In this document: positions 1-64,000 of the stretch, one piece after another
How positions within the stretch are numbered: the first letter of the stretch is position 1
Layout: each line of letters starts with the position of its first letter
NCBI GenBank assembly: GCA_963836075.1
Contig: CAWIIB010000009.1
Coordinates: 3,330,442 to 3,394,441 of the forward strand
Direction of reading: 5' to 3'
From: an uncultured Acidobacteriota bacterium
GTDB taxonomy: Bacteria > Acidobacteriota > JAQAZP01
Length of the DNA stretch: 64,000 nucleotides
Notes under the pieces: model-generated
What the model saw: the letters and a program-made list of their open reading frames with translations, nothing else
Databases searched by the model: none
What the model was told of the DNA's origin: nothing
Made by a program: the position numbers and the translations under genes

Positions 1-1419
1 CTGCGGGTGGGCGCCATGGGATTTCCCACCACCTACCCGCCCGAGCCGGTGAACGGGTTCATGATTAGCGGGTTTGACGCACCGGTAACCACCGGCATCG
101 ATTCCTCCTTCGTCTACCCCCGCTCGCTGTACCACGAACTGCGGCGAAAAATCGGGCCCTACGCCATCACTGAGTTCCAGGAGATCGACATCGGCCCGGG
201 ATGGCACCGCGCGGCACTGGAGGGGCTCTTCTCGGCCCTGGGGCGCAAGATGGAGTACGCCCGCTACCTGCTGGAGCAGAAGGGGCCCTGGGACGTCTTC
301 GGCGTCCTCTTCGGCGAGTCGGACACCGCGGCCCACCACTTCTGGCTCTTCCACGACAAGCTCTCGCCGCGGCACGACCCGCGGACCGGAGTGGAGTTCC
401 GCGATGCCCTGCTCCGGGTATACCAGGCCCTGGACGCGGCGGTGGGGGAGCTGGTGGAGCGGGCCGGCGAGGGGGCCCGGGTGATGATCCTCTCCGACCA
501 CGGCTTTGGCGGCGCCGGGCTGAAGACGCTGCACATTAATCGCTGGCTCTGGAGCGAGGGGCTGCTGGAGTTCGTGCCGCGCCGCGGGGATTCGCTGGTC
601 AACCGTCTCAAGAGCTGGGGCATGCGGCGGGTGCCGACGGCGCTGCAGGAACAGCTCTTCCGCCGTTTTTCAGGGCGCATCGCCTCGCGGATCGAGTCGG
701 CCTCGCGCTACGGCTCGATCCATTGGCCGGGCACCCGGGCCTACTCCGACGAGCTGAACTACTTCCCCTCCATCTGGATCAACCGCAAGGGCCGAGAGCC
801 CGACGGCACCGTGTCCACCGCCGAGGAATACCGTTCCACCGTGCGGCTGATCCAGGAGCGCCTGGCCGGGTTGACCGACCCGGAGACCGGTGAGCCGGTG
901 GTGGCCCGGGCCTGGCACCGCGATGAGCTCTACCACGGGCCATATGTCGAGCGGGCCCCGGACCTGGTGCTGGAGCTGAACCTCGACCGGGGGTATTCGT
1001 ACAGCTGCCTGCCCACACCGGCAGCGGGGGACAGCCCGATCATCGCCAGGATTCCCCTGGAGGACCGGCTGGGGGCCAAGGGCAAGGGGATGAACGGGAC
1101 CCACCGCCGCCACGGCATCCTGCTGCTCAGCGGCGAGGGCTGCCGTTCCGGGCTGGTGCAGGGGGCGGGGCTGGAGGATTTGGCGCCCACCCTGCTCCAC
1201 CTGCTGGGTCTCGCGGTGCCGGCCGGGATGGACGGCCGGGTGCTGACGGAGGCGCTCTCCCCGGTCTGGCTGCGTGAGCAGCCGGTGCCCAGGTCGAGGG
1301 GGCAGGTTGACCGCGTGGTTCGAGGCCTTGAAAGGGAACCTTTGCGGTTCACGCCTGAGGAAGAGGAACTGCTCCGCCGGCGCCTGCAGGGGCTGGGATA
1401 CCTGGAAAAAGATGACTGA
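1..1419 (+). CDS. Alkaline-phosphatase-superfamily type I phosphodiesterase/nucleotide pyrophosphatase-like protein (5' end off window)
   Basis: The frame is open from base 1. AlkP-core-like segments are present (MILSDHGFGG, GMNGTHRRHGILLLSG). The stop at 1417-1419 overlaps the next ATG at 1412. Confidence 0.6.
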   Translation: MRVGAMGFPTTYPPEPVNGFMISGFDAPVTTGIDSSFVYPRSLYHELRRKIGPYAITEFQEIDIGPGWHRAALEGLFSALGRKMEYARYLLEQKGPWDVFGVLFGESDTAAHHFWLFHDKLSPRHDPRTGVEFRDALLRVYQALDAAVGELVERAGEGARVMILSDHGFGGAGLKTLHINRWLWSEGLLEFVPRRGDSLVNRLKSWGMRRVPTALQEQLFRRFSGRIASRIESASRYGSIHWPGTRAYSDELNYFPSIWINRKGREPDGTVSTAEEYRSTVRLIQERLAGLTDPETGEPVVARAWHRDELYHGPYVERAPDLVLELNLDRGYSYSCLPTPAAGDSPIIARIPLEDRLGAKGKGMNGTHRRHGILLLSGEGCRSGLVQGAGLEDLAPTLLHLLGLAVPAGMDGRVLTEALSPVWLREQPVPRSRGQVDRVVRGLEREPLRFTPEEEELLRRRLQGLGYLEKDD

Positions 1420-2630
1420 GCCTCGCCGTTACCGCATCGCCATGGTGGCCGCCTGCCCCTTTCCCACCTGTCAGGGATCGCAGGTGCTGGTCAGGCAGAC
1501 CGCCGAGTCCCTGGCCCGGCGCGGGCACCAGGTGCATCTGATCTGCTACCATTTTGGCGAGGAGATTCCGCTGCAAACATCGGAGCAGCTGGTGCTGCAC
1601 CGCATCGCCTACCCTTCGATCTACCGCAAGTACCGGGCCGGGCCCTCGATCCAGAAGCCGCTGCTCGACGCGTTGATGGTCCGCTTGCTGCTCAAGGTGA
1701 CCCGCCGTCACCGCATCCAGGTGGTCCACGCCCACAACTACGAAGCGCTGCTGGTGGGGCTCAGCTCCAGGCTGTTCAGCCGCACCCCGGTGGTTTTTCA
1801 CTCGCACAACGCCATCAGCGACGAGTTGAGTTCCTTTTTTCGCTCCACCCGGGCCAGGCGGCTGGCCGACCGGGTGGGCGGGCTGATCGACGGCAGCATG
1901 CCCCGGCGGGCCGACCACGTGATCGCCATCAACGACGAACTGGAGCGCTTCTTTCTAGACCATGGAGTGGGGGAGGGGCGGATCTCCTGCCTGCCCCCGG
2001 GGATCGCACTGGAGGAGTGGTCGGAAAGGCCCCTGGCCGACGGATCGCCGGAATCGGCCGCCCTGGAGGCGCTGGACCGCTGGCTGGGGGAGCAGGAATC
2101 GGTCGCTCTCTATGCCGGCAATCTCGATGACTACCAGAACCTGCCGCTGATGTTCCGTGCCTTTGTCCGGGTGCGTGCGCAACTGCCCCAGGCGAGGCTG
2201 GTGGTGGTCAGTCGCTCCGACCCCCGACCGTACCAGGGAACTGACCGCCGAACTGGGCCTGGCCGATGTTGTTCTGTTCGTCGATCACACCAGCTTTCAG
2301 CTGGCCCGCCAGGTCTTCCGCCGCTGCCGGGTGGCCTTGCTGCCCCGGATCTCATGGTGCGGTTTCCCGATCAAGCTGCTCAACTACATGGCCGCCGGCC
2401 TGCCGGTAGTGGCCAGCCAGGGCAGCGCCAAGATCGTCTACCACGGTGAATCGGGCCTGGTGGTGCCGGATGGCGACGAGGAGGGTTTTGCCGCAGCCGT
2501 GACCCGGCTGCTGTCCGAGCCTGACACCGCCAGGGCCATGGGCCATGCCGGACGGCAGCGCGTGGAAGCGGAACATGGCTGGGATACGCACACCCACCGG
2601 CTGGAAGAGATTTACGCCTCCCTGGTCTGA
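1412..2630 (+). pseudogene. Glycosyltransferase family 1/GT4 (GT-B fold), frame broken at the C5 run 2221-2225
   Basis: The N-terminal part is in the frame of ORF 1274..2449 (MTEPRRYRIAMVAACPFP...). The C-terminal part is in ORF 2157..2630 (ELTAELGLADVVLFV...GESGLVVPDGDEEG, an E-x7-E motif). Deleting one C restores ...VVVSRSDPDRTRELTAELGL... Confidence 0.7.
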
Positions 2631-2679
2631 ATGCAACAGAATGGGGCCCCTTCTGTTGCACGCCCTGGACTCTCACCCC

Positions 2680-3042
2680 TCATGGCGCGTAGGTCGTCAC
2701 CACCTGCAGGCTGGTGTCCGTATCACCCGCCGGCGCGTACGGCGGAAAGTTGTATGGCGGCGGTGTCACGTCCTCGGCCACCAGGCGAAAGCGATTCTCG
2801 CCGATCACCGTGGCCAGGGCCGGGATGTTCTGCATCCAGCTGGTGGTATAGTTCTCACCGGGGGAGAGGTTGGTATAGCCGGCTCGCCAATTCGGGAAGT
2901 AGGACTTGTTGGCCAGGACCACGTCGATGCGCGCCGCCATCCGCCGGGTCTGCTCGCTGTGGTTGTTTACCAGGGAGATCGACATCAGGGTGCTGAAGGG
3001 CACTGTTCCAACCGAAGGCACCGAGGTGATCGTGGCCGAGAT
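2680..3042 (-). other. Shared C-terminal module, copy A (last 120 aa)
   Basis: Aligns without gaps to copies B and C. Shared strings include SYFPNWRAGYTN, EDVT, PPY, GD and a terminal AP. Confidence 0.7.
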
Positions 3043-5775
3043 CGTGGGGGGCAGGGCGTGGCACAGTTCCAGGTGGCTCGGTTCCATGCCCCAGTTTTCC
3101 ATGAACGGGTTCTCAGCGGGCGGCGAGATGGCGGTAGAGGTCATGGTGTAGCCGCCGCCGGGCGGGTACTGGTCCGAGGTGATCAGCGTCTCGCTGCTGA
3201 ACAGGTAGCAGTTTCTCACCATGCCGTCTCTGTCGGTGTGTGCCACGAACGCCTGCACACTGGACGAACCGAAGCTGGTCGTGGACCCGGCAGCGGCAAA
3301 GCCGTCCTCGTGGACCACCAGGGCTTCGAAATTGTCTTCGCCGCCACTACCGATCCGGTGGGCCCAGAGTGCTTGCCCCTCACTGTCGAAACGGCAGAGT
3401 AGGGCGTCATTTGTCGCTCCCCGTACCTGACTGATCCTCCCGCATCCCACCACATCGCCGTCCCCGGTCGGCTTCAGGTCGTAAAGACTTTCGTAGTTCG
3501 ATGTCTCCGCTGTGCGGAACCACTGGCGGGTGCCGTTGCCGGCCAGCTTGACCAGCAGGATGTCGGTGTCGCCGTAGCTGTTGGTGTGACCGCCGAGCAG
3601 CAGGTCGCCACCCGACAGTTCAACTATGCCGTAAAACCTGTCGACACCGGCGCTCCCCGACTGAGAGCACCAGGTGAAGCTGCCGTCATCCTCCATGCGA
3701 ACGGCGATGGCATCCTGGTCGCCACCGTCCGGGTTGGAGTAGCCGGCAATCACCGATCCTCCGCCGCTGAGCGCTATGCCCCGGAGGCCCACTTCGTTCT
3801 GCGCTGTACCCAGCGTCCGCACGGACGGCACGGTGCCGGCGGATGTCAACTCCACCGCCAGCAGGTCGAACAGCCCTTCACCGTAGCTGTCGGTGTTGCC
3901 CACAGCCAGGTAGTTCCCGTCGGATTTCCGGTGGATCGACCAGAGCCGGTCGAACTGGGTGCCGCCGGTGACCGAGGTCCAGAGCACGGCGCCGCCGGAG
4001 TCGAAGCGCATCATCAGCGCATCATCCAGGCCGGCGCCGTAGGTGCTCGTGTATCCCACCACAATGCATCCGCCGTCGTCGGTGACCAGCAGGTCACGGG
4101 GGATTTCATCGTACATGCCGCCGGCTTCCCTGGCCCATTCCAGATCGCCCAGGGCGTCGTATTTGAGCAGCAGCACATCGGTGTTGTAGATACCCACCCA
4201 GGACTGGGTGGCCACGAGGTAGCCCTGGTCAGGGGTTTGCCCTATGGCATCGGCCCAGTCCGGGTCGTCGCGGCCGCTGGCCACCAGCCAGTATTCGGGG
4301 TCCAGGGGTTCATAATCGCATAGGGAATCCCAGTAGAAATACGGATTGACGGCGGTGGTGGTGTAAGCCTGTTCGCCCAGGGTCACCGGGGAGACAGCGA
4401 GGGTCACCGCGGACCAGGCCGGCGTTTGCAGCGGTGAGTAGGTGTCCCAGGTGCGGATGTGGGGGCACCCCGGAACCTGACCGTTGGCGTCCACCGCCGC
4501 CAGTATCGTATCCTGTTCGCCCGTGCCGAAGGGGGTCCTGGTGCCGGCCAGCAGATAGCCCCCGCCAGGCCGGTTGTGTACCTGGCCGGCACGCTCGAAG
4601 CCGTCATCCCCCAGGATACGGACCCACTGCAGACCGCCCACGTCGTCGAAGTCGATCAGCAGGACGTCCTCTAACACGCCGCCGTCGTCACTATCGCCGC
4701 ACACCATGAATCCGCCCCCCTCTCGAAGGGCCAGGGTTTCTCCGCTCTCATCCACGCCCGCGTCGCCCAGGGAGCGGGCCCAGTAGAGCGTTCCATTGGC
4801 GCCGAACCGGGCCACCAGGACATCCTTGGTGCCGGAGGGGTCGTAGTCCTGGGTGGCACCGGAGGCGAAAAAATCACCATTTGGTGCTTCCACGGCATCG
4901 AACAGATAGGAGTAGCCGACATCATCCCCCACCACCGTGGTCCAGGAGACCGTGGTTGTGTCGGCGAACTTGATCAGCAGGCCCTGGGCGTGTGTGGCGA
5001 AACTGCTCGACCAGCCGGTGGCGATGAAGCCGCCATCACTGGTGGCGCTGAAGGACCGGAGGATATCGTTGCTCGAGTCGCCGACGACGGTGGTCTGGAT
5101 CAAATCACCGGTGAAGTCGAACTCCAGCAGCAACACATCGACACTGCCCGGTCCGTATCCGGATCCGTGCGCACCGACGGCCAGGGTGTCGTCGGTGGTG
5201 AGGCAGATGCCCGCAGGGTAGATGGCGGCAGAGCTGCCGGCAAGACGGGTCCACTGGATCGTGCCGTTGGTGTTGTATCTCACCAGCAGAACCCGTGGTT
5301 CTTCTTCACCCAGGACTTCGGTCTTGCCCACCGCCACGAAGGTCCCGTCGGGCAGCTCACAGACGGCTGTGTAAAAGTCGTTCCCCCCGAGGTTCAGAGC
5401 GGAGGCCCAGACCAGGTCCCCCTCGGCATCGTGTCTCATCAGGTGGGCATCAAAGAAATTTCCGGCGGAATTCCAACTGTATCCGGCCACCACCGAGCCG
5501 CCGTCAGCGGTCACGATCATATCCATCGCGTAATCGTAGTCGGGGCCTCCTCCATAGTCGAGGAACAGGTGGTCCCCATCGGCCCGGCTTTTTCCATGGA
5601 GGCCAGCTGCATATTCCGCGGTGACGTCTCTGGACTGAACGTCCACGTGGTGAACCGCTGTCTCCACATCCACGGATCGTGTCTGGAAATCTGCTGCGGA
5701 AACCGCGGCAGGAGCGGTAACGGCCAAAAGGGCAGTGAGGAAAACAGACAGAACGATGATGTGTTTCCGGATCAT
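2680..5775 (-). CDS. Large secreted beta-propeller-repeat protein (SBBP/delta-60-like repeats) with the shared 120-aa C-terminal module
   Basis: A signal peptide follows the internal ATG at 5775 (MIRKHIIVLSVFLTALLAVTAPAAVSA), with GGAG 10 nt upstream. There are more than 15 repeats of the D-G-x-hydrophobic-x-G...D-x-L-L-x-hydrophobic...G-x-x-W type. Confidence 0.6.
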   Translation of the reverse strand: MIRKHIIVLSVFLTALLAVTAPAAVSAADFQTRSVDVETAVHHVDVQSRDVTAEYAAGLHGKSRADGDHLFLDYGGGPDYDYAMDMIVTADGGSVVAGYSWNSAGNFFDAHLMRHDAEGDLVWASALNLGGNDFYTAVCELPDGTFVAVGKTEVLGEEEPRVLLVRYNTNGTIQWTRLAGSSAAIYPAGICLTTDDTLAVGAHGSGYGPGSVDVLLLEFDFTGDLIQTTVVGDSSNDILRSFSATSDGGFIATGWSSSFATHAQGLLIKFADTTTVSWTTVVGDDVGYSYLFDAVEAPNGDFFASGATQDYDPSGTKDVLVARFGANGTLYWARSLGDAGVDESGETLALREGGGFMVCGDSDDGGVLEDVLLIDFDDVGGLQWVRILGDDGFERAGQVHNRPGGGYLLAGTRTPFGTGEQDTILAAVDANGQVPGCPHIRTWDTYSPLQTPAWSAVTLAVSPVTLGEQAYTTTAVNPYFYWDSLCDYEPLDPEYWLVASGRDDPDWADAIGQTPDQGYLVATQSWVGIYNTDVLLLKYDALGDLEWAREAGGMYDEIPRDLLVTDDGGCIVVGYTSTYGAGLDDALMMRFDSGGAVLWTSVTGGTQFDRLWSIHRKSDGNYLAVGNTDSYGEGLFDLLAVELTSAGTVPSVRTLGTAQNEVGLRGIALSGGGSVIAGYSNPDGGDQDAIAVRMEDDGSFTWCSQSGSAGVDRFYGIVELSGGDLLLGGHTNSYGDTDILLVKLAGNGTRQWFRTAETSNYESLYDLKPTGDGDVVGCGRISQVRGATNDALLCRFDSEGQALWAHRIGSGGEDNFEALVVHEDGFAAAGSTTSFGSSSVQAFVAHTDRDGMVRNCYLFSSETLITSDQYPPGGGYTMTSTAISPPAENPFMENWGMEPSHLELCHALPPTISATITSVPSVGTVPFSTLMSISLVNNHSEQTRRMAARIDVVLANKSYFPNWRAGYTNLSPGENYTTSWMQNIPALATVIGENRFRLVAEDVTPPPYNFPPYAPAGDTDTSLQVVTTYAP

Positions 5776-5965
5776 GGTGGGCAAGCTCCTGTGGAAGAAG
5801 ATTGGTTGGGATCTATTCAAATTTTCCTCGGAGGGTCGACGGGAAAACGAGACGAGAAAAAACCTATGAGGAAAATGTAAGTTCTGACGTGGGCTTTGTC
5901 AAGGCGAGGAGATGAAACAGGTTTTTGCATGCAACAAAAGGTGCCTGCCCCATTCTGTTGCGTTT

Positions 5966-6934
5966 TCAGCAGGAGTGGTGGACCGTGGTGAAGGGGATGA
6001 CCAGCGGGAAGCGGTCGGACAGTTCCTCCACCAGGCGGTGCTGTTCACCAGGGGCGGTGAGGGCAATGACAGCCCCGCCGCCGCCTGAGCCGGTGAGCTT
6101 GGCCCCCAGGACGCCTTTCTGCCGGCGCAGCAGGGCAGTGGCCCGGTCGAGTTCAGGCGTGGAGACACCCAGTTGAGCCAGCAGCTCGTGGTTGCGGTTC
6201 ATCAGCTCGCCGGTTTTGGCCAGGTTGCCGGAGACCAGAAGGCTGCTCGCCTCTTCCGCAATCCGGCCGATTTCATTGAGCAATCCCTTGACCAGCCGTT
6301 CGTCCAGGACCAGGTTCTGGCGCACCCTGCGCACCTGCTCCAGGGTGGAGGCTCCAGGTTCGACGATACCGATCAGGCCCGACGGCGGGGTGGGGATGCG
6401 GAGGGGCAGGATTTCCCGCGGGGGCCCCTTGCGAAACCGGAGCACGCCATCGGCCAGCACGGTGGCGGCGTCCATGCCGCTGGGGTTGCCGTGAAAGATC
6501 GATTCCAGCTGCTGCACGTCGTCGAAGAGCGTGCTCTCGCTGTCGCTCTCCTCATGTCCGGCATGGCGGCGCAGGGCCTTGCAGACCCCGGCGGAGAATG
6601 CCGCCGAAGAACCGAGACCCATACCCACCGGCAGGTCCGACTCCACCTCCAGGGCGATGGGCTCCTGTTCCAGGTTGTAGATCGAGAGGCCCTGCTGCAC
6701 CGCCCGGGAGAAGAGATCGAAGCTCGACTCCGGTTCGGTCTCGCCGAAATACTGCTTGAACCGCGGGCGGACCAGCCGCGGCCCCCGGGGATCGTGGCTC
6801 ACCCGGATGCGCATTCCGATGTCGATGGGGGCGGCGATGCCGGGATGGCCGTAAACCGTGGCGTGCTCGCCAAAGAGAATCAGCTTCCCCGGAGCCGGTA
6901 CCTCGAAGGGCAGGTTGGCCTGATTTCTGTTCAT
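5966..6934 (-). CDS. mvk: Mevalonate kinase (GHMP kinase)
   Basis: PGKLILFGEHATVYGHPGIAAPI, GLGSSAAFSAGVC and KLTGSGGGGAVIAL motifs. Lies 8 nt downstream of the IDI-2 gene. Confidence 0.85.
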   Translation of the reverse strand: MNRNQANLPFEVPAPGKLILFGEHATVYGHPGIAAPIDIGMRIRVSHDPRGPRLVRPRFKQYFGETEPESSFDLFSRAVQQGLSIYNLEQEPIALEVESDLPVGMGLGSSAAFSAGVCKALRRHAGHEESDSESTLFDDVQQLESIFHGNPSGMDAATVLADGVLRFRKGPPREILPLRIPTPPSGLIGIVEPGASTLEQVRRVRQNLVLDERLVKGLLNEIGRIAEEASSLLVSGNLAKTGELMNRNHELLAQLGVSTPELDRATALLRRQKGVLGAKLTGSGGGGAVIALTAPGEQHRLVEELSDRFPLVIPFTTVHHSC

Positions 6935-6941
6935 TGGGCGT

Positions 6942-8018
6942 TTACGATTCGTGCCATCCCTTGGCGGAGAGCCAGCGGAACAGTTCCCCGGTGTAGACCC
7001 GGGGCGCCCGCTTCAAGGCAGCGAGGTCTCCGGCCCCGGTGAGCACCATGGCGTTTTTCAACTCACGAATCACCCGGTCCACATACTGGTCCGCGCCGTG
7101 GACGCCCCCTTCGCGGTAGGCGAGGAACACCGAGCGGGCAAAACCGACCAGGTCGGCGCCGGCGGCGATGGCCCGTGCGGCGTCGAGACCGGTGATGATC
7201 CCCCCGGCGCCGATGATGCAGGTGCCGGGACGGCAGGTCCTGCGGGCGGCGATGATGCTGAAAGCGGTGGGAATGCCCCAGTCGGCAAAGGTACCGGCGA
7301 TCTGCCTCGAGGAGTCGTCAACTTCGCGGTGCATCTCCACCTTGGTCCAGGAGGTGCCCCCGGCCCCGGCCACATCGATGCAGGTGACCCCGGCCCGGTC
7401 GAGCATGGCCAGGGTCTCAGGGCTCATTCCTGCGCCGGTCTCCTTGACCAGTACCCTGCCGGGGATGCGTTTGACCAGCTTTTCCAGAGCGTTGAGGATT
7501 CCGCCGAAGTTGCAGTCCCCCTCGGGCTGCACCAGCTCCTGGGCCGGGTTGAGGTGGATGCAGATGGCGTCGGCCTCGATCTGTTCCTTGAGCCCGGCGA
7601 TGGCGGCGGTATCGTATTCCAGCAACTGGGCCCCGCCGATGTTGCCCAGCAGTACCGACTCGGGGATGTGACTGCGCACGGCGAAGTCGGTGAGCGCCTC
7701 GGGGTGGTCGAGGATCACCCGCTGGCTGCCCACCCCGAACCCGATGCCATGCTCGGCGGCCACGGTGGCCAGATCACGATTCATCGCCCCGGCCAGCTCG
7801 GTGCCGCCGGACATGCTGGTGATCAGCAGCGGGGCCCTGAGCTTCCGCCCGAAGAACTCCACCGATGTGTCCACACTGTCCAGGTCGATTTCGGGCAGGG
7901 CCTGGTGGAACAGCCGCACGTGCTCCAGCAGGGTGGTGGACGCGTGGGCCACCGGTTCCTCGGCCACGATCCGCAGGTGATCGGCCTTTCTCGTCCTGAT
8001 TTGATGGTCCCTGGCCAT
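6942..8018 (-). CDS. fni: Isopentenyl-diphosphate delta-isomerase type 2 (FMN-dependent)
   Basis: 358 aa. Has RKADHLRI at the N-terminus and a TIM-barrel FMN oxidoreductase pattern (VKETGAGMS, IDVAGAGGTSW, IIGAGGIITGLD). Confidence 0.85.
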   Translation of the reverse strand: MARDHQIRTRKADHLRIVAEEPVAHASTTLLEHVRLFHQALPEIDLDSVDTSVEFFGRKLRAPLLITSMSGGTELAGAMNRDLATVAAEHGIGFGVGSQRVILDHPEALTDFAVRSHIPESVLLGNIGGAQLLEYDTAAIAGLKEQIEADAICIHLNPAQELVQPEGDCNFGGILNALEKLVKRIPGRVLVKETGAGMSPETLAMLDRAGVTCIDVAGAGGTSWTKVEMHREVDDSSRQIAGTFADWGIPTAFSIIAARRTCRPGTCIIGAGGIITGLDAARAIAAGADLVGFARSVFLAYREGGVHGADQYVDRVIRELKNAMVLTGAGDLAALKRAPRVYTGELFRWLSAKGWHES

Positions 8019-8049
8019 GTCTCCTCGACTGAAAAGTTATATCCGAAAG

Positions 8050-8077
8050 ATGTTAGAACATTTTTCCAGTCTGTCAA
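8050..8077 (-). promoter_or_regulatory. Candidate sigma70 promoter for fni-mvk
   Basis: On the minus strand: TTGACA (8077-8072), a 16-nt spacer, then TAACAT (8055-8050). This is about 30 nt upstream of a GAGGAGA RBS and the ATG at 8018. Confidence 0.3.
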
Positions 8078-8152
8078 GGAATTCCTGTGCTGCCGAGCCT
8101 GTCCGGCAACCTGTCCGGGCCCCACTCGTCCCCGTCGGCCACCGAAGAAAAC

Positions 8153-8181
8153 TTGACCCCGTATAAGGAAAGACCTACACT
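8153..8181 (+). promoter_or_regulatory. Candidate sigma70 promoter for the FG-GAP gene
   Basis: TTGACC (8153-8158), a 17-nt spacer, then TACACT (8176-8181). A GGAGGG RBS lies at 8191-8196 and the ATG at 8203. Confidence 0.35.
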
Positions 8182-8202
8182 TTCCAAAATGGAGGGCGAG
8201 CC

Positions 8203-10723
8203 ATGAACACTCTTCTGCGCCACCTTCTCCCTTTCGTTATCGTTGCGGTACTACTTACATTCTGTTCCGGTTTGTCGGCCCTGGCCCACCCCTGGCTCTT
8301 CGAGGCGAGGATGGACTTTTTTGCCAACGATGAACCGGGAGGCATCGCCCATGGCGATTTCGATGCCGATGGTGCCGTCGATCTGGCGGTGACCAATTAC
8401 GGATTGGAAACGATCACGATTTTCTTGGGCAAGGGGGACGGCACCTTCGATGAGCTGGGAGTATACGTCGTGGGGCACGAACCCTCATCGCTGGCCGCCG
8501 GGGACCTGAACGGCGACGGCCGGCCGGACCTTGCGGTATCCATGACATCTCCAGGATCGGTGCATGTTCTGCTGGGCAATGGTGACGGCACCTTCCAGGA
8601 TGCCGTGCCCTACGGGACCGCTTCCGGCACGTATTGCGTGGTCATCGCCCACCTGGACTCCGATACGATTCCCGATCTGGTCACATCCAATTTTTACGAG
8701 GACTCTGTTTCCGTCTTTCTGGGCAACGGGGATGGAACATTCGAACATCTGGGAGACCAAGGCGCCGGTGACGGTCCCGCGTGGGTGGCCGTGGACGATT
8801 TTGACGGTGACGGGGATTCCGATCTGGTTACGGCCAATGCCTTTGCCCACACTGTCCGCATTCTCCTGGGAAACGGAGACGGCAGTTTCCAGGCCGGCGC
8901 GGCCTACCAGGCTGGAAGCGACCCGAGGTCGGTGGCTGTGGGCCTGTTCAACGATGACAGCCACCCGGACCTGGTGGCGGCCAATCACCAGTCGGACTAT
9001 CTCTCGCTGTTTCTGGGCAACGGTGATGGTACGTTCCAGCAGGCAATACAGATCGATTCCCACTTCAACATCCGTTCCCTCTCCGTTTCCGACCTTGATG
9101 AGGATGGTCATCAGGACCTGGTGACGGCAAATGTTGGAGACGATACGATCTCGGTGATGGCCGGCAACGGAAACGGCACTTTCGACGCGGCTGTGGACTA
9201 CCGTACCGCCGAAGCCCCGTTGGACGTTGCGGTCGTGGACCTGGACGGTGACGGAATGTCCGATCTCAGTGTGGTGAACTTCTGGAGTGACAACATCTCG
9301 ACATTCAGGGGTAACGGGGACGCCACCTTTGTTGTGCCGTTCTCCATCGAGGTCCATGAACATCCCTGGTCGGTGGCCGCTGCAGATTTCAACGGCGACT
9401 CCATCCTCGACCTGGTGTCCGGCTCCGGGGTAGAGAGTTTGATCTCAGGTCCTGCTGGGATACGGTGACGGCACCTTCCAGACTCCCGTGGACTATTCCG
9501 TGGGCGAAGAGCCGCAATCGATCGCCGTACGTGATCTGAACGGTGACGGCGCCCCTGATCTGGTCACCGCCAACTACGACTCTGACGACCTGTCGGTGCT
9601 GCTGGGCAATGGTGACGGAACATTCCAGTCCGCGGTGGCGTACCAGGTCGGTAACGGTCCCGAATCGGTGGCCGCCGGCGACCTGGATGGTGACGGCATT
9701 CCCGACCTGATGGCGGCCAACAAGTACACCGACGATGTATCGGTGCTGCGGGGCAATGGTGACGGCACGTTTCAGGCCGCGGCATCGTTTCCAGCCGGTG
9801 ATTCGCCAGGCGGAATGGCCGCCGGCGACCTGGACGGCGACGGGGCTCTCGACCTGGGCGTGGCCACGATGGATGGCCTCGCCGTGCTTGCGGGGAATGG
9901 TGGGGGGGCATTTGGGAACCCCGTGTTCTACCCGGCAGGCCCGGACCCCTCCGCCGTGGTCATCGGCGATTTTGATGAGAACGGCATCCCGGACCTGGCG
10001 GTGACCAACTACGAGAGCGACTATATTTCAATGTTTCTGGGTGTCGGTGACGGCACCTTTCAGGCCGCCATGAACCACGCGGTGGGCGACAAGCCCTATG
10101 CCATTGTCGCCGGCGATCTGGACGGGGACTTTCACCTCGACCTGGCGGTGGGGAACATCATCAGCAACAATGTCGCCGTCCTGCCGGGCCACGGTGACGG
10201 CACCTTCGGCGACGTCTTGTTCTACGGTGCCGGATCCGGTCCTCCGACCCTCGCCATCGGAGACTTTGACCGGGATCGCCACCTCGACCTGGTTTCACCA
10301 TCCACCGCCGACAGTCACCTTGAGCTGCTCTTCAACACCACCGGCCTGGTCAAGGGCACCATCTGTGCCGGCCTGGACTGCACACCGTCCTGGGGCACAC
10401 TGCCGTTCCCCGTCACCATGTCGGTGAGGGTGGACAACCTCTATCCCGGGCAGACCCGGCAGTTCGACGCCCGGATCCACGCCACCCTGGCCAGCGGCCA
10501 GTCCATTTACAGCTGGAAGGAGGGGTACCTGAACATCGCCGGCGGCTCCAGCCACACCGTATCCTGGACCCAGGGCTTTCCGCTGCACGACTCCCTGGTG
10601 GGCGAAAACCTCTTCATTCTGGGGACCGAGGATGTCACCCCCACACCCTTCAACCAGCCACCCTACCCGCCGGCCGGGGACAAGTGGGGGGATGACTGCA
10701 CGGTGACCGGCATGGCCCCATGA
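8203..10723 (+). pseudogene. Secreted FG-GAP/VCBS-repeat protein (~840 aa) split by a 1-nt frameshift near 9448, carrying the shared C-terminal module
   Basis: ORFs 8203..9468 and 9488..10723 both consist of the same ~55-aa repeat (DLNGDGxPDLV...S/VLLGNGDGTFQ). The second frame is open from 9443. Removing one G of GG 9448-9449 reads ...ESLISVLLGYGDGTFQTPVDYSVG... A signal peptide is present (MNTLLRHLLPFVIVAVLLTFCSGLSALA). Confidence 0.65.
10361..10723 (+). other. Shared C-terminal module, copy B (last 120 aa)
   Basis: Aligns without gaps to copies A and C. 42 of 120 positions are identical in all three by hand alignment. Confidence 0.7.
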
Positions 10724-10825
10724 ACCGGCGATTGACTGCATGTCGGCGGTGACATATCCTTCAGTTGCTGTTTTTCCACTCGATCTACAACGGGATCAGA
10801 TTGTTACGGATCGCGAAGGAGGACC

Positions 10826-12106
10826 ATGACGCTCAAGTCATTTCTCGGCCTGGTGGATGAACGTTCCCTGCTGACAAGGGTCTCCCGGCCGGTGGATGTG
10901 CGTTACGAGCTGGCCGCGGTGGCCGGCCGTCTGGGTGAGAAACCGGTTCTGTTCAGCCAGGTAAAAGGCCATGACATGCCGGTGGCGGCCAATGTCTGTG
11001 CCAGCCGGGAACTGGTCTGTCTGGGCCTGGGTGTCTCCGCCGGCAACCTGGTGCCGCGGATGATCGAGGCCATCGACCACCCCCGGGAGCCGGAGGTGGT
11101 GCAGGCCGAGGGATACGAGGAGCGTGCGGCAGACCTCTCGGCGCTGCCGATCCTGACCTACTACCCGCGGGACGGGGGCCCCTATATCGCCTCCGGCATC
11201 ATTTTCTGCCAGGACCGGGAACTGGGTCTCAACGCCTCCTACCACCGGGCCATGGTCATCGGCGAGGACCGGCTGGCGCTGCGGATCCTGCCCCGCCACC
11301 TGCACCAGTACATGGAGCGGGGCCTCACCGAGTTCGCCTTCTGCATCGGCAACACCATCCCGGTGCTGGTGGGTGCGGCCATGTCGGTGGAACTGGACAA
11401 GAGTGAGCTGGCCATTGCCAACGCCCTGCAGCACACGGAGGCGGTGAAACTGGAGGGCCATCTGATCCCGCAGAGCGAGCTGGTGCTGATCTGCGAGTTC
11501 ACCGGTGAGCAGGCTGACGAGGGGCCGTTCCTCGACCTCACCGAGACCTTTGACATCGTGCGCAAGCAGCCGGTGGCCCGGGTGAAAAAGGTGTTCGCCC
11601 GGCCCGATTCGGTCTATCATGCCCTGCTCCCCGGCGGTCCGGAGCACAAGATCCTGATGGGCATGCCGCGGGAGCCGACCATTTTCAGGGAGGTGTCCCG
11701 GTATTGTGACTGCCTGGATGTCCGGATCACGCCTGGTGGCTGCTCCTGGCTCCACGCCGCGGTGAAAATCCGCAAGCAGGACGGTCTTGACGGCAGGCGG
11801 GCCATCGAGGCCGCCTTTGCCGGGCACAGTTCCATGAAGCATGTCTTCGTGGTGGACGAGGACATTGACATCGACGATCCGCATGCTCTGGAGTGGGCTC
11901 TGGCCACCCGTTTCCAGGGGGACCGGGACCTGGTGGTGCGGCCCGGGGAAAAGGGCTCCTCGCTGGACCCGTCGGCCGATCCGGAGACCCGGGAGACCAC
12001 CAAACTCGGTTTTGACCTGACCATCCCCGCCGGGGGGGCGCCGGAGAAGTTCCTGCGTCCCGAGCCCCCGGTGAAAGTGGACCTCGAGGACTACCTGGAG
12101 AACTGA
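10826..12106 (+). CDS. UbiD-family decarboxylase (candidate anhydromevalonate-phosphate decarboxylase)
   Basis: 426 aa with UbiD-like segments (PVLFSQVKGHDMPVAANVCASRE, GGPYIASGIIFCQD, SWLHAAVKI). Sits immediately upstream of the AcnX pair and IPK. Confidence 0.75.
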   Translation: MTLKSFLGLVDERSLLTRVSRPVDVRYELAAVAGRLGEKPVLFSQVKGHDMPVAANVCASRELVCLGLGVSAGNLVPRMIEAIDHPREPEVVQAEGYEERAADLSALPILTYYPRDGGPYIASGIIFCQDRELGLNASYHRAMVIGEDRLALRILPRHLHQYMERGLTEFAFCIGNTIPVLVGAAMSVELDKSELAIANALQHTEAVKLEGHLIPQSELVLICEFTGEQADEGPFLDLTETFDIVRKQPVARVKKVFARPDSVYHALLPGGPEHKILMGMPREPTIFREVSRYCDCLDVRITPGGCSWLHAAVKIRKQDGLDGRRAIEAAFAGHSSMKHVFVVDEDIDIDDPHALEWALATRFQGDRDLVVRPGEKGSSLDPSADPETRETTKLGFDLTIPAGGAPEKFLRPEPPVKVDLEDYLEN

Positions 12107-12113
12107 CCGAACC

Positions 12114-13301
12114 ATGGAACTGAGCAGGGAACAGCAGCGGCTGCTGGACGGCGAGCAGGGAGAGGTGACCTCCCGCCTGATGCGCCTGCTGGTCAGCCTG
12201 GGTGAGATCTTCGGGGCCCGGCGGATGGTGGATGTGGGCTCGACCCAGGTGTCCGGCGTGTCGTACAAATCGATCGGCGAGCCGGGGCTGGAGTTCCTTG
12301 AGGACCTGGCCCGGGAGGGCGTGCAGGTGAGAGTGCCCACCAGCCTCAACCCGGCCGGCATGGACCTCCAGGGCTGGCGGGAACTGGGTATCCCCGAAGC
12401 CTTTGCCGTGAAACAGCAGCGGATCATGGCCGCCTTTGGCGCCATGGGGATCACCGCGCCGCCCACCTGCACCCCCTACCTCATCGGCAGCGTCCCCCAA
12501 CCCGGCGAGCACGTGGCCTGGGCCGAGAGCTCGGCGGTGATCTTTGTCAACTCGGTGCTGGGGGCGCGGACCAACCGCGAGGGCGGCCCGTCGGCCCTGG
12601 CCGCGGCGGTCTGCGGCTGCACCCCCTGCTACGGCCTGCACCTCGACGAAAACCGGCGGCCCACGGTGCTGGTGGAGGTGGACGCCCGTCTCGAATCCAA
12701 CGCCGACTACGGCGCCCTGGGCTACTGCCTGGGCCGCAAGGTGCGCGGGGCCATCCCCTTCATCACCGGGATCGAAGCGGCCGGCAGGGACAACCTCAAG
12801 TCGTTCGGCGCGGCCATGGCGGCCAGCGGAGCGGTGGCCCTGTACCACGCTCGGGGGGTGACTCCCGAGGCGCCGGAGATGCCCACCGCCGGCCTGGAGC
12901 GGATCAAGGTGGGGCAGGGCGAGCTGGACACGCTGGCCGCCGGTCTCGATGCCGGGGAGACCCCCGACCTGGTGGTCACCGGCTGTCCCCACGCCTCGCT
13001 GGAGGAGGTGGCCGCGGTGGCCGGGCAGGTCCGCGGACGGACGCTCCGTGTGCCGGTCTGGGTCTGCACCTCCCGGGTGATCAAGGAGCGGGCGGAGAGC
13101 GAGGGCTACCTGGCCCGGATCGAGGCCGCCGGCGGACGTATCGTGGCCGACACCTGTATGGTGGTCTCACCGCTGGAGGAGCTGGACTACGGGGTCACCT
13201 CGGTGGACTCGGGCAAGGCAGCCAACTACCTCCCCGGGTTCTGCCGGCAGAAGGTGAACTTCCGCGACCTTCACGACATCATCGAGGAGGTGCTGGAATG
13301 A
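12114..13301 (+). CDS. Aconitase X catalytic subunit (DUF521-like; candidate phosphomevalonate dehydratase large subunit)
   Basis: 395 aa. MVDVGSTQVSGVSYKSIGEPGLEFLE, CTPYLIG and ESSAVIFVNSVLGARTNREGG match AcnX-type patterns. Overlaps the next gene by 4 nt. Confidence 0.75.
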   Translation: MELSREQQRLLDGEQGEVTSRLMRLLVSLGEIFGARRMVDVGSTQVSGVSYKSIGEPGLEFLEDLAREGVQVRVPTSLNPAGMDLQGWRELGIPEAFAVKQQRIMAAFGAMGITAPPTCTPYLIGSVPQPGEHVAWAESSAVIFVNSVLGARTNREGGPSALAAAVCGCTPCYGLHLDENRRPTVLVEVDARLESNADYGALGYCLGRKVRGAIPFITGIEAAGRDNLKSFGAAMAASGAVALYHARGVTPEAPEMPTAGLERIKVGQGELDTLAAGLDAGETPDLVVTGCPHASLEEVAAVAGQVRGRTLRVPVWVCTSRVIKERAESEGYLARIEAAGGRIVADTCMVVSPLEELDYGVTSVDSGKAANYLPGFCRQKVNFRDLHDIIEEVLE

Positions 13302-13681
13302 AGGGCCGGACCATCATGACCGGCAGGGCTGAAGGCCGGGCGCTGGTTTCGCGGACGCCGATCAGTTTCTACGGCGGGGTTGACGCCAAAACCGGGATGA
13401 TCATCGAGCAGGGGCACGAACTGGAGGGGCAGTGTCTCAGCGGCACGATCCTCGTCTTCCCCTGCGGCAAGGGCTCCACCGTGGGCTCCTACGTGATCTA
13501 CGGCCTGCAGAAGAACGGCGTGGCCCCGCTGGCCATCGTCAACGAGGAGACGGAGACCATCATCGCCACCGGCGCCATCCTCGCCGGGATTCCCTGTGTG
13601 GACGGGGTCGACATCAGCGGCATCAGCAGCGGCGACAGACTGCGGGTGGACGGCGCCGCCGGCCTGGTGGAAAAGGACTGA
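13298..13681 (+). CDS. Aconitase X swivel subunit (DUF126-like; candidate phosphomevalonate dehydratase small subunit)
   Basis: 127 aa with GRAEGRALVSRTPISFYGGVD...ILVFPCGKGSTVGSYVIY. The ATGA overlaps the large-subunit stop. Confidence 0.75.
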   Translation: MKGRTIMTGRAEGRALVSRTPISFYGGVDAKTGMIIEQGHELEGQCLSGTILVFPCGKGSTVGSYVIYGLQKNGVAPLAIVNEETETIIATGAILAGIPCVDGVDISGISSGDRLRVDGAAGLVEKD

Positions 13682-13688
13682 ACCGGAG

Positions 13689-14471
13689 ATGGGACAGCAA
13701 CTGGTTTTCGTCAAGCTGGGCGGGTCGCTGATCACCGACAAGACGAAGCCGTACACCGCCAGGCCTGAAGTGATCGCCCGGGCGGCGTCCGAGATTCACC
13801 GGGCGCGGAACAAGGCCGGTCTGGCCCTGCTGGTGGGCCACGGCGGCGGCAGCTTCCCCCATGTCAGCGCCGCAAAGTACCGGATTCACAAGGGAGCCTC
13901 CGATGCCCGGGGCTGGGAGGGTTTTGCCAGGGTGCAGGCCGATGCGGCGCGACTGAACCGCATGGTTGTTTCGGCGCTGCTGGAAGCCGGGGAACCGGCC
14001 ATCTCCGTCCAGCCTTCGGCGGCCTGCCTGGCCCGGGACCGCCGTCTGGAGCGCTGGGATGGCCAGGCGCTGGAGCAGTGCCTGGCCCGGGGCCTGGTGC
14101 CGGTACCTTACGGCGATGTCTGTTTTGACGAGGCCCGGGGCTGCTGCATCCTCTCCACCGAGGAGATCTTCCGCTTTCTCGCTCCGCGGCTCCGACCTGC
14201 GCGGATCATCATGGCCGGCAAGACCGACGGCGTGCTGGACGAGGAGGGGAACACCGTCCCCGAGCTCACCCCCGCGGACCTCGGTCGAATGAAGAGTGCA
14301 CTCTCCGCCTCGGACGGCGTGGCCGACGTCACCGGCGGCATGGTGCACAAGGTGGAGAGGGCCCTGGAGACCGGTGTGGCCACCCTGATCATCAACGGCC
14401 TGCGGCCCGGGGAACTGGAGAAGGCCCTCCTCGGCCGCCCGGTGGCCGGCACGCTGGTCACCCGCGGCTGA
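13689..14471 (+). CDS. Isopentenyl phosphate kinase (amino-acid kinase fold)
   Basis: Internal ATG at 13689, 8 nt after the upstream stop. Has LVFVKLGGSLITDK and GHGGGSFPH motifs, 260 aa. Confidence 0.8.
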   Translation: MGQQLVFVKLGGSLITDKTKPYTARPEVIARAASEIHRARNKAGLALLVGHGGGSFPHVSAAKYRIHKGASDARGWEGFARVQADAARLNRMVVSALLEAGEPAISVQPSAACLARDRRLERWDGQALEQCLARGLVPVPYGDVCFDEARGCCILSTEEIFRFLAPRLRPARIIMAGKTDGVLDEEGNTVPELTPADLGRMKSALSASDGVADVTGGMVHKVERALETGVATLIINGLRPGELEKALLGRPVAGTLVTRG

Positions 14472-14481
14472 CAGCGCAGGA

Positions 14482-15549
14482 TCACTGCGGCCGCAACTCC
14501 TCGATGACCGACGCGTCCACCCAGTAGACGTCCGAGTTTCCGTTGCGCGGCTGGCCGTGACTCTGCAGGAACTCCTTGTAGCTCCGGCCGCCGTCCGTGG
14601 AGTCCTTTTCCGTCCCCCGGTTGGAGGCGAAGAAGAGATACCTGCCGTCGGGGGACAGGCTGGCCGAAACCACCCGGTTCCCCGGGGTGTTGAACTTCTC
14701 ACCCATGTTCAGCGGACCGGTCCAGCTGTCGTCCTCGGCGCGGAACGAGATGTAGTAGTCGGCCAGCCCGATGGCGTCCTCCCGGCCGGCCATGCCGTAG
14801 ATGAGGAAACGCTCGTCCGGATCGATGAAGGCGTTGAACTGGGTGTCTCCGGCGTTCACTTCGGCCGGCAGGGCCACCGCCGCCAGATACGCCCCGTCCA
14901 CCATCCTGGAGCGGAAGATCAGGTTCCGCGTCTTCCCCTCTTCTTCCACATCGCGGGTGAAGTAGATATTTCCCTCCCTGGTGGTGGAGGGGAAGAACTC
15001 CGCCGCCTCGCTGTTCACCGGCGGTCCGAGGTTGTAGGGTTCGCTCCAGCCGTCGGCGGTGCGGTCCATGGCCCAGATGTCCTGGTCGTGCCACCCGGGT
15101 GTCGGTTCGGTGCCGTCTCCGGGCCGGGTGGAGAGGAAGAGAAACCGTGAGCCGTCCGGTGTGATGTGCGGTTCGAGGTCGTAGATCGCCGGGTGGCTGG
15201 AAAAGCCGGCGATCTCCGGCTCGGTCCACCTGCCGTCCACCTGGCGGCTGACCACCAGCGCCACCTGGTTGCGGGCCATCAGGCCGAAGTAGAGCTCCTT
15301 GCCGTCCGGAGTGATGACCACGTCCCGTTCGTAGAGACCGGTGGAGAGGATCCCCGGGGCAAAGAGCTGCGGTTCCAGGCCCGGGGGCTCCTGCCCCAGG
15401 TAGTCCCCCTCCAGAACGGGGAAGGCCGTGGGACAGCATGCGCTGTCCGCGTTGACGGCGTCCTCCGAGGCCGGGGGTGAACCGCAGTGCCATGCTGAAA
15501 GCCCGAGCACCAGGATCAGGGAAACAGTGCGGTAAATCCGTGCATTCAT
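14482..15549 (-). CDS. PD40/TolB-like beta-propeller lipoprotein
   Basis: Signal peptide with a Cys (LGLSAWHCG). Repeated (I)TPDGKELYF / PDGSRFLF / SPDGRYLFF motifs. Confidence 0.6.
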   Translation of the reverse strand: MNARIYRTVSLILVLGLSAWHCGSPPASEDAVNADSACCPTAFPVLEGDYLGQEPPGLEPQLFAPGILSTGLYERDVVITPDGKELYFGLMARNQVALVVSRQVDGRWTEPEIAGFSSHPAIYDLEPHITPDGSRFLFLSTRPGDGTEPTPGWHDQDIWAMDRTADGWSEPYNLGPPVNSEAAEFFPSTTREGNIYFTRDVEEEGKTRNLIFRSRMVDGAYLAAVALPAEVNAGDTQFNAFIDPDERFLIYGMAGREDAIGLADYYISFRAEDDSWTGPLNMGEKFNTPGNRVVSASLSPDGRYLFFASNRGTEKDSTDGGRSYKEFLQSHGQPRNGNSDVYWVDASVIEELRPQ

Positions 15550-15662
15550 GATGACCTCTAAGCGTTGTGGAGATCGTTGCTGATGGACAAACGCGTACGG
15601 CCCCGCGCCGCACGTTTCTTGCTAGCAACTATACAACGGGTTGGCCGGGCGTGCCCTTTTTG

Positions 15663-16562
15663 TCAGCCGATAAAGATGCCGATGGCCATCAGAATCGGCG
15701 TGGCAATCACAATGATCACGTTGCGGCCCAGGAAGGGCACCAGCTCGGGTATGGATGTGGCGTACCTGGCCGCGCCTCGAGCCGTTGGGATGGCGAGGAG
15801 CAGTGTGCCCAGACCCAGCAGGGCGAAGGGTGGAAGTTGCCGGAGGACCACACCGAGGACGATGGAGAGATAGGCCAGGGCGAGGAACGTGATGTAGACC
15901 CGGACCGCGGCCGGGACGCCCCAGGCGATGGGCAGGTGGTGCCGGCCCACTTCACGATCGGCATCTACATCGGGGAACTGGTTGATCAGCAACAGGTTGC
16001 TGACCAGGAAAAAGGGGACCAGCGAGGCGATGAATGAGGGCCAGTTGTAAGTCCCGGTGAGGGCGAAGTGTGTGCCCATCACCATCAGCGGCCCGAAGCC
16101 GAGACCCGGGGCGATGAGGCAGATCAGGGGGCTGCGGGTGATCCAGCGGGTGTAGAGGACGATGACCAGCAGGCCCAGCAGACCGAGGGGAATGATCCCC
16201 CAGCCGCGGAGGATGGTGAAATAGACGCCCACCGATACGGTGAACAAAGCCGAGGCCACCCCGGTGAGCAGGGCCACGTGGGCCTGCCCCGGGTTGCCGG
16301 GCAGGGCGCCGCTGCCGCCGCTGAACGGCGTGCGCTCGGTCTTCATGTCGAGGCCGGTGCGAAAGTCGTCGAACTCGTTCAGGGCGTTTACGCTGATGTG
16401 TGCCGCCACGGCACCGGCGAGGGCCATAATCACCGGCAGCGGTGAGATGGAGGCGCCGCTCCAGACCGCGGTGGCCACGCCCGCCAGCACGCAGGCCGGG
16501 GTGAGGATCAGAAAAGGCAGGCGCATCGGCCCGAACAGGGGGCTGGGAGCGGCGTCGGTCAT
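15663..16562 (-). CDS. UbiA-family (MenA-like) membrane prenyltransferase
   Basis: 299 aa and polytopic. The first Asp-rich motif NEFDDFRTGLD fits N-[DE]-x2-D-x3-G-x-D. Confidence 0.65.
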   Translation of the reverse strand: MTDAAPSPLFGPMRLPFLILTPACVLAGVATAVWSGASISPLPVIMALAGAVAAHISVNALNEFDDFRTGLDMKTERTPFSGGSGALPGNPGQAHVALLTGVASALFTVSVGVYFTILRGWGIIPLGLLGLLVIVLYTRWITRSPLICLIAPGLGFGPLMVMGTHFALTGTYNWPSFIASLVPFFLVSNLLLINQFPDVDADREVGRHHLPIAWGVPAAVRVYITFLALAYLSIVLGVVLRQLPPFALLGLGTLLLAIPTARGAARYATSIPELVPFLGRNVIIVIATPILMAIGIFIG

Positions 16563-16639
16563 CGGCGGCCTCCGGATTGATGTATCAAACGTATCTTTCG
16601 TTCGCCACGTCAGATGATAACAAAAATGGTGACCGTCAC

Positions 16640-17110
16640 CTATTTCCTCAGCATGTCACCGGTGGCGAGGAAGTGGTTCAGCGCCTTCTCGTCTACAGCC
16701 ACCATGGCGGCGAAGGCGTCCCGGGAAACACCGGCCAGCTCTCCGCCGTCGATGGCGGTGACCACCTGGCGCCACCGGGCTGTGGTGCCGCCGGAGCCGT
16801 CGTCCTCCAGCCGGATGGTGTAGCGGATGACCCGGCGGCGGTTCATCCGGACGAATTCGATCTCGACCGGCGGCTGGTGACGGCTGATCAACCAGATGTC
16901 CCGCTCGCCGCTCTGCGGGTCGGTGGTGGCGAACAGGCAGTCCTGCTCCGCCAGCCCGGACCGGGTGTGAATCATGCCGCACACCCAGCCCTCCAGCCAC
17001 TCGCCCTCCCGCACCGGGCAGAGCAGGGGAAACACCACTGCCGGCGGGGCCGCGAGATTCTGCAGCGCTTCAAGTTCCACCCGGGCCGCTTTCACCGGTT
17101 CATACATCAC
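16640..17110 (-). CDS. SRPBCC/START-like small protein
   Basis: 156 aa, with a PLLCPVREGEWLEGW segment typical of the SRPBCC fold. The family call is tentative. Confidence 0.45.
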   Translation of the reverse strand: MMYEPVKAARVELEALQNLAAPPAVVFPLLCPVREGEWLEGWVCGMIHTRSGLAEQDCLFATTDPQSGERDIWLISRHQPPVEIEFVRMNRRRVIRYTIRLEDDGSGGTTARWRQVVTAIDGGELAGVSRDAFAAMVAVDEKALNHFLATGDMLRK

Positions 17111-17289
17111 TCTCCTCCTGACCTGTCTGATGGCTCCTCAAAGAGCCCCTCGATGCGGATCTAACTCTATACAGGGATTGCCGTATCCGGATCAAGTCAT
17201 TTGCCGGTGAACAGAAATGGAGTTGAGCCGTTCCATCTGCTGATGTACTGTTAGCGATTCCCGTGGGGGACCGTGGAGCGACCCGACCG

Positions 17290-18648
17290 ATGACCAGCCC
17301 CTTTGCCAGACCGCACAAGGATGACCTCCGGGCCATGCTGCGCCTGGCCCTGCCGGTGGTGATCAGCCAGTTGGGGATGATGCTGATGGGAGTGGTGGAC
17401 ACGGTGATGGTGGGCCACTACTCGGCCACCGATCTGGCCGCGGTGGCCCTGGGCAACCTCTACTTCGTCTCGGTCTACGCCTTCGGCCTCGGTGTGCTGA
17501 TGTCCCTCGACCCGCTGGTTTCCCAGGCGGTGGGCAGCGGTGACCGCACAGCGGTGGTGCGGGCGGTGCAGCGGGGACTGCTGATCGCTTTCGGGCTCAG
17601 CGTTCCGCTCACCGCTGCCCTCTGGCCCGGGGAGCTGGTTTTCATTTTCCTCCGCCAGCCGGAGGAGATCATCCCTGTGGCCGCGTCCTACGCCCGGATC
17701 TGCATCCCCGGGCTGCTGCCGTTTCTCGCCTTTATCGTGCTCAAGCAGACCCTGCAGGCGATGCAGAAGGTGCGGCCGGTGGTGCTGGTGATCTTTGCCG
17801 CCAACCTGCTCAACGTTCTGCTCAACTGGCTGCTGATCTTTGGCGGGATGGGCCTGGAGCCCATGGGTGCGCTGGGTTCGGCCTGGGCCTCCACCGCCAG
17901 CCGCTGGTTTCTGGCCCTGAGCCTCTTTTTCCTGGCCCGGGACCAGCTGGGCCCCCTTCTCCGGCGTCTCGACCCGGTGGTGCTGCAGACCCGGCCGCTG
18001 TGGCGGATGTTTGTCCTCGGTGTGCCCATCGGGATCCAGCACTGCATCGAGTTCGGCGCCTTTGCTACCATCGCCCTCTTCATGGGCTGGATGGGGGCCG
18101 TGCCCCTGGCCGCTCACCAGGTGGCGCTCTACCTCGCCGCGCTGTCGTTCATGGTCCCGCTGGGGGTATCGGCGGCCGCCGCGGTTCACGTGGGCAACGC
18201 CATCGGCCGGAGAGACCAGGCCGGGGCCCGGAGAGCCGCTTCTGCCGCCCTGATCTGCGGCGGTGGCTTCATGGTCTTCACCGCGGTGATTTTCCTCACC
18301 ATCCCCGGCCCGCTGGCTTCTGTCTTCACGAATTCAGGAGAGGTGGTTGCCGTGGCCCTGGTGCTGATCCCCATTGCCGGGTTCTTTCAGATTTTCGATG
18401 GGCTGCAGGTGGTGGCCGGCGGCATTCTCCGCGGCATGGGGGATACCCGCGCGCCGATGGTGCTCAATGTCCTCGGTTTCTGGCTTGCCGGCGTCCCGGT
18501 GAGCCTCTGGCTGGGTTTCAAGCTGAATATGGGCCCGCCCGGGCTGTGGTACGGCTTCGTGGCCGGCCTGGGGGCTGTGGCCGTTCTGTTGTTGATCCGG
18601 GTTTCCTCGAAGCTGAGGCAGCCGGTGGCCCGGCTGCTCATCGACTGA
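17290..18648 (+). CDS. MATE-family efflux transporter
   Basis: About 12 TM helices. LRLALPVVISQLGMMLMGVVDTVMVGH and the GILRGMGDTRAPM repeat signature are present. Confidence 0.8.
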   Translation: MTSPFARPHKDDLRAMLRLALPVVISQLGMMLMGVVDTVMVGHYSATDLAAVALGNLYFVSVYAFGLGVLMSLDPLVSQAVGSGDRTAVVRAVQRGLLIAFGLSVPLTAALWPGELVFIFLRQPEEIIPVAASYARICIPGLLPFLAFIVLKQTLQAMQKVRPVVLVIFAANLLNVLLNWLLIFGGMGLEPMGALGSAWASTASRWFLALSLFFLARDQLGPLLRRLDPVVLQTRPLWRMFVLGVPIGIQHCIEFGAFATIALFMGWMGAVPLAAHQVALYLAALSFMVPLGVSAAAAVHVGNAIGRRDQAGARRAASAALICGGGFMVFTAVIFLTIPGPLASVFTNSGEVVAVALVLIPIAGFFQIFDGLQVVAGGILRGMGDTRAPMVLNVLGFWLAGVPVSLWLGFKLNMGPPGLWYGFVAGLGAVAVLLLIRVSSKLRQPVARLLID

Positions 18649-18678
18649 CGCCACCCGGGTCATCTGTCCGGATTGCAA

Positions 18679-21405
18679 TCATTCGGCCCGGACGCCGGCG
18701 ATATTGCCCCCGTAGGTCATCCAGTCATTGTAGGCAAGGAAGCTGTGGTCGGCGATATAATCGACCCTGCTCTCCCGGACTTTATACGAATGGAGATAGG
18801 CCTTTGCCTCAGGGTCCGGGCCCTGCAGGGTAAGGATTTCATCCACGCCGTCCTGGTCCGCATCCCCGGCCGAGACTTTGGCGCCATACCAGGTGCCATA
18901 GTAAGGAAAGGCGATGAAATTGACGTTGCCCATCAGGGTCAGGTTGCCACCGTCAAAGTTCCACCCCCGGATGTGACCGGAGAACGAGGGCCCCGGGCCC
19001 GGGGCGGTGAGGATCTCGTCGATCCCGTCGCCGTCGATATCGCCGGCCGCCACTTCCACCCCGAAACGGGGTGTGTTGTAGGCGAAGAAGTTGACCCCCG
19101 GGATCGGGGTGGTGCTGCCGCCGTCGTCGTGGTTCCAGCCCCGCACGTGGGCGCCGAACACCGGCCCGGGCCCGGCCCCGGTGATGATCTCATCGAAACC
19201 GTCGCCGTCGATATCGCCGGTGGCCACTTTCACCCCGAATCGGGGCGTGTTGTAGGCGAAGAAGTTGACCCCCGGGATGGGGAGAACGGTGCCGCTGCCG
19301 TCATGGTTCCAGCCCCGCACGTGGGCGCCGAACACCGGACCGGGTCCGGCGCCGGTGATGATCTCATCCTTCCCGTCGCCGTCGATGTCGCCGGCCGCCA
19401 CGTTGACCCCGTGGCGGTGCGTGCCGTAGGCCATGAAACTGCCCCCGGTCACGGGGGTGCCGCTCATCGACCAGCAGCGGACGTGGGGGCCGAAGATCTG
19501 GCCCGGGCCAGGCCCGGTGATCACTTCGGATGCTCCATCACCATGGAGGTCTCCGCAGGCCACGTTGACGCCATAACCCGGGACGCCGTAGGCCAGCCAC
19601 TGGGCTGCGGGGGTGCGGACCAGCGGCGGGTTGTACCTGCCGGGGCCGGGGCCGGTGACCATGTTGACCATTCCCTCATCCGCTTCCCATGGATAAACGA
19701 ATATGGTGCGCACGGCGGGGGTGTTGTCGATCCGTCCCTCGAGATCCCGGGTCCGGACGGAGAAGGTATGGGCTCCTTCGGTGAGGCCCTGGAGCACGGC
19801 ATGCTGGACGGTGCTGAACGGGCTCCAGCTATCCGAGTCGACCTTCCAGGAGTATTGCAGTCCTTCGGCGGAGCCATGATGGTTGCGACCCGAAAACGCG
19901 AAAGTGAACATGGGTGAATCCACACCCCACTCCGGACCGGACGTGATCGTGGTGTCCGGATCGCGCACGGTGACGAAGTGGTGCCAGCCCATGTCGGCGA
20001 CGCCGGTATCGTCCAGGCCGTCGGTGCGGGTGCTGCCGATGACCCGGGCGTCGGAAAAGTCGCCCGAGTCGACACAGGGGCTCTGCACGGCCTGCCCGGA
20101 CGTGAACTGGCTCAGGTAGTGGTCGCCGCCCGGCCCGGCGGCGAACTCGGGATCGCCGGTGATCATCCCCTCCCCCCAGATGAATGTCACGTCATCGTCC
20201 ACTACGCAGGAGCCCGTACCGCCCTCCACGTCGCAGTGGCTGAATTTGATTGTGCACGGATAGGAGCTGGTGTAATTGCAGACGTAGAGTTCCGGGCCTT
20301 GCCATCCCGCCTCGTCATTCCAGAGTATCGAATTGACAATGACCAGGCTGTCCGCCTGCCCGGGGGATGGACCGTGAAATGACCTGTTGAAGTAGATCCC
20401 GCCGCCCTCGCCGGCGCTGTTCCCGTAGAATGTACTGCTGTTGATGGTGTGATTGCCGCCCCACTCGAAGGCGATCCCGCCGCCGCTCCCGGCATGGTTC
20501 TGCACAAAGATGTTGTTCACCAGGAAGGAGCTTCCACCGATCAAGTAAATTCCGCCGCCCAGGTCCGCGTCGTTCCAGCGAAATACGTTTTTCGAAATCT
20601 CCCCCGGCTTGCTACTGAAACAGCAGATAGCACCGCCACGGCTGGGGGCTTCCATGTACCCTCCGGCTTCATTGCCGATGAAGGTGTTCTCCACGATGGT
20701 GGGGATAGAATCATTTCCACAGAAGATTCCGCCGCCCCCATAACCGTAAGTCGTACTGCCAGTGACATTGTGTGAGATGGTGTTCAGGGCGATGCGTGGA
20801 CTGCTGCCTTCGCTGCAATAGATGCCTCCACCGTCGTGAGCCCGGTTCCCGGTGATGATGTTGCCCACGATGGTGGGGGAGGCGCCGTTACCACAAACGA
20901 TCGCTCCACCCACAGTGGCCCGGTTGCCGGTGAGAATGTTGTAGGCGATTCGCGGTGAACTGTTTTGACAGAGGATGGCGCCGCCGCCAAAAGTAGTCCC
21001 GTAGCCATTGCGGATAGTGAACCCCTGCACAACCGATTTCTCGGACTCCCCACTTTGAAAGATGAACCCGCGGTGAGCGGTGGGACTGTCGACACGGCCG
21101 CAATCGATGATGCAGAAGTGGGTCTCGCCAGCCGACTTGACGGTGATCGCCTTGCCGTGGAAATCGATATCCCTGTTGCCGTCACCTGTGTACAGACCGT
21201 TGGCCACCAGCACCGTGTCGCCGTCAGCGGCGGCGTCGATCCCCGCCTGGATCGTGGGCTGGTCGGCCGGCACATGGATCGCGGCCGCCATGACCGATGC
21301 CGCCGGTATGGTGATGAGGATGAAGAAAACGAGAGCGAGTGCGGTGGAAAGCGGTGCGCGGTTGTGGGGATTCGATGCCGATTGACCGATCATGATGGCC
21401 TCCAT
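18679..21405 (-). CDS. Secreted right-handed beta-helix protein with C-terminal FG-GAP repeats
   Basis: Signal/TM segment, then PbH1-like repeats (N-x-I-x-G-N-x-A-x-x-GGGI). Four GDIDGDGxDEIITGAGPGPVFGAHVRGW repeats follow. Confidence 0.65.
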   Translation of the reverse strand: MEAIMIGQSASNPHNRAPLSTALALVFFILITIPAASVMAAAIHVPADQPTIQAGIDAAADGDTVLVANGLYTGDGNRDIDFHGKAITVKSAGETHFCIIDCGRVDSPTAHRGFIFQSGESEKSVVQGFTIRNGYGTTFGGGAILCQNSSPRIAYNILTGNRATVGGAIVCGNGASPTIVGNIITGNRAHDGGGIYCSEGSSPRIALNTISHNVTGSTTYGYGGGGIFCGNDSIPTIVENTFIGNEAGGYMEAPSRGGAICCFSSKPGEISKNVFRWNDADLGGGIYLIGGSSFLVNNIFVQNHAGSGGGIAFEWGGNHTINSSTFYGNSAGEGGGIYFNRSFHGPSPGQADSLVIVNSILWNDEAGWQGPELYVCNYTSSYPCTIKFSHCDVEGGTGSCVVDDDVTFIWGEGMITGDPEFAAGPGGDHYLSQFTSGQAVQSPCVDSGDFSDARVIGSTRTDGLDDTGVADMGWHHFVTVRDPDTTITSGPEWGVDSPMFTFAFSGRNHHGSAEGLQYSWKVDSDSWSPFSTVQHAVLQGLTEGAHTFSVRTRDLEGRIDNTPAVRTIFVYPWEADEGMVNMVTGPGPGRYNPPLVRTPAAQWLAYGVPGYGVNVACGDLHGDGASEVITGPGPGQIFGPHVRCWSMSGTPVTGGSFMAYGTHRHGVNVAAGDIDGDGKDEIITGAGPGPVFGAHVRGWNHDGSGTVLPIPGVNFFAYNTPRFGVKVATGDIDGDGFDEIITGAGPGPVFGAHVRGWNHDDGGSTTPIPGVNFFAYNTPRFGVEVAAGDIDGDGIDEILTAPGPGPSFSGHIRGWNFDGGNLTLMGNVNFIAFPYYGTWYGAKVSAGDADQDGVDEILTLQGPDPEAKAYLHSYKVRESRVDYIADHSFLAYNDWMTYGGNIAGVRAE

Positions 21406-21435
21406 GGCATTTGGTCGATATGAAGAAGTTGGTTT

Positions 21436-21465
21436 CTTATAAGATCATAGGTGAATATAGGTCAA
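21436..21465 (-). promoter_or_regulatory. Candidate sigma70 promoter in the AT-rich leader of the beta-helix gene
   Basis: On the minus strand: TTGACC (21465-21460), an 18-nt spacer, then TATAAG (21441-21436). Confidence 0.3.
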
Positions 21466-21499
21466 TCAATCCTGATTTTCCACAAGAATACAGGACGGA

Positions 21500-21973
21500 T
21501 CAGGACGACCCGCCTCGTCCGGGACCCTGGCCGTGACGCGTTCGGCCCTGGCCACCCTGCCAGTGGCCCTGGTTGTTCCATAGCGGAATCTGGTGCAGGG
21601 ACCGGAGGCGCACCATCAGTCCCCGGGACGTGTTGAGGACCTTGTGGGCCTTGCCGGGCCCCTCATCTCCGACAAAGTACTTGACCTTCAGCTGGTCCCC
21701 CGGCTCGACGGAGAATCCGATGTCATCCATCGCTTGCGGCGGGGCGAGGAGAATGGTCACCGGGTGATCTTTGTCACCTTTCGGGGCGAGGCTTACCTGC
21801 ACCACTTCGATACCGCCCTCACCGGCAATGCGGCTGACCGTCAGCACTTCGCCCTCCACGGTCTTCAGCGAGGAGCGGGGGGCAGGCCCGTCCGACCCCT
21901 CTGCCGAGACGGCCAGGCCCAGCAGCAGGCCGCAGCAGAGAAGGAGCAGACTGTAGTGGCGGAACAGCCTCAC
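21500..21973 (-). CDS. Small secreted protein (OB-like core) with a Gly/Arg/Gln-rich tail
   Basis: GTG start at 21973 with GGAG 7 nt upstream, overlapping the upstream stop as GTGA. Signal peptide LLLLCCGLLLGLAVSAEG. The tail reads QGGQGRTRHGQGPGRGGSS. Confidence 0.5.
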   Translation of the reverse strand: MRLFRHYSLLLLCCGLLLGLAVSAEGSDGPAPRSSLKTVEGEVLTVSRIAGEGGIEVVQVSLAPKGDKDHPVTILLAPPQAMDDIGFSVEPGDQLKVKYFVGDEGPGKAHKVLNTSRGLMVRLRSLHQIPLWNNQGHWQGGQGRTRHGQGPGRGGSS

Positions 21974-22947
21974 AGGACGTCTCCTCCCAACCAGAGCCGG
22001 CCCGGCGTGTGGCGGCCCACGGAGATCCCGATGGCCAGCGAGACGTCCGGCGACGCGTTCCCCAGGCCCACCAGCACCCGGCCATACCAGCGGTAGCGGC
22101 CGGTGGTCCGCACGGATGCGCCGAAGTTGAACACCTCGCCCGTGTCCTCCACGGCTTCCTGTGCCGCGCTGATCCAGCCGGCAAGTATCACCCGGTCGGA
22201 GGCCAGCGGGTCGCTCTCCATCCCCACGTTGAGATCCAGCACGTCGTTCAGTTCGCCCCACGAGGGATCGCCCAGCCAGTTCCAGCCGATCCGGCCGTAG
22301 AGTGTGGATGACCAGAAGCGGTAGCCGCTCCAGAAACCGATCCGGTAGTCGGTCTCACCGGTGCCCATGCCATTGTCGGCGTCGGCTGTGGGGAGTTTAA
22401 CTTCCAGTTCGGCATCCAGGCGAAAAACTTTCACGCCGCCGCCCACCAGGCGCCGGGAGAGGGCTACGAGGATGTCCCCGATACCGTTGGCCGTTTCGTC
22501 ATAATGTGAAATATCGCCTTCACCCCCGTCGCCACCTCCGCCTCCGCCTCCGCCACCACCGCCACCACCGCCACCACCGCCACCGCCACCGCCGCCGTCA
22601 CCACCGCCACCACCACTGCCACCACCACTGCCGCCACGCCGCCTTCTCTCGTTCTCCCCGCCCACCGGCATGGTTCCGGCGCCGGTGCGTACCACGCTGT
22701 AGGACGTGTCCATCACCAGGTAGGGCAGATTGACCCTCAGCTGCCAGGCATCGCCGAGAATGTACTGCAGGTTCGCGGCCCAGGTGTCCACCTTGTCGTC
22801 GGTGCCGTAGTCGCCGGTGGTCCAGGAGGTGATCAGGGTCCATTCGCCCACCGGTTCGGCCACTGCCGCGGTGGAGGTGAGCAGTGCGAGGGCGAGGAGC
22901 AGGGCCTGGACGAATCGGCAACAGCCGGCAGTTCTGTTCCACCTCAT
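21970..22947 (-). CDS. Putative outer-membrane beta-barrel protein with an internal poly-Gly tract
   Basis: Signal peptide (ALLLALALLTSTAAVA). The remainder has alternating beta-strand-like segments. A 22-Gly run interrupts it. Confidence 0.45.
   Translation of the reverse strand: MRWNRTAGCCRFVQALLLALALLTSTAAVAEPVGEWTLITSWTTGDYGTDDKVDTWAANLQYILGDAWQLRVNLPYLVMDTSYSVVRTGAGTMPVGGENERRRRGGSGGGSGGGGGDGGGGGGGGGGGGGGGGGGGGGGDGGEGDISHYDETANGIGDILVALSRRLVGGGVKVFRLDAELEVKLPTADADNGMGTGETDYRIGFWSGYRFWSSTLYGRIGWNWLGDPSWGELNDVLDLNVGMESDPLASDRVILAGWISAAQEAVEDTGEVFNFGASVRTTGRYRWYGRVLVGLGNASPDVSLAIGISVGRHTPGRLWLGGDVL
22522..22635. repeat. Trinucleotide (GCC/ACC/TCC)n low-complexity tract encoding poly-Gly
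   Basis: Codon-by-codon reading gives R-GGSGGGSGGGGG-D-(G x22, 22531-22596)-D-GG-E-G-D. Confidence 0.9.
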
Positions 22948-22950
22948 GGA

Positions 22951-24315
22951 TCAGCCTTTCATCCCGTATTTCGAGATCTTGTAGCGCAGGGCCCGTTCCG
23001 ATATCCCCAGCTTGCGGGCGGCGCGGGACTGCACGCCGCTGGCCGCGGCCAATGCCTCGGTGATGGCCGATTTCTCCATCGCCGCTACCCGGCCGGGCAG
23101 CGAGTCGTTCTCTTCGTCCTGCGGGGCGCCGTTCTCGTGGCGCGATCCCAGCACCGCCGGGGGAAGGTCGCCGGCGGTGATCTGGTTCCTGCGGGCCAGC
23201 ACCATGCCTCGTTGCACGGCGTTCTCCAGCTCGCGGACATTGCCCGGGAAATCGTAGGCGATCAGCAGGTCCATGGCCTCCCGGGAGATCGACGCGGCGG
23301 TGCCGTCTTCGCCGTGCTTGGACAGGAAGTGATCCACCAGCAGCGGAATGTCCGATTTGCGATTGCGCAGCGGCGGGATTTCAATATTCACCACGGCCAG
23401 CCGGTAGAAAAGGTCATCCCTGAAGTCGCCCTTTTCGATGGCCTCCGGCAGGTTGCGGTGGGTGGCGGCGATAACCCGCACATCCACCGGCACGGTGGTG
23501 TTGGATCCCACGCGCTCCAGGGATCTCTCCTGGAGCACCCGCAGCAGCTTGACCTGGACCTCTGCCGGCAGGTCCCCGATCTCGTCGAGGAAAATGGTGC
23601 CGCCGGAAGCAACCTCGAACCGCCCCTGCCGCTCGCGATCGGCCCCGGTGAACGCCCCCTTCTCGTGCCCGAAGAGCTCGCTCTCCAGCAACTGGCTGGA
23701 GAGGGCGCTGGCATTCACGGCCACGAACGGGCCGCCGGCCCGGGGGCCGGCCCCGTGAATCGCCCGGGCCACCAGTTCCTTTCCCGTGCCGCTTTCCCCC
23801 TGCACCAGCACCGAGACATCGGAGCGGGACACCCGGGAGATGAGGGAGAGCACCTCGCTCATCACCCCGCCGGCGGTGACGATGCCGGGCACCGACTCGA
23901 ACCTGGCCAGCCGCGCCTTGAGGTCAATGTTTTCCCGGTGCAGCCGGCGTGCATCCAGCAACCGTCGCACCAGGTGTTCCACCTCGTCCAGGTCCAGAGG
24001 TTTGAGCAGGTAGTCCGCCGCCCCCTGTTTGAGACAGGCCACCGCATCCTCCACCGTACCAAAGGCGGTGGCCAGGATCACGGCCACTTCGGGGTTGACC
24101 CGCTGGATTTCCTCCAGCAGATGGGTCCCGTCCATCCGCGGCATTCGGATGTCGCTGATACAGAGGTCCGGTGCCTGCCGCACCACGGCATCCAGTGCCT
24201 CCCGGCCGTCGCCGGCCTCGGTCACTTTGGCGCCGAGGTCGCGGAGAAAGCCTGCAAGTTCTTCGCGCTGGGAGCGGTCGTCGTCCACCACCAGAATGCG
24301 GGCATCGAGGTTCAT
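22951..24315 (-). CDS. Sigma54-dependent response regulator (NtrC/AtoC-type enhancer-binding protein)
   Basis: REC domain (ILVVDDD...), an AAA+ domain with GESGTGKE and GAFTGA, and a C-terminal Fis-type HTH. Confidence 0.9.
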   Translation of the reverse strand: MNLDARILVVDDDRSQREELAGFLRDLGAKVTEAGDGREALDAVVRQAPDLCISDIRMPRMDGTHLLEEIQRVNPEVAVILATAFGTVEDAVACLKQGAADYLLKPLDLDEVEHLVRRLLDARRLHRENIDLKARLARFESVPGIVTAGGVMSEVLSLISRVSRSDVSVLVQGESGTGKELVARAIHGAGPRAGGPFVAVNASALSSQLLESELFGHEKGAFTGADRERQGRFEVASGGTIFLDEIGDLPAEVQVKLLRVLQERSLERVGSNTTVPVDVRVIAATHRNLPEAIEKGDFRDDLFYRLAVVNIEIPPLRNRKSDIPLLVDHFLSKHGEDGTAASISREAMDLLIAYDFPGNVRELENAVQRGMVLARRNQITAGDLPPAVLGSRHENGAPQDEENDSLPGRVAAMEKSAITEALAAASGVQSRAARKLGISERALRYKISKYGMKG

Positions 24316-25943
24316 ACTGTTTCTCCGTCGCCGCCGGCGGGCAGCTTCAACCGGGCCAGCGCACCGCCATTTTTCCTGCTGCGCAGGGTCGCCGAACCGC
24401 CGTGTTCTTCAGCCACCCGCCGGACCAGGGCCAGACCCAGGCCAACACCGCCGGCCTGGTTGGTGACAAAGGCGTCAAACAGCTGCTCCGCCGTGGCGTC
24501 ATCCACCCCGGGGCCTTCATCCGACACGCCCACCTGGACGAACCCGTTCGCTGCCGTGGTCTCCACTCGAACCTCGCCGCCGGCCGGGCTGGCCTGGATC
24601 GCGTTGCGCACCAGGTTGATCAGCGAACGGCGGATCGACTCCGGGTCCACCGGGGCCGGACAGGGGGGGCCGGACAGGGTGAGGCGCACGCCGGTGGATT
24701 CGGCCTCGTCGGTGAGCAGCTCCACCACCTCACCGGAGATGACCCGGAGATCGGTCTGTTTCCTGGACCGGCCCACCGGGCTGGCCAGTTCGAGGAATTC
24801 GCGAAGAATCGCTTCCAGCCGTCCTATCTCGCCGCGGACCTTGGCCGCAAAACGACCCACATCGTCCTGCGGTGGGTGAGTCCGTCCGATACGCTGTGCG
24901 GCGAGGCTGATGGCGTTGAGCGGCGACCGCACCTCGTGAGCCAGGCCGGCGGTGAGGGCGCCGGCGGCCGCCAGCCGCTCACTGCGCCTCCGTGCCGTCT
25001 CCACCTCGGCCAGACGCCGGGCCGCCGCTTCACGCTCCACGGCGCGACTTCTGGTGAGCAGGGCGATGAAGACCAGGGCCAGACTGAACACGGAGAGCAC
25101 GATGCCCACCATGGCCGTCCGGCGCACCGCGGATGCCGAAGCCGCGGCCAGGGGCCGCCCGTCCATCCCCACCCGCAGCGATGCCTGAAAACCGGCCGGT
25201 GCGCTCACCGGTACCACCACCTCGTACACTTCGCGGCCGCGCACCGTGCGACGGCCGTCACCTGCGTCCAGTCCCGGCGGGATCGGTTCGCCATCCCAGC
25301 TGGCCTCCAGCGGCTCCCCACCCGGGGAGACGGTGTAGCCGAGGTAGAGCACGCCTCCGGACCCGGCCAGCCGTTGGAGCAGGTTGGCCGCGCCGATGGT
25401 GCCGGAGAAGGCGAGGTTTGACCGTGCGTGCACCCTGACGATTACAGCGCCGCCGTCGACTGTCCGCACCACAGCAGCGATGTGTTCCACGCCGTCTTCC
25501 ATCTGTGGCCCGAGGATCATCTCGTCGGCCTTTCCCTCGATCACTTCAACCGCCTGCCGGCGCAGCGCATCGGGAACCGGTGCTCCCACGGATACGCTCT
25601 GGCTGCCCGCCCGGTCGAGGTGGACGATGGAGTCGAGGTCGTTCTGTTCTGCCAGGGCACCGGCTGCAGCAGCGGTGAGGCCGCCGGATTGCTGCAGGAC
25701 GGCGAGAATCCGTGTGTTTTCAAGAACCTTGGCCGTGGAGGTCTCCTCGATCTCCCGGGCCGCGGTGGAAGCCGCTTCGAGGCCCGGACCGAGGGTGCGG
25801 GCGAGGAGAGTGGCCTGGGCGGCCAGCACCTCGGCGGTTTCCCGCCGCTGGTTACGCCCTTCGTGGATCGCCCATGCGGCCAGTGCCATGGCGAGCACCA
25901 GCAGCGGAATCATGGTCGTCAGTGTTCGGAGCCTTCTCAACAT
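24312..25943 (-). CDS. Sensor histidine kinase
   Basis: Two TM segments flank a periplasmic domain. H-box AGLAHEVRSPLNAI and the HATPase N/G boxes are present. Overlaps the response regulator gene by 4 nt. Confidence 0.85.
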   Translation of the reverse strand: MLRRLRTLTTMIPLLVLAMALAAWAIHEGRNQRRETAEVLAAQATLLARTLGPGLEAASTAAREIEETSTAKVLENTRILAVLQQSGGLTAAAAGALAEQNDLDSIVHLDRAGSQSVSVGAPVPDALRRQAVEVIEGKADEMILGPQMEDGVEHIAAVVRTVDGGAVIVRVHARSNLAFSGTIGAANLLQRLAGSGGVLYLGYTVSPGGEPLEASWDGEPIPPGLDAGDGRRTVRGREVYEVVVPVSAPAGFQASLRVGMDGRPLAAASASAVRRTAMVGIVLSVFSLALVFIALLTRSRAVEREAAARRLAEVETARRRSERLAAAGALTAGLAHEVRSPLNAISLAAQRIGRTHPPQDDVGRFAAKVRGEIGRLEAILREFLELASPVGRSRKQTDLRVISGEVVELLTDEAESTGVRLTLSGPPCPAPVDPESIRRSLINLVRNAIQASPAGGEVRVETTAANGFVQVGVSDEGPGVDDATAEQLFDAFVTNQAGGVGLGLALVRRVAEEHGGSATLRSRKNGGALARLKLPAGGDGETV

Positions 25944-25971
25944 GCGCCTATTTTACGCCGTAAAGCCCCGT

Positions 25972-26487
25972 TTAGCGACCGCCTCCGCAACTTCCGCCGC
26001 CGCCACCGCCGCCGCCGCGGGAGCCGCCATTGCCGCCTCGTTGACCGCTGCCGCTGCCGGTCCCGGGGCATTTCGGGTTCTGGATGCCGTCTCCGGGTAT
26101 TCCGCCGCAGGAGCCATCCCGGGTACGGGTCCTGGTCCACTGCTGGTTCATCTCACCGGTCCCGTTGCGGAACTTATACGAGGCACCGGTACGCCGGACT
26201 CTCATCCCCCGGGCCAGGGGAATACCGTCTTTCTCCATTCCGTCCAGCAGGTCGAGGCGCACCTGGTCACCGTCCAGCACCAGGCCGCGGCAGGTGCCGG
26301 CCTCGCCCAACCGGACCTGCATCCGCTGGCCTCCGGTGGTGAGGATGGTCAACTGGTCGAACCCCTGGGCGTCGGTCAATTCCACGACCCTGCCCTGGAT
26401 GCTGGGCGCCTGACTGTCACCCGCCATGGCGGTCGCCGCGCAGATGGCAAGTGTCAGGATCCACAATGCTGCGGTTCTCGTTTTCAT
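25972..26487 (-). CDS. Small secreted protein (OB-like core) with a Gly-rich tail
   Basis: Signal peptide MKTRTAALWILTLAICAATAMA and RBS GGAGGGAG. The tail reads GSGSGQRGGNGGSRGGGGGGGGSCGGGR. Confidence 0.55.
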   Translation of the reverse strand: MKTRTAALWILTLAICAATAMAGDSQAPSIQGRVVELTDAQGFDQLTILTTGGQRMQVRLGEAGTCRGLVLDGDQVRLDLLDGMEKDGIPLARGMRVRRTGASYKFRNGTGEMNQQWTRTRTRDGSCGGIPGDGIQNPKCPGTGSGSGQRGGNGGSRGGGGGGGGSCGGGR

Positions 26488-26513
26488 CTGCTCCCTCCCT
26501 CACCGGTTTTTGT

Positions 26514-26557
26514 GTAAAAAAATGGCGGTCATGCATCACCATCACACGACCGCCATT
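26514..26557 (-). terminator. Rho-independent-type terminator after 26580..27050
   Basis: On the minus strand: AATGGCGGTC, a 17-nt loop, GACCGCCATT, then T7. Confidence 0.5.
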
Positions 26558-26579
26558 CGGTTCCTGCTCGTCCCCTCAG

Positions 26580-27050
26580 TTAGCGGAGAGCGAGCGCAAA
26601 GTCCTGAACCAGGGTCTCACCCTCGGCGACGGTCACCGGAGTCAGTTCGGTGGGCAGGTAGCCGCAGGCGCAGGCGCGCATCAGGTAGTCAGCGGCATCG
26701 AGGTTTTCAATGACATAGACGCCGTTGGCATCGGTCTCGACCCGGGTGGCCATTCCCGCGCCGCCGCCGTGGTAACCGCCGCCAAAACCACCGCCACCGC
26801 CGCTGCCGGATCCGCCGCCGCTGCCCCAGCCGTGGTCGCCGCCGTGGAACTGCGAGCCGCCGCCGCCGCTGCAGCCGTCCGCCGGGCGGATGGTCACGAA
26901 GGCTCCTTCGATGGGCAGACCGGTGTCCGCGTCGGTCACCGTGCCGGTGACCGTGGCTGTCTGGGCCATGGCGGTGGCGCCGGTCAGGGCCACGGCCGCC
27001 ACAAAGATGAGGGCAGTCTTGATCAGCGATGATTTCGTGAGTTTGAACAT
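26580..27050 (-). CDS. Secreted carboxypeptidase-regulatory-like (CarboxypepD_reg) domain protein with a Gly/His-rich insertion
   Basis: Signal peptide. GTVTDADTGLPIEGAFVTI ... TDANGVYVIENL ... YLP is split by SGGGGSQFHGGDHGWGSGGGSGSGGGGGFGGGYHGGGAG. Confidence 0.55.
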   Translation of the reverse strand: MFKLTKSSLIKTALIFVAAVALTGATAMAQTATVTGTVTDADTGLPIEGAFVTIRPADGCSGGGGSQFHGGDHGWGSGGGSGSGGGGGFGGGYHGGGAGMATRVETDANGVYVIENLDAADYLMRACACGYLPTELTPVTVAEGETLVQDFALALR

Positions 27051-27300
27051 CTTCTCTCCTTTTAGCAGTTCACATGAATCCTTAAAATGATGAAAACCTT
27101 CTGATTGAGGCCCGATTCAAATCCTCCTTTCCCCCTGGTTTCAAACCGTGGTGGTATGGGCAACCCGTCAAATCGATCTCTGCAGTTGGTGTCGAGCCAT
27201 TCGTGATGACCGTGACACCAGATTCATGGAGCAAGAACCGTACCAGACGAAAACAAAGGACTTACGGGCGGGAATTCGACATTTCGGGCGGATGGCCGGG

Positions 27301-27330
27301 CCCCGGTTCGACGAAATTGTCGAACCGGGG
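27301..27330 (-). terminator. Perfect 12-bp hairpin just downstream of the HTH gene (no U-tract)
   Basis: CCCCGGTTCGAC, gaaatt, GTCGAACCGGGG, lying 13 nt from the stop at 27343. Confidence 0.35.
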
Positions 27331-27342
27331 CTGGGGAGAAGC

Positions 27343-34366: not shown

Positions 34367-36127
34367 ATGTCGATCACGGGCAATGACAAACCAGGGAAGA
34401 TCGAGCACATGCTGGCCGACAGTGATCTCCCCTTCGCTCACCGCAAAATGATGCTCAAACAGCTGATCAAGCACAGCAGCGAGGAGACGGATTCCATACT
34501 GGAGTCGATCCTCAACGGTGGTGAGAACAACAAACTGGACAAGACCCTGGCCCGCAAGGTCAAGTCGTACAACGAGAAGCTCAAGGCGCTGGAGGAGGGC
34601 CCGGTGCGGCCGGGCACCTTTCTTGGCTCCCGCCCGCACAGTAGTGGTGCGGTGACCCGTGTGCAGGTGAGGCTGGAGGACGGCACGACGGTGTTTCCGC
34701 TGCTGCCCCGCCCCCGTCTGCTGCGGGAACTGCGGCGGGGGGACTCCGTGGTGCTGGACGGTCAGGCCCAGGCCGTCATCTCCCGTGAACCCGCCGCTGA
34801 GTGGTCGGGGGAGGTGGCGACCTACGAACGGCGGATCGGTCCGGAGCATGTGGAGATTTCCGTCCGCGGGGACGAGCGCCATGTCTTCGACGCCTCCCAC
34901 GGGGTCATCGATCTGCTGAACCGGGAGAGTGTGGAGCCGGGCCGCCGGTTGCTGATCTGCCAGCGGCGGAAGTTCGTCATGGGGGTCGTGCCCGAGGAGG
35001 AGGGGCGGGTCCACTACCGCTATCTCGACCGGATGGCGGTGCCCGATGTGGTGGCGGAGCGGGACCTGGGAGATCCCCCGGCCTACCTCGACGAACTGAT
35101 GAGTCATCTGCGGATGGAGATGACCAGGCCCGATCTGCGCCGCCGCTACGGTCTGCGCCGCTGCGCGATGAAGCTGCTGGCCGGGATCAGCGGTTCGGGC
35201 AAGAGCTACTCGCTGCTGGCCCTGTGGAATGCGATGTACCAGCTGATGGCCGAAGTGACCGGAGTGCAGGTGGAGGATCTGCCGTCCCGGGTGATGCGCT
35301 TTCGGCCGGCCCAGCTGCTCAGCCACTGGTTCGGGGACAGTGACAGGAATATCGACCGCTTTTTCGGTGAGGTGCACCGGCTGGCCGACGAAAAATTTGC
35401 CGGCCCCGGGGGCAAGGTCTATGAACTGCCGGTGCTGGTGATCCTCGAGGAAGTGGATGGGATGAGCCGTGCCCGGGGGGGTGACGACATCTATGACCGG
35501 ATCATGTCCACCCTGCTGGAACTGCTTGACCCCACACGCCAGGCGCTCAGCGACCGCATGATCATCTTGGTGGGCACCACCAACGTGCCGGAGCAGATCG
35601 ATCCGGCCTTCCTGCGCCGGATCGGGGGGACCATCGAAACCTTTGGCCATCTCAATCGGAGGAATTTCAGGGAGGTGCTGCGCAAGCGGCTGCAGCGGAT
35701 ACCCCTGGCTGCCCGGGACGGAATGGGCGATGACGATCTGCTGCAGGGGATGGTCAACGAACTGACCTCCTGGCTTTTCAGTTCCAACGGAGAGGACCAC
35801 GGCCAGGTGGAGATTTCTCTGGTGGGCTCCGCCGAGCCGCTGGTCCACCGCCGCAGGGACTTTCTCACCGCCGGCATGGTGGACCGGGCCGTACAGCAGG
35901 TGGCCGATCTGGCCTGCACGGAAGAGGATGCCGGCAGCGCCAACCCCGGCCTGACCCCGGCGATGCTGAAAAAGGCGCTGGACCGCCAGGTGCGGGCCAT
36001 TGTGGACCTGCTCAGCCCGGGGAATGTGGGCAACTATCTGCAGTTGCCCGATGGGGTGCGGGTCCAGGGCATCAGGGTCATCGAGCGGCCGGTGATCCAT
36101 TCTTTTGAGCTGGTGCGGGCGAGCTGA
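34367..36127 (+). CDS. Classical-clade AAA+ ATPase with a coiled-coil and OB N-domain (PAN/Mpa/ARC-like architecture)
   Basis: Coiled-coil KLDKTLARKVKSYNEKLKALEEGP is followed by VRPGTFLG...VQVRLEDGTTVFPLL...LRRGDSVVLDG (OB-like). A second OB-like segment follows. Walker A is GISGSGKS, Walker B VLVILEEVDG, SRH ILVGTTNVPEQIDPAFLRRIGG. Confidence 0.8.
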   Translation: MSITGNDKPGKIEHMLADSDLPFAHRKMMLKQLIKHSSEETDSILESILNGGENNKLDKTLARKVKSYNEKLKALEEGPVRPGTFLGSRPHSSGAVTRVQVRLEDGTTVFPLLPRPRLLRELRRGDSVVLDGQAQAVISREPAAEWSGEVATYERRIGPEHVEISVRGDERHVFDASHGVIDLLNRESVEPGRRLLICQRRKFVMGVVPEEEGRVHYRYLDRMAVPDVVAERDLGDPPAYLDELMSHLRMEMTRPDLRRRYGLRRCAMKLLAGISGSGKSYSLLALWNAMYQLMAEVTGVQVEDLPSRVMRFRPAQLLSHWFGDSDRNIDRFFGEVHRLADEKFAGPGGKVYELPVLVILEEVDGMSRARGGDDIYDRIMSTLLELLDPTRQALSDRMIILVGTTNVPEQIDPAFLRRIGGTIETFGHLNRRNFREVLRKRLQRIPLAARDGMGDDDLLQGMVNELTSWLFSSNGEDHGQVEISLVGSAEPLVHRRRDFLTAGMVDRAVQQVADLACTEEDAGSANPGLTPAMLKKALDRQVRAIVDLLSPGNVGNYLQLPDGVRVQGIRVIERPVIHSFELVRAS

Positions 36128-36173
36128 TCCGGAATCGCCGTCCGGACGGGGAAAGATCGAGGAGGAGAGGCAG

Positions 36174-36509
36174 ATGGCCGACGAACGGAGGAGACCGAAA
36201 AGAGAGGAGACCGGGCCAGGTCCCGGTGGCCTCGGTGATGTGTTTGCCGGACCCGAAACGGGCGGGGCGGTAACGGTTTGCCATGGACCGTACAGCGAGG
36301 ATCTGCCGGTGGGCAACATGAGTGTGGGTGAGGTCCGGCGCCGGTTCTCGGACCGCCTGGACATCGACCCCCAGAGCCAGGCGGTGATCGACGGCAACGA
36401 GGTGGACGACAGCACCGTGCTGCGCGGCGGCCAACTGCTGGCCTTTATCCGGCAGGCTGGTGAAAAGGGCGGGAGGAGACGGTCCCACGGGGGAGGATCG
36501 CCATGTTGA
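36174..36509 (+). CDS. Second ubiquitin-like (ThiS/MoaD-type beta-grasp) protein with an internal GG followed by an 11-aa tail
   Basis: RBS GGAGGAGAGG. VTVCHGPYSEDLPVGNMSVGEVRRRFSDRLDIDPQSQAVIDGNEVDDSTVLRGGQLLAFIRQAGEKGG-RRRSHGGGSPC. Overlaps the next gene by 7 nt. Confidence 0.6.
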   Translation: MADERRRPKREETGPGPGGLGDVFAGPETGGAVTVCHGPYSEDLPVGNMSVGEVRRRFSDRLDIDPQSQAVIDGNEVDDSTVLRGGQLLAFIRQAGEKGGRRRSHGGGSPC

Positions 36510-37453
36510 GCAAGCTGGCCGCAAGGCGGGCGGAGGCGCGGTCCGCTTCGCGCCGGCAGACGGTGCACCAGGTGACCATCAAGGGTGAGCTGGTCTCCAC
36601 GGCCACCCCGGAGGGGCAGCCGGTCTGCATGAAACTGAAGGACCTGCTGGGGCTGATCTCGACCCACGGGGATCGATCGCTGGAGACCGGAGGCCTGTTG
36701 CCCGACGGGGTCAAGCTGGTCCGGTCCCGGGGGCCGGTGACCGTCTGGACCTACCAGCGGCCACCCCAGGTGCACAACCTGAGGTGGATCGCCGCCGACT
36801 CTCCCGTGCCGTTCGGAAAGGGCAGCACCTACCGCTCGGTGCGTATCGCGCTGCCCTACCTGGTGGTGCTGGCCGTGTTTATCACCGGGAGGAACAACCG
36901 TCTGCAGCTGTCGCAATACAACGAGTGCTTTTTCCGCAACGAACCTCTGAAGAGTGTTGAGGACCAGCTGTTCTACCCGGCACTGCTCAACTGTTCGAAG
37001 TTCAACCCGCAGGAGGGGCACCCGCTTTCCTGGATCTGCACCGCAAATATGGACCTCAGGCGTCTGGGCCGGCTCCCGGACGAGAACGAACGGATGCGGG
37101 GCAGTATGAATGCTCTGCTGCACTGCCTGCTGGAAACCGGTTACAACCATTCCAGCGAACACCACGAGGAGACAAGCTGGTTCACCGAGTCCGCCACGGT
37201 GGACCCGCGGGTCGCCACCGTCGAGAGGTGGGAGCAGGCCACCGCCAAAGACAGTCTTTTCGTCCTTGACGTCCCCTGGCTCAAAACCGGCAGGAGCCTG
37301 GGGCAGGTGATCGAAAGGATATTCGACAATGCCGGCAGTTCCCGCGGACGGCTGGCCACTTCCAATGACCTGATGCGGCTGATGGCCAACAACAGCGAGC
37401 GGCTGCCGGCGAAGGAAGAAGCGCAGGGGGTATTTATCGATGAACTGTTCTGA
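36503..37453 (+). CDS. Candidate prokaryotic E2-like protein (assigned mainly by position in the Ubl-E2-JAB-E1 order)
   Basis: 316 aa and translationally coupled on both sides. Candidate active-site region LFYPALLNCSKFNPQEGHPLSWICTAN. No canonical HPN motif. Confidence 0.4.
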   Translation: MLSKLAARRAEARSASRRQTVHQVTIKGELVSTATPEGQPVCMKLKDLLGLISTHGDRSLETGGLLPDGVKLVRSRGPVTVWTYQRPPQVHNLRWIAADSPVPFGKGSTYRSVRIALPYLVVLAVFITGRNNRLQLSQYNECFFRNEPLKSVEDQLFYPALLNCSKFNPQEGHPLSWICTANMDLRRLGRLPDENERMRGSMNALLHCLLETGYNHSSEHHEETSWFTESATVDPRVATVERWEQATAKDSLFVLDVPWLKTGRSLGQVIERIFDNAGSSRGRLATSNDLMRLMANNSERLPAKEEAQGVFIDELF

Positions 37454-38348
37454 GGACAGACTGCTCACGCCGATCTACCTGCGGACGAGCGAGGAGATGC
37501 ACTGGCCGGAGGACACGGTGTTTTACATGCTCACCGGCAGCGGTCTCTTTCTCTGCCGCAACAACGAGCACTTCCGCAGCTGTGTTCCGGCCCGCGGCTG
37601 GCCCGGGGAACTGCCCGGTCAGGAAAAGTTCCTCGATCTGCACTATCCCCGGCTGCCCCGGCGGCTGCTGGAACGGGCGGTGGGCTTTTTCGAAGCGGTG
37701 GGGCGCAAACACGATGCGGAAGCGGCACTGCTCCTGGCCTGGGACAGCGAGCGCGAGGTTTACCGCCTGGTGATTCCCCGGCAGCGTTGTACCGTGTACC
37801 TCAACTGGCAGGGGGACACCTCGCCCCAGGGCGTGCACTACGACCTTCCGGAACGCGTGCCCGAGACCTGGATCATTGTTGGCGACATCCACAGCCACGT
37901 CGATTTTTCGGCATACTCCTCGGCCACCGACCAGCACGACGAGCACTACCGCACTGGTCTGCACATCGTGGTGGGCCGCATCTACGACGAGCCGCCCCAG
38001 TTTCATGTGGAAGCCACGGTGGACGGTATGCGCTTTCCCGTCCAGCCGGAGGATATTTTCGAGGGCTACGATTCCCGGAGAAGCGATTTCCCCGAGCAGT
38101 GGTTCGACTGGCTGAAGATCGAACTCGGTTCCGCTTTCACATACTCGGACAGCAGCAAATGGAGTTCCGGCACTGGTTCCTCCGGCTGCAGCGGCCATGG
38201 CCACACGGCCTGTTCACCGATGCCGGCCCCCCGGGGCGGTACCACCGGTTATTCGGTCGCTCCGCTGGAAACGTATCGCAGTTCGGGAAACGGCGGGAAA
38301 AAGAAGGGCGGTGGCCGCAACCGTGACGGCCGGGGGAAACGTCGATGA
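37440..38348 (+). CDS. JAB/MPN (JAMM) metalloprotease with a Gly/Lys/Arg-rich tail
   Basis: EAALLLAW... and an exact JAMM spacing, H-S-H-VDFSAYS-S-AT-D. Overlaps the upstream gene by 14 nt and the downstream gene by ATGA. Confidence 0.8.
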   Translation: MNCSEDRLLTPIYLRTSEEMHWPEDTVFYMLTGSGLFLCRNNEHFRSCVPARGWPGELPGQEKFLDLHYPRLPRRLLERAVGFFEAVGRKHDAEAALLLAWDSEREVYRLVIPRQRCTVYLNWQGDTSPQGVHYDLPERVPETWIIVGDIHSHVDFSAYSSATDQHDEHYRTGLHIVVGRIYDEPPQFHVEATVDGMRFPVQPEDIFEGYDSRRSDFPEQWFDWLKIELGSAFTYSDSSKWSSGTGSSGCSGHGHTACSPMPAPRGGTTGYSVAPLETYRSSGNGGKKKGGGRNRDGRGKRR

Positions 38349-39175
38349 GCGGGGTCGGGAGGGAACAGGTGGTTCTGATGCCCGCTCTGGCCGACCACAC
38401 GGCGGTCAAAATCATCGGTCTGGGCGGAGTGGGCGGCATCGTGGCCCGCTACCTGTCCATCTTCCTCGCCTCGCTGGACCGCGACCTGCGGCTGGTGCTC
38501 ATCGACGGCGACGAGTTCGAGCCGTCCAATGCCACACGGATGCTGTTCTCCGATCACGGCAACAAGGCCGCGGTCACTCGCGCCGAACTCCGGGAACGCT
38601 TTGCCGACACGTCCCTCATGCTGACTGCCGTGGAGCAGTATGTGAAGCCGGACAACATTCACCGCCTGATTCAGAATGATGACGTGGTCATCCTGGCCGT
38701 GGACAACCACGCCACGCGAAAGCTGGTCAGCGAGCACTGCCGGAGCCAGTTGAACGACGTGTGCCTGATCTCGGGGGGGAATGACGGCGTGGGCCCCGAC
38801 GGGTCGGGTTCCCGGCGGCGGGGCACATACGGCAACTGCCAGATTTATTTGCGCCGGGGCGGCCGGGATCTATGTCCCCCGATCACCCGGTATCATCCCG
38901 AGATCCGGGAACCGGCGGATCACAGCCCCGCCGAGGAGAACTGCACCGAACTGATCAAGTCGGTGCCGCAGATCCTGTTCGCTAACCTGGCCGCGGCATC
39001 GGCCATCCTCAACGCCTTCTGGCTCCATTGCTGCTCCGCGCTGCACTACAGCGAACTCAGCTTCGACATTGCCGATGGTCTGATGCGGCCCATGCCCCTG
39101 CCGGCCCCTCTCGTCATCGCGAGGAGCCCGAAGGGTGAAGCGGCGCTCTCTTCGGATGTCTTTCCGGTTCAATGA
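38345..39175 (+). CDS. ThiF-family E1-like protein (PRTRC/Bil-type)
   Basis: VKIIGLGGVGGIVARYL...LVLIDGDEFEPSNATRMLF...VILAVDNHATRKL. Confidence 0.8.
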   Translation: MSGVGREQVVLMPALADHTAVKIIGLGGVGGIVARYLSIFLASLDRDLRLVLIDGDEFEPSNATRMLFSDHGNKAAVTRAELRERFADTSLMLTAVEQYVKPDNIHRLIQNDDVVILAVDNHATRKLVSEHCRSQLNDVCLISGGNDGVGPDGSGSRRRGTYGNCQIYLRRGGRDLCPPITRYHPEIREPADHSPAEENCTELIKSVPQILFANLAAASAILNAFWLHCCSALHYSELSFDIADGLMRPMPLPAPLVIARSPKGEAALSSDVFPVQ

Positions 39176-39216
39176 GATTGCTTCGTCGCCGTCTTCGACG
39201 GCTCCTCGCAATGACA
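39176..39216. repeat. REP-like palindromic element ending in the 12-mer CTCGCAATGACA
   Basis: GATTGCTTCGTCGCCGTCTTCGACGGCTCCTCGCAATGACA lies directly after the operon stop. The same 12-mer occurs at 51806-51817 and inverted at 51763-51774, with a partial copy at 39272-39282. Confidence 0.6.
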
Positions 39217-39294
39217 GCGAGAGAACGAATGTTTCTTCCGCTGACTTCCCGTGGCCCCCGAGGGGCGGGGACTCGCAATGAGCTGCGCAGGGTG

Positions 39295-40059
39295 TCAGCC
39301 GTCGAGGAGGATACTTGAGCAGGTGAGCCCCGATTCGGCCTTGAGCAGCTCGGAGATGTCCACCGTCTTCACCTGGAAACCTGCCGCGCGGACTGCGGAG
39401 ATGGTCCGCCCGAACTCCCGGTGGAGGCAGACAAAGCGGCCGGCCCGGAGGGCGTTGGCCGCCTCGGCTTCGTCGTCATCCACTGGAATGACGGTGAAAC
39501 CGGCGAAGGGGCCGGGGTCGAAAAGGCCCTGGCGGGCCAGCAGGGTCTGGTCGTCCAGAGCGGAGACCGCCGACTTGAGGTGCAGGCAGCCTTTCATGGT
39601 CACCGGGACCACCGTGTAGCCGTGGGGCGACAGCAGGCGGGACAACTGGTCGATCCCGTCCTGGTTGGTGCGCGCGGAGAGGCCGACATAGAGGGTCCGG
39701 CCCACACGGAGCACGTCGCCGCCTTCCAGGGTGCCCGGCTCCACGATCCGTTCCAGCGGTCGGTAACCGGCCAGCACCGGCTCAATACCGGCCACCTCAC
39801 CGCGCCGGGACAGGACGCCCGGCCGGGCAAGCACGGCCAGTTCATCCACCACCACTGCCGTGTCCTCGATGAACGTGCAGTCGGGGTGCGCAATGTTGAC
39901 ATCGGTTTCCAGCACCTGGTACCCGCAATCCTCGAGCATCCGGCGGTAGCCGGCATGCTGGGCCCGTGCCAGTTCGAGGTTGATCGGCTCCCGTCGGCGG
40001 AAGCTCAGCTCGCAGCGGTTGATCCGGGGTGAGACCACGTGGGTCAGGGCAATATTCAT
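39295..40059 (-). CDS. Dimethylarginine dimethylaminohydrolase/amidinotransferase-family protein
   Basis: 254 aa with the DDAH-like pattern (FIEDTAVVVD, EGGDVLRVG, C-terminal GLTCSSIL with a catalytic Cys). Confidence 0.7.
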   Translation of the reverse strand: MNIALTHVVSPRINRCELSFRRREPINLELARAQHAGYRRMLEDCGYQVLETDVNIAHPDCTFIEDTAVVVDELAVLARPGVLSRRGEVAGIEPVLAGYRPLERIVEPGTLEGGDVLRVGRTLYVGLSARTNQDGIDQLSRLLSPHGYTVVPVTMKGCLHLKSAVSALDDQTLLARQGLFDPGPFAGFTVIPVDDDEAEAANALRAGRFVCLHREFGRTISAVRAAGFQVKTVDISELLKAESGLTCSSILLDG

Positions 40060-41966
40060 GGGGTATCTCCGGAACCTTCGCCGGCCTCCCGTTTCAATTC
40101 CAGCTCCTGCCAGCGGTCGTAGACCGCAGCCAGTTCCGTCTCCAGCTCAGCCAGCCGGGCGGTGTCCCGGGCAATCTCTCCGGCCGGGGAGCGGTAGTAG
40201 TCCTGCTCCTCCATCCGGGTAAAGAGCCCCTGCTGCTCCCGCTCCAGCTTCTCGATCCGATCGGGCAGGGCGTCCAGCTCCCGCTGGTCCTTGTAGCCCA
40301 GCTTGCCCGGCTTTGTCTTGCGTGGCGGGCGGGGGTGTGCGGCTTTTTTGGCCGCGGCGGCGGGTGCCGCGGCGGCGGGTGGCCGCTGGCGCAGCCAGTC
40401 GTCATACCCGCCCACGTATTCGGTCACCCGGCCCTGGCCTTCAAAGACCATGGTGCTGGTCACCACGTTGTTCAGAAACGTCCGGTCGTGGCTCACCAGC
40501 AGCAGTGTGCCGCTGTACTCCATGAGCAGCTCCTCCAGCAGTTCGAGGGTCTCCAGGTCGAGGTCATTGGTCGGCTCGTCCAGCACCAGTACGTTGGAGG
40601 GACGGGCCAGGAGCCGGGCCAGGAGCAGACGGCTCCGTTCGCCGCCGGAGAGGGCATTCACCGGAGTGTTGGCCCGTTCGGGAGAGAAGAGAAAGCGTTG
40701 CAGGTAGCCCATCACCTGGTGCTGCCGGCCGCCGAGGGTGAATACATCGGCGCCACCGGCGATATTGTCCTTCACCGAGCGGTTTTCTTCCAACTGCTCC
40801 CGCAACTGGTCGAACCGGGACACTTCGAGATTCACCCCGTGCCGGACATGGCCCTGATCCGGGGGCAGCAGGCCCAGCAGCAGGCCGAGCAGGGTGGTTT
40901 TGCCCGAGCCGTTGGGCCCGATCAGCCCCACCCGGTCACCGCGCATCACGAGGGTGGAAAAATCGTGCACCACCGGATTGCCGTCCCAGGCGTAGGAGAT
41001 TCCCCGGGCCTCGAAGACCAGCTTACCGGTGCGCTGCGCCTCTTCCACCAGCATATCCACCGTACCGGTCTGTTCCCGGCGGGCTTCCCGCTGAGCGCGC
41101 ATCGTCTCCAGGGCGCGGACCCGCCCCTCGTCCCGTGTCCGGCGGGCCTTTATGCCCTTGCGGATCCACTGTTCCTCTCTGGCCAGGCGCCGGTCGAACT
41201 CGGCGTTACGGCCCTCTTCGGCCTCCAGATCCTCGGCCCGGCGTTTGAGGAAGGTACTGTAATCGCAGTTCCAGTCGTGGATTGTCCCCCGGTCCAGTTC
41301 CACCACCCGGGTGGCCAGCCGGCTGAGAAAGGCGCGGTCGTGGCTGACGAAGAGCAGCGCGGATGTCGAATCGGCCAGGAACTGCTCCAGCCAGGTGATG
41401 GTGGCCAGGTCGAGGTGGTTGGTGGGCTCGTCCAGCAGCAGCAGGTCCGGTTCGCTCACCAGGGCCCGGGCCAGCAGCGCCCTGCGGGTCAGACCGGCGG
41501 AGAGGCTGGAGCAGGGGGCGTCGGGGTCGAGGCTCATTCTGGAGATCACCCGGTCCGCCTTTTGCCGGACCTGCCAGCCGTCTTCGCTGTCCAGTTGCTG
41601 TTGCACCTCGGCCAGGCGGTCCATGGCTCCGCCGCCCGACTCCAGTTCGCTGCTCAAGCGGCGATACTCGGCGAGCAGTTCGCCCGTCGGTCCGAGGCCG
41701 GTGGTGACCAGGTCGTGGAGCGTTCCTTCGAGGCTCAGTGGCACGTCCTGGGCCAACAGGGCCGTGGTCAGGCCCTGGCGGCGGGCCACCGCACCGCCAT
41801 CGGGCTTCAACTGGCCGTCAATGAGCCTCATCAGGCTGGTTTTTCCGGCACCGTTGCGGCCCAGCAGGCAGACCCGTTCCCCCTCGCTGATCCGCAGGTT
41901 GGCTCCCTCGAGCAGCCGCGGACCGCCAAAGGCGAGATCCACGTTCTGGAGACTGGTCAGCCACAT
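40056..41966 (-). CDS. ABC-F ATPase (Uup-like) with a C-terminal coiled coil
   Basis: Two ABC cassettes (GRNGAGKTS, GPNGSGKTT; LSGGE signatures) and no TM domain. Confidence 0.85.
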   Translation of the reverse strand: MWLTSLQNVDLAFGGPRLLEGANLRISEGERVCLLGRNGAGKTSLMRLIDGQLKPDGGAVARRQGLTTALLAQDVPLSLEGTLHDLVTTGLGPTGELLAEYRRLSSELESGGGAMDRLAEVQQQLDSEDGWQVRQKADRVISRMSLDPDAPCSSLSAGLTRRALLARALVSEPDLLLLDEPTNHLDLATITWLEQFLADSTSALLFVSHDRAFLSRLATRVVELDRGTIHDWNCDYSTFLKRRAEDLEAEEGRNAEFDRRLAREEQWIRKGIKARRTRDEGRVRALETMRAQREARREQTGTVDMLVEEAQRTGKLVFEARGISYAWDGNPVVHDFSTLVMRGDRVGLIGPNGSGKTTLLGLLLGLLPPDQGHVRHGVNLEVSRFDQLREQLEENRSVKDNIAGGADVFTLGGRQHQVMGYLQRFLFSPERANTPVNALSGGERSRLLLARLLARPSNVLVLDEPTNDLDLETLELLEELLMEYSGTLLLVSHDRTFLNNVVTSTMVFEGQGRVTEYVGGYDDWLRQRPPAAAAPAAAAKKAAHPRPPRKTKPGKLGYKDQRELDALPDRIEKLEREQQGLFTRMEEQDYYRSPAGEIARDTARLAELETELAAVYDRWQELELKREAGEGSGDTP

Positions 41967-41993
41967 GGGTCTGGTTGAACGCTCGGTATCGGG

Positions 41994-43679
<1,686 letters not shown>

Positions 43680-43831
43680 TGGTGTTTCCTGATAGTAGGT
43701 GGTGAAAAAGCTTTCAGACGATTGCCAGGGGCCTTCTTATACCCTGTTTCGCCGCATGGATACCAGTGGCTGGCGGATGGCGGAAGCCCGGTGTGCAGTT
43801 CGGGTGTCGGGTGGGGGACGCCGGCCGGCAG

Positions 43832-44167
43832 TCAGTTGCCCTTGCCGGTCTCCCGTTTGAGGATCCGGTTGGAGATCCGGAAGTGGGAACCGCTCCAGGC
43901 CGCCTTGCCGTCACGGACCACGATCACCTGGGGTGAGTGGTGCTCAACGCCAAGACGCCCGGCCACCTCTTGGGCAAGATCTTTCCCTTCAACGGAATCC
44001 AACTGGTAGACCGCGACCTCCGGGTGCTCGGTGGCAAACTCGCGCACCTGCCGTTCAGCCTTGGTACAGATCCAGCAGCGGCTACTGTGCTTGTAGATCA
44101 CCGACAGCTCGGCGTCGAGGGCCTCGTCCAGTGTTTCTTCGTTGACCAGCGGTTTCAACGGCATCAC
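43832..44167 (-). CDS. ytxJ: YtxJ-family thioredoxin-fold redox protein (DUF2847)
   Basis: VIYKHSSRCWIC...GVEHHSPQVIVVRDGKAAWSGSHFRI matches the YtxJ pattern. Confidence 0.7.
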   Translation of the reverse strand: MMPLKPLVNEETLDEALDAELSVIYKHSSRCWICTKAERQVREFATEHPEVAVYQLDSVEGKDLAQEVAGRLGVEHHSPQVIVVRDGKAAWSGSHFRISNRILKRETGKGN

Positions 44168-44235
44168 GGGGCTCCTCCTTTCGGTTGCACGGCGGCGGGG
44201 GGGGGAGGGTTCTCCGGGATCCGCGCCGCACTGGA

Positions 44236-44721
44236 TCAGGCCTCGGTGATGGTCACCGAGGTCAAGGTATCGTTCTGCTGGATTGCGTCAACCACATCCT
44301 CGCCGCTGGTCACCTTGCCGAAGACCTTGTGGTGGCCGTCGAGGTGCGGCTGAGGCGAGTGGGTGATGAAGAACTGGCTGCCGTTGGTGTTCGGTCCGGC
44401 GTTGGCCATGGAGATCACGCACCTTTCGTGCTTCAGGTCTCCGGGGCCGAACTCGTCATTGAAGCGGTAGCCGGGGCCACCTCGGCCGGTGCCGGTGGGG
44501 TCGCCGCCCTGAACCATGAAGTTGGCGATCACCCGGTGAAAGACCAGGTTGTCATAGAACCCCTCACGGGCCAGAAAGACAAAGTTGTTCACCGCGGTGG
44601 GTGCCGCTTTGGGGTCCAGAGCCAGCTGGATCGTGCCCCGACTGGTTTCCATAGTTGCCTGATAGGTCTTGTCGGCATCGATCTGCATTGCCGGTGGATT
44701 GCTCCACTGCTTGGGAGGCAT
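44236..44721 (-). CDS. Cyclophilin-type peptidyl-prolyl cis-trans isomerase
   Basis: [25 protein letters not shown] and [15 protein letters not shown]. Confidence 0.9.
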
Positions 44722-44958
44722 GGGTTTTCCCTTTCCGTTCGTTGACTATTACACTTTGTGACTGAGAGCGCGGATATTGTAGCACACCGTTTTTCATTCA
44801 GGGAATCCCGGCGCGCACATTTCGGGACCTGACCCCGAAAATGTGCACATGTCGTCCCCTGGCCTGGGGGTACGGAAAAAAGCCCGAACCGTTCCGATGA
44901 TCCGGGGCATTTTGAACTGCAGGGCCGGCGGTGATTGCTCACCGCCGGCCATTGTTGA

Positions 44959-47900
44959 TCAATAGTCGGATTCGGGCAGGCCCATTCCGGAGCGGTCGGG
45001 CCATGCGGGAACCGGGGCCGCCTTGAAAGCGCCGGTCTTCGCTTCCTCGATCATCTGTTCGATGGCCCGGTCCAGCTGCGGGTCACCGCCGTCCACCATC
45101 AGGGCCGGGTCATCCAGCACCTCGATGTCTGGATCCACGCCGTGGCCCTCGATGCCCCAGGTGCCGTCAATGTCGTAGAAGGCGAAGGACGGGGTGGTCA
45201 CGCCGGCGCCGTCCAGCAGCGGCGGGCCGCCGCCGATGCCCACCAGACCGCCCCAGGTGCGGGTGCCGATCAGCTTGCCCAGTTTGTTGTGCTTGAAGAG
45301 GTAGGGAAAGTGGTCCCCGCCCGATCCGGCCAGGCCGTTGATCAGCATGCACTTGGGACCGTGGTGCGCGTCCTGGGGCCAGACCACCTGGCCCTTGAGG
45401 TCACGGACCGACCAGTAGTTGGTGATCGGCCGGTTGAGCAGTTCGATGAAGCGGGTGGGCACCTGGCCGCCGCCGTTCCAGCGTTCGTCGATGATCAACG
45501 CTTCCTTCTCGATCTGGCCCACGAACTGGCGCACCAGTTCACTCTGGCCCTGGATGCCGGTATTGGGCACGTAGATATAGCCCACCTTGCCGCCCGATTT
45601 GCGGTCCACATACTGCCGGTTGGCTTCCACCCAGGCCCGGTAGCGCAGGTCGCCGTCGTTGCCCAGCAGCTCAACCAGCACCTGGCGGTCATTTTCACCG
45701 CTATTCGGCTCTTCGCTCACCGTCAGACGCACGGTCTGCCCGGCCTTGCCCACAAAGGAGGCCCAGGGGTCGCGATTCGTGTCCACCGGAACGCCGTTAA
45801 CCGCCAGCAGGTAGTCACCGACCTTGACGTCCACTCCGGGCTGGCTCAGCGGGCCGCGGGCATCCACGTCCCAGGGGCCGCCCTCGAGAATCAGCGAGAT
45901 GCGGTAAGCGCCGTCGTTCAACTCGAAGTCACAGCCCAGCATGCCGGTGGGCAGTTGGGGCGGGTTCTCGTTGTCACCGCCGAAGTAGTAGGTGTGGCCA
46001 ACGTTCAGCTCGGCGATCAGTTCGCGGAGAATGAAGCCCACGTCCTCGCGGGAGGTGCACTCCTCGATGAGCGGGGCATACTGCTCACGGACGGCTTCCC
46101 AGTTCAGGCCGTGCATGTTGGGGTCGTAGAAGAAATCGCGCTCGCGGCGCCAGACTTCGTTGAAGATCTGCCGCCACTCCTCGCGGGGGTTCACCGTGGC
46201 CAGCATGCCGCCGGTGGGAACCATCTCCTCCAGCTTCTGGTCCGCAGCGGCGTTGATGATCGCCATCGCCCCGCCCTCGTTGACCACCAGCAGCTTCTTG
46301 CCGTCGGCGGAAATGTCCACCAGGTTGACCCCGCCGGCCACCGTTTTGACCTTCTCCTTCTCGTCGTCGAAGTCGAAGAGGTGGATGGTGGGTGGCCCCT
46401 GGGTCCCGGGAGCCGGGGCCTTGGCAAAGATCAGCTTGTTTCCGTCGTTGACACAGAGGCCGAAGAAGGCGCCCTTGTCCATGGGCAGGGCGATGGCCCG
46501 CTGTTCGAACCCCTCGAGGTCTATTTTCAAGGGGTCTTCTTCCTCTTCCTCAGCTTCGCCATCCTTGTCCTTGTCTTCGCCCTCGTCTCCGTCCTTGGCC
46601 TCTCCGTCCTCCTTCTCATCGCCGTTTTCGTCCTTCTCCTCCTCGATCTCCTCGTCGTCGCTCTTCGGGGCCAGCGGGTTTTCCACGTCGGCGTTCAGCG
46701 GCACGGCGTAGAGCCGGTCGGTGGCGGTGTAGACCCAGGTGGTGTCCACGTCGGAGTAAATCGGACTGCTGAAGTCACGATTGCTGGCGAAAAAGAGAAA
46801 CTTGCCTTCACGGTCGAAAGTGGGCCAGGTGATGCCGAACATCGTGTCGGTCACCTGGTGCTTTTTACCGGCGGCCATCTCGTAGAGGAAGATCTGGTTC
46901 GGACCGCGAAGGCTGGTGCCGCGGGCCCAGGCCAGCCAGTTGGAGTCGTGGGACCAGCTGAGGCTGGTTGCTCCCGGGCCCAGCTGTTCCTCGATCACCT
47001 TCGCTTCCTTTGATTCAACATTGTAGAGATAGAGTTTGCCGCTTTTTTCCCAGAAGGCGATCCACTCGCTGTCCGGGGACCAGTTGGCCGCGAAGTAGTA
47101 GGAGGGCGGCAGGTCGGTGACCCTTTCCGCTTCAGCCGGAGCTGTCGGCGGCACTGATGTAGAGCTGGTATTCACCGGTCCCGTCGGAGAACCAGGCGAT
47201 CCACTTCTTGTCCGGGCTGAACGTCGGATAGCGCTCGGCGGCACCGCTGGTGCGGGTGAAGTTCACCGGCGAGCCGTTTTTGGCCGGCAAAGTCCAGACG
47301 TCGCCCCGGGCGCCCACGGCAACCCGTTTGCCGGTGGGGGAGAGGGAGCGGCTGAACAGCGATTCGGAGGCGTCCTTTATCTGGGGACGGATCTGGGGAC
47401 GGGCGCCGGGGATGGTGACCTGCACCGCAGTGCTGCCGCCACCGGCCAGGTCGAGCAGGCGCAGCTCGGCGCCCAGCTGGTAGACAATCTGGTTCGGGCC
47501 GATGGAAGGCCATTTCACGTCATAGGAGGCGTGGTCGGTCACCTGGGTGCGTGTGCCGTTCTTCGTATCGTAGGACCAGATGTTCAGCCGGTGTTCCGGG
47601 CCGTTGTCCGAGAGGTAGTAGAGGGTATCGCCGTGCCACATGGGGTAGGTGTCGGTACCTTCCCAGTCGGTGATCTTTTTGGAAGTGTTCTTCTTCAGGT
47701 TAATCAGCCAGATATCGGTGGCCATCCCGCCGCGGTAGCGTTTCCAGTTGCGGAAGTCCCGGGAGTGGGGGGTGTAGGCCAGCCACTTGCCGTCGTCGCT
47801 CACCGCGCCGTTGGCGCCGTAGGGCACCGGCATCTTTTCCGGCAGGCCGCCGTCCGCCGCCACCGTGAACAGCTCCCTGGTGCGGGGGTTGAGGCCGATA

Positions 47901-48298
47901 CCGCCGGCGTAAAAGATCAGTTCACCGTCCGGGGTCCAGTCGCAGAGCGTCTCGCCGGTGGGGTGGTGGGTCACCCGGAACGGTTCGCCGCCGGCCACCG
48001 GGATGGTGTAGAGGTCCTGGCCACCGTCGTAGTTGCCCATGAAGGCGATGGTCTTGCCGTCGGGACTGAACTTGGGGAATACCTCGCCCCCGGGCGGGCT
48101 GGCCAACGGCACGGCCGTGCCGCCGGTGACCGGGACCAGCCAGAGGTCATTGGAGTAGCGGAAGACGATATGCGAGTCACTGACATCAGGGAAGCGGATC
48201 ATTCCGGTGTCCGATGTTCCCGCCCAGGCCGTTGCCCCGGCCAGGGCCAGGATGGTGATCAGCAGGGGTATCCCTGTCCAGAACCGTTTTCCGCTCAT
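44959..48298 (-). pseudogene. Tricorn-protease homologue (PD40 propellers plus S41 peptidase), frame broken near 47134
   Basis: The N-terminal part (ORF 47132..48448) has its true start at ATG 48298 with an AAGGAGAG RBS and a signal peptide. The C-terminal part is ORF 44959..47244. Deleting A47134 reads ...GEYQLYISAADSSGEAERVTDLPPSYYF... Confidence 0.75.
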
Positions 48299-48689
48299 CT
48301 GACGCTCTCCTTTGTTTGATGGCTCCCCGGCCCGATGGCGCCGCAACCCTGCGCCGCCACAGTTATGGGGGATCGTCACTCCCCAACCGCCGGCCGGCGG
48401 CCGGGAGTCGATTCGTAACATGAGTGAACATACACCGGAGTTCCGCACCCCAGGCTCCAGGCCGGAAGTCCGCTCTCACCCCGGTATTTCCCTTCTATAA
48501 CGCAGAAGGAAGCTCCAGGTTCCATTAATGATGGAACGTGTTTGTCTACTATATCAGCAGTTTACCCTGTGGGGATAGTGAAGCGGGGTTGGTTCAGGTC
48601 ATGGTCTATTGCTCCTCGCACCGGTCGCGTAACGCTCCGACGTCGCTCGGATGCAACAAAGCATGATCTGAACTCAATTTTTGGAGTAT

Positions 48690-49265
48690 TTACCAGGGGT
48701 TGAGGAAGACCTGGGTGAGGTGGTAAATGTTGCCATCCTTCCAGATACCCACGCCGGTCTCGCGGAATTCGGAAGTGAGGATGTTGGCCCGGTGCCCGTC
48801 GCTCTTCATCCAGCCGTCGATGGCCGTCTCCACCGGGTCGCTGAAGTTGATGTTCTTGGCGATGTTCTCCGCCACCAGGGCGAAGCGGATTCCTTCGGCG
48901 CGTAGCCGGTCGGCCACGTCGTTGCCGGCGGGATCAGAGTGGCCGAAAAATCCGAAACGGTTCATCCGGAAGCTGAATCCCCGTGAAATCCGGTTGAGGT
49001 CCTCGTTGGGCTCCAGGGGATCGAGGGCGTGAAACAGGCGGATGGCATTGATCTCTTCCAGCAGCCGCTGCTCCATGCCGGCCACCTCCTCAGACTGGGG
49101 TCCCCCTCCCGCCGGCCGGGTAATGGTGACCGCTTCGGCGGAGCGGCTGCTCAACTGGCTGTGGCTTCCCCCGGCCGACACGGGCGGGCCGGCCAGGAAC
49201 AGCGCTGCCAGGATCAGCATCGCTGCGGCCGAAACCATTCGGATCGGTTGTGCTCTATCGATCAT
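48690..49265 (-). CDS. Secreted CAP/SCP/PR1-like domain protein
   Basis: FGFFGHSDPAG...AENIA...AIDGWMKSDGHRANIL. GGAGG lies 6 nt before ATG 49265. Confidence 0.7.
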   Translation of the reverse strand: MIDRAQPIRMVSAAAMLILAALFLAGPPVSAGGSHSQLSSRSAEAVTITRPAGGGPQSEEVAGMEQRLLEEINAIRLFHALDPLEPNEDLNRISRGFSFRMNRFGFFGHSDPAGNDVADRLRAEGIRFALVAENIAKNINFSDPVETAIDGWMKSDGHRANILTSEFRETGVGIWKDGNIYHLTQVFLNPW

Positions 49266-49388
49266 CGATCCCTCCCAGTGACATTCCCTCTCTAATTTTG
49301 CCACAGGTGAGCGAATCCAGCTGACCGAAGTACAAAAAAAGGCCGCCGGAAGTTCCGGCGGCCGGCTGTCGGTTCCCGCTTCCCGGGA

Positions 49389-50279
49389 TTATTTCTGCTT
49401 CAACAGGACGTTGCCGCTGAAGGTGTTGATCTCTATCTTTCCGCCGCTCGACCCGGCCGGCGCATCCCAGTGCACGGTGCCCTTGCTGTACTCGTCGGAG
49501 ATGCCCTTCAGCCCGAACTCGTTGTTGATCTTGCCGCTGAAGGTATCCACCGAGAGCTCGGCGGCCAGGCTGCTCAGCAGGAAGACAACGTCTCCGCTGT
49601 GGGAATCCACCTCCACCCACACATTGCTGTCCAGGTCGATGTCGAACTGCAGGTTGCCGGAAACGGTTTCCGCGGTGAGGTTGCTGAACGTGCCGCCCTC
49701 CACCAGGAAGTCTCCGCTCACCGTGTTTCCGGACAGCCGGCCGCTGACACCGCGGAGGCGGATGTCGCCGCTGACACTGTCCACCTCTGTAATCGCCGAC
49801 TGGCATTCCAGGCTGATCTCGCCGCTCACCGTGGAGACCTCGGCCTCGCCGGAACCGCAGACCGCGGTGATGTCGCCGCTTACCGCCGCCAGTTCGATGT
49901 CACCGTCAAAATCGTTGAGTTCGATGTTGGCGCTAACCGTGGAGACATCAAGCGTGCAGTTGCTGGGCACGCTGATCACCAGGTGCGTCGGCTTGACGTT
50001 CCGCGATTGCTTGGGCAGCACCACTTCGATCTCCATCCGCGACGAGTCGCCGCTGATCCGCAGCTCTTCGGTGCCCTTGCCCAGGGTGCCGCTGACCTTG
50101 ACCTCGTTGCTGCCCCAGCCGGTGATCTTAACCGAACCACTGATGTTGGAGACCGAGAGGGTCGCTGAACTGTCCAGCGTCCGGGTCTCGTTGATTTCGG
50201 TCTGCGCCGCCAGGGGGGCGGCCATCAGCACCAGGATCACGCTCAGAGCCGCCGGGATCATCCACTTCATTCTGTTCAT
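49389..50279 (-). CDS. DUF4097-family beta-strand-repeat protein (putative adhesin)
   Basis: Signal peptide. Repeated VSG(D/E)I...(V/L) units (SGSVKITG, VSANIELN, VSGDITAV, VSGEISLE, VSGDIRLR). Confidence 0.65.
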   Translation of the reverse strand: MNRMKWMIPAALSVILVLMAAPLAAQTEINETRTLDSSATLSVSNISGSVKITGWGSNEVKVSGTLGKGTEELRISGDSSRMEIEVVLPKQSRNVKPTHLVISVPSNCTLDVSTVSANIELNDFDGDIELAAVSGDITAVCGSGEAEVSTVSGEISLECQSAITEVDSVSGDIRLRGVSGRLSGNTVSGDFLVEGGTFSNLTAETVSGNLQFDIDLDSNVWVEVDSHSGDVVFLLSSLAAELSVDTFSGKINNEFGLKGISDEYSKGTVHWDAPAGSSGGKIEINTFSGNVLLKQK

Positions 50280-50355
50280 CGTTTCATCTCCTTTATTTGC
50301 CAACATCATCTCGGTTATAAATGCTGTCATCTCAAATCGGTTTTATATCAACGGG

Positions 50356-51033
50356 TCACGACTCGCTGGCCATGCGGATCGCCCTTCCCTGGAGGGCCAT
50401 CTTTGCCCGGTAGGCCGAGGTGAGCAATCGGGTAAGGCCCGGTTCGTCCGGCGAGGCCACCCAGGCCGCCCGCGCTTCGGCGATGGCCCGGTCCACCACA
50501 GGCATGCTCTGCTGGAGCATATGACTCACCGGGCCGCTGTGGCCGTTGTATGATGCCAGTTCCTGCTCTCCCTGCTGGCACTCGGCCTCCAGGGCCAGCA
50601 GCACCGCATCGGTTTCCGGATAGTTCACCGCTCCGGCCGGCACACCGGTACGGGAAACGTCTTCCCCGGCAGGGACCAGCGGTTTGGTGTTGAACGACGA
50701 TATGCAGAGCACACCCACCACGGCCGCGGTGGCCAGGGCGGTGGGCCAGGACCAGCTAAAGAAGCCGAGGCGCCGCAGCAGCCTGGCGCCGTAGCTCTCC
50801 ACTGCCGCCTTCTTGGGCCGGGTCGCTTCGGCGATGGCCGGCCAGAGGTCCCGGGGCGGCTCGATGACCCGGGGCAGGGCAGCGGCCCCCTCTAGAACCT
50901 GCTTCAGCCCCTCCAGCTCGCGGCGGCAGGTCACGCACTGCCGGACGTGATTTTGCAGGTCCGTCACCATCGGGGCCTCCAGTACGCCGTCGATATAGTC
51001 GTTCAGGAGTTCAGCTGCACTATCGTGTTTCAT
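50356..51033 (-). CDS. Anti-sigma factor (zf-HC2)
   Basis: N-terminal H-x3-C-x2-C (HVRQCVTCRRELE) and one TM segment. Overlaps the sigma gene by 4 nt. Confidence 0.7.
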   Translation of the reverse strand: MKHDSAAELLNDYIDGVLEAPMVTDLQNHVRQCVTCRRELEGLKQVLEGAAALPRVIEPPRDLWPAIAEATRPKKAAVESYGARLLRRLGFFSWSWPTALATAAVVGVLCISSFNTKPLVPAGEDVSRTGVPAGAVNYPETDAVLLALEAECQQGEQELASYNGHSGPVSHMLQQSMPVVDRAIAEARAAWVASPDEPGLTRLLTSAYRAKMALQGRAIRMASES

Positions 51034-51659
51034 GGCTTTACCTCCCGGACAGTTGTTTCCATTGCCGTGCGGAGCAGTTTCCGCGCCCGGTGCAGCTGGG
51101 CTTTGATAGTTCCCTCGGCCAGACCGGTGAGCGCCGCGATTTCACGGTGCCGGAACCCCTCCACGTCGTGGAGCACGAACGCGGTCCTGGCCCCGTGGGG
51201 CAGACGGGCCATCGCCCGTTCGAGATCCAGGGCCCGGTCCGGTTCGGTGCTGCTGGTGCCGCCGGCCCCGGCCTGCAGCAGGCTGTTGCCGTCCGCGGCC
51301 AGCCACTTCGACTCCCTTTTTCTGCTGCGCCGGTCCTCCAGCACCATATTCACCGTCAGCCGGCGGAGCCAGGCAGCAAAGGGGCCCTCGGCCCTGAACG
51401 AGTCGAGCTTGCGCCAGACCTTGACAAAGACGTCCTGGGTCAGCGATTCGGCCAGCGCCGGATCTCCGGTGATACGGAGACAGAGGGCGTATACCCGGCC
51501 GGCGTGCATCTTGTAGAGCGCTTCGAATGACCGGCTGTCGCCGCACCGGGCTCTGTTTACCAGTTCATTCACCGCCGGGTCCGCATCGTCGGCCAGCATT
51601 CTGTTCTCCGTTGCCGTGCCCAGGTCCATCAGGATCTCCCCGAAAATTTCCGTATTCAC
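51030..51659 (-). CDS. ECF (group 4) sigma-70 family factor
   Basis: Region 2 (DVFVKVW) and region 4 (FVLHDVEGFRHREIAALTGLAEGTIKAQLHRAR). The start codon is uncertain. Confidence 0.85.
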   Translation of the reverse strand: MNTEIFGEILMDLGTATENRMLADDADPAVNELVNRARCGDSRSFEALYKMHAGRVYALCLRITGDPALAESLTQDVFVKVWRKLDSFRAEGPFAAWLRRLTVNMVLEDRRSRKRESKWLAADGNSLLQAGAGGTSSTEPDRALDLERAMARLPHGARTAFVLHDVEGFRHREIAALTGLAEGTIKAQLHRARKLLRTAMETTVREVKP

Positions 51660-51762
51660 ACTACTGACGGCAAAAAGGGGCAGAGGGTTTGAATCGATGA
51701 GTGCTTTTTATGATTTTTCCGGTCTGACGGGGGATTGTCAACCGGGGTGGGGTCTATTGTTC

Positions 51763-51817
51763 TGTCATTGCGAGCCGCTGACCTGCGGGCACCTCAGGTC
51801 AGCGGCTCGCAATGACA
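51763..51817. repeat. Perfect 23-bp inverted repeat (9-nt loop) downstream of ugd
   Basis: TGTCATTGCGAGCCGCTGACCTG, cgggcacct, CAGGTCAGCGGCTCGCAATGACA. There is no flanking U-tract on either strand. Confidence 0.8.
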
Positions 51818-51827
51818 ATACGGGGTT

Positions 51828-53213
51828 TTACAGGTGGCTCAGCGCCGGCTTGCCAATGGGGTACACATTGAAGCCGATGCGGAAAAGCTCTTTATGGTCG
51901 AGGATGTTTCGCCCGTCAAAGACAAAGGCCGGTTTTTCCATCGCCGCATATATCTTCTCGTAATCCAGTGTCTTGTAGAGCTTCCACTCGGTGATCACGG
52001 CGATGGCGTGCGCCCCCGCAGCGGCCTTGTAGGGATCTGGCTCCAGCTCCACCCGGTCAATCACGTCCTCCAGGTCGATCCTGGCATTTTTAAGCGCCTG
52101 GGGATCGGTGATCACCACGCGGGCATGTTCCTCCAGCAGTTTGCGGGTGATGTAGATCGCCGGTGACTCACGGGTGTCGCCGGTGTCGGCTTTGAATGCG
52201 AATCCGAAGAGGGCCACTCTCTTTCCGGCGATGGTGTTGAACATGGCGTGACCCATGTTCTCCACGAACCGCGCCTCCTGCCATTCGTTGATCTTGACCA
52301 CGTTTTCCCAGTAGTTGGCCACCTCATCCAGACCGTAGTGCTCGCAGATGTAGACCAGGTTGAGGATGTCCTTCTTGAAGCAGGAACCGCCGAACCCCAC
52401 GCTGGCGTTGAGGAACTTGGGGTTGATCCGCGAGTCGGTGCCGATGGCGTGGGCCACCCGCGAGACGTCGGCGCCGGTTTTCTCGCAAAGGGCCGAGATG
52501 CTGTTGATCGAGGAGATCCGCTGGGCCAGGAAGGCGTTGGCCACCAGCTTGGACAGTTCGGCGCTCCAGACATCACAGGTCAGGATCCGCTCCCGGGGCA
52601 CCCAGTTGGCGTAGATATCCACCACCGACTGCCGGGCCTTGATCCCCTGCTCGGTCTCCCGCGAACCGATGAGCACCCGGTCGGGGGCCTCCAGGTCGGC
52701 CACCGCCGTTCCCTCGGCCAGAAACTCGGGATTGGAGAGCACGTCGAAGTGCAGACCCTTGTCGTTGGTGTGCAGGATCCGCTCCATGGCCTTGGCCGTG
52801 CGGACCGGCAGGGTGCTTTTCTCGATGATGATCTTGTCTGAAGTGGACGCGCTGAGGATGTCCCGGGCCGTCTTTTCCCAGTACTGCAGGTCGGCAGTCT
52901 TGCCCGCACCCCGGCCGTAGGTCTTGGTTGGGGTATTGACCGAGACAAAGATGATCTCCGCGTCCTCGATGTTCCTGGTGATCTCAGTGGTAAAAAAGAG
53001 GTTGCGCCCCCTGGCGATTTTCACCACCTCGAGCAGGCCCGGTTCGTAGATCGGCAGCTCGTCGCTCTGCCACTCCTCGATCCGCACCGGGTTGATGTCG
53101 GCCACGGTGACTTTGTACTGCGGGCACTTGGCTGCGATCATCGCCATGGTGGGACCGCCAACATACCCGGCGCCGATGCAGAGGATGTGCTTTTCAAACT
53201 GTTCAGAGGCCAT
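51828..53213 (-). CDS. ugd: UDP-glucose 6-dehydrogenase
   Basis: ILCIGAGYVGGPTMA and GFGGSCFKKD (catalytic Cys), 461 aa. Confidence 0.9.
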   Translation of the reverse strand: MASEQFEKHILCIGAGYVGGPTMAMIAAKCPQYKVTVADINPVRIEEWQSDELPIYEPGLLEVVKIARGRNLFFTTEITRNIEDAEIIFVSVNTPTKTYGRGAGKTADLQYWEKTARDILSASTSDKIIIEKSTLPVRTAKAMERILHTNDKGLHFDVLSNPEFLAEGTAVADLEAPDRVLIGSRETEQGIKARQSVVDIYANWVPRERILTCDVWSAELSKLVANAFLAQRISSINSISALCEKTGADVSRVAHAIGTDSRINPKFLNASVGFGGSCFKKDILNLVYICEHYGLDEVANYWENVVKINEWQEARFVENMGHAMFNTIAGKRVALFGFAFKADTGDTRESPAIYITRKLLEEHARVVITDPQALKNARIDLEDVIDRVELEPDPYKAAAGAHAIAVITEWKLYKTLDYEKIYAAMEKPAFVFDGRNILDHKELFRIGFNVYPIGKPALSHL

Positions 53214-53345
53214 GCTCTTCTGTGCTCCTGCTCGATATGATTGTCTGTATGGCTCGATGCACCCCCACGTGCATGAAGGTTCACTTTCTTTTCGCCCCAG
53301 CGGCTCCGGATCTTGAGCCGCAGCCTGGCGAAAAGAAGCATTCTA

Positions 53346-53783
53346 TTAATGTTGGCCGGAATTCACAAGCTCCGGAAGGGCCGGGCGCACCTTGATCACG
53401 GTTTCCTTGCGGATGTGGACCGTGCCCCGCTTGTGGCCCCGGGCCTTGGATACGAAGCGGGCGCGGGTACAGGAGACCGGGGTGACTCCGCCATTCCGGG
53501 CCTTGCTGTGCCAGGCGGCGATGGCTGCCGCCATCTTCAGCGTTTCGCGGTCCGGCTCTTCACCCTCCCGGGCGCGGAGCAGCACGTGGCTGCCCGACAT
53601 GCCGCGAACATGGAACCACCAGTCGTTGGGCCGGGCCAGCTTTATGCTCAGCCGGTCGTTGGCCGCGTCGGTGCGGCCGGCCAGCACCACCCAGCCATGG
53701 GGCAGGTCGTAACGGCGGATGTCGTCGGCCAGGTTGTCGTCATCTTCAATGGGCGGTTTCCCGGGCACGTCGGGTCTCCTCAT
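53346..53783 (-). CDS. NFACT RNA-binding (DUF814) domain protein
   Basis: WWFHVRGMSGSHVLL...AAAIAAWHSKAR pattern. Confidence 0.6.
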   Translation of the reverse strand: MRRPDVPGKPPIEDDDNLADDIRRYDLPHGWVVLAGRTDAANDRLSIKLARPNDWWFHVRGMSGSHVLLRAREGEEPDRETLKMAAAIAAWHSKARNGGVTPVSCTRARFVSKARGHKRGTVHIRKETVIKVRPALPELVNSGQH

Positions 53784-53983
53784 GGATCAGGAATTCTGCT
53801 GGGTCAGAGATATCATACTGAAGATTCACGAAATCGTGAACTGAACGGCAATCGTCACCCGGAGAAATCTTGACTCCCGAATAAGATGCCACTATTCTCT
53901 GATATCCCTCTGGACATTTAGAGGTATGAATCGCTGCATAGAATTTGGGCGGGCCGTTCCGGCCGCTCTGGAAGGAGATTGAC

Positions 53984-54763
53984 ATGAATCGTTTGAAGAT
54001 CATTGCCATGGCGCTGGCGGTCATCATGATGATCGCCGGATTCGCCGAAGCCCGCGGGCAGAGCGCTGAAGATCCGAGCCAGGCCAGCCCGGCTTCCCCG
54101 GCGGCGGCAAGCCTGAGCGACTACGAGAAGAACTCCCTTCTGCTGATGCGCCAGGAGGAAAAACTGGCCCGTGACGTGTATCTGACTCTGGGCGAGAAGT
54201 ACAACCTGCCGGTATTCAACAACATCCCCCAGGCCGAACAACGCCACATGGACCAGTTGGGACAGTTGCTGGAGAAATACGGCATGGACGATCCAGTTGC
54301 GGGGCTGGCGCGGGGAAAGTTTAACAGCGGCGAGATGCAGAGCCTCTATAACAAGTTGGTGGCCCAGGGCAGCAAGAGTCTCGCGGATGCTCTGCAGGCA
54401 GGTGCCACCATCGAAGACATGGACATTCACGATCTGGAGCAGGCCCTGGCCGGGGGCGTGGACAACCGGGACATGGTGCGGGTGTACCGCAACCTGGCCA
54501 AGGGTTCACGCAACCACATGCGGGCCTTCACCTCGCAGTTGAAGGCCCATGATGCGGTATACAAGGCCCAGTATATTTCCCAGGCTGATCTGGAGGCGAT
54601 TATGAACTCCGACTGGGAACGCGGCCCGGCTGACGGCCAGGGGCATGGCAGGCAGGGGCGTGGCGGCAAAGGCCGGGGACAGGGGCGCGGCCAGGGGGGG
54701 GGCCATGGCCAGGGCGGAGCTCCGGCGGATTCCGGCCAATCTGCTGATTCGGACAAGCCCTGA
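53984..54763 (+). CDS. Secreted DUF2202 ferritin-like protein with an (R/H)G(Q/G)G-repeat tail
   Basis: Signal peptide. LLLMRQEEKLARDVYLTL...NIPQAEQRHMDQL. The tail reads GQGHGRQGRGGKGRGQGRGQGGGHGQGG. Confidence 0.7.
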   Translation: MNRLKIIAMALAVIMMIAGFAEARGQSAEDPSQASPASPAAASLSDYEKNSLLLMRQEEKLARDVYLTLGEKYNLPVFNNIPQAEQRHMDQLGQLLEKYGMDDPVAGLARGKFNSGEMQSLYNKLVAQGSKSLADALQAGATIEDMDIHDLEQALAGGVDNRDMVRVYRNLAKGSRNHMRAFTSQLKAHDAVYKAQYISQADLEAIMNSDWERGPADGQGHGRQGRGGKGRGQGRGQGGGHGQGGAPADSGQSADSDKP

Positions 54764-55009
54764 TATTGCAGTGGAATAAGTTCCCGCTCTCCCATTGCTC
54801 CTTGCATCGGGCACCACGCGGGAACTATAGTAAATACACAAGAAGTTGATTTTGCCCGGGAGCGTTGCGGCGGTTCCCGGGTTCTATTTCTTCATTCATC
54901 CATAACCGCTCGTTCTCCCCGCCACCGGTCGATATTCTCCCACTCGACACAGGGCAGTACCGTCATCGGACAGGGGAATTGGTAACAACCGCCGAGGAGG
55001 CTCCTGAAC

Positions 55010-57958
55010 ATGCGCTCTTATTTGATGCTGCTCACCGTTCTGCTACTGGTTTCGATCATTGCTGGCCCCGCCATGCCCGTCCTTGCCGCGCCCGAAGCGC
55101 TGATCATGGTGGAGGCGGAGAGTGATTCAGCGGTGGAGGCGCTGGAGAGCGCCGGGGCCCCGGTCTGGTCCAGCGTGGGCCCGTACATCCTGGCCGGCGC
55201 CGACAGCCGGCTGGAGGCCGAACTCCGCGCCACGGGCGCCTGGGTGGTGGACCGGCATCCCTGGTCCGACGGCTCCTCCTATTACTGGGTGCACAGCGAC
55301 CCTGCCGCACAGGTTGACCTGGCCCGGTACCCGGGCGTGGAAGTGCTGCACCAGGAACCGGGGCTGGCCCTGGTCAAGGCCAGCGCAATGGCAGCCGAAC
55401 CGCTGGCGCGTTCACGGTTCGACCTGGTGCACGTGGATCGCACCCGCAAGACCCTGGATGTGGTGGCTCCGGCCGCAGAGCGGACCGGGGACCGCGAGTT
55501 CGGCGGCGACATCGACACCATGGTGGCCGGAATCATGCAGTTCAACTACAGCGGCGTGGTCCAGACCCTGCAGAACTTTGGTACCCGCTACACCTACACC
55601 ACCGGCGTGGACGATGCCGCGGACTGGATGTTCACCAGGCTCCAGGGCTACGGTTATGACGTGGAGCGGCACTACTTCGACATCGGCGCCTACTCCAAGC
55701 AGAACATCATCGCCACCAGGACAGGTCTGGTCTACCCCGACGAGGTGGTGCTGATCTGCGGCCACTACGACTCCACCTCGGACGACCCCGAAAACCTGGC
55801 CCCCGGCGCCGATGACAATGGCAGCGGCACGGCCGCCGTGCTGGAAGCGGCCCGGGTGATGGCCGGCTACGAGTTCGAACGGACGGTGGTCTTCGCCACC
55901 TTTGCCGGCGAGGAGCAGGGGCTTTACGGCAGCGGGGCCTATGCCGCGGACCTGGCCGCGGCCGGTACGAACGTGGTCGGCTGCTACAACTACGACATGA
56001 TCGCCTGGTCGGGCTCCGACACCGCACCGCCCGACCTGATCCTCTACACCAATGGCGGCGCGTCCACCGACCTGGCCAACCGGGTCCGCGACGCGGCCCT
56101 CCACTACGTCCCCACCGGGGTGGAGCCGGTGGTGGTCCCCGAGGCGATGACCGCCAGCGACCACGCCTCCTTCTGGAGCCAGGGCTACCCGGCCATCTGC
56201 GGCATCGAGGCCGAAGCCTGGAGCAGCGATTTCAATCCCTATTACCACACCACCAACGACACGGTGGCCAACTGCGACATGGCGTACGCCACCGCCTGCA
56301 CCAAAGCCGCGGTGGCCGCGGTGGCCGAGCACGCCTCGCCGCTGGTGGTGGACGGCCCGTATCTCGCACTCCACGACATGGTGGTGGACGACGACATGAG
56401 CGGCGCCAGCTTCGGAAACGGCAACGGCACAGTGGAGCCGGGCGAGATCGTCGAACTGACCCTGACCCTGCGCAACGTGGGTACCGAGGACGCGGTGGCG
56501 GTCAGCGGCACCCTGTCCACCACCTCTTCATACGCTGCGGTGAGCACGGCAACCCAGAGCTACGGCACTATCCTTTCGGACAACGGCACCGGCACGTCGG
56601 CCGGCCCCTACGTCTTCAGCGTCACCATGGACCTGCCCGACGGATACGAGATCCCCTTTGTCCTGGCGGTGACCGAAGCCCCGGCGACCATCGGCTTCGA
56701 CATCGCGGCCGCCGCGCCGGCGCTGGCCTACGCCGGACGAAGCGTGGACGATTCGGCCGGCGACGGTGACGGCATCGTCGATCCGGGGGAGACCGTCCTG
56801 CTGCAGATCGACCTGCGCAACGAAGGCTCGGTGGGGGCCACCGGGGTGGGCGGCACGCTGAGCACGTCCAACCCCCAGGTCACCGTGACCGACAACACGG
56901 CGGACTGGCCCGACATCTCCAGCGGCGCCAGCCAGGCGTCCCTGGCCCCGCACTTCACGGTGAGCTTCGGCGGCGGCCTCTCCTACGGTGAAACGGTGAG
57001 CTTCGACCTGGACACCGTAGCCGCCGAGGGCACGGGCAGCGTGACCTTCGACCTGGTGGTGGGCCAGGCCGTGCTCTTCTTCGACGACATGGAGGGGGGC
57101 GAGAACGGCTGGACCCACTACGAGGTGGCGGCCCAGGACGACTGGATGCTCGGCTACCCCGGCCCCAACGGCAACGACCCGGACGCGCCCTGGTCGGGCA
57201 TGAACCACTGGGGCAACGACCTGGCCCCCGACGGCTGGAACGGCGATTACTACGCCAACGTGCACAACTACCTCCAGTCGCCGGCCATCGACTGCAGCGG
57301 GTATGCCGGGGTGACCCTCAACTACATGCGCTGGCTCACTGTCGAGGACGCAATCTTCGACCAGGCCACCATCTATGTCAACGGCACCCAGGTCTGGCAG
57401 AACGCCGTGGGCGCCGACCACCTGGACAGCGAGTGGACGGTGCACGAGATCGACATCTCGGCCATTGCCGACGACAACCCGGCGGTGGTGGTGGAGTTCC
57501 ACATGGAGAGCGACGGCGGGGTGGAGTTCGGCGGCTGGAACATCGACGACTTGAGCCTGCTGGCCTTCGACCAGGGCGGCGGTCCGGTGGCCACCGTGGC
57601 CGCCACGCTGACCTGCGATCCCTCGGCGGGCACGGTACCTTTCGGCACGGCCATGTCCATCACCCTGGGCAATCTCTACGGCGGGTTCACCCGGACCATC
57701 TCCGGCCACATCGACATCACCGTGGCCGGGGGGAGTTACTTCCCCAACTGGCGCGCCGGGTACACCAACGTGGCTCCGGGGGGTAGTTACACCGCCAGCT
57801 GGGTGACCACCATCCCGGCCCTGGGGTCGGTGATCGGCGACAACTACTTCGAACTGGTGGTGGAGGACGTGACCGCAGCGCCGTACAACCAGCCGCCCTA
57901 TCCCGCGTCGGGCGATACCGACATGGACGGTTGCACGGTGACCGGTATCGCGCCGTAA
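55010..57958 (+). CDS. Secreted M28-family metallopeptidase with additional beta-sandwich domains and the shared C-terminal module
   Basis: Signal peptide. ICGHYDS...GADDNGSGTAAVLE...FAGEEQGLYGS...NYDMI. RBS GGAGG. Confidence 0.8.
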   Translation: MRSYLMLLTVLLLVSIIAGPAMPVLAAPEALIMVEAESDSAVEALESAGAPVWSSVGPYILAGADSRLEAELRATGAWVVDRHPWSDGSSYYWVHSDPAAQVDLARYPGVEVLHQEPGLALVKASAMAAEPLARSRFDLVHVDRTRKTLDVVAPAAERTGDREFGGDIDTMVAGIMQFNYSGVVQTLQNFGTRYTYTTGVDDAADWMFTRLQGYGYDVERHYFDIGAYSKQNIIATRTGLVYPDEVVLICGHYDSTSDDPENLAPGADDNGSGTAAVLEAARVMAGYEFERTVVFATFAGEEQGLYGSGAYAADLAAAGTNVVGCYNYDMIAWSGSDTAPPDLILYTNGGASTDLANRVRDAALHYVPTGVEPVVVPEAMTASDHASFWSQGYPAICGIEAEAWSSDFNPYYHTTNDTVANCDMAYATACTKAAVAAVAEHASPLVVDGPYLALHDMVVDDDMSGASFGNGNGTVEPGEIVELTLTLRNVGTEDAVAVSGTLSTTSSYAAVSTATQSYGTILSDNGTGTSAGPYVFSVTMDLPDGYEIPFVLAVTEAPATIGFDIAAAAPALAYAGRSVDDSAGDGDGIVDPGETVLLQIDLRNEGSVGATGVGGTLSTSNPQVTVTDNTADWPDISSGASQASLAPHFTVSFGGGLSYGETVSFDLDTVAAEGTGSVTFDLVVGQAVLFFDDMEGGENGWTHYEVAAQDDWMLGYPGPNGNDPDAPWSGMNHWGNDLAPDGWNGDYYANVHNYLQSPAIDCSGYAGVTLNYMRWLTVEDAIFDQATIYVNGTQVWQNAVGADHLDSEWTVHEIDISAIADDNPAVVVEFHMESDGGVEFGGWNIDDLSLLAFDQGGGPVATVAATLTCDPSAGTVPFGTAMSITLGNLYGGFTRTISGHIDITVAGGSYFPNWRAGYTNVAPGGSYTASWVTTIPALGSVIGDNYFELVVEDVTAAPYNQPPYPASGDTDMDGCTVTGIAP
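57596..57958 (+). other. Shared C-terminal module, copy C (last 120 aa)
   Basis: 43 of 63 positions are identical to copy A across SYFPNWRAGYTN...GDTD by hand alignment. Confidence 0.7.
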
Positions 57959-57975
57959 GAACCGATGAAACTAAT

Positions 57976-58018
57976 AACCGCCTGACTGCTGGAGCATCCG
58001 GCAGCAGGCGGTTTTTTC
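57976..58018 (+). terminator. Rho-independent terminator between the convergent M28 and oxidoreductase genes
   Basis: AACCGCCTG(A)CTGC, loop, GCAGCAGGCGGTT, followed by T6. Confidence 0.6.
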
Positions 58019-58047
58019 TGAGGCCGGTGGTTGTACCCGGTGGGGGA

Positions 58048-58584
58048 TCAGCCCTCCCCGCGCTTCCAGCCCTCGGCAAAGGCTTCGAGATTGAGGATGT
58101 CGGTGCCCCGGGGCACGTTCTCCACGATGGTCTTCTCCAGGCTCGTGCGGTCCACCAGCCCGGAGATGGCGCCGAGAAAACCGAGCACCACCATGTTGGT
58201 GACGATGCGCCGGCCCAGGTCCTGGGCAGCGATGCGGGTGGCCGGAATGGCGTGGACCGTGCCCTGAAAGTCATCGGGAAGCTGTACCAGGTCTTGCTCC
58301 ACGATCAGGATTCCCCCCGGTTTGACGTCGTGAAGAAAGGCGTCGCAGGAGTCCTGGCTGAGGAGCATCAGGATGTCGAAACGGTCGGGTTCGATGTCAT
58401 GGATCCCGCCGTCGCTCACCGTGACGTCGCTGGTGCAGAGCCCGCCGCGGGCCGAGCTGCCGTAGGCCTGGTTCTGCAGGGCGCTCTTGCCGTCGAGGAT
58501 GGCTGCCGCGCCGAAGATCTCCCCCGATTTGACGATGCCCTGGCCGCCGAAGCCGGCGAAGCGGACGGTCTTTTCGGTGCTCAT
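58048..58584 (-). CDS. 2-oxoacid:ferredoxin oxidoreductase gamma subunit
   Basis: VRFAGFGGQGIVKSGEIFG pattern. Overlaps the beta subunit gene by 4 nt. Confidence 0.85.
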   Translation of the reverse strand: MSTEKTVRFAGFGGQGIVKSGEIFGAAAILDGKSALQNQAYGSSARGGLCTSDVTVSDGGIHDIEPDRFDILMLLSQDSCDAFLHDVKPGGILIVEQDLVQLPDDFQGTVHAIPATRIAAQDLGRRIVTNMVVLGFLGAISGLVDRTSLEKTIVENVPRGTDILNLEAFAEGWKRGEG

Positions 58585-59459
58585 CGTTCGTCCTCCTCGG
58601 CCAGGGCCGCGGAGCTCACCTGCTCCACCTGCCGGTAGAGCCGCTGGCAGAACTCGGGCGCTTCACGCTGTTTCAGCCGCCCCACCACGATTTTGTCCTC
58701 CAGCTCTTCCTCGGTCATTTTCTTCGCCCTGGACAGCCGTACCGAGCGTGCCTTGTAGTCGGCGAGGAAGTCGGCGGCGTTCCGCTTGCCCACCGCCTTG
58801 CCGTAGGAGGTGGTGCACTGGCCGACCACCTCGACAAAGGAGAAGCCGGGGTGCTCCAGCGCTTCCTTGAACGAGCGGACCAGGTCCAGCACGTGCCAGG
58901 TGGTCCAGCGGGCGACATAGGACGCGCCGGCGGCGGCCACCAGGTCGGCCACGTCGAACCGGTTTTCCACATTGCCGTGGGGTGTGGTGGTGGTGCGTAT
59001 GCCGGGGGGCGTGGTGGGGGCCACCTGCCCGCCGGTCATGCCGTAGATCGAGTTGTTGACCATCAGCACCGTGAGGTCCACATTGCGCCGGGCGGCGTGG
59101 ATCAGGTGGTTGCCGCCGATGCCCGAGATGTCGCCGTCGCCGGCGATCACCACCACCTTCATCTGCGGCGACATCACCCGCACCCCGGTGGCAAAGGCGA
59201 TGGCCCGGCCGTGGGTGGTGTGCAGGGTGTCGGCGAGAAAGTAGGGGCTGGGGATCCAGGAAGAGCAGCCGATGCCGGTGACCATCACCATCTCGTGCGG
59301 GTCATACTCCAGTTCGTCCACCGCCTTGCAGAAGCAGTTGAGCACCGTGCCGCCGCCGCAGCCGGTGCAGAAGATGGTGGGCAGGATTCCGGGCCGCACG
59401 TAACGGTGCAGCGGGTTGCGCACCACGGCCGCTGTGCTGTTCGATTCTGTCGCGCTCAT
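58581..59459 (-). CDS. 2-oxoacid:ferredoxin oxidoreductase beta (TPP-binding) subunit
   Basis: FCTGCGGG...GDGD...GGNH..NNSIYGMTGGQ. Confidence 0.9.
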   Translation of the reverse strand: MSATESNSTAAVVRNPLHRYVRPGILPTIFCTGCGGGTVLNCFCKAVDELEYDPHEMVMVTGIGCSSWIPSPYFLADTLHTTHGRAIAFATGVRVMSPQMKVVVIAGDGDISGIGGNHLIHAARRNVDLTVLMVNNSIYGMTGGQVAPTTPPGIRTTTTPHGNVENRFDVADLVAAAGASYVARWTTWHVLDLVRSFKEALEHPGFSFVEVVGQCTTSYGKAVGKRNAADFLADYKARSVRLSRAKKMTEEELEDKIVVGRLKQREAPEFCQRLYRQVEQVSSAALAEEDER

Positions 59460-60604
59460 GACATGTGCTCCATAAGTGCGGTGTGGATCTCGTCCACGGT
59501 GTGCACCACCCCGCCGATCTTGGACAGGCTGCGCACCGGGCAGCCGGCGAACCGTTCCAGCTCGCGGGAGAGCTGGCCCAGGTTCATTTCGGGCACCAGC
59601 ACCAGGTCGACATCGGCCAGCAGCTGGGTGATCGCCGGGCCGGGGAAGGGCCAGACATTGACCAGCCGGATGAACCCGGCCGGATGGCCGGCGGCCCGGG
59701 CCCTTTCCACGGCACCAAGGGCCGGCCGGGCGGTGGCGCCGAGGGAGACCACCGCCACCCGGGCGCCGTCCATCTGCCGCACGTCGAGGCGGGTCAATTC
59801 CCCGCGGGCCGAGGTGAGCTTCTCGTTGAGGCGCAGCACCAGTTCCTCGTGCACCTCCCTGGTGCTCACGTCGCGGATGCCGTCCGCCTTGTGTGTCGAG
59901 CCGGTGATGTGCACGTTCAGGCGGTCGCCGATCTGGGCCATGGGCGGCACCAGGGTTCCGCCGAAGGCCAGGTCGCCCTCTCTGGCCCGGGGCCGCGGGG
60001 CGATGTCCGCGTCGGTGTAGTCGGGGTAGGTCAGCGGCTCGCGGATGTGGCCCACCGCGCCGTCCATCAAAACGATCACCGGGGTGCGGTATTGTTCAGA
60101 AAGGGCGAAGCTGTCGCGCACCAGGTCGAAGCACTCCTGCACCGACCAGGGGCAGACGGCGATGATCTCGTGGTCCCCGTGGGTGCCCCAGCGGGCCTGC
60201 ATGATGTCGCCCTGGGCCGGCTTGGTGGCCTGGCCGGTGGAGGGGCCCGAGCGCTGCACGTCCACCACCACGCAGGGTGTCTCGGTCATCACCGCGTAGC
60301 CCACGGCCTCCTGCATCAACGAGAAACCGGGCCCGCTGGTGGCGGTCATGGAGCGTGCACCGCACCAGGCCGCGCCGACGATGCCGGAGATACTGGCGAT
60401 CTCGTCCTCGAACTGCACGTAGTAGCCGCCCACCCGGGGCAGTTCCCGGGCCATTACCTCGGCGATCTCCGAGGCCGGGGTGATGGGGTAGCCGCCGAAA
60501 AAGCTGCAGCCGGAGAAGACGGCGCCCAGGGCCGCGGCCTCGTCACCCATGACGAATTCGGTGCGGCCGGCGAAACGACTCAGATACTGCTCGCGCACGC
60601 TCAT
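59456..60604 (-). CDS. 2-oxoacid:ferredoxin oxidoreductase alpha subunit
   Basis: GNEAAALGA-like N-terminus (GDEAAALGAVFSGCSFFGGYPITPASEI). 382 aa, in the operon. Confidence 0.9.
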   Translation of the reverse strand: MSVREQYLSRFAGRTEFVMGDEAAALGAVFSGCSFFGGYPITPASEIAEVMARELPRVGGYYVQFEDEIASISGIVGAAWCGARSMTATSGPGFSLMQEAVGYAVMTETPCVVVDVQRSGPSTGQATKPAQGDIMQARWGTHGDHEIIAVCPWSVQECFDLVRDSFALSEQYRTPVIVLMDGAVGHIREPLTYPDYTDADIAPRPRAREGDLAFGGTLVPPMAQIGDRLNVHITGSTHKADGIRDVSTREVHEELVLRLNEKLTSARGELTRLDVRQMDGARVAVVSLGATARPALGAVERARAAGHPAGFIRLVNVWPFPGPAITQLLADVDLVLVPEMNLGQLSRELERFAGCPVRSLSKIGGVVHTVDEIHTALMEHMS

Positions 60605-60861
60605 GACGCACCTCCTTCTCCCTGGTCTTCCAGCACGGCGATGGCCAGTTGCGGGCAGCCCAGTTCGCAGAGCGTGCAGCCGGTGCAGGCCCCGGGCTCT
60701 TCCGGCACGGCCGGAAAGACCCCCCGCCGGCTCAGCTCCGGGCTGAGACGGAAGACCGCCGGTTTGCAGAAGAAGATGCAGACGCCGCAGCCGTCACACA
60801 GCTCGGCGTCAACGTGCACCTGGTAGTGCCGCTTCATTTTCTCGGTTTTCTCCGTGGTCAT
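60601..60861 (-). CDS. 4Fe-4S ferredoxin-type delta subunit
   Basis: Two clusters, CDGCGVCIFFC and CTGCTLCELGC. Confidence 0.8.
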   Translation of the reverse strand: MTTEKTEKMKRHYQVHVDAELCDGCGVCIFFCKPAVFRLSPELSRRGVFPAVPEEPGACTGCTLCELGCPQLAIAVLEDQGEGGAS

Positions 60862-61074
60862 GGTGTCCGTTCTGTTTCAGCGATGCGGGTTTCCCTAATC
60901 AACGACGGAATCGCTGGCCCCTTTTTAGCTGACCGGGCCTTGTTCGTCAAGGGACGGCGCCGGCAGCGCCAGGCGGTTCAGGGTCGGTGGTTGCCTGACG
61001 GGCCCGGTTCAGGTGATGATAGTGACACCGGAGAGGAACATTCCAGGGACGGAGAAACAGGGGAGGGGAACGGC

Positions 61075-61495
61075 ATGAAATCGATCTATCTCTGCGGTCC
61101 GATCATGGACGAGCACCAGGGCGAGGCCCGCAGGTGGCGGGAGACTGCCAAAGCTGATCTGGGCGATGCGTTCAGGCTGCTCGACCCCATGCGGCGGAAT
61201 TTCAGGGACCGGGAGGTGGACTCGGCCAACGAGATCGTCGAGTTCGACCTCCAGGACATCCGCGACGCCGAGATCATCCTGGTCAACTACGGCAAACCGA
61301 GCATCGGCACCTGCGATGGAGGTCTTCTACGCCAGCCACGACCAGAAGAAGTTCGTGGTGGCCTTCTCGCCCTTCGGCTTCCAGGACTGCTCGCCCTGGA
61401 TGGTCCGTTACTGCACCAAGATCCTCCCCTCGCTGGAGGAGGCCTGCGACTACATCCGCCGGCATTTCGGCGAAAATCCCGGAGAGGTTCCGTGA
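61075..61495 (+). pseudogene. Nucleoside 2-deoxyribosyltransferase-like protein, frame broken near 61312
   Basis: MKSIYLCGPI...ILVNYGKPSIGT is in one frame and AMEVFYASHDQKKFVVAF... in ORF 61166..61495. Deleting T61312 restores SIGTAMEVFYA, the D/S-x-G-T-x-x-E catalytic motif. Confidence 0.55.
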
Positions 61496-61527
61496 CAAGG
61501 GCGCAACCGGTCAGCATCACCGATACA

Positions 61528-62784
61528 TCAGAACCGGAGCACCAGCCAGATCACCGGAACATGGAGCAAGGCCAGCATTCCGAACCGGATGGCGGTGCTG
61601 CGCCAGGCCGTTCGGGCGAGGAAGGCGAAATATCCGCCTTTGACCAGCGTGTTGCTCATCATCGCCACCAGGATGGCCATGACGGTCATGGGAATCTGGC
61701 CCTCCGGACGCACGACCCGGACCAGGGAGAGGATGTAGGGGTCGATGTCGGTCACGCCGACAATCGCGGAGAGACCGAGCAGGCCGGCATTGCCGAAGTT
61801 CTGCTCGATAAGTACGGTGGCGACGGAGAGCGCCACGAACACGAGGGCGAAGAGCAGGGCCGGCCTGATCTCGAAGGGGTTTTGCAGGTTGTTGATCTGC
61901 TCCGTGTCGGCGGGTTTACCCCCCTTCCCGGACCAGAAGGAGAGCAGGGCGCCGGCCAGGGCGAGAACCGCCAACGGCCACCAGAGGAATGGCACCACGC
62001 TGCGGTTGATGATCCAGACCAATACCAGGACCCGGAGATACATCACGCTGCTGGCCAGCAGGGCTGCCTGAAGGGCGTTGTTCGCCCGATTTTCATCATG
62101 CTGGACCAGCCGGCCCATGGCGATGGCTACTGCGGTGCTGGAGACCACGCCCCCGAGCAAGCCGGCGAGCCACAGCCCATAGCGGGCGCCGAACTTTTTC
62201 ACCAGGAAGTAACCGACGAACCCCACGGTGGAAACAAGGATTACGATCTGCCAGATCCGTGCGGGATTAAGCTGGAACCTGGTGAAGGACTCGTTGGGCA
62301 GGGCGGGGAGAATGATCACGGTGACGATGAGGAATTTGAGAACAGCGAGGAACTCCGCCTTGTCCAGCCGTTCGACAAACCGCTCCAGCCCCGCCTTTTC
62401 GGTGAGGAGCAGCGTGTTGACCACCGCCAGTGTCACCGGCACCCAGATGTCGGTGATCAGGGCCAGGGCGCCGGTGATGTAGGTCAGTGCGGCGGCGATT
62501 TCACTGGTCCAGCCGGCCTGCCCCTCCCTGATCCGGGCCATGTAGCCGGCCACGGCCAGGGCGGTCACGGTGAGCAGGCCCAGGGGCAGGGCTGAGGGGA
62601 TACCGGACTGGTGGAGCCAGGCACAGCCGAATCCGAACAGGCTGATGATGGTGTAGGTGCGTACGCCGATCAGGATACGCCTGTTGTCCCGCAGCTTGAC
62701 ACTTTCGCGTTCGAGACCAACCAGCAGGCCGAGACCCAGCGCCACGAGAAAGCGGAGCTCAAATGTCCATTCGAGGTTTCCCAT
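61528..62784 (-). CDS. MgtC/SapB-family membrane protein fused to DUF4010
   Basis: LRFLVALGLGLLVGLERE N-terminus. 418 aa and polytopic. Confidence 0.7.
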   Translation of the reverse strand: MGNLEWTFELRFLVALGLGLLVGLERESVKLRDNRRILIGVRTYTIISLFGFGCAWLHQSGIPSALPLGLLTVTALAVAGYMARIREGQAGWTSEIAAALTYITGALALITDIWVPVTLAVVNTLLLTEKAGLERFVERLDKAEFLAVLKFLIVTVIILPALPNESFTRFQLNPARIWQIVILVSTVGFVGYFLVKKFGARYGLWLAGLLGGVVSSTAVAIAMGRLVQHDENRANNALQAALLASSVMYLRVLVLVWIINRSVVPFLWWPLAVLALAGALLSFWSGKGGKPADTEQINNLQNPFEIRPALLFALVFVALSVATVLIEQNFGNAGLLGLSAIVGVTDIDPYILSLVRVVRPEGQIPMTVMAILVAMMSNTLVKGGYFAFLARTAWRSTAIRFGMLALLHVPVIWLVLRF

Positions 62785-62967
62785 CGCAATACCTTTCCGG
62801 CTGGCGGCGTCTGACGGGACGGCAACCTTTGCTTATTGTAACAGCAACCGCGGACGGGAAAAATAGAACGTTTGCTGCGTTCCTGTTTTCGGATGTAACA
62901 TGGCGAGTGTGATCGATTCACGTGCCCTGATAACGATGCCATCACTGTTGCCGGGAGAATTCCGTCG

Positions 62968-64000
62968 ATGGCCGTCCACCTCACCGCCTGCCCGAGAAAT
63001 TGCTACAGCACCTGCGCCATGAAGGTGACGGTGGAGGAGGGGCGGCTCACCGCGGTGGAGCCCCACCCGGGCAACCGGGCCACGGCCGAAGGCCCATGCC
63101 TCAAGGGGCTGAGCTACGTGGAGCGGCAGCACAGCCCCGACAGGCTGCTCCACCCCCTGCGGCGGCAGCCTGACGGTTCATTGGTGCAGGTGGGCTGGGA
63201 CGAGGCGCTGGACGCGGTGGCCCGGCAGCTGCGATCGGTGCTCGAGACCTACGGTCCCCGGGCGGTCCTGCACTACGCCGGCAGCGGCACCAAGGGTCTG
63301 CTCAACGAGTGCAGTCTCGCCTTCTGGCGCCGTTTCGGCGGCTGCACCACCACCTACGGCGACCTCTGCTGGCCGGCGGGGCTGGAAGCCGCCCGGCTGA
63401 CCCTCGGCGAGAACATCCACAACGCCCCCTGGGATCTGGCCAATGCCCGGCTCATCGTGCTCTGGGGCAAGAACCCGGCGGAGACCAATATCCACCAGCA
63501 GATCTTCATCAACCAGGCGCTGGATGAAGGCGCCCGGCTGGTGGTGGTCGACCCGCGGCGCACCGAGAGCGCCGAACGGGCCCAATTGCTCATCCAGCCC
63601 AAACCGGGCACCGACGGCTTCCTCGCCCTGGCCGTGGCCAAACTGCTGGTGGAAAGGGGAGGGGTGGACGAAGAGTTCGTCCACCGGCACGTCCTCGGAT
63701 TCGACCGCTTCGCTGCCATGGTGCGGGAGATCGATCTCGAAGAAGTGGTCCGAACCTGCGGGGTGCCGGTGCCGGCCATGGAGACGCTGGCCGGCCTGTT
63801 CGCCCGTGTCCATCCGGCAACCATCTGCGCCGGCTACGGCATGCAGCGCTACACCAACAGCGGCCAGACCATGCGGGCGCTGCTTTCGCTGCCGGTGATC
63901 ACCGGCAACATCGGCAAGCCGGGCGGGGGATGGGTCTACGCCAACCTGCAGACCCATGTATTCGGCGGCCCCCGGGACCCGGTGGCCTGTTTTCCGCCGG
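62968..64000 (+). CDS. Molybdopterin (MopB-superfamily) oxidoreductase catalytic subunit, 3' end off window
   Basis: Not in the ORF track because it has no stop. My translation from ATG 62968 gives MAVHLTACPRNCYSTCAMKV... (an N-terminal Cys cluster), VLWGKNPAETN, LVVVDPRRTE and KPGTDGFLALA. Confidence 0.85.
   Translation, partial: MAVHLTACPRNCYSTCAMKVTVEEGRLTAVEPHPGNRATAEGPCLKGLSYVERQHSPDRLLHPLRRQPDGSLVQVGWDEALDAVARQLRSVLETYGPRAVLHYAGSGTKGLLNECSLAFWRRFGGCTTTYGDLCWPAGLEAARLTLGENIHNAPWDLANARLIVLWGKNPAETNIHQQIFINQALDEGARLVVVDPRRTESAERAQLLIQPKPGTDGFLALAVAKLLVERGGVDEEFVHRHVLGFDRFAAMVREIDLEEVVRTCGVPVPAMETLAGLFARVHPATICAGYGMQRYTNSGQTMRALLSLPVITGNIGKPGGGWVYANLQTHVFGGPRDPVACFPP

Follow-up and report, generated by a model that had tools for sequence, protein, structure and literature searches.

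Modular C-terminal cargo and anchor domains are an already known kind of protein element. The CTDs of the T9SS, both type A and FlgD_ig, are beta-sandwiches of about 75-90 aa that lie at the extreme C-terminus of Sec-exported proteins with diverse passengers, with tens of carriers per genome. To our knowledge, the T9SS is confined to the Bacteroidota/FCB group and is not known in Acidobacteriota. Dockerin (PF00404) and SLH (PF00395) domains are likewise modular, mostly C-terminal and found on many unrelated secreted proteins. They tether their carriers to a common partner (cohesin and the secondary cell-wall polymer, respectively), tolerate occasional internal or duplicated positions, and are typical of Gram-positive envelopes. 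The dockerin is a Ca-binding helical pair and the SLH domain is a helical bundle. LPXTG, PEP-CTERM, GlyGly-CTERM, and MYXO-CTERM are much shorter signals of about 25-35 aa, in which a motif is followed by a TM helix and a basic tail, and are cleaved by a dedicated sortase (Haft, bioRxiv 10.1101/2023.06.07.544157). Little is known of how diderms beyond the Bacteroidota superphylum bring enzymes and adhesins in large numbers to the cell surface.

Here we describe a 120-aa module that ends three secreted proteins encoded in a 64,000-nucleotide stretch of DNA (hereafter the window) from an uncultured Acidobacteriota bacterium. The module represents a family that is undescribed in the sequence libraries and literature that we searched; what is new is the family itself, its sequence features, and its host lineage. 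We think it probable that the module is a lineage-specific C-terminal targeting or anchoring domain of an uncultured diderm clade labelled Acidobacteriota.

Three window proteins share a gapless C-terminal module

A preliminary description of this DNA held that the C-termini of a beta-propeller protein, an FG-GAP protein, and an M28 peptidase align over 120 aa without gaps. A MAFFT alignment bears this out, and each of the three intervals encodes 120 aa plus a stop codon (copy A, 2680-3042, minus strand; copy B, 10361-10723, plus strand; copy C, 57596-57958, plus strand). We found the same 42 invariant columns out of 120 that had been counted before, and the same 43 identities over the 63 positions from SYFPNW to GDTD in copies A and C. 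Pairwise, the copies are identical at 52/120 (A-B), 68/120 (A-C), and 58/120 (B-C) positions, with BLASTP E-values from 1e-33 to 1e-49. The carriers are otherwise unrelated, as had been stated: their passenger parts show no mutual similarity by BLASTP (E >= 0.1; best E 0.1). When a six-frame translation of the window was scanned with an HMM of the three copies, matches were found at copies A, B, and C only. Because DNA identity among them is only 54-65%, we regard the copies as old paralogous domains. The same identity range, together with the presence of only three copies in the window, rules out a recent DNA repeat or mobile element.

Family matches confirm the identities that had been assigned to the three carriers. 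Carrier A (2680-5775, minus strand) is a secreted beta-propeller protein of the delta-60/SBBP type, about 1031 aa in length, with an ATG at 5775 and the signal peptide MIRKHIIVLSVFLTALLAVTAPAAVSA; a TTG at 5820 is a possible alternative start (2680-5820, minus strand). Its matches to delta-60/SBBP-like repeat families all fall below curated cut-offs. The passenger of P0095, from another assembly, is 100% identical to that of carrier A. Carrier C (55010-57958, plus strand) is a 982-aa secreted M28 peptidase with a signal peptide, the M28 domain at residues 232-436, middle domains, and the module at 863-982. P0235 is 100% identical to carrier C and sits on a 3.5-Mb contig; the window probably derives from this contig, which would then have at least a fourth copy of the module, in P0011. 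The window is also syntenic with one module-bearing MAG, at 82-93% amino-acid identity.

Carrier B, an FG-GAP repeat protein, is encoded by a gene of about 840 codons (8203-10723, plus strand) in which a 1-nt frameshift near 9443-9468 separates two ORFs, 8203-9468 and 9488-10723. Frame 2 is open from 9443, and the FG-GAP repeat extends upstream of 9488 in a different frame. In a related MAG, the orthologue (L040, 605-3121) is a single uninterrupted ORF of 839 aa with 82% identity. The frameshift at 9440-9470 is either an assembly error or the mark of a pseudogene. The preliminary description had credited all three carriers with signal peptides. Carriers A and C do have them; ORF 9488-10723 as read does not, and the signal peptide of carrier B (MNTLLRHLLPFVIVAVLLTFCSGLSALA) is instead found on the upstream ORF 8203-9468.

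The module family and its predicted fold

The preliminary description recognized no sorting signal in the module, and our searches agree: neither a Pfam and NCBIfam profile scan (E <= 10) nor a PDB sequence search gave a match to a sorting signal or to any other known family, and the Ig-like Pfam families PKD, CARDB, and fn3 were no exception. A literature search on the module motif, the accessions, and Acidobacteriota or Thermoanaerobaculia in combination with T9SS or sorting found nothing relevant.

The window copies score 211.6 (A), 214.9 (B), and 211.5 (C) bits in the new family, of which 319 cluster representatives are members at E <= 1e-30. Across 184 members, the conserved features are C-x-P-x-x-G-T-L-P-F, N-W-R-x-G-Y, and an invariant Pro-rich loop, D-V-T-P-x-P-Y-N-Q-P-P-Y-P-x-x-G-D. 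A Cys pair, C7 in the first strand and C113 in the last, is present in 162 of the 184, including copies B and C, and is missing from copy A. The chain ends in x-Pro: Pro is the last residue in about 200 of 205 sequences, and the last two residues are AP in 160 of these 205. The aromatic residues W52, Y56, W69, and Y102 are conserved. So are T93 and Q99, while there is no conserved Lys, a pattern that bears on the idea of an ester, isopeptide, or thioester cross-link.

The structure prediction that had been proposed as a check yielded a generic Ig/FnIII-like beta-sandwich of 7-8 strands (AlphaFold2 model of copy C, pLDDT 97.6, from a 49-sequence alignment). In the model, an ordered loop of 16 residues joins the last two strands, and the Pro-rich loop is modelled as ordered (pLDDT 97-99). 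A Foldseek search with this model returned nothing below E 1e-3. The nearest folds were those of RbmA, which is a scaffold of the biofilm matrix, of CARDB and PKD, and of accessory domains of glycosidases, and no T9SS CTD was among the matches listed. Going by the model, the module is an autonomously folding Ig/FnIII-like beta-sandwich, usually with a disulfide between its first and last strands.

Carriers are exported proteins with diverse passengers

The module forms the C-terminus of 220 of the 232 database proteins that we retrieved, of 108 of 115 ORFs in 75 genome loci (no more than three residues from the stop), and of 91 of 97 carriers in 79 metagenome loci. The strictly C-terminal position that had been described therefore holds for about 93-95% of carriers and fails for rare internal, tandem, and standalone copies. 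Single internal copies, which would speak weakly against a sorting tag as first proposed, occur in P0152, P0158, and P0160; in the last of these, a C1 peptidase is followed by the module and then by a CBM96 domain. Two copies are present in eight of the 232 database proteins. The upstream copy lacks the terminal AP in these proteins, and the downstream copy is of a divergent subtype, although its chain still ends in x-Pro. In P0089, P0090, P0092, P0094, P0105, and P0124, the C-terminal copy has extra Cys residues (…CIxLEN…CWDE…) and the upstream copy is canonical except for the AP. Standalone genes of about 160 codons (P0082, P0083, and P0086) encode a signal peptide followed by a divergent module (34-40% identity), and P0082 and P0086 have a lipobox-like Cys. 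The gene for P0082 (L076, 10001-10489, on a 160-kb contig of a different organism) lies between VanZ-like and MscS-like genes.

A signal-peptide-like N-terminus was found in 88 of 111 carriers, and nine more carriers are cut at a locus edge. The enrichment in secreted proteins that was to be expected of a sorting tag is present: by a permissive heuristic, 84 of 102 carriers have a signal peptide, compared with 202 of 403 other genes (Fisher p 1.6e-9). The passengers are diverse, with at least 27 Pfam families represented in 60 representatives, including beta-helix, NosD, Chlam_PMP, FG-GAP, BNR, LTD, Kelch, M28, S8, and GH5. NCBIfam matches of the passengers include the “choice-of-anchor” family TIGR03803 and families whose members elsewhere carry PEP-CTERM or MYXO-CTERM or are T9SS-dependent.

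The family is restricted to a narrow lineage

Building an HMM from the three copies and counting carriers in the databases, as had been suggested, revealed dozens of paralogues per genome within a narrow lineage. When 1.84 billion cluster representatives were searched exhaustively with a profile, the search returned 491 carriers at E <= 1e-3 (319 at E <= 1e-30). A pattern scan that covered 185,579 species, with one genome each, yielded 139 matches that were confirmed, and the 80 of these that were listed are all in three MAGs, two of them labelled Acidobacteriota or Ca. Sulfomarinibacteraceae and one “uncultured bacterium.” In the fetched loci alone, two of the three MAGs encode at least 67 and at least 38 unique carriers. 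The matches in metagenomes, too, trace back to a small number of related sample series, and the Ga0180429-36 and RCNC/RCNG sites are rich in this clade. A match to TIGR03436, an Acidobacteria-signature family, supports the Acidobacteriota label, and the genes for an OprB porin and a TonB-dependent receptor in related loci indicate that the host envelope is diderm.

Homologous passengers carry other C-terminal tails

Homologues that match the M28 carrier in length and architecture have tails that differ by lineage. The passenger alignment of the M28 proteins runs to about residue 850, just short of the module. P0235-P0244 have the module as their tail beyond this point. A homologue of the same length, P0273, instead has a FlgD_ig tail (residues 901-968 of 979), as does a Ca. 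Eisenbacteria homologue, P0252, whose tail is a FlgD_ig-type CTD. P0280 ends in a Por_Secre_tail T9SS CTD (936-1011 of 1014), P0307 and P0324 in a dockerin, P0325 in an SLH domain, and P0267 in an FG-GAP propeller. The beta-propeller passenger tells a similar story: PF18962 is present in about 10 of its 24 homologues, several of which bear the name “T9SS type A sorting domain-containing protein,” while dockerin and cohesin are present in two of the 24. Because the tails of both the M28 and the beta-propeller homologues vary by lineage, we conclude that the module sits where evolution places sorting or anchoring modules.

A probable role in targeting or anchoring

The C-terminal position, the signal peptides, the unrelated passengers, the paralogues, the narrow range, and the equivalence of slots all point to a shared targeting or anchoring domain. 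The sorting, anchoring, or secretion tag of the preliminary description is thus partly supported; by profile comparison, the module shows no homology to T9SS CTDs, and it does not have the layout of PEP-CTERM-type signals, with their helix and basic tail. In the scheme that we propose, Sec would export the passenger to the periplasm by way of the N-terminal signal peptide, and the C-terminal module would be recognized by one shared partner, which could be an OM machine for export or attachment or else a receptor or polymer of the cell surface or matrix. Enzymes, propellers, and beta-helix proteins that are unrelated to one another would thereby reach, and stay at, the same extracytoplasmic place, with the module in the role that, in homologous proteins of other lineages, falls to T9SS CTDs, dockerins, and SLH domains. 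We infer that a common partner for the module exists.

There are several ways in which such a domain could work. We tentatively lean toward a binding anchor that is not cleaved, since a stable anchor of this kind would account somewhat better than a cleaved signal for the disulfide, for the conservation of aromatic residues, and for the rare tandem, internal, and standalone copies. A translocation signal that is cleaved like the T9SS CTD is possible, though we doubt it. Similarly doubtful is the possibility that an undiscovered OM export or surface-attachment pathway of Thermoanaerobaculia-like Acidobacteriota uses the module as its cargo signal, which would then be an analogue of the T9SS CTD with an independent origin. 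A dedicated translocon or attachment enzyme would in that case read the invariant Pro-rich loop together with the Pro at the free C-terminus. Such a pathway, if it exists, would count as a new system of secretion or anchoring.

Among known elements, the tripartite signals (LPXTG, PEP-CTERM, and the like) resemble the module in that, within a limited lineage, a single C-terminal signature is common to many paralogous cargos of each genome, and their passenger families partly overlap with those of the module. The module, however, is a soluble, folded domain of 120 aa. It has no hydrophobic helix, its end (...C-x-V-T-G-x-A-P) lacks the hydrophobic stretch of a PEP-CTERM/LPXTG layout, and it has no match to an NCBIfam sorting signal. 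The dockerin and SLH domains have helical folds, whereas the model of the module is all-beta, and no match to PF00404 was found in the module with Pfam. The partners of these two domains are known.

The preliminary description gave a common binding domain as the alternative to a sorting tag, and the rare internal, tandem, and standalone copies keep that alternative alive. In this case, the module would be of the CBM or adhesin type and would bind an environmental polymer or the exopolysaccharide of its own cell, so that secreted enzymes and adhesins would be held at their substrate, with no role in sorting or secretion. The folds closest to the model (RbmA, CARDB, PKD, and glycosidase accessory domains) are in line with such a function, and the conserved W52, Y56, W69, and Y102 would also fit a glycan-binding module. 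Tandem, internal, and standalone lipoprotein forms are also what one would sooner expect of a binding module than of a leader-like signal, P0160 combines the module with CBM96, and a C-terminal FG-GAP propeller is an alternative tail in the same genomes. RbmA FnIII, CARDB, PKD, and macroglobulin MG domains are only 6-17% identical to the module in sequence and have no Pfam match to it, and generic Ig/FnIII-like domains are found at variable positions and in arrays, whereas the module is single and at the extreme C-terminus in about 95% of carriers. However, this position, together with the terminal Pro, would be unusual for a CBM or an Ig spacer. Many of the passengers are non-enzymatic propellers or beta-helices, substrate-binding modules spread widely rather than being concentrated in a narrow taxonomic range with at least 67 carriers in one genome, and the slot in homologues is taken by a T9SS CTD, dockerin, or SLH domain. 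We therefore regard a pure binding module as unlikely.

We consider it very unlikely that the module is a highly diverged T9SS CTD that is read by a T9SS and cleaved by a PorU-like sortase. The extreme C-terminal position, the 7-8-strand beta-sandwich, and the Sec signal peptides would be consistent with such an origin, as would the replacement of Por_Secre_tail and FlgD_ig CTDs by the module in M28 homologues of the same architecture and, likewise, in the beta-propeller homologues. Homology is rejected by hhalign, which gave probabilities of 1.7% against the type-A CTD and 1.0% against the FlgD_ig type, compared with 99.8% for a control between these two. Neither PF18962 nor TIGR04183 matched the module in the Pfam and NCBIfam scans (E <= 10). 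The module is also about 40 residues longer than a T9SS CTD, without profile similarity to it, and its Cys pair (and usual disulfide), Pro-rich loop, terminal Pro, and occasional tandem, internal, or standalone copies are features of its own.

The host also argues against a diverged CTD. Its Acidobacteriota label is backed by TIGR03436, and the DNA that we sampled showed no T9SS genes. We found no canonical T9SS CTD in 1.09 Mb plus 0.82 Mb of related DNA, a biased sample in which most genes have no annotation, and no T9SS components among the window genes or about 20 annotated locus proteins. The motif RGG[SA][WFY], a signature of FGE-sulfatase and GldK-like proteins, is absent from the loci. 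The only PorE-like match was rejected, as it proved to be a match to a PD40 repeat only, far below cutoff.

It is most improbable that the module is merely a folding helper or stabilizing cap (an intramolecular chaperone, or a domain like the PPC or P-domains of secreted proteases) with no common partner: it is a compact, disulfide-bonded sandwich, its Pro-rich loop is modelled as ordered and so could be conserved for purely structural reasons, and it is present on M28, S8, and C1 peptidases, but it is also attached to at least 27 unrelated passenger folds, including self-sufficient propellers and beta-helices, exists as standalone genes, and replaces T9SS, dockerin, or SLH tails, which would not be expected of a folding helper.

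With at least 67 exported proteins of a single genome bearing it, a targeting or anchoring domain of this kind would define the surface proteome or exoproteome of this uncultured Acidobacteriota clade and would offer a handle for finding the partner machinery. The module also merits its own Pfam or NCBIfam model: in the region that it covers, hundreds of proteins are now “hypothetical.”

Genes in the neighborhood of carriers

The preliminary description had suggested looking for a co-occurring sortase, exosortase, or T9SS-like machinery. As with the T9SS, no processing or secretion machinery was found in the window or the sampled loci, and clustering of the neighbor genes in 75 loci gave no recurrent machinery-like neighbor of the carriers. 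The only neighbor clusters were paralogous secreted proteins with FG-GAP tails, sulfatases, and two-component regulators. Selected OMP-like and large proteins of the loci were a porin, a TonB receptor, CHAT-TPR proteins, a GGT, and a VWA protein.

One conserved OMP-like protein of 550 aa, with a signal peptide and the end ...YTMISYRF, is encoded in carrier-rich regions of two genomes (L013, 11609-13258, minus strand; orthologue in L035, 11043-12701, minus strand). It has no match in Pfam, NCBIfam, or PDB. It is a candidate partner, but its presence in both regions is probably a matter of synteny only.

A second recurrent tail is found in the genomes that encode the module: an FG-GAP propeller forms the C-terminus of about 40 secreted proteins, whose passengers are NosD/beta-helix, Lcl_C, and M28 and which often adjoin carriers of the module. 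Most of them end in ...GxDLDGDGRDELVVGPGPDP...VKVYxYDG...SLQAFP...THGxNVAAGRF. Examples are encoded in L044 (2489-4978 and 5088-7601) and L001 (5323-7623), as well as in the window (18679-21405, minus strand), where the protein has a different end, ...GGNIAGVRAE.

About 20 clustered paralogues are also encoded near carriers (L059, 2081-4294; L014, 4297-5889; L042, 3214-5043; and about 17 others). Three of the members that we tested are PF00884 sulfatases, and many members end in ...L(R/K)ALGY(V/I/L)x. The member from L030 is an all-TPR protein that was joined to the cluster by single linkage.

Other features of the window and related loci

Between 5966 and 16562, the window contains a cluster that resembles an archaeal-type (AcnX/UbiD) mevalonate pathway, here in a bacterium, and is interrupted by the gene for the FG-GAP carrier. 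The cluster encodes a GHMP kinase (5966-6934), an FMN_dh/IDI-2-like protein (6942-8018), a UbiD-like protein (10826-12106), aconitase X (12114-13301, with a possible small subunit at 13298-13681), an amino-acid-kinase/IPK-like protein (13596-14471), and a UbiA prenyltransferase (15663-16562). Its synteny is kept in L040.

A stretch of lower GC content (0.586 at 28-32 kb) extends from 29291 to 39175. A bacterial island for ubiquitin-like conjugation or for defence is a possible reading of its gene content: it encodes two ThiF/E1-like proteins (29944-31191 and 38345-39175), a Prok-JAB deubiquitinase-like protein (37440-38348), a protein with a weak Prok-RING match (29291-29932), an AAA ATPase (34340-36127), and several ORFs that have no family match.

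CHAT-TPR proteins are encoded in L047 (2919-6176), L059 (7624-10929), and L021 (1932-4808). Those from L047 and L059 end in a hydrophobic helix and an RRRR tail (...LLPLLLIVLGLLAVAGGIWMLRRRR), and that from L021 has a similar hydrophobic stretch followed by RQRRINLF. These C-terminal ends could be either membrane anchors or tripartite-like sorting signals.

Follow-up and report, generated by a model that had tools for sequence, protein, structure and literature searches.

The locus at 5966-14471 of the 64-kb stretch of DNA that was analyzed here (the window) raises the question of whether a bacterium may synthesize isopentenyl diphosphate (IPP) by the route of archaea, as the earlier note on this DNA had proposed. 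Six lower-pathway genes are all packed into this one 8.5-kb block. The minus strand carries one operon, idi2-mvk, and the plus strand a second one, ubiD-acnX(large)-acnX(small)-ipk. In a bacterium, the block very likely represents the lower half of the archaeal mevalonate pathway in full, i.e. the trans-anhydromevalonate-phosphate route. An archaeal-type lower mevalonate module is really present and, as judged from its sequence, is probably functional. The type IIb residues of the AcnX pair and the position of the UbiD homologue in an AcnX-linked clade support the proposal, in which the enzyme activities, their expression, and a role as the cell's IPP route are predictions.

Every gene of the earlier list was recovered at its coordinates by open reading frame (ORF), Pfam, and NCBIfam checks. 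On the minus strand, mvk (mevalonate kinase, 322 aa; 5966-6934) is the second gene of its operon and begins 7 nt after idi2, which encodes a type-2 (FMN-dependent) isopentenyl-diphosphate isomerase (358 aa; 6942-8018). On the plus strand, ubiD (UbiD-family decarboxylase, 426 aa; 10826-12106) lies 7 nt upstream of the gene for the AcnX large subunit (395 aa; 12114-13301), and the latter overlaps the gene for the small (swivel) subunit (127 aa; 13298-13681) by 4 nt (ATGA, 13298-13301), an overlap that had been noted before and is real. The last gene, ipk, encodes isopentenyl phosphate kinase (13689-14471). The listed ORF for this kinase opens at 13596; the true start is most likely the ATG at 13689 because the resulting 260 aa is the length called in relatives. 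Sigma-70-like promoter matches were observed upstream of idi2 (TTGACA-16-TAACAT, 8050-8077, minus strand; 10 of 12 consensus positions) and of ubiD (TTGACT-17-TATCCT, 10732-10760, plus strand), and a GAAGGAGGA ribosome-binding site precedes ubiD (10814-10822, plus strand), all of these being consensus matches only. The region holds 5 sigma-70-like sites versus 1.1 +/- 1.0 in shuffles.

The two halves are parted, as previously described, by a frameshifted FG-GAP repeat gene on the plus strand (8203-10723; Pfam FG-GAP_3 and FG-GAP), which a 1-bp insertion near 9447-9450 breaks into two ORFs, 8203-9468 and 9488-10723. Its orthologue is an intact 842-aa ORF in two relatives (L002 and L081). An assembly indel is probably the cause because two further window genes carry frameshifts of the same kind. 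L001 lacks the FG-GAP gene and has the idi2-mvk and ubiD-acnX-ipk operons directly adjacent and divergent, and in L082 a hybrid histidine kinase takes the place of this gene. The FG-GAP gene is a variable insert between the operons and not a member of the pathway. The two operons were probably once adjacent and divergent, with variable genes having been inserted between them since.

Regarding the two kinases and the isomerase, the curated NCBIfam (equivalog) cut-offs were passed in each case. MVK scored 209.6 bits with TIGR00549 (cut-off 163), contains both GHMP domains in Pfam, and had MVK of Methanosarcina mazei (6mde/4hac, 110 bits) as its top PDB matches; it is predicted to phosphorylate mevalonate to mevalonate 5-phosphate. 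IDI-2 scored 351 bits with TIGR02151 (cut-off 281), and its top PDB match was the IDI-2 2zru (246 bits); it is predicted to interconvert IPP and DMAPP. These scores bear out the mvk and type-2 IDI that had been placed on the minus strand. IPK, which would convert isopentenyl phosphate to IPP, reached 184.5 bits with NF040647 IPPK_Arch (cut-off 120), and its top PDB matches were the archaeal IPKs 3ll9 and 3k4o. The Pfam and NCBIfam domain scores similarly confirm UbiD, both AcnX subunits, and IPK on the plus strand.

The AcnX large subunit belongs to PF04412 (522 bits) and the small subunit to PF01989, the latter with 173 bits in NF003046 (cut-off 163). Their top PDB matches were the chains of the type IIb AcnX from T. 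kodakarensis (TkAcnX), namely 7cnr_A for the large subunit (337 bits, E = 1e-99) and 7cnr_B for the small subunit (144 bits, E = 2e-41), and type I hydroxyproline dehydratase scored lower (215 bits for the large and 67 bits for the small subunit). The cluster and substrate residues of TkAcnX have been defined (PMC8184944; ligand definitions also in PMC10040528). All three [4Fe-4S] ligands (equivalents of TkAcnX Cys110, Cys283, and Cys342) are kept in the window protein, and the site-C cysteine of type I is absent, position 344 being Val as in TkAcnX. The mevalonate-5-phosphate contacts G48, V49, S50, N79, E129, S130, S131, K361, and Y365 of the large subunit and S62 and T63 of the small subunit are identical, and the GKGSTVGSY catalytic loop of the small subunit is conserved. 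The sole differences at the site, A47S and N53S, both also occur among the AcnX homologues compared, with position 53 being Asn, Ser, or Thr in 53 of 54. Type I AcnX has the same fold and the general acid-base serine loop, but consists of one fused polypeptide whose [2Fe-2S] cluster sits on a C-x-C motif (Cys508-x-Cys510 in the wild type; PMC8184944), and it binds hydroxyproline via Asp, Ile, Trp, and Thr. In contrast, the window AcnX consists of two subunits with phosphate-binding residues; it reads CMV at the C-x-C position, has Ser and Ser at the equivalents of type I Asp203 and Ile206, and possesses an aconitase-like third cysteine (GCPHAS), unlike type I. The aligned type I PDB entry reads CWV at the C-x-C site. 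In the tree, the window protein and the other AcnX homologues compared are set apart from the type I outgroup with a bootstrap of 100. By its residues, the pair is of the phosphomevalonate dehydratase type (type IIb) and not a hydroxyproline dehydratase. This heterodimeric [4Fe-4S] enzyme would convert mevalonate 5-phosphate to trans-anhydromevalonate 5-phosphate.

The UbiD homologue contains all three UbiD Pfam domains (UbiD_N, UbiD, and UbiD_C), scored 300 bits with TIGR00148 (cut-off 245), and is 60-66% identical to archaeal homologues. Its top PDB match was the furandicarboxylate decarboxylase HmfF (213 bits), and AMPD has neither a curated model nor a solved structure for comparison. HmfF (PDB 6h6x/6h6v) and E. 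coli UbiD share the three-domain fold, and the N-x4-R, PRH, and EGPF segments align, which is consistent with a dependence of the window protein on prFMN. The neighbor-joining (NJ) tree places the protein inside the AcnX-linked UbiD clade with a bootstrap of 100, and it carries the EGPFLDLTETFD motif of that clade; nearly all AcnX-linked homologues compared read EGPF[VIL]D[LI]T, versus EGPFGE in HmfF, so that the second Glu of HmfF is Asp in the window protein (EGPFLD) and in nearly all AcnX-linked members compared. Many of the loci compared from archaea and Chloroflexota also have the order UbiD-AcnXL-AcnXS, frequently together with UbiX. The UbiD homologue was assigned as trans-anhydromevalonate-5-phosphate decarboxylase (AMPD), a putative prenylated-FMN-dependent enzyme that would convert trans-anhydromevalonate 5-phosphate to isopentenyl phosphate.

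The genes flanking the cluster are bacterial; among them are those for a sigma-54 activator, for an ECF sigma factor and the cognate anti-sigma factor, for ABC-F proteins, and for MatE. The GC3 of the six genes is 0.83-0.91 versus 0.83 +/- 0.05 for 27 other genes, and the codon bias of the cluster matches the host. Synteny extends over the cluster and its flanks in L001, L002, L081, L082, and L083, with amino-acid identities of 67-95%, and an independent assembly (L088) is 99.96% identical to window positions 9599-14802 without gaps. All six pathway genes are intact and full length, whereas three other window genes are frameshifted. The phylum assignment of the clade, Acidobacteriota, is based on how the submitter labelled a single related MAG, L002.

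With respect to the remaining partners, neither a second GHMP-kinase-fold protein (PMK/DMD) nor HMGR nor UbiX was found in the 64 kb by Pfam searches of 53 ORFs, which include most of the longer ones, together with tblastn (best E = 0.6 for UbiX); PMK and diphosphomevalonate decarboxylase had already been reported as absent from the window, and none was found among the ORFs scanned. HMG-CoA synthase and thiolase were also not found within the window. By tblastn, UbiX and HMGR were not found in flanks of up to 10 kb around the clusters of clade relatives, including L002 and L081-L083 in the case of UbiX, and a metagenome scan for HMGR had no contig of the window's clade among the matches listed. 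In L003 and some 30 further loci, UbiX adjoins the cluster. A UbiA prenyltransferase-like gene is present nearby on the minus strand (15663-16562; PF01040), as previously pointed out, and has no demonstrable link to the cluster. It scored far below every MenA, UbiA, and MqnP cut-off (top model MenA, 92.8 bits versus 264), reached no specific cut-off among the MenA, UbiA, and DGGGP-synthase prenyltransferases, and had no PDB relative; it belongs to a large family whose members are about 300 aa long, of which the few organism-labelled ones are bacterial, and the homologue contexts examined contained no MVA genes.

Other explanations of the locus need to be weighed against this pathway. The AcnX pair may be a dehydratase of the hydroxyproline type and the UbiD homologue a decarboxylase of (hetero)aromatic acids, neither having a role in isoprenoid synthesis, and some relatives are in fact labelled "2,5-furandicarboxylate decarboxylase 1" by JGI. 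We consider this reading very improbable. The AcnX subunits scored far below the cut-off of 700 bits for NF051439 (292.6 bits for the large and 87.7 bits for the small subunit), and, instead of the third cysteine of type I (C-x-C) and the residues that bind hydroxyproline, they have the type IIb set; hydroxyproline dehydratase was rejected on these grounds, and a grouping of the pair with such enzymes, which had been suggested as a check, was not observed in residues, PDB matches, or tree. An aromatic-acid decarboxylase was also rejected for the UbiD homologue, which stayed far below all of the specific cut-offs, covering aromatic-acid decarboxylases of the UbiD, VdcC, MqnL, and phenylphosphate carboxylase types (VdcC, 137.7 versus 650; UbiD, 99.9 versus 788; TIGR03701, 105.9 versus 496; TIGR02724, 61.5 versus 469), has the EGPFLD motif, and falls in the AcnX-linked clade rather than with aromatic-acid decarboxylases. 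Moreover, its genomic setting is isoprenoid and not that of aromatic catabolism, AcnX and UbiD being in one operon with IPK and beside MVK and IDI-2. An artefact of assembly or binning, by which archaeal DNA was joined to a bacterial contig, would fit the archaeal nature of the closest named AcnX and UbiD homologues beyond the clade and the signs of indel errors in the window. However, the junctions with FG-GAP, PD40, UbiA, MatE, and the sigma-54 regulator recur in L002, L081, L082, L083, and L088, which are independent assemblies from different samples, GC and GC3 match those of host genes, and the nearest named archaeal homologues reach an identity of only about 59-66%; an artefact is extremely unlikely.

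The genes may also be genuine without being the main source of IPP, the module being an accessory or salvage branch, fed by external mevalonate or isopentenyl phosphate, or a remnant in decay next to a complete MEP pathway. The lack of HMGS, HMGR, and UbiX in the 64 kb and of HMGR and UbiX in the flanks of relatives is in line with this possibility, as is the occurrence of an MVK-HMGR fusion in the nearest outside lineage (L089 and L090), versus MVK alone here. Nevertheless, archaea and Chloroflexota often have the genes of the upper pathway and UbiX at unlinked sites, and, therefore, their absence from the window says little; furthermore, the six genes are all intact in a window with three frameshifted ones, and the cluster is kept, catalytic residues included, in five assemblies. 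A salvage branch or remnant appears unlikely, and we favor the complete lower mevalonate pathway.

The origin of the module was assessed by bootstrapped NJ trees of AcnXL and UbiD, which had limited sampling and left out the characterized enzymes of A. pernix, M. mazei, and Ca. P. breve. The two trees agree, with the window clade supported by a bootstrap of 100 in both. It is joined by Schekmanbacteria in the AcnXL tree (97) and by Schekmanbacteria and P0152 in the UbiD tree (96), and further by Hadarchaeota, Aenigmarchaeota, and Thermoplasmata (98 for AcnXL and 100 for UbiD). AcnX and UbiD were also seen to group with those of Schekmanbacteria and one MAG labelled Deltaproteobacteria. The main Chloroflexota clade is separate from the window clade in both trees, and the window AcnXL and UbiD share only 40-54% identity with their Chloroflexota counterparts. 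This branching, together with the low identity, implies that the archaeal route seems to have been acquired here separately from Chloroflexota. The dehydratase and decarboxylase genes were probably acquired jointly from archaea close to Hadarchaeota and Aenigmarchaeota, in an event independent of Chloroflexota. The recipient was probably an ancestor that Schekmanbacteria-like bacteria either had in common with this lineage or traded genes with. The full scenario, in which a non-Chloroflexota lineage labelled Acidobacteriota took the route from such archaea in a separate event and now depends on it as the sole source of IPP, the MEP pathway having been lost or never present, is offered tentatively, and we regard it as somewhat less than probable.

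In A. pernix and M. mazei, the route comprises MVK, PMDh (AcnX type IIb), AMPD (UbiD, assisted by UbiX), and IPK (Hayakawa et al., 2018; described in PMC10040528 and PMC8184944). The window shares this enzyme set. Its AcnX likewise has two subunits, the three Cys ligands, and the contacts to mevalonate 5-phosphate, a UbiD homologue is encoded beside it, the final kinase is IPK, and the isomerase is a type-2 IDI. The window differs in that the host is bacterial, the six genes occupy 8.5 kb in two operons, UbiX is not linked, and the proteins share only about 60-66% identity with their nearest archaeal homologues. The route of haloarchaea and Chloroflexi, which uses a phosphomevalonate decarboxylase and IPK (Dellas et al., 2013; PMC3857490), is similar in its MVK and IPK and in its passage through isopentenyl phosphate; however, it relies on an ATP-dependent GHMP-fold decarboxylase, in place of which the window has the AcnX dehydratase and UbiD decarboxylase, with no second GHMP-fold gene in the window. 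This replacement saves one ATP. An archaeal mevalonate pathway in a bacterium is less unprecedented than the earlier note implied because Candidatus Promineifilum breve, a member of Chloroflexota, has been documented to possess it (Kanno et al., 2024, AEM; cited in PMC13001223 and PMC12547664), and Chloroflexota is the only bacterial phylum reported to have it in the literature that was searched. Related Chloroflexota loci (L035, L054, and L060) have the same UbiD-AcnXL-AcnXS order; nevertheless, the lineage of the window differs from that of Ca. Promineifilum breve, being labelled Acidobacteriota for the relative L002, and the archaeal-type lower mevalonate module now extends to a bacterial lineage beyond Chloroflexota.

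The mevalonate cluster genes that had been named for this locus in the earlier note were all recovered by a six-frame ORF listing combined with Pfam and NCBIfam scans. On the minus strand, idi2, encoding a type-2 IDI (6942-8018; TIGR02151, 351 bits against a cut-off of 281), is followed after 7 nt by the mevalonate kinase gene mvk (5966-6934; TIGR00549, 209.6 against 163). On the plus strand, a UbiD-family gene (10826-12106), the product of which carries all three UbiD domains in Pfam, lies 7 nt before the gene for the AcnX large subunit (12114-13301; PF04412, 522 bits), which shares the 4-nt overlap ATGA, as previously described, with that for the small subunit (13298-13681; PF01989; NF003046, 173 against 163). 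The isopentenyl phosphate kinase gene ipk (NF040647, 184.5 against 120) starts 7 nt further on; its ORF is listed from 13596, and the ATG at 13689 fits a protein of 260 aa, the length called in relatives. Promoter-like hexamers were found upstream of idi2 (8077-8050, minus strand) and ubiD (10732-10760, plus strand), and together with the gene spacing they indicate that the block reads as two operons; ubiD is also preceded by the ribosome-binding site GAAGGAGGA. This six-gene arrangement is unusually compact. An independent assembly (run ERR11523668) matched positions 9599-14802 at 99.96% identity without gaps, and an Rfam and tRNA search of the window returned no match.

Regarding the AcnX pair, membership in the hydroxyproline dehydratases (type I) was weighed against membership in the phosphomevalonate dehydratases (type IIb). 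The large subunit scored 337 bits against the type IIb enzyme of T. kodakarensis (7cnr_A) versus 215 against the type I hydroxyproline dehydratase of A. tumefaciens, the corresponding values for the small subunit were 144 and 67, and the NCBIfam hydroxyproline-dehydratase model reached only 293 bits against a cut-off of 700. Residues were checked at the positions defined crystallographically in T. kodakarensis numbering (PMC8184944), which have also been confirmed for the A. pernix enzyme (PMC10040528). The large subunit retains all three [4Fe-4S] ligands (Cys110, Cys283, and Cys342) as well as G48, V49, S50, N79, E129, S130, S131, K361, and Y365, and lacks the C-x-C cysteine of type I; its two departures, A47S and N53S, fall inside the variation of 54 homologues. 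The GKGSTVGSY loop with the catalytic Ser and Thr is retained in the small subunit. Scores, cluster ligands, and substrate-contact residues thus all favour type IIb, and by all available sequence criteria the pair is a predicted phosphomevalonate dehydratase.

The corresponding question for the UbiD homologue was whether it belongs with the aromatic-acid decarboxylases or with trans-anhydromevalonate-5-phosphate decarboxylase (AMPD). Its top PDB match was the furandicarboxylate decarboxylase HmfF (213 bits); to our knowledge, neither a structure nor a curated model of AMPD exists. The specific NCBIfam models were all far under their cut-offs. Outside its own clade, the nearest homologues are archaeal (60-66% identity; Aenigmatarchaeota, Hadarchaeota, Thermoplasmatota, and Hodarchaeaceae), and the order UbiD-AcnXL-AcnXS (large and small subunits), often with UbiX, recurs in many of the compared loci, including those of Micrarchaeota, Bathyarchaeia, Altiarchaeota, Thorarchaeota, haloarchaea, and Chloroflexota. 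The N-x4-R, PRH, and EGPF segments align with HmfF, and their retention presumably fits a prFMN enzyme. The segment EGPF[VIL]D[LI]T[EG]T is common to nearly all of the AcnX-linked UbiD homologues compared and reads EGPFLDLTETFD in the window protein (residues about 225-236); HmfF has EGPFGE, the second Glu of which, which we take to be the acid-base residue, aligns with the Asp of EGPFxD. Homology, gene order, and this segment, as three independent lines, place the UbiD homologue in the AMPD group, and the Asp of EGPFxD might be used as a signature when anhydromevalonate-phosphate decarboxylases are annotated. UbiD-AcnXL-AcnXS(-UbiX) clusters were also observed in four haloarchaeal MAGs (Natrialbaceae, Halobacteriales, Halococcoides, and Natronomonas), a group usually described with the phosphomevalonate-decarboxylase route.

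UbiX, HMG-CoA synthase, and HMG-CoA reductase (HMGR) were absent from the 64-kb window, and tblastn detected neither UbiX nor HMGR in the flanks of the relatives in the window clade. UbiX, the source of prFMN, accompanies the cluster in about 30 loci of archaea and Chloroflexota and not in the window clade. In the Schekmanbacteria locus (L003, 6325-10409), UbiD, a HAD hydrolase, AcnXL, AcnXS, and a UbiX-like flavoprotein lie in a row, with UbiX directly after the small subunit. In a scan of JGI metagenomes for HMGR, with a query alignment built from HMGR-MVK fusion proteins, no contig of the window clade was among the matches listed, which did include IDI2-HMGR-MVK arrangements in the sister lineage. 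Since the lower module is intact, conserved, and complete, we infer that the organism makes IPP by the archaeal-type route.

The two halves of the cluster are separated by a frameshifted FG-GAP gene, as stated in the earlier note: the ORFs 8203-9468 and 9488-10723 (plus strand) belong to a single gene that one additional base near 9447-9450 has split, and the orthologue is an unbroken 842-aa ORF in two of the related assemblies (L002 and L081). In a third (L001), no gene intervenes and idi2 and ubiD are directly divergent, and in a fourth (L082), a hybrid histidine kinase takes its place. As judged against intact orthologues or their own continuation, a GT4/GT1 glycosyltransferase gene (1412-2627, plus strand; near 2230) and a tricorn-like protease gene (44959-48448, minus strand; near 47140) are also frame-split, and the six pathway genes are all unbroken. 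Three frameshifts per 64 kb in a single-contig genome of 3.5 Mb favour assembly indels over gene decay, which suggests that the window frameshifts are indel errors of the assembly. Considering the two further split genes and the variability of the gene between the operons, a biological meaning of the FG-GAP frameshift was set aside, and the gene itself has little meaning for the mevalonate pathway. Separately, a C-terminal domain of approximately 120 aa, 44-49% identical between copies (10346-10720 and 57593-57955, plus strand; 2683-3045, minus strand) and carrying the motif ...GENxFxLxxEDVTPxPxNxPPYxPAGD..., ends the FG-GAP protein, an M28 peptidase, and a 1046-aa beta-propeller protein, which are secreted and otherwise unrelated. 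Pfam reported no domain over this segment in the three proteins; its role may be in sorting or anchoring.

The nearby UbiA/MenA-like prenyltransferase was present at 15663-16562 as a UbiA-superfamily gene, and neither its MenA identity nor a functional tie to the cluster held: it fails all specific models (best MenA, 93 bits against a cut-off of 264), and no solved relative was found in the PDB. Its homologues form a large family of prenyltransferases of about 300 aa, the few organism-labelled members of which are bacterial, and mevalonate genes were absent from the neighbourhoods of homologues examined elsewhere. Its nearness to the cluster is kept within the window clade, with a PLD-family gene beside it in relatives. 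This gene, two-domain and cardiolipin-synthase-like, lies between PD40 and UbiA in L081 (12345-15693) and L082 (12349-15727); the window (14482-16562) has none, and its PD40-UbiA gap is only 113 nt. Neither GGGPS nor G1P dehydrogenase was found among the window ORFs scanned. A role of UbiA as a pathway member or archaeal-lipid prenyltransferase was rejected on account of the unrelated contexts examined, the bacterial labels of the few labelled homologues, and the absence of these two enzymes from the scanned ORFs.

The genomic surroundings of the cluster are bacterial. Regulatory proteins encoded in the window include a sigma-54-dependent response regulator with its kinase and an ECF sigma factor paired with a zf-HC2 anti-sigma; also present are two ABC-F proteins, MatE, secreted proteins of the PD40 and FG-GAP types, and subunits of a 2-oxoacid:ferredoxin oxidoreductase. 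The cluster together with PD40, UbiA, a 156-aa ORF, MatE, and the sigma-54 regulator is syntenic in five assemblies of other samples, one of which (L002) was deposited as an Acidobacteriota MAG, with pathway proteins 67-95% identical. A recent transfer visible by composition was rejected, since GC and GC3 are host-like (GC3 of 0.83-0.91 in the six pathway genes versus 0.83 +/- 0.05 in 27 other genes, i.e., the same). Elsewhere in the window, an operon-like run (29291-39175, plus strand) encodes a Prok-RING finger protein, a ThiF/E1-like protein, four ORFs without Pfam matches, an AAA ATPase, another unknown protein, a Prok-JAB deubiquitinase-like protein, and a second ThiF/E1. The ATPase has a weak, sub-threshold proteasomal OB-domain match (20 bits against 23), PADLOC gave weak E1 matches only, and GC falls to 0.535 just upstream (28001-30000); the run resembles a ubiquitin-like conjugation system of prokaryotes.

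The origin of the dehydratase and decarboxylase genes was examined in neighbour-joining trees, which are simple distance trees, rooted with type I AcnX and HmfF, respectively. With 100 bootstraps and limited sampling, the window clade received 100 in both trees; its union with Schekmanbacteria received 97 for AcnXL and was not scored alone for UbiD, in which the clade additionally including a MAG labelled Deltaproteobacteria (P0152, UbiD only) received 96; and the further union with a Hadarchaeota/Aenigmarchaeota/Thermoplasmata group received 98 (AcnXL) and 100 (UbiD). Both trees give the same picture, with the main Chloroflexota clade apart from the window clade and identity to the Chloroflexota versions only 40-54%. 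This concordance, with Chloroflexota placed elsewhere, suggests that the dehydratase and decarboxylase genes were transferred together and arrived in this lineage independently of Chloroflexota. Two sequences labelled Chloroflexota (L032 and L075) were placed among archaea, and the number of transfers thus needs proper analysis. The other pathway genes have different histories from AcnX and UbiD. Among the loci compared, IPK is closest to those of Anaerolineae (45-46%), and the nearest MVKs outside the window clade (52-57% identity) are a 773-aa HMGR-MVK fusion protein preceded by IDI2 (L089, 683-3004) and an MVK directly after HMGR, with IDI2 before them (L090, 4892-8256). Further HMGR-MVK fusions of 745-952 aa, one with a NUDIX domain, were also observed (P0451, P0466, and P0511).

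The anhydromevalonate-phosphate route was long held to be restricted to archaea and has been used in debates on the lipid divide and on how isoprenoid synthesis arose. If a second, phylogenetically distinct carrier among the bacteria is confirmed, its AcnX and UbiD genes nested within archaeal ones, then an oxygen-sensitive, ATP-saving module would have passed between the domains at least twice. In bacterial MAGs, the pathway is masked by automatic annotations such as "predicted aconitase", "UbiD family decarboxylase", and "2,5-furandicarboxylate decarboxylase". The compact six-gene cassette, with predicted expression in a high-GC bacterial host, could interest users of archaeal genes in E. 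coli. The finding is of use to pathway engineering and to the history of isoprenoid synthesis.

The pathway of this cluster is one already described in A. pernix, and it has been reconstructed from M. mazei. Its bacterial occurrence is attributed, in the passages of PMC13001223 and PMC12547664 that cite Kanno et al. (2024), to Chloroflexota (Ca. Promineifilum breve), and a 2026 review names Chloroflexota as the sole bacterial carriers; full-text literature searches for Acidobacteria with the pathway enzymes returned nothing relevant. Taken together, the present cluster represents a second bacterial lineage with the archaeal-type route, apparently acquired from a separate archaeal donor, and thus a new carrier of a known pathway rather than a new mechanism.

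Follow-up and report, generated by a model that had tools for sequence, protein, structure and literature searches.

Six genes (A–F) lie between positions 21500 and 27050 on the minus strand of the window, the 64-kb stretch of DNA analysed here, in a genome of ~65% GC. They encode a histidine kinase and a sigma54 activator together with four accessory proteins (A, B, E and F), all of which have signal-peptide-like N-termini, judged by eye only from the translations. Do these genes form a unit, how is it controlled, and what does it do for the cell? We lean towards a self-contained, sigma54-dependent envelope-response unit in a narrow Acidobacteriota clade. Once its promoter and enhancer are counted, the unit reaches past 27050 to ~27324. 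Each element that the original prediction had listed for the cluster, all on the minus strand, was recovered in its place. In the direction of transcription, the features are as follows.

27307..27324, minus strand: UAS1, candidate enhancer, the perfect palindrome TTCGACAATTTCGTCGAA, a match to TTCGAC-N6-GTCGAA
27275..27292, minus strand: UAS2, second candidate activator site CCGCCCGAAATGTCGAA, a two-mismatch palindrome match with the GTCGAA half-site in common
27230..27245, minus strand: sigma54 -24/-12 promoter TGGTACGGTTCTTGCT, located by position weight matrix (PWM) ~180 nt upstream of A
27051..27229, minus strand: long 5′ leader of gene A with conserved blocks CGGGTTGCC, GGGGGAAAGGAGG and CCTCAATCAGAAGG
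26580..27050, minus strand: gene A, secreted protein with a single CarboxypepD_reg (transthyretin-like) domain, PF13620
26516..26557, minus strand: intrinsic terminator/attenuator between A and B, GGCGGTCGTG...CATGACCGCC followed by T7, from hairpin folding
25972..26487, minus strand: gene B, small secreted protein of an unnamed family, no profile match
24312..25943, minus strand: gene C, sensor histidine kinase, HisKA and HATPase_c
22951..24315, minus strand: gene D, NtrC-family sigma54 enhancer-binding response regulator with REC, AAA+ and Fis-type HTH
21970..22947, minus strand: gene E, predicted 12-stranded outer-membrane β-barrel of COG4313/FapF type, from predicted structure
22504..22647, minus strand: poly-Gly insertion of ~45 residues in E, an imperfect (GGN)n repeat
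21500..21973, minus strand: gene F, small secreted protein with a predicted OB-fold core (residues ~36–122)

At least ten Acidobacteriota loci, whose flanks differ, have the cassette genes in this order (L001, L004, L005, L006, L010/11, L013, L014/15, L016/17 and L008 among them), and the order holds down to 42–72% protein identity, bearing out the expected co-conservation of the gene set. A is absent in L008 (Ca. Polarisedimenticola) and B in L014/L015, so the core is the kinase and enhancer-binding protein with E and F. In our window, a 12-kb insertion parts the cassette from its usual upstream neighbor; promoter and enhancer stay with the cassette. From B to F the genes follow one another closely or overlap: the sequence shows an ATGA overlap between C and D, E starts 3 nt past the D stop, and the GTG start of F overlaps the E stop (GTGA). 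The E–F translational coupling is seen in distant lineages too.

Exactly one sigma54 promoter was found in the cassette, outside the originally reported span. With 16.2 bits it is the top PWM score on both strands of the 64-kb window (runner-up 12.8), the matrix having been hand-built from the published consensus, which makes these scores relative only. The site conforms to GG-N10-GC / TGGCAC-N5-TTGCW and is suitably placed upstream of a gene, A being the first behind it. Of the four promoter sites originally proposed, only that before A was upheld; those before E and F lack intergenic room, and B is preceded by the terminator. The promoter is the top PWM match in each homologous locus as well, there as TGGTAYRSWTHTTGCT, and in a five-locus alignment the block just upstream of it, TAAGTCCTTT-TTT, is invariant except for one G/A position. 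UAS1 is the sole zero-mismatch TTCGAC-N6-GTCGAA in the window. The palindrome stands 78–79 nt upstream of the promoter TGG in L001, L004, L005, L006, L010/11, L013 and L016/17, and with the same placement and one mismatch in L014, giving eight loci in total; promoter and fixed-distance palindrome are present in every locus covering that region. The GTCGA core of UAS2 is likewise invariant in the five-locus alignment. We infer that the TTCGAC-N6-GTCGAA candidate sites are bound by activator D. The proposal of an envelope module under sigma54 control agrees with this arrangement, in which the window's best -24/-12 match precedes A and both promoter and palindrome are conserved.

Between promoter and A, the leader blocks CGGGTTGCC (27159–27167), GGGGGAAAGGAGG (27123–27135) and CCTCAATCAGAAGG are kept in eight loci; the leader yielded no conserved RNA structure, no Rfam match and no conserved small ORF. 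The terminator hairpin after A folds with −27.8 kcal/mol (z = −2.68), its stem and T-run are conserved in five aligned loci and also in L014, and ~25 nt remain between it and the ribosome-binding site of B. The conserved terminator after A and the close packing of B–F probably mean that the system is autoregulated by read-through. Basal expression of the kinase and activator would need some promoter, and none was found. In the distant locus L008, which lacks A, a consensus TGGCAC-N5-TTGCA lies ~85 nt before B, beside TTCGTCGAA-like repeats; this indicates that the same promoter serves B–F. A second, divergent sigma54-like promoter in that locus faces a DUF2202 (ferritin-like) gene.

The kinase C consists of TM1, a ~240-aa periplasmic domain, TM2, DHp and CA, with no HAMP or PAS. 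Its periplasmic domain matches no Pfam family and is strongly conserved (78% column identity; H154 and H172 do not vary). D comprises Response_reg (PF00072, E = 1.8e-30), Sigma54_activat (PF00158, 4.7e-70), AAA_lid_14 (PF25601, 5.5e-24) and HTH_8 (PF02954, 4.2e-12), all above cut-offs, and by eye its translation contains GAFTGA (...HEKGAFTGADRE...), the motif of the sigma54-contacting loop. The best NCBIfam models were ZraS and AtoS for C, far below their cut-offs, and AtoC (top), NtrC and ZraR for D, all below the equivalog cut-offs. Membership in ZraS/ZraR (NF007688/NF007689) was rejected, C scoring 157.2 against a cut-off of 479 bits and D 431.4 against 760. With both proteins so far below the equivalog cut-offs, the similarity to ZraSR is architectural only.

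A is a member of PF13620 (57.5 bits, gathering cut-off 32.3, E = 1.8e-15), and its match is split in two by a ~39-aa Gly/His insertion at residues ~60–99. In orthologues this loop is kept, with invariant GGGG and H-G positions and varying length. Set against other CarboxypepD_reg domains, A is stand-alone, secreted and single, is interrupted by a conserved ~35–40-aa Gly/His loop, and is encoded directly behind a sigma54 promoter. Across all six frames of the 64-kb window, only seven places have at least 9 Gly in 15 residues, and three of these belong to the frames actually used by A, B and E. The Gly-rich segments are kept in orthologues, where they hold their positions and contain invariant residues. 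The three outcomes that the original prediction had named against itself (no sigma54 promoters in the cluster, no co-conservation, no Gly-rich segments in orthologues) were not what we observed.

B ends in a Gly/Arg tail (...RGGGGGGGGSCGGGR) with a near-invariant GGGR-COOH and has one invariant Cys (GSC); its 13 homologues all share at least 50% identity, and P0027, 96% identical to B, has a longer tail. Possible hints of metal in the cassette are the His kept in the A loop (the invariant H-G), this invariant Cys and the L008 promoter facing DUF2202. F ends in QGGQGRTRHGQGPGRGGSS, with the conserved pattern W-x-GG-x-x-R...G...RGG; the tail abounds in Gly, Arg and Gln and offers few classic metal ligands. 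Full proteins and cores of B and F were searched against Pfam (E ≤ 10) and NCBIfam (E ≤ 1). B matched no family in either, its core giving only a weak unrelated hit (ATP-synt_ab_N, E = 0.23), and F matched no relevant family, the only weak unrelated NCBIfam hit being FusH (E = 0.012). Neither matched a profile of BOF (YgiW/YdeI) or another named periplasmic OB family, and a PDB profile search returned chance-level matches only for B (E ≥ 0.3) and none for F. An OB-like fold, guessed originally, holds for F, which is predicted to form a five-stranded closed β-barrel with structural matches to OB-fold proteins. The shared outline once claimed for B and F did not survive comparison: BLASTP found nothing, and the hhalign probability of 63% fell to 3.8% after trimming of the signal peptides, so that the two are not detectably homologous by sequence. 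BOF proteins are periplasmic OB-fold stress proteins; YgiW is encoded beside qseBC, and YdeI/OmdA associates with the porin OmpD. F resembles them in being small and secreted with a predicted OB fold, and its gene, next to those of a two-component system, is translationally coupled to that of a barrel, but F has no BOF or any Pfam match, and BOF proteins lack its Gly/Arg/Gln tail. By analogy, the position beside the two-component system and the coupling to E suggest a barrel-partner relationship.

The guess of an outer-membrane barrel for E was borne out by the predicted structure, a divergent 12-stranded barrel of COG4313/FapF type in a low-confidence model (pLDDT 55). E itself matched no Pfam family at E ≤ 0.1, PF13557 (Phenol_MetA_deg) included. 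A profile of its C-terminal half retrieved 1519 representatives, and 17 of 36 sampled relatives matched PF13557 (best E = 1.5e-9), placing the homology through intermediates. The predicted barrel has the same size as those of COG4313, with 12 strands, and E keeps G-x-G-D and L-P-T-x-D...G-T-G motifs that match the family's conserved cluster, which in Pput2725 (PDB 4rl8) includes Asp92 and Pro119-Thr120-Gly121 (PMC4493636). In the solved COG4313 channel, the N-terminal ~14 residues fold into the barrel lumen (PMC4493636). Unlike Pput2725, E lacks such an N-terminal plug segment: strand 1 starts at residue 34, ~3 residues past the likely cleavage site, a placement that depends on the low-confidence model and on a visual estimate of the cleavage site. 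Further differences from COG4313/FapF are a C-terminal extension ending in Leu, not an aromatic residue, and a ~68-residue loop between strands 3 and 4 with up to ~45 Gly. The poly-Gly segment falls within this low-confidence loop (residues 83–150), which would be extracellular by standard barrel topology. It is retained at variable length in orthologues, and 24 of 150 representatives of the wider family have a Gly-rich loop at this position. The barrel fold is also similar to that of FapF (PDB 5o65), but E lacks the coiled coil and plug helix, its sequence match to FapF was not significant (NCBIfam E = 0.36, 9.6 bits against a cut-off of 700; PDB profile E = 0.04), and no locus contained fap-like genes.

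How these parts might work together can be proposed as follows. Kinase C would detect a periplasmic cue through its large, conserved, family-specific sensor domain and phosphorylate the NtrC-type activator D. On the tandem TTCGAC-N6-GTCGAA sites, D would fire the single sigma54 promoter upstream of A. Most transcripts would end at the terminator after A, which would make A the main output, while a fraction would read through into B-C-D-E-F, giving positive autoregulation and also producing the barrel E and its periplasmic partner, the OB-fold protein F, whose translation is coupled to that of E. As for the cue, a metal or some other disturbance of the envelope is the most plausible candidate. 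Gene content, promoter, palindrome, terminator, synteny and fold classes come directly from the analysis; on top of these we infer the binding partners, transcription past the terminator, the kind of signal and any binding of metal.

Our preferred reading of its function is that the cassette answers envelope stress through wiring like that of ZraPSR and may respond to metal. As in ZraPSR and CpxP/CpxAR, a two-component system stands beside small periplasmic accessory proteins that it would induce. ZraPSR of Enterobacteria (kinase ZraS, sigma54 activator ZraR and periplasmic accessory protein ZraP) offers the closer parallels of a kinase with two TM helices around a periplasmic sensor and no HAMP/PAS, an NtrC-type sigma54 activator as regulator, and a small secreted protein next to the two-component genes driven by a sigma54 promoter. 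The tail of ZraP, too, is rich in Gly, His and Met. References cited in PMC6737893 describe ZraSR as responding to zinc and ZraP as the system's chaperone in the periplasm and its repressor. The present system differs in that its accessories do not have the helical CpxP/Spy/ZraP fold but comprise a transthyretin-like β-sandwich, an OB fold and an unnamed family; the operon includes an outer-membrane barrel; the output gene is co-oriented and terminator-separated, not divergent; and the phylum differs. Several observations point away from an envelope-stress role: B and F are β-rich/OB-type and the F tail is poor in metal ligands; the COG4313 relatives of E are tied to hydrophobic uptake, not stress (PMC4493636); one lineage does without B and another without A; the E model has a pLDDT of 55; and the basal kinase/activator promoter was not found.

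Two other roles built around the barrel have to be weighed. E could import a hydrophobic or amphipathic compound, with B and F as periplasmic carriers and the two-component system sensing the compound and inducing its uptake. The COG4313 family is implicated in the uptake of hydrophobic molecules (PMC4493636), E keeps the family's G-D and P-T-x-D / G-T-G cluster, and the top NCBIfam model of D, AtoC, is a catabolic regulator. We nonetheless regard uptake as unlikely: the conserved cassette holds no inner-membrane transporter or catabolic enzyme and its flanks vary, the first and presumably most abundant product A is a Gly/His-loop β-sandwich of no obvious transport role, and the barrel-inserted N-terminal segment typical of the solved channel (PMC4493636) is missing from E. 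A FapF-like E might instead pass an unfolded Gly-rich polypeptide (the B/F tails or A) across the outer membrane, forming a Gly-rich surface matrix, a mineral- or metal-binding layer, or an RcsF-like sensor threaded through the barrel. This would be consistent with the weak, independent FapF hints in NCBIfam and the PDB profiles and with E–F coupling in distant lineages, and flexible Gly-rich segments on all partners would suit a narrow 12-stranded pore. Secretion or display nevertheless seems quite unlikely, given that FapA–E homologues and amyloid-type imperfect repeats are absent, that E is too short for the FapF periplasmic coiled coil and plug helix, that the cores of A and F are well folded, and that the FapF sequence matches are not significant.

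The genes could also be chance neighbors forming no functional unit, their Gly runs a by-product of GC-rich (GGN)n slippage. The tracts are indeed imperfect GGN repeats in a GC-rich genome, and their length differs between near-identical strains (P0027 and B). Such an origin is scarcely credible when gene order outlasts divergent flanks and protein identities of 42–72%, genes overlap at their start and stop codons, conservation extends to promoter, enhancer and terminator, and every orthologue has Gly segments, rare elsewhere in the window, in matching positions and with some residues invariant within them. Synteny and motif conservation already largely refute it.

A further reading, which we consider a long shot, would make the cassette a new kind of trans-envelope sensor. 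A flexible Gly-rich chain, either E's own poly-Gly loop or the conserved Gly/Arg tail of F or B, would sit in or pass through the plugless, narrow barrel E. An analogue is found in the RcsF–OMP complexes that feed the Rcs system. If this were true, events at the cell surface, such as contact with metal, mineral or matrix, would be relayed via F and B to the novel periplasmic domain of C, and the effector induced would be A, with its Gly/His loop.

The cassette comprises six minus-strand genes at positions 21500-27050 of the window, in the layout that the original prediction described. They encode a secreted CarboxypepD_reg protein (A), two small secreted proteins (B and F), a sensor histidine kinase (C), an NtrC-family sigma54 activator (D) and a candidate outer-membrane β-barrel (E).

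Features of the cassette and its upstream region
27307-27324, minus strand: candidate enhancer, the perfect palindrome TTCGACAATTTCGTCGAA, upstream of the sigma54 promoter
27275-27292, minus strand: second candidate activator site, related to the TTCGAC-N6-GTCGAA palindrome
26580-27050, minus strand: A, 156 aa; CarboxypepD_reg (PF13620, E = 1.8e-15), matched in two stretches
26516-26557, minus strand: hairpin plus T7 between A and B (-27.8 kcal/mol, z = -2.7)
25972-26487, minus strand: B, 171 aa; without a Pfam or NCBIfam family
24312-25943, minus strand: C, histidine kinase; HisKA and HATPase_c
22951-24315, minus strand: D; REC, Sigma54_activat, AAA lid and HTH_8, with a GAFTGA loop
21970-22947, minus strand: E, 325 aa; no family match; poly-Gly run of ~45 residues
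21500-21973, minus strand: F, 157 aa, GTG start; without a Pfam or NCBIfam family

The C stop and D start overlap as ATGA, the E stop and F start overlap as GTGA, the D stop and E start are separated by 3 nt, and the B-C spacing is 28 nt. Signal-peptide-like N-termini, judged by eye, are present on A, B, E and F. Translating the 64-kb window in all six frames gives Gly-rich windows (≥9 of 15 residues) at just seven places, and three of these fall in the true coding frames of A, B and E.

Sigma54 sites were sought along the full window, on either strand, with a position weight matrix built by hand for TGGCAC-N5-TTGCW. The top match, TGGTACGGTTCTTGCT (27230-27245, minus strand), scored 16.2 bits against 12.8 for the runner-up and precedes the A start codon by ~180 nt, beyond the span originally drawn. 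Sigma54 promoters had been proposed at four positions; the matrix scan placed one before A and found no comparable site ahead of B, E or F in the window, and E and F have no intergenic room for a promoter. One match falls within the D coding sequence (23957-23972, 11.9 bits); the intragenic matches in other loci are weaker and variable. The candidate enhancer palindrome is the sole exact TTCGAC-N6-GTCGAA match within the window, and since it occurs at the cassette alone, other regulon members in the window were rejected. In every homologous locus covering the region, the orthologous promoter has the highest sigma54 score and is preceded at 78-79 nt by the palindrome, which has one mismatch in L014. 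The promoter and palindrome preceding A support the broader proposal of an envelope module under sigma54 control.

Homologue searches among 5.8 billion clusters returned 13 proteins for B, 5 for E and 20 for F, all close. The contigs of these homologues, along with scans of genomes and of metagenomes, yielded 20 loci; each scan contributed just three, which marks the family as rare in the collections scanned. The named loci all belong to Acidobacteriota, Ca. Polarisedimenticola svalbardensis included, and the cassette is restricted to a narrow acidobacterial clade. The A-B-C-D-E-F order is kept in L001, L004, L005, L006 and L010/L011, and in L013 and L016/L017 as far as the contigs extend, so the gene set, whose co-occurrence was suggested at the outset as a check, is co-conserved despite flanks that vary from locus to locus. 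B is missing from L014/L015, and A from L008, the most distant locus (Ca. Polarisedimenticola; 42-72% identity), which leaves kinase, activator, E and F as the invariant core. L008 lacks A, yet it carries the consensus TGGCACACCGCTTGCA ~85 nt ahead of B, with TTCGTCGAA-like repeats immediately upstream; one promoter would therefore evidently serve B-F too.

The usual upstream neighbour of the cassette is a DDAH-like gene, separated from it in the window by a ~12-kb block, despite which the promoter and palindrome remained attached to the cassette. The syntenic loci lack this block (27343-39300), and their DDAH/ADI-like gene directly adjoins the cassette promoter. Encoded in the block are Prok-RING_1, two ThiF/E1-like proteins, a proteasomal-type AAA ATPase, Prok-JAB and several unknowns; its minus strand also carries a 422-aa HTH-like gene, and GC falls to 0.535 at 28-30 kb of the window. 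The block resembles an inserted island for bacterial ubiquitin-like conjugation, possibly serving defence. On the other side, directly downstream of F, lies a gene for a 908-aa secreted protein with a NosD/DUF1565-like β-helix and FG-GAP repeats (18679-21405, minus strand); the spacer that precedes it is AT-rich and contains a sigma70-like site. A homologue follows F in L007, in L005 a match to its C-terminal half falls within a Peptidase_C25/FG-GAP gene that lies on the upstream side of the cassette, and none was seen in L001, L004 or L014; this patchy occurrence places the gene outside the core cassette. L004 (12408-12881) and L005 (17133-17603) also carry, downstream of the cassette between MatE and UbiA genes, a 156-157-aa ORF with no Pfam family and F-like in length, at which tblastn with F gave no match above the reporting threshold.

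The hairpin between A and B keeps its stem and T-run in all loci examined and ends just ~25 nt from the B ribosome-binding site. In the simplest model, A would be the abundant product and B-F would be made by read-through past this terminator; such read-through from the A promoter would render the kinase-activator pair positively autoregulated. The 180-nt A leader (27051-27229, minus strand) contains three strongly conserved blocks, CGGGTTGCC, GGGGAAAGGAGG and CAGGCNTCAAYCAGAAGG. We rejected a riboswitch (no Rfam match), a structured RNA (RNAalifold gave only 8 pairs and zero covariation) and a leader-peptide gene (no ORF kept in frame). The blocks and the Shine-Dalgarno sequence provide several GGA motifs, and a CsrA-type or other protein-binding role would be a guess. 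In L008, a GGAAAGGA motif lies directly at the B ribosome-binding site.

The periplasmic domain of C (~240 residues) is highly conserved, with two invariant His, and matched no named family in Pfam, NCBIfam or PDB sequence-profile searches. The best NCBIfam models for C and D were ZraS/ZraR and AtoS/AtoC, all far below their cut-offs. In ZraPSR and CpxP/CpxAR, small periplasmic proteins are encoded next to a two-TM kinase and its regulator, which induce them; the ZraPSR regulator is an NtrC-type sigma54 activator. The wiring of the cassette resembles these systems, a likeness that we take to concern layout and not membership.

For E, no significant match emerged from Pfam, NCBIfam or PDB sequence-profile searches, and matches to 'Pizza' propellers were dismissed as short and low-complexity-like. 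The AlphaFold model, built on a six-sequence alignment, has 12 long strands at low confidence (pLDDT 55). A profile from the C-terminal half of E retrieved 1519 representatives from 1.8 billion proteins, and 17 of the 36 sampled matched PF13557 (Phenol_MetA_deg). E keeps the motifs G-x-G-D and L-P-T-x-D...G-T-G, the counterparts of a cluster known to be conserved in the COG4313 family (PMC4493636); compared with Pput2725, E appears to lack the N-terminal plug. In the model, strands 3 and 4 are joined by a long loop (residues 83-150) that holds the poly-Gly run; standard barrel topology would make this loop extracellular. Gly/Ser-rich loops occupy the equivalent position in 24 of 150 wider-family representatives, so the window protein is an extreme of a family trait.

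The HMM searches originally suggested for B and F were run against Pfam, NCBIfam and PDB profiles and yielded no significant named family. The outline that the two proteins were thought to share did not translate into detectable relationship: BLASTP found nothing, and an hhalign value of 63% stemmed from the signal peptides, falling to 3.8% without them. The Gly-rich segments persist in orthologues of A, B, E and F. The ~39-residue Gly/His segment of A (CSGGGGSQFHGGDHGWGSGGGSGSGGGGGFGGGYHGGGAG), located between the two CarboxypepD_reg stretches, varies in length and keeps GGGG and H-G positions; B has a single invariant Cys and almost always ends in GGGR; and the F tail is conserved in sequence beyond composition, with W138, G140, G141, R144, G148 and G152 invariant. 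At the DNA level, the Gly tracts at 25975-26052 and 22504-22647 (minus strand) are imperfect (GGN)n repeats. One B homologue (P0027) is 96% identical to B, yet has a longer Gly run, and the runs of E orthologues are clearly shorter than the ~45 residues in the window. Such repeats, together with length variation in close relatives, suggest slippage-driven length polymorphism.

We infer that this is most likely an envelope-stress cassette, with a metal cue as the likeliest signal. The conserved His in the A loop and the conserved Cys in B hint at such a cue, as does the DUF2202 (ferritin-like) output gene of L008 (4749-5168, minus strand), which is divergent from the cassette and lies behind a second sigma54-like site, TGGCACGGGACCTGCT, on the strand opposite to that of the cassette promoter. 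The window also encodes a secreted DUF2202 protein (53981-54763, plus strand; E = 4e-56) whose Gly/Arg/His-rich tail, GQGHGRQGRGGKGRGQGRGQGGGHGQGG, resembles those of the cassette proteins; the matrix scan found no sigma54 site upstream of this gene, where inspection by eye shows just a sigma70-like TTGACT/TATTCT pair. The family membership of E would favour a module for hydrophobic-substrate uptake, a reading we consider doubtful, and a FapF-like device secreting or threading Gly-rich chains seems improbable. That the genes are chance neighbours forming no functional unit is hardly credible, given their synteny and motif conservation.

The components of this putative envelope-stress cassette, whose function we infer, can be recognised as variants of familiar types: the two-component system is NtrC-type, the sigma54 promoter comes with a candidate enhancer, E is a COG4313-like barrel, F has a predicted OB fold and A a transthyretin-like domain. 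We know of no earlier description of the gene combination, of either unnamed small-protein family or of the conserved segments rich in Gly. It is unusual for periplasmic and outer-membrane proteins to have conserved poly-Gly and Gly/Arg stretches, and a function for these would be of wide interest to students of the bacterial envelope. Acidobacteriota abound in soils and sediments, but to our knowledge almost nothing is known of their envelope signalling. The cassette offers a compact regulon whose wiring is readable from sequence: a promoter, a candidate enhancer, an attenuator and four secreted products, two of them from protein families without a name. Should a metal or contact with a surface prove to be the cue, the cassette would give a first entry point into how this clade perceives its mineral-rich surroundings.

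What the first reader, a model, noticed from the sequence alone, without database searches (positions are those of the whole stretch)
34367..36127. PAN/Mpa-like AAA+ ATPase (coiled-coil, OB, AAA) inside a Ubl operon, with no HbYX tail and no proteasome genes nearby
**Seen.**
- An N-terminal heptad-like helix ends in EEGP, followed by VRPGTFLG...LRRGDSVVLDG. This has the same logic as the PAN/Mpa coiled-coil to OB junction.
- A second OB-like block is present.
- Walker A is GISGSGKS and Walker B VLVILEEVDG, with Glu in place of the usual Asp.
- The SRH carries an RR pair.
- The C-terminus is ...FELVRAS, so there is no hydrophobic-Tyr-X docking motif.

**Established.** In Mpa the coiled coil binds the Pup tag and the OB ring forms the substrate entry.

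**Inference.** This ATPase may recognise one of the operon's Ubls and unfold or extract tagged targets. It may work without a dedicated peptidase (segregase-like) or with a protease encoded elsewhere.
Basis: partly seen in the sequence, partly recalled or inferred. Interest (0 to 1): 0.8.

Follow-up and report, generated by a model that had tools for sequence, protein, structure and literature searches.

The report
Mpa-like unfoldase wired to bacterial ubiquitin-like operon
This gene encodes a ring-forming, ATP-driven protein-unfolding motor that most resembles the mycobacterial proteasome ATPase. In every relative examined it lies inside, or is fused to, a ubiquitin-like tagging gene set with no proteasome, which points to an undescribed bacterial and phage "tag and unfold" system.

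Summary
Window 34367-36127 (+) encodes a 586-aa AAA+ protein. It has N-terminal helices ending in an invariant G/A-P-x-R junction, then two OB domains, then a classical AAA module. Its closest known relative by HMM, PDB sequence search and fold search is Mpa/ARC, but it is not a member of that family:
- It scores 87 bits against the 505-bit family cut-off.
- Its Walker B is EE across the family.
- It has no GQYL or HbYX tail.
- No Pup, PafA or 20S genes were found nearby.

The gene is the seventh of a tightly packed 11-gene operon (29291-39175): RING, E1, E2-like, unknown, small Gly-ended protein, JAB-motif protein, AAA, second small Gly-ended protein, possible E2-like, JAB, second E1. The same genes recur in the same order, at 24-70% identity, in MAGs of at least five phyla, with unrelated flanks. 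A minimal AAA/Ubl/E2-like/JAB/E1 core occurs in phage-like contigs. In four representative proteins the second Ubl is fused to the N-terminus of the ATPase.

Most accessory proteins match no Pfam, NCBIfam or PADLOC model, and I found no paper describing the system. The best reading is a Ubl-directed unfoldase or segregase that works without a docked peptidase. The mechanism is inferred, not shown.

The parts
27343..28611 (-). Divergently transcribed 422-aa protein with an HTH-like N-terminus; candidate regulator.
   Evidence: No Pfam hit. tblastn finds orthologues (24-40% identity) beside the cassette in L023, L025, L016, L007 and L009, but not in the other loci. The HTH reading comes from inspecting the sequence only.
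28612..29290 (.). AT-rich intergenic region with divergent promoter-like sites.
   Evidence: GC is 0.535 at 28-30 kb against about 0.65 elsewhere. Four of the five sigma-70-like matches in 28400-39500 fall in this region (consensus matches only).
29291..29932 (+). RING-like zinc-finger protein (candidate E3), gene 1 of the operon.
   Evidence: Prok-RING_1 at E 1.4e-5, which is below the Pfam cut-off. Nine of 14 orthologues hit Prok-RING_1, best E 6e-7. It is conserved at the first position of the cassette.
29944..31191 (+). E1a, a ThiF-family adenylating enzyme of 415 aa.
   Evidence: Pfam ThiF at E 5e-24. PADLOC matches to the E1 part of Cap2-type E1-E2 models.
31268..31945 (+). E2-like protein (225 aa) with FHPNI...VLCLG and an invariant Cys147.
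   Evidence: Identified by motif only. The alignment of 17 orthologues keeps P129 and C147. There is no Pfam or PDB sequence hit.
31950..32765 (+). Conserved unknown protein (271 aa, Trp-rich).
   Evidence: Present in the cassette in the 21 loci whose contigs reach this position, except the divergent L026. No family hit.
32788..33081 (+). Small protein 'Ubl-A' (97 aa) ending ...THLG.
   Evidence: The C-terminal HLG is conserved in 18 sequences, and in 14 of them it is followed directly by the stop codon. No Pfam or PDB hit. The Ubl fold is inferred.
33187..34362 (+). 391-aa protein with a JAB-like motif: E...HGH...(Cys-rich insert)...S..D.
   Evidence: Invariant residues are E222, H293, H295, C307, C310, C316, S324 and D327. 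hhalign against the operon's JAB family aligns the HxH motif, but only at E 0.076. The assignment is tentative. The start follows the public gene call.
34367..36127 (+). The finding: a 586-aa Mpa-like AAA+ ATPase.
34367..34603 (+). N-terminal helical region (residues 1-77) with a short heptad helix (56-77), plus the invariant G78-P79 junction.
   Evidence: Model secondary structure; column conservation.
34604..34987 (+). Tandem OB-like domains (residues 80-140 and 149-207).
   Evidence: Model strands. PF16450 weak hit. It is precomputed on about a third of the homologues. N-terminal halves of 3 of 4 members hit only pup_AAA, at profile positions 16-165.
35183..35206 (+). Walker A, GISGSGKS.
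35324..35344 (+). Pore loop 1, H-W-F-G-D-S-D (aromatic-hydrophobic-Gly).
   Evidence: W321 is nearly invariant and G323 invariant. [WYF][LFIV]G was found in 158 of 200 members with a strict pattern.
35432..35461 (+). Walker B, VLVILEEVDG, with Glu in place of the usual Asp.
   Evidence: E361 and E362 are invariant in 27 sequences. EE occurs in at least 193 of 200 members.
35573..35629 (+). Sensor-1 (TTN, N406) and the second region of homology with R417 and R418.
   Evidence: These columns are invariant.
36174..36509 (+). Small protein 'Ubl-B' (111 aa): a low-complexity N-tail, a core of about 70 aa, and an invariant GEKG followed by a variable tail.
   Evidence: Alignments. It is fused N-terminally to the ATPase in P0117, P0261, P0323 and P0329, and to the unk316-like protein in L026. 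Similarity to ThiS is weak but in register (E 0.023). No Pfam or PDB hit.
36503..37453 (+). 316-aa protein with an invariant Cys179 (WIC); a possible E2-like (UBC/RWD-fold) protein.
37440..38348 (+). JAB/MPN+ metallopeptidase (302 aa; HSH...S..D).
   Evidence: Prok-JAB at E 6e-8. PRTRC_A at E 4e-12, below its cut-off. The family profile hits the MPN structure 2kcq.
38345..39175 (+). E1b, a short ThiF-family adenylating enzyme of 276 aa; last gene of the operon.
   Evidence: Pfam ThiF at E 6e-16. It is the best-conserved accessory gene, at 41-70% identity.

Best explanation
The gene encodes an active, ring-forming AAA+ protein translocase. It belongs to a distinct family whose nearest relatives are the Mpa/ARC proteasomal ATPases.

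It is the ATP-driven component of a self-contained, horizontally mobile Ubl-conjugation cassette. The proposed mechanism follows. All four steps are inferred.
1. The GEKG-ended small protein (Ubl-B) is trimmed by the JAB peptidase and adenylated by E1b. It is then passed to the Cys-bearing unk316 protein and attached to target proteins.
2. The N-terminal helices and coiled coil of the ATPase hexamer capture the tag.
3. The tagged protein, or the tag's own disordered N-tail, is threaded through the double OB ring. The W-[F/L]-G pore loops pull it and unfold or extract it.
4. A JAB protein may strip the tag at the ring entrance, as Rpn11 does on the Rpt ring.

No peptidase is docked. The outcome would be unfolding or segregation, or hand-over to general proteases.

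The RING, E1a, E2 and Ubl-A half of the cassette adds a second tagging arm, possibly for target selection or regulation.

The patchy distribution, the unrelated flanks and the phage-borne core suggest a role in conflict between bacteria and mobile elements.
For: **Shown: architecture and nearest relatives.**
- NCBIfam pup_AAA is the top hit over residues 62-559 (E 8e-25).
- The best PDB sequence hits are Mpa.
- The top 30 Foldseek hits are all Mpa, over about 520 columns, ahead of the Rpt subunits.
- The N- and C-terminal halves each prefer pup_AAA on their own.
- In an exhaustive profile search, the first non-family proteins are ARC/Mpa-like. They score 280-335 bits on pup_AAA and have a DE Walker B.

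**Shown: motor residues.** Walker A, EE Walker B, the aromatic-hydrophobic-Gly pore loop, sensor-1 Asn and the RR pair are all conserved.

**Shown: genetic linkage.**
- The same 11 genes occur in the same order in most of the 20 genome loci and in 3 further loci. These span Planctomycetota, Verrucomicrobiota, Gemmatimonadota, Thermodesulfobacteriota and Eiseniibacteriota, among others.
- A subfamily with only 27% ATPase identity keeps the layout.
- The five-gene core occurs alone in L001 and L028.
- Four representative proteins have Ubl-B fused to the ATPase N-terminus with GEKG retained.

**Shown: no protease partner in view.**
- No docking tail.
- No self-compartmentalising protease was found in the scanned part of the window. 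None was found in the annotated flanks of five other loci either.

**Shown: mobility.**
- The flanks are unrelated between genomes, and an integrase sits next to the cassette in L023.
- L001 carries phage RecT, ExoVIII and HNH genes.
- One IMG/VR contig carries E1b next to the ATPase.
Against: - No binding, ATPase or unfolding data exist, and no multimer or complex model could be run.
- The Ubl fold of both small proteins is unproven. They have no Pfam or PDB sequence hits, and similarity to ThiS is only E 0.023.
- The JAB assignment of unk396 rests on a motif.
- The heptad helix is only about 20 residues long, much shorter than Mpa's Pup-binding coiled coil.
- The Ubl-ATPase fusions could simply reflect co-translation of a precursor that is then cleaved. 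They need not mean that the tag is recognised by the ATPase.
- An EE Walker B is unusual, and its effect on hydrolysis is unknown.
- Only 64 kb of this genome was available, so a partner protease encoded elsewhere cannot be excluded.
- No PADLOC defence model fits the cassette. The defence role is circumstantial.
Confidence: 0.5

Rival explanations
1. It is a protease activator after all. The hexamer would deliver Ubl-tagged proteins to a compartmentalised peptidase encoded elsewhere in the genome, such as a 20S proteasome, ClpP or HslV, or another protease such as the Tricorn-like one. Docking would use a mode other than HbYX or GQYL.
For: - Its nearest relatives (Mpa/ARC, PAN, Rpt) all feed a 20S particle.
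- A Tricorn-type S41 peptidase lies 9 kb downstream in the window.
- Only 64 kb of the genome could be inspected.
Against: - No penultimate-Tyr tail: 1 of 200 members.
- The C-termini vary in length and sequence.
- No peptidase other than JAB is conserved in or beside the cassette in any locus.
- The flanks differ between genomes, so the Tricorn neighbour is not a conserved association.
- The cassette moves between phyla as a unit. That argues that it is self-sufficient.
Confidence: 0.15
2. It is a remodelling or recycling factor for the conjugation machinery itself, not for tagged targets. It might unfold or release Ubl precursors, strip E1/E2~Ubl dead-end complexes, or switch the system on and off. 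TRIP13 does this for HORMA proteins in CBASS, and NSF or MoxR-type ATPases do it for their partners.
For: - The Ubl-ATPase fusions place the tag in cis on the motor.
- Genes overlap or abut in the operon, which suggests a stoichiometric complex.
- There is a weak PADLOC similarity to TRIP13 models, which is generic to AAA domains.
- A subset of loci adds a second, Clp-lid-like P-loop protein right after the ATPase.
Against: - The OB ring, the conserved aromatic pore loop and the Mpa-like layout are the hallmarks of processive substrate threading. They are not typical of a dedicated switch.
- GEKG is retained in the fusions. That implies the tag is cut off and used elsewhere.
Confidence: 0.2
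3. It is a catalytically dead scaffold. The Walker B Asp-to-Glu change would abolish hydrolysis, so the ring would only bind ATP and organise the other proteins.
For: The canonical hhhhDE motif is replaced by hhhhEE.
Against: - The change is fixed in at least 193 of 200 members, including subfamilies below 30% identity.
- The catalytic Glu, sensor-1 Asn, both Arg residues, the Walker A Lys and the pore loop are all under strong conservation. Pseudo-ATPases usually lose these residues.
- From general chemistry, Glu can still hold the Mg-water shell.
Confidence: 0.05

Closest known systems
Mpa/ARC, the actinobacterial proteasome-associated ATPase of the Pup-proteasome system (TIGR03689)
   Same: - It shares the same order of parts: a coiled-coil helix, a Pro junction, two OB domains, a classical AAA module and an extended C-terminal region.
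- It is the best hit by HMM, PDB sequence search and fold search.
- It is the nearest neighbour in an exhaustive profile search.
- Both serve a small-protein tagging pathway.
   Different: - The window protein scores 87 bits against a 505-bit cut-off and shares 18-22% identity.
- The coiled coil is short.
- Walker B is EE rather than DE.
- There is no GQYL tail.
- No Pup, PafA, Dop or PrcAB genes are nearby.
- The partner tags are Gly-ended, E1-activated small proteins. Pup is disordered and is ligated by a glutamine-synthetase-like enzyme.
The 19S base and lid logic of the 26S proteasome (Rpt1-6 OB/AAA ring with the JAB deubiquitinase Rpn11), and archaeal PAN or Cdc48 with SAMP/Urm1-type tags
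   Same: - An OB-ring AAA unfoldase is encoded together with JAB metallopeptidase(s), E1, E2-like and RING proteins, and Gly-ended tags.
- Rpt subunits are the next-best structural matches.
   Different: - There are two OB domains rather than one.
- There is no HbYX motif.
- No 20S core was found.
- The ring is homomeric.
- The host is bacterial or phage.
- Whether a JAB protein sits on the ring is unknown.
Bacterial ubiquitination-like operons: Bil, Bub (6E) and type II CBASS Cap2/Cap3 (PMC10557695, PMC11601596, 10.1101/2024.11.21.623966)
   Same: - All combine E1 (ThiF), E2-like, JAB and Ubl gene sets.
- All have a sporadic, island-like distribution.
- Ubl precursors carry C-terminal tails, and Ubl-E2 fusions occur (L026, as in BubAB).
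   Different: - In the papers I read, none of these systems is described with an AAA+ unfoldase, a second E1/Ubl set or a RING in the same operon.
- The Bub marker DUF6527 is absent.
- PADLOC recognises only the generic E1 domain.
- The Ubl, E2-like and unknown proteins hit no Pfam model.
The PRTRC (ParB-related, ThiF-related) cassette and the JAB/E1/Ubl/E2-like neighbourhoods of mobile elements (Iyer et al. 2006, PMC1779556). Also the Ubl 'tri-ligase' with RING in FtsH-ternary conflict systems (Kaur et al. 2020, PMC7159879)
   Same: - The operon's JAB gives its best NCBIfam hit to PRTRC protein A.
- The core module sits on phage-like DNA.
- Kaur et al. describe complete E1, E2, RING and JAB sets beside another AAA+ protein (FtsH). 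They also mention a related Ubl system coupled to Pup conjugation in Planctomycetes and Thermofonsia.
   Different: - The PRTRC_A score (46 bits) is below its cut-off of 102.
- The cassette has no ParB, vWA-MoxR, FtsH, caspase or PafA-like genes.
- The ATPase here is Mpa-like, not FtsH or MoxR.
- I could not read Burroughs et al. 2011, so an earlier mention there cannot be excluded.

Membership tests
Mpa/ARC proteasome ATPase (NCBIfam TIGR03689 pup_AAA) | Sequence reaches the curated family score of 504.75 bits. | tested here: not met
   The window protein scores 87.4 bits. Four other family members score 54-78 bits on their C-terminal halves.
Mpa/ARC proteasome ATPase | Architecture: N-terminal coiled coil, tandem OB domains, one AAA module. 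| tested here: met
   AF2 model. The top 30 Foldseek hits are Mpa, over about 520 columns. The HMM alignment spans profile positions 16-487 of 512. The coiled coil is short.
Mpa/ARC proteasome ATPase | C-terminal GQYL (penultimate Tyr) motif that docks into the 20S alpha ring. | tested here: not met
   The protein ends FELVRAS. A penultimate Tyr occurs in 1 of 200 full-length relatives, and the tails vary.
Mpa/ARC proteasome ATPase | Genomic association with Pup, PafA/Dop and the 20S subunits PrcA/PrcB. | tested here: not met
   None of these Pfam families was hit among the operon products and 38 of 40 other called window ORFs. None was hit in the annotated neighbours of six loci. The rest of the genome was not available.
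Mpa/ARC proteasome ATPase | The coiled coil binds the Pup tag. | not testable with these tools
   No complex prediction or binding assay was available.
PAN/Rpt proteasome-activating nucleotidases | A single OB domain, an HbYX tail, and a sequence score at or above the family cut-off (500 bits). | tested here: not met
   The model has two OB domains. There is no HbYX tail. TIGR01242 scores 23.9 bits.
Classical-clade AAA+ protein translocases | Walker A GxxGxGK[ST]; Walker B acidic pair; aromatic-hydrophobic-Gly pore loop 1; sensor-1 Asn; Arg finger(s) in the second region of homology. | tested here: met
   All are present and conserved. The only deviation is Walker B EE instead of DE. Pfam AAA at E 5e-14.
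Classical-clade AAA+ protein translocases | Forms a hexameric ring with ATP-dependent unfolding activity. | not testable with these tools
   Only a monomer model could be built. No biochemistry was possible.
Bacterial ubiquitination-like operons (E1/E2/Ubl/JAB; the Bil, Bub and CBASS-II kind) | An E1 adenylating enzyme and a JAB/MPN+ peptidase are encoded together. | tested here: met
   Two ThiF proteins. Prok-JAB and an MPN profile hit. Both are conserved in all loci with enough sequence.
Bacterial ubiquitination-like operons | A beta-grasp Ubl with a C-terminal Gly that is exposed or exposable. | tested here: inconclusive
   The invariant C-terminal ...HLG and ...GEKG(+tail) are shown. The fold has no Pfam or PDB sequence support. 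ThiS similarity is E 0.023.
Bacterial ubiquitination-like operons | An E2 (UBC-fold) protein with a catalytic Cys, or Ser in Bub. | tested here: inconclusive
Bil, Bub or type II CBASS specifically | The marker proteins match the curated models (Cap2/Cap3, DUF6527/BubE, and so on). | tested here: not met
   PADLOC gives only partial E1-domain matches, and nothing for the other nine proteins scanned apart from weak generic AAA matches for the ATPase. There is no DUF6527 and no Prok-E2 or Prok_Ub Pfam hit in 108 orthologues.

The most novel reading that the evidence does not exclude
Bacteria and their phages carry a compact, mobile, proteasome-less counterpart of the ubiquitin/19S machinery. A beta-grasp tag is activated by its own E1 and passed through an E2-like protein, with a RING E3 arm. 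A dedicated Mpa-type OB/AAA ring reads the tag and unfolds the tagged protein, while a JAB peptidase removes the tag. This would be the first bacterial case of a ubiquitin-type (not Pup-type) tag coupled to a proteasomal-type unfoldase. It would also be a living model for how Ub tagging and AAA unfoldases became linked before the 26S proteasome.
Probability: 0.35. Interest if true: 0.9.

Novelty: new variant of a known kind. Interest (0 to 1): 0.75.

Why it matters
- **A missing combination.** Tag-and-unfold systems are known in three forms: Ub with Rpt or Cdc48 in eukaryotes, SAMP/Urm1 with PAN or Cdc48 in archaea, and Pup with Mpa in actinobacteria. Bacterial E1/E2/JAB operons (Bil, Bub, CBASS-II) have only recently been shown to conjugate proteins, and none of those is known to include an unfoldase. 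This cassette joins the two. An Mpa-like motor is genetically locked to E1-activated, Gly-ended tags, a RING and JAB peptidases, across at least five phyla and in phage-like DNA.
- **A new effector logic.** If the inferred mechanism holds, tagged proteins are mechanically unfolded rather than merely modified. That would be a new effector logic for bacterial Ubl systems.
- **A tractable model.** The homomeric ring and 5-11 genes would make the system easy to study. It could show how an AAA ring reads a ubiquitin-like tag and how that coupling arose.
- **Unannotated families.** Six accessory protein families here have no family model at all.

Tried and rejected
- **Sequence searches for the accessory proteins.** Profile searches of the PDB for the E2-like, unk316, unk396 and both small-protein families gave nothing credible.
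- **Profile-profile tests.**
  - unk396 against the JAB family gave E 0.076, aligned at HxH only.
  - unk316 against the E2-like family showed no relation.
  - Ubl-A against Ubl-B, Ubl-A against ubiquitin and Ubl-B against SAMP1 showed no relation.
  - Ubl-B against ThiS gave E 0.023.
- **An apparent unk396-ATPase fusion in L009.** This was an artefact of my ORF-extension script. Translation shows a stop codon between the two genes.
- **Known defence or phage families.** PADLOC and PHROGs have no model for the cassette.
- **Literature.**
  - Seven completed full-text searches and reading of the Bub, Bil, Iyer 2006 and Kaur 2020 papers found no description of this ATPase or cassette.
  - Burroughs et al. 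2011 and Burroughs 2012 are not held.
- **Organism identity.** The exact protein is on a 3.5-Mb NCBI contig, but no name or accession was returned.
- **Formal phylogeny.** A tree against PAN, Rpt, Cdc48 and FtsH was not built, because reference sequences could not be fetched. HMM score ranking and the exhaustive-search neighbour test were used instead.
- **Tricorn-like peptidase.** I considered it as a partner and rejected it, because it is not conserved next to the cassette elsewhere.
Full report
**What is at the coordinates**

Window 34367-36127 (+) is an intact ORF of 586 codons.
- The ATG at 34367 lies 4 nt after the stop of the upstream gene and follows a GGGAGGA ribosome-binding-like sequence. 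A public gene call on an identical contig uses the same start.
  - ...KLKALEEGP at residues 71-79
  - VRPGTFLG at 80-87
  - LRRGDSVVLDG at 122-132
  - Walker A GISGSGKS at 273-280
  - Walker B VLVILEEVDG at 356-365
  - AFLRRIGG at 414-421
  - the C-terminus FELVRAS
- Pfam finds an AAA domain (E 5e-14) and a weak proteasomal-ATPase OB domain at 160-218.

**Fold and nearest relatives**

An AlphaFold2 model built on 27 homologues has mean pLDDT 79.6. It shows:
- four N-terminal helices (8-77), the last of which (56-77) runs into G78-P79;
- two beta-barrel blocks (80-140 and 149-207);
- an AAA alpha/beta domain and a lid with beta insertions.

Across the family, positions 61/65/68/72/75 are hydrophobic in a heptad pattern, and P79 and R81 are invariant. 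There is a coiled-coil-like helix at a Pro junction, as in PAN and Mpa, but it is only 2-3 heptads long.

Several independent comparisons name Mpa/ARC as the closest known family:
- NCBIfam TIGR03689 (pup_AAA) matches residues 62-559 to profile positions 16-487 of 512 at E 8e-25. CDC48, PAN, CdvC and FtsH trail far behind.
- phmmer against PDB sequences ranks Mpa first, then Cdc48.
- Foldseek against the PDB gives Mpa chains for the top 30 hits (E 3e-26 to 2e-19, about 520 aligned columns), then Rpt subunits at about 1e-15.
- When four family members are split, the N-terminal halves of three hit only pup_AAA, in its coiled-coil and OB part. All C-terminal halves score 54-78 bits on pup_AAA against 30-43 on CDC48.
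- In a profile search of 1.84 billion representative proteins, only 312 reach E 1e-30. The first proteins beyond the family have a canonical DE Walker B and score 280-335 bits on pup_AAA.

The family is therefore a rare, divergent offshoot next to ARC/Mpa.

It is not a member. The window protein scores 87 bits against a 505-bit cut-off. It lacks the GQYL tail, and no Pup, PafA or 20S genes accompany it.

**Is the motor likely to work?**

Among 200 full-length relatives:
- Walker B is EE in at least 193, and DE appears only in the ARC-like outliers.
- The Walker A Lys, the catalytic Glu362, the sensor-1 Asn406 and R417/R418 are invariant or nearly so.
- Pore loop 1 is aromatic-hydrophobic-Gly (W-L/F-G, or Y-L-G).

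A substitution fixed across subfamilies below 30% identity, together with an intact catalytic and pore apparatus, points to an active translocase with a family-specific Walker B. It does not look like a dead enzyme. This is inference; no assay was possible.

Only 1 of 200 members has a penultimate Tyr, and the tails differ in length and sequence. The canonical way of docking onto a 20S particle is therefore absent.

**The surroundings: one conserved cassette**

The gene is the seventh of eleven tightly spaced or overlapping genes on the + strand (29291-39175). An AT-rich divergent promoter region precedes them, and no convincing internal terminators were found.

| Order | Gene | Basis |
|---|---|---|
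| 1 | RING-like zinc finger | Prok-RING_1, weak here but hit by 9 of 14 orthologues |
| 2 | E1a | ThiF, E 5e-24 |
| 3 | 225-aa E2-like protein | FHPNI...LCLG motif with an invariant Cys |
| 4 | 271-aa unknown | no family hit |
| 5 | Ubl-A, 97 aa | ends ...THLG |
| 6 | 391-aa protein | invariant E...HGH...Cys-rich insert...S..D, resembling a JAB site |
| 7 | the ATPase | see above |
| 8 | Ubl-B, 111 aa | low-complexity N-tail and invariant GEKG followed by 0-15 variable residues |
| 9 | 316-aa protein | invariant Cys179 |
| 10 | JAB peptidase | |
| 11 | E1b | ThiF |

A degenerate-pattern scan of one genome per species returned 20 loci. These came from Planctomycetota, Verrucomicrobiota, Gemmatimonadota, Thermodesulfobacteriota, Eiseniibacteriota and other MAGs.
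- tblastn with the eleven window proteins finds the same genes in the same order in nearly all of them, at 24-64% identity.
- Three further loci reached through exact-protein look-ups show the same order, at up to 70% identity. Their flanks are unrelated, and one has an integrase beside the cassette.
- A far-diverged subfamily (27% ATPase identity) keeps the layout, with Ubl-B fused to the 316-aa-type protein.
- All 25 loci with enough downstream sequence, counting the window, carry Ubl-B next to the ATPase, one gene away from it, or fused to it.

**A smaller core, and fusions**

- L001 and L028 carry only the ATPase, Ubl-B, the 316-aa-type protein, JAB and E1b.
- L001 also carries two extra paralogues of the 316-aa-type protein. 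It lies among phage-type HNH, RecT-like and exonuclease VIII genes.
- One IMG/VR viral contig has E1b next to the ATPase at its end.
- In four representative proteins (P0117, P0261, P0323, P0329) Ubl-B is fused in frame to the N-terminus of the ATPase, and the GEKG motif is retained.

These fusions, and the fixed adjacency, are the strongest evidence that the ATPase and this tag act together. They do not show how.

**What the accessory proteins are, and how sure this is**

- E1a, E1b, the JAB and, as a family, the RING are supported by curated models.
- The rest are not. Scanning 108 orthologues of seven accessory families against Pfam returned only Prok-RING_1 consistently. NCBIfam, PADLOC and PHROGs gave nothing for them.
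- The two small proteins have conserved C-terminal Gly and sit among E1 and JAB genes. Ubl-B aligns weakly but in register with ThiS (E 0.023). Their beta-grasp fold is not demonstrated.

**No protease partner in view**

- Pfam was run on the 11 operon products and 38 of the 40 other ORFs called by third-position GC bias. No proteasome, ClpP, HslV or Lon was found. The two unscanned ORFs are ABC-F-like by eye, and the 47.2-48.7 kb stretch has no called ORF.
- A Tricorn-type S41 peptidase lies at 44959-47244 (-) and an M28 peptidase at 55010-57958 (+). Neither is conserved beside the cassette elsewhere.
- The annotated neighbours in six other loci include no compartmentalised peptidase.

**Most likely mechanism**

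Shown:
- an Mpa-like OB/AAA architecture with intact motor residues;
- obligatory genetic linkage to an E1, JAB and small-protein set;
- recurrent Ubl-B-ATPase fusions;
- no docking tail;
- a mobile, patchy distribution that includes phage-like DNA.

Inferred:
- Ubl-B is trimmed after GEKG by a JAB, adenylated by E1b, passed to the Cys-bearing 316-aa protein and attached to targets.
- The ATPase hexamer recognises the tag with its N-terminal helices and threads the conjugate through the OB ring and pore. The tag's disordered N-tail may start the threading, as Pup's does in Mpa.
- A JAB protein may remove the tag at the ring entrance, as Rpn11 does.
- The result is unfolding or extraction without a dedicated peptidase.
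- The RING, E1a, E2 and Ubl-A arm adds a second tagging step.
- A role in conflict with phages or other mobile elements is plausible but circumstantial.

I put about 0.5 on this overall picture. Rivals are:
- a protease activator with a partner elsewhere (0.15);
- a remodeller of the conjugation machinery itself (0.2);
- a dead scaffold (0.05).

**Comparison with what is known, and novelty**

- The protein works like Mpa, PAN or Rpt but fails the membership tests for Mpa/ARC and PAN.
- The cassette is of the same kind as the Bil, Bub and CBASS-II ubiquitination-like operons and the JAB/E1/Ubl neighbourhoods of Iyer et al. 2006. None of those, as described in the papers I could read, contains an unfoldase or this gene set.
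- Kaur et al. 2020 describe a RING, E1, E2 and JAB 'tri-ligase' beside FtsH and MoxR ATPases. They mention in one sentence a related Ubl system coupled to Pup conjugation in Planctomycetes and Thermofonsia. That is the nearest published idea I found, but no PafA-like gene is present here.
- Burroughs et al. 2011 could not be read, so an earlier passing mention cannot be excluded.

I rate it a new variant of a known kind: a tag-dependent AAA unfoldase system in which a ubiquitin-type conjugation set replaces Pup and no proteasome is attached.

Noticed in passing
window 5966-16562: A cluster of genes resembles the archaeal-type (anhydromevalonate phosphate) mevalonate pathway in a bacterium. The genes are a GHMP kinase, an FMN-dependent dehydrogenase (type 2 IDI-like), a UbiD-family decarboxylase, aconitase X (AcnX, E 1e-156), an amino-acid-kinase-family protein (isopentenyl phosphate kinase-like) and a UbiA prenyltransferase. 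The pathway reading rests on my own knowledge of those families.
   Followed up: no
window 44959-47244 (-), and the uncalled stretch up to about 48690: A Tricorn-type protease (Tricorn C1, PDZ and Peptidase_S41 domains) lies 9 kb downstream of the operon. The ORF is shorter than typical Tricorn proteases, and 1.4 kb upstream of it has no called ORF. It is not conserved next to the cassette in other genomes.
   Followed up: partly
L007 11740-12939, L019 11734-12990; also L009 and L021 between the ATPase and Ubl-B: Four loci carry an extra gene of about 400 aa inserted right after the ATPase. By eye it has a degenerate P-loop (GRAGCG / GVAGAGK) and a Clp-type lid-like C-terminal part. It may be a second, possibly inactive, AAA+-like subunit.
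   Followed up: no
window 27343-28611 (-): A divergently transcribed 422-aa protein with an HTH-like N-terminus and no Pfam hit. Orthologues sit beside the cassette in five other loci, once downstream instead of upstream. It is a candidate dedicated regulator or sensor.
   Followed up: partly
L001 8613-9910 and 11962-12801: The phage-like contig carries three paralogues of the 316-aa-type protein around its Ubl-ATPase fusion gene. It also has RecT-like, exonuclease VIII and HNH genes.
   Followed up: partly
L026 6918-8354: In a distant subfamily, Ubl-B and the 316-aa-type protein are fused into one 478-aa protein. This recalls the Ubl-E2 fusion BubAB.
   Followed up: partly
L005 4065-4350: One Verrucomicrobia locus lacks the 391-aa JAB-motif gene between Ubl-A and the ATPase. 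That gene is therefore dispensable in at least one lineage.
   Followed up: no
window 40056-43679 (-): Two ABC-F-type (EttA/Uup-like) ATPase genes lie in tandem just downstream of the operon. They were identified from their sequences by eye and were not scanned.
   Followed up: no
window 28001-30000: GC drops to 0.535 against about 0.65 in the rest of the window. The dip is centred on the intergenic region upstream of the cassette, which is consistent with a promoter region and/or a horizontally acquired boundary.
   Followed up: partly
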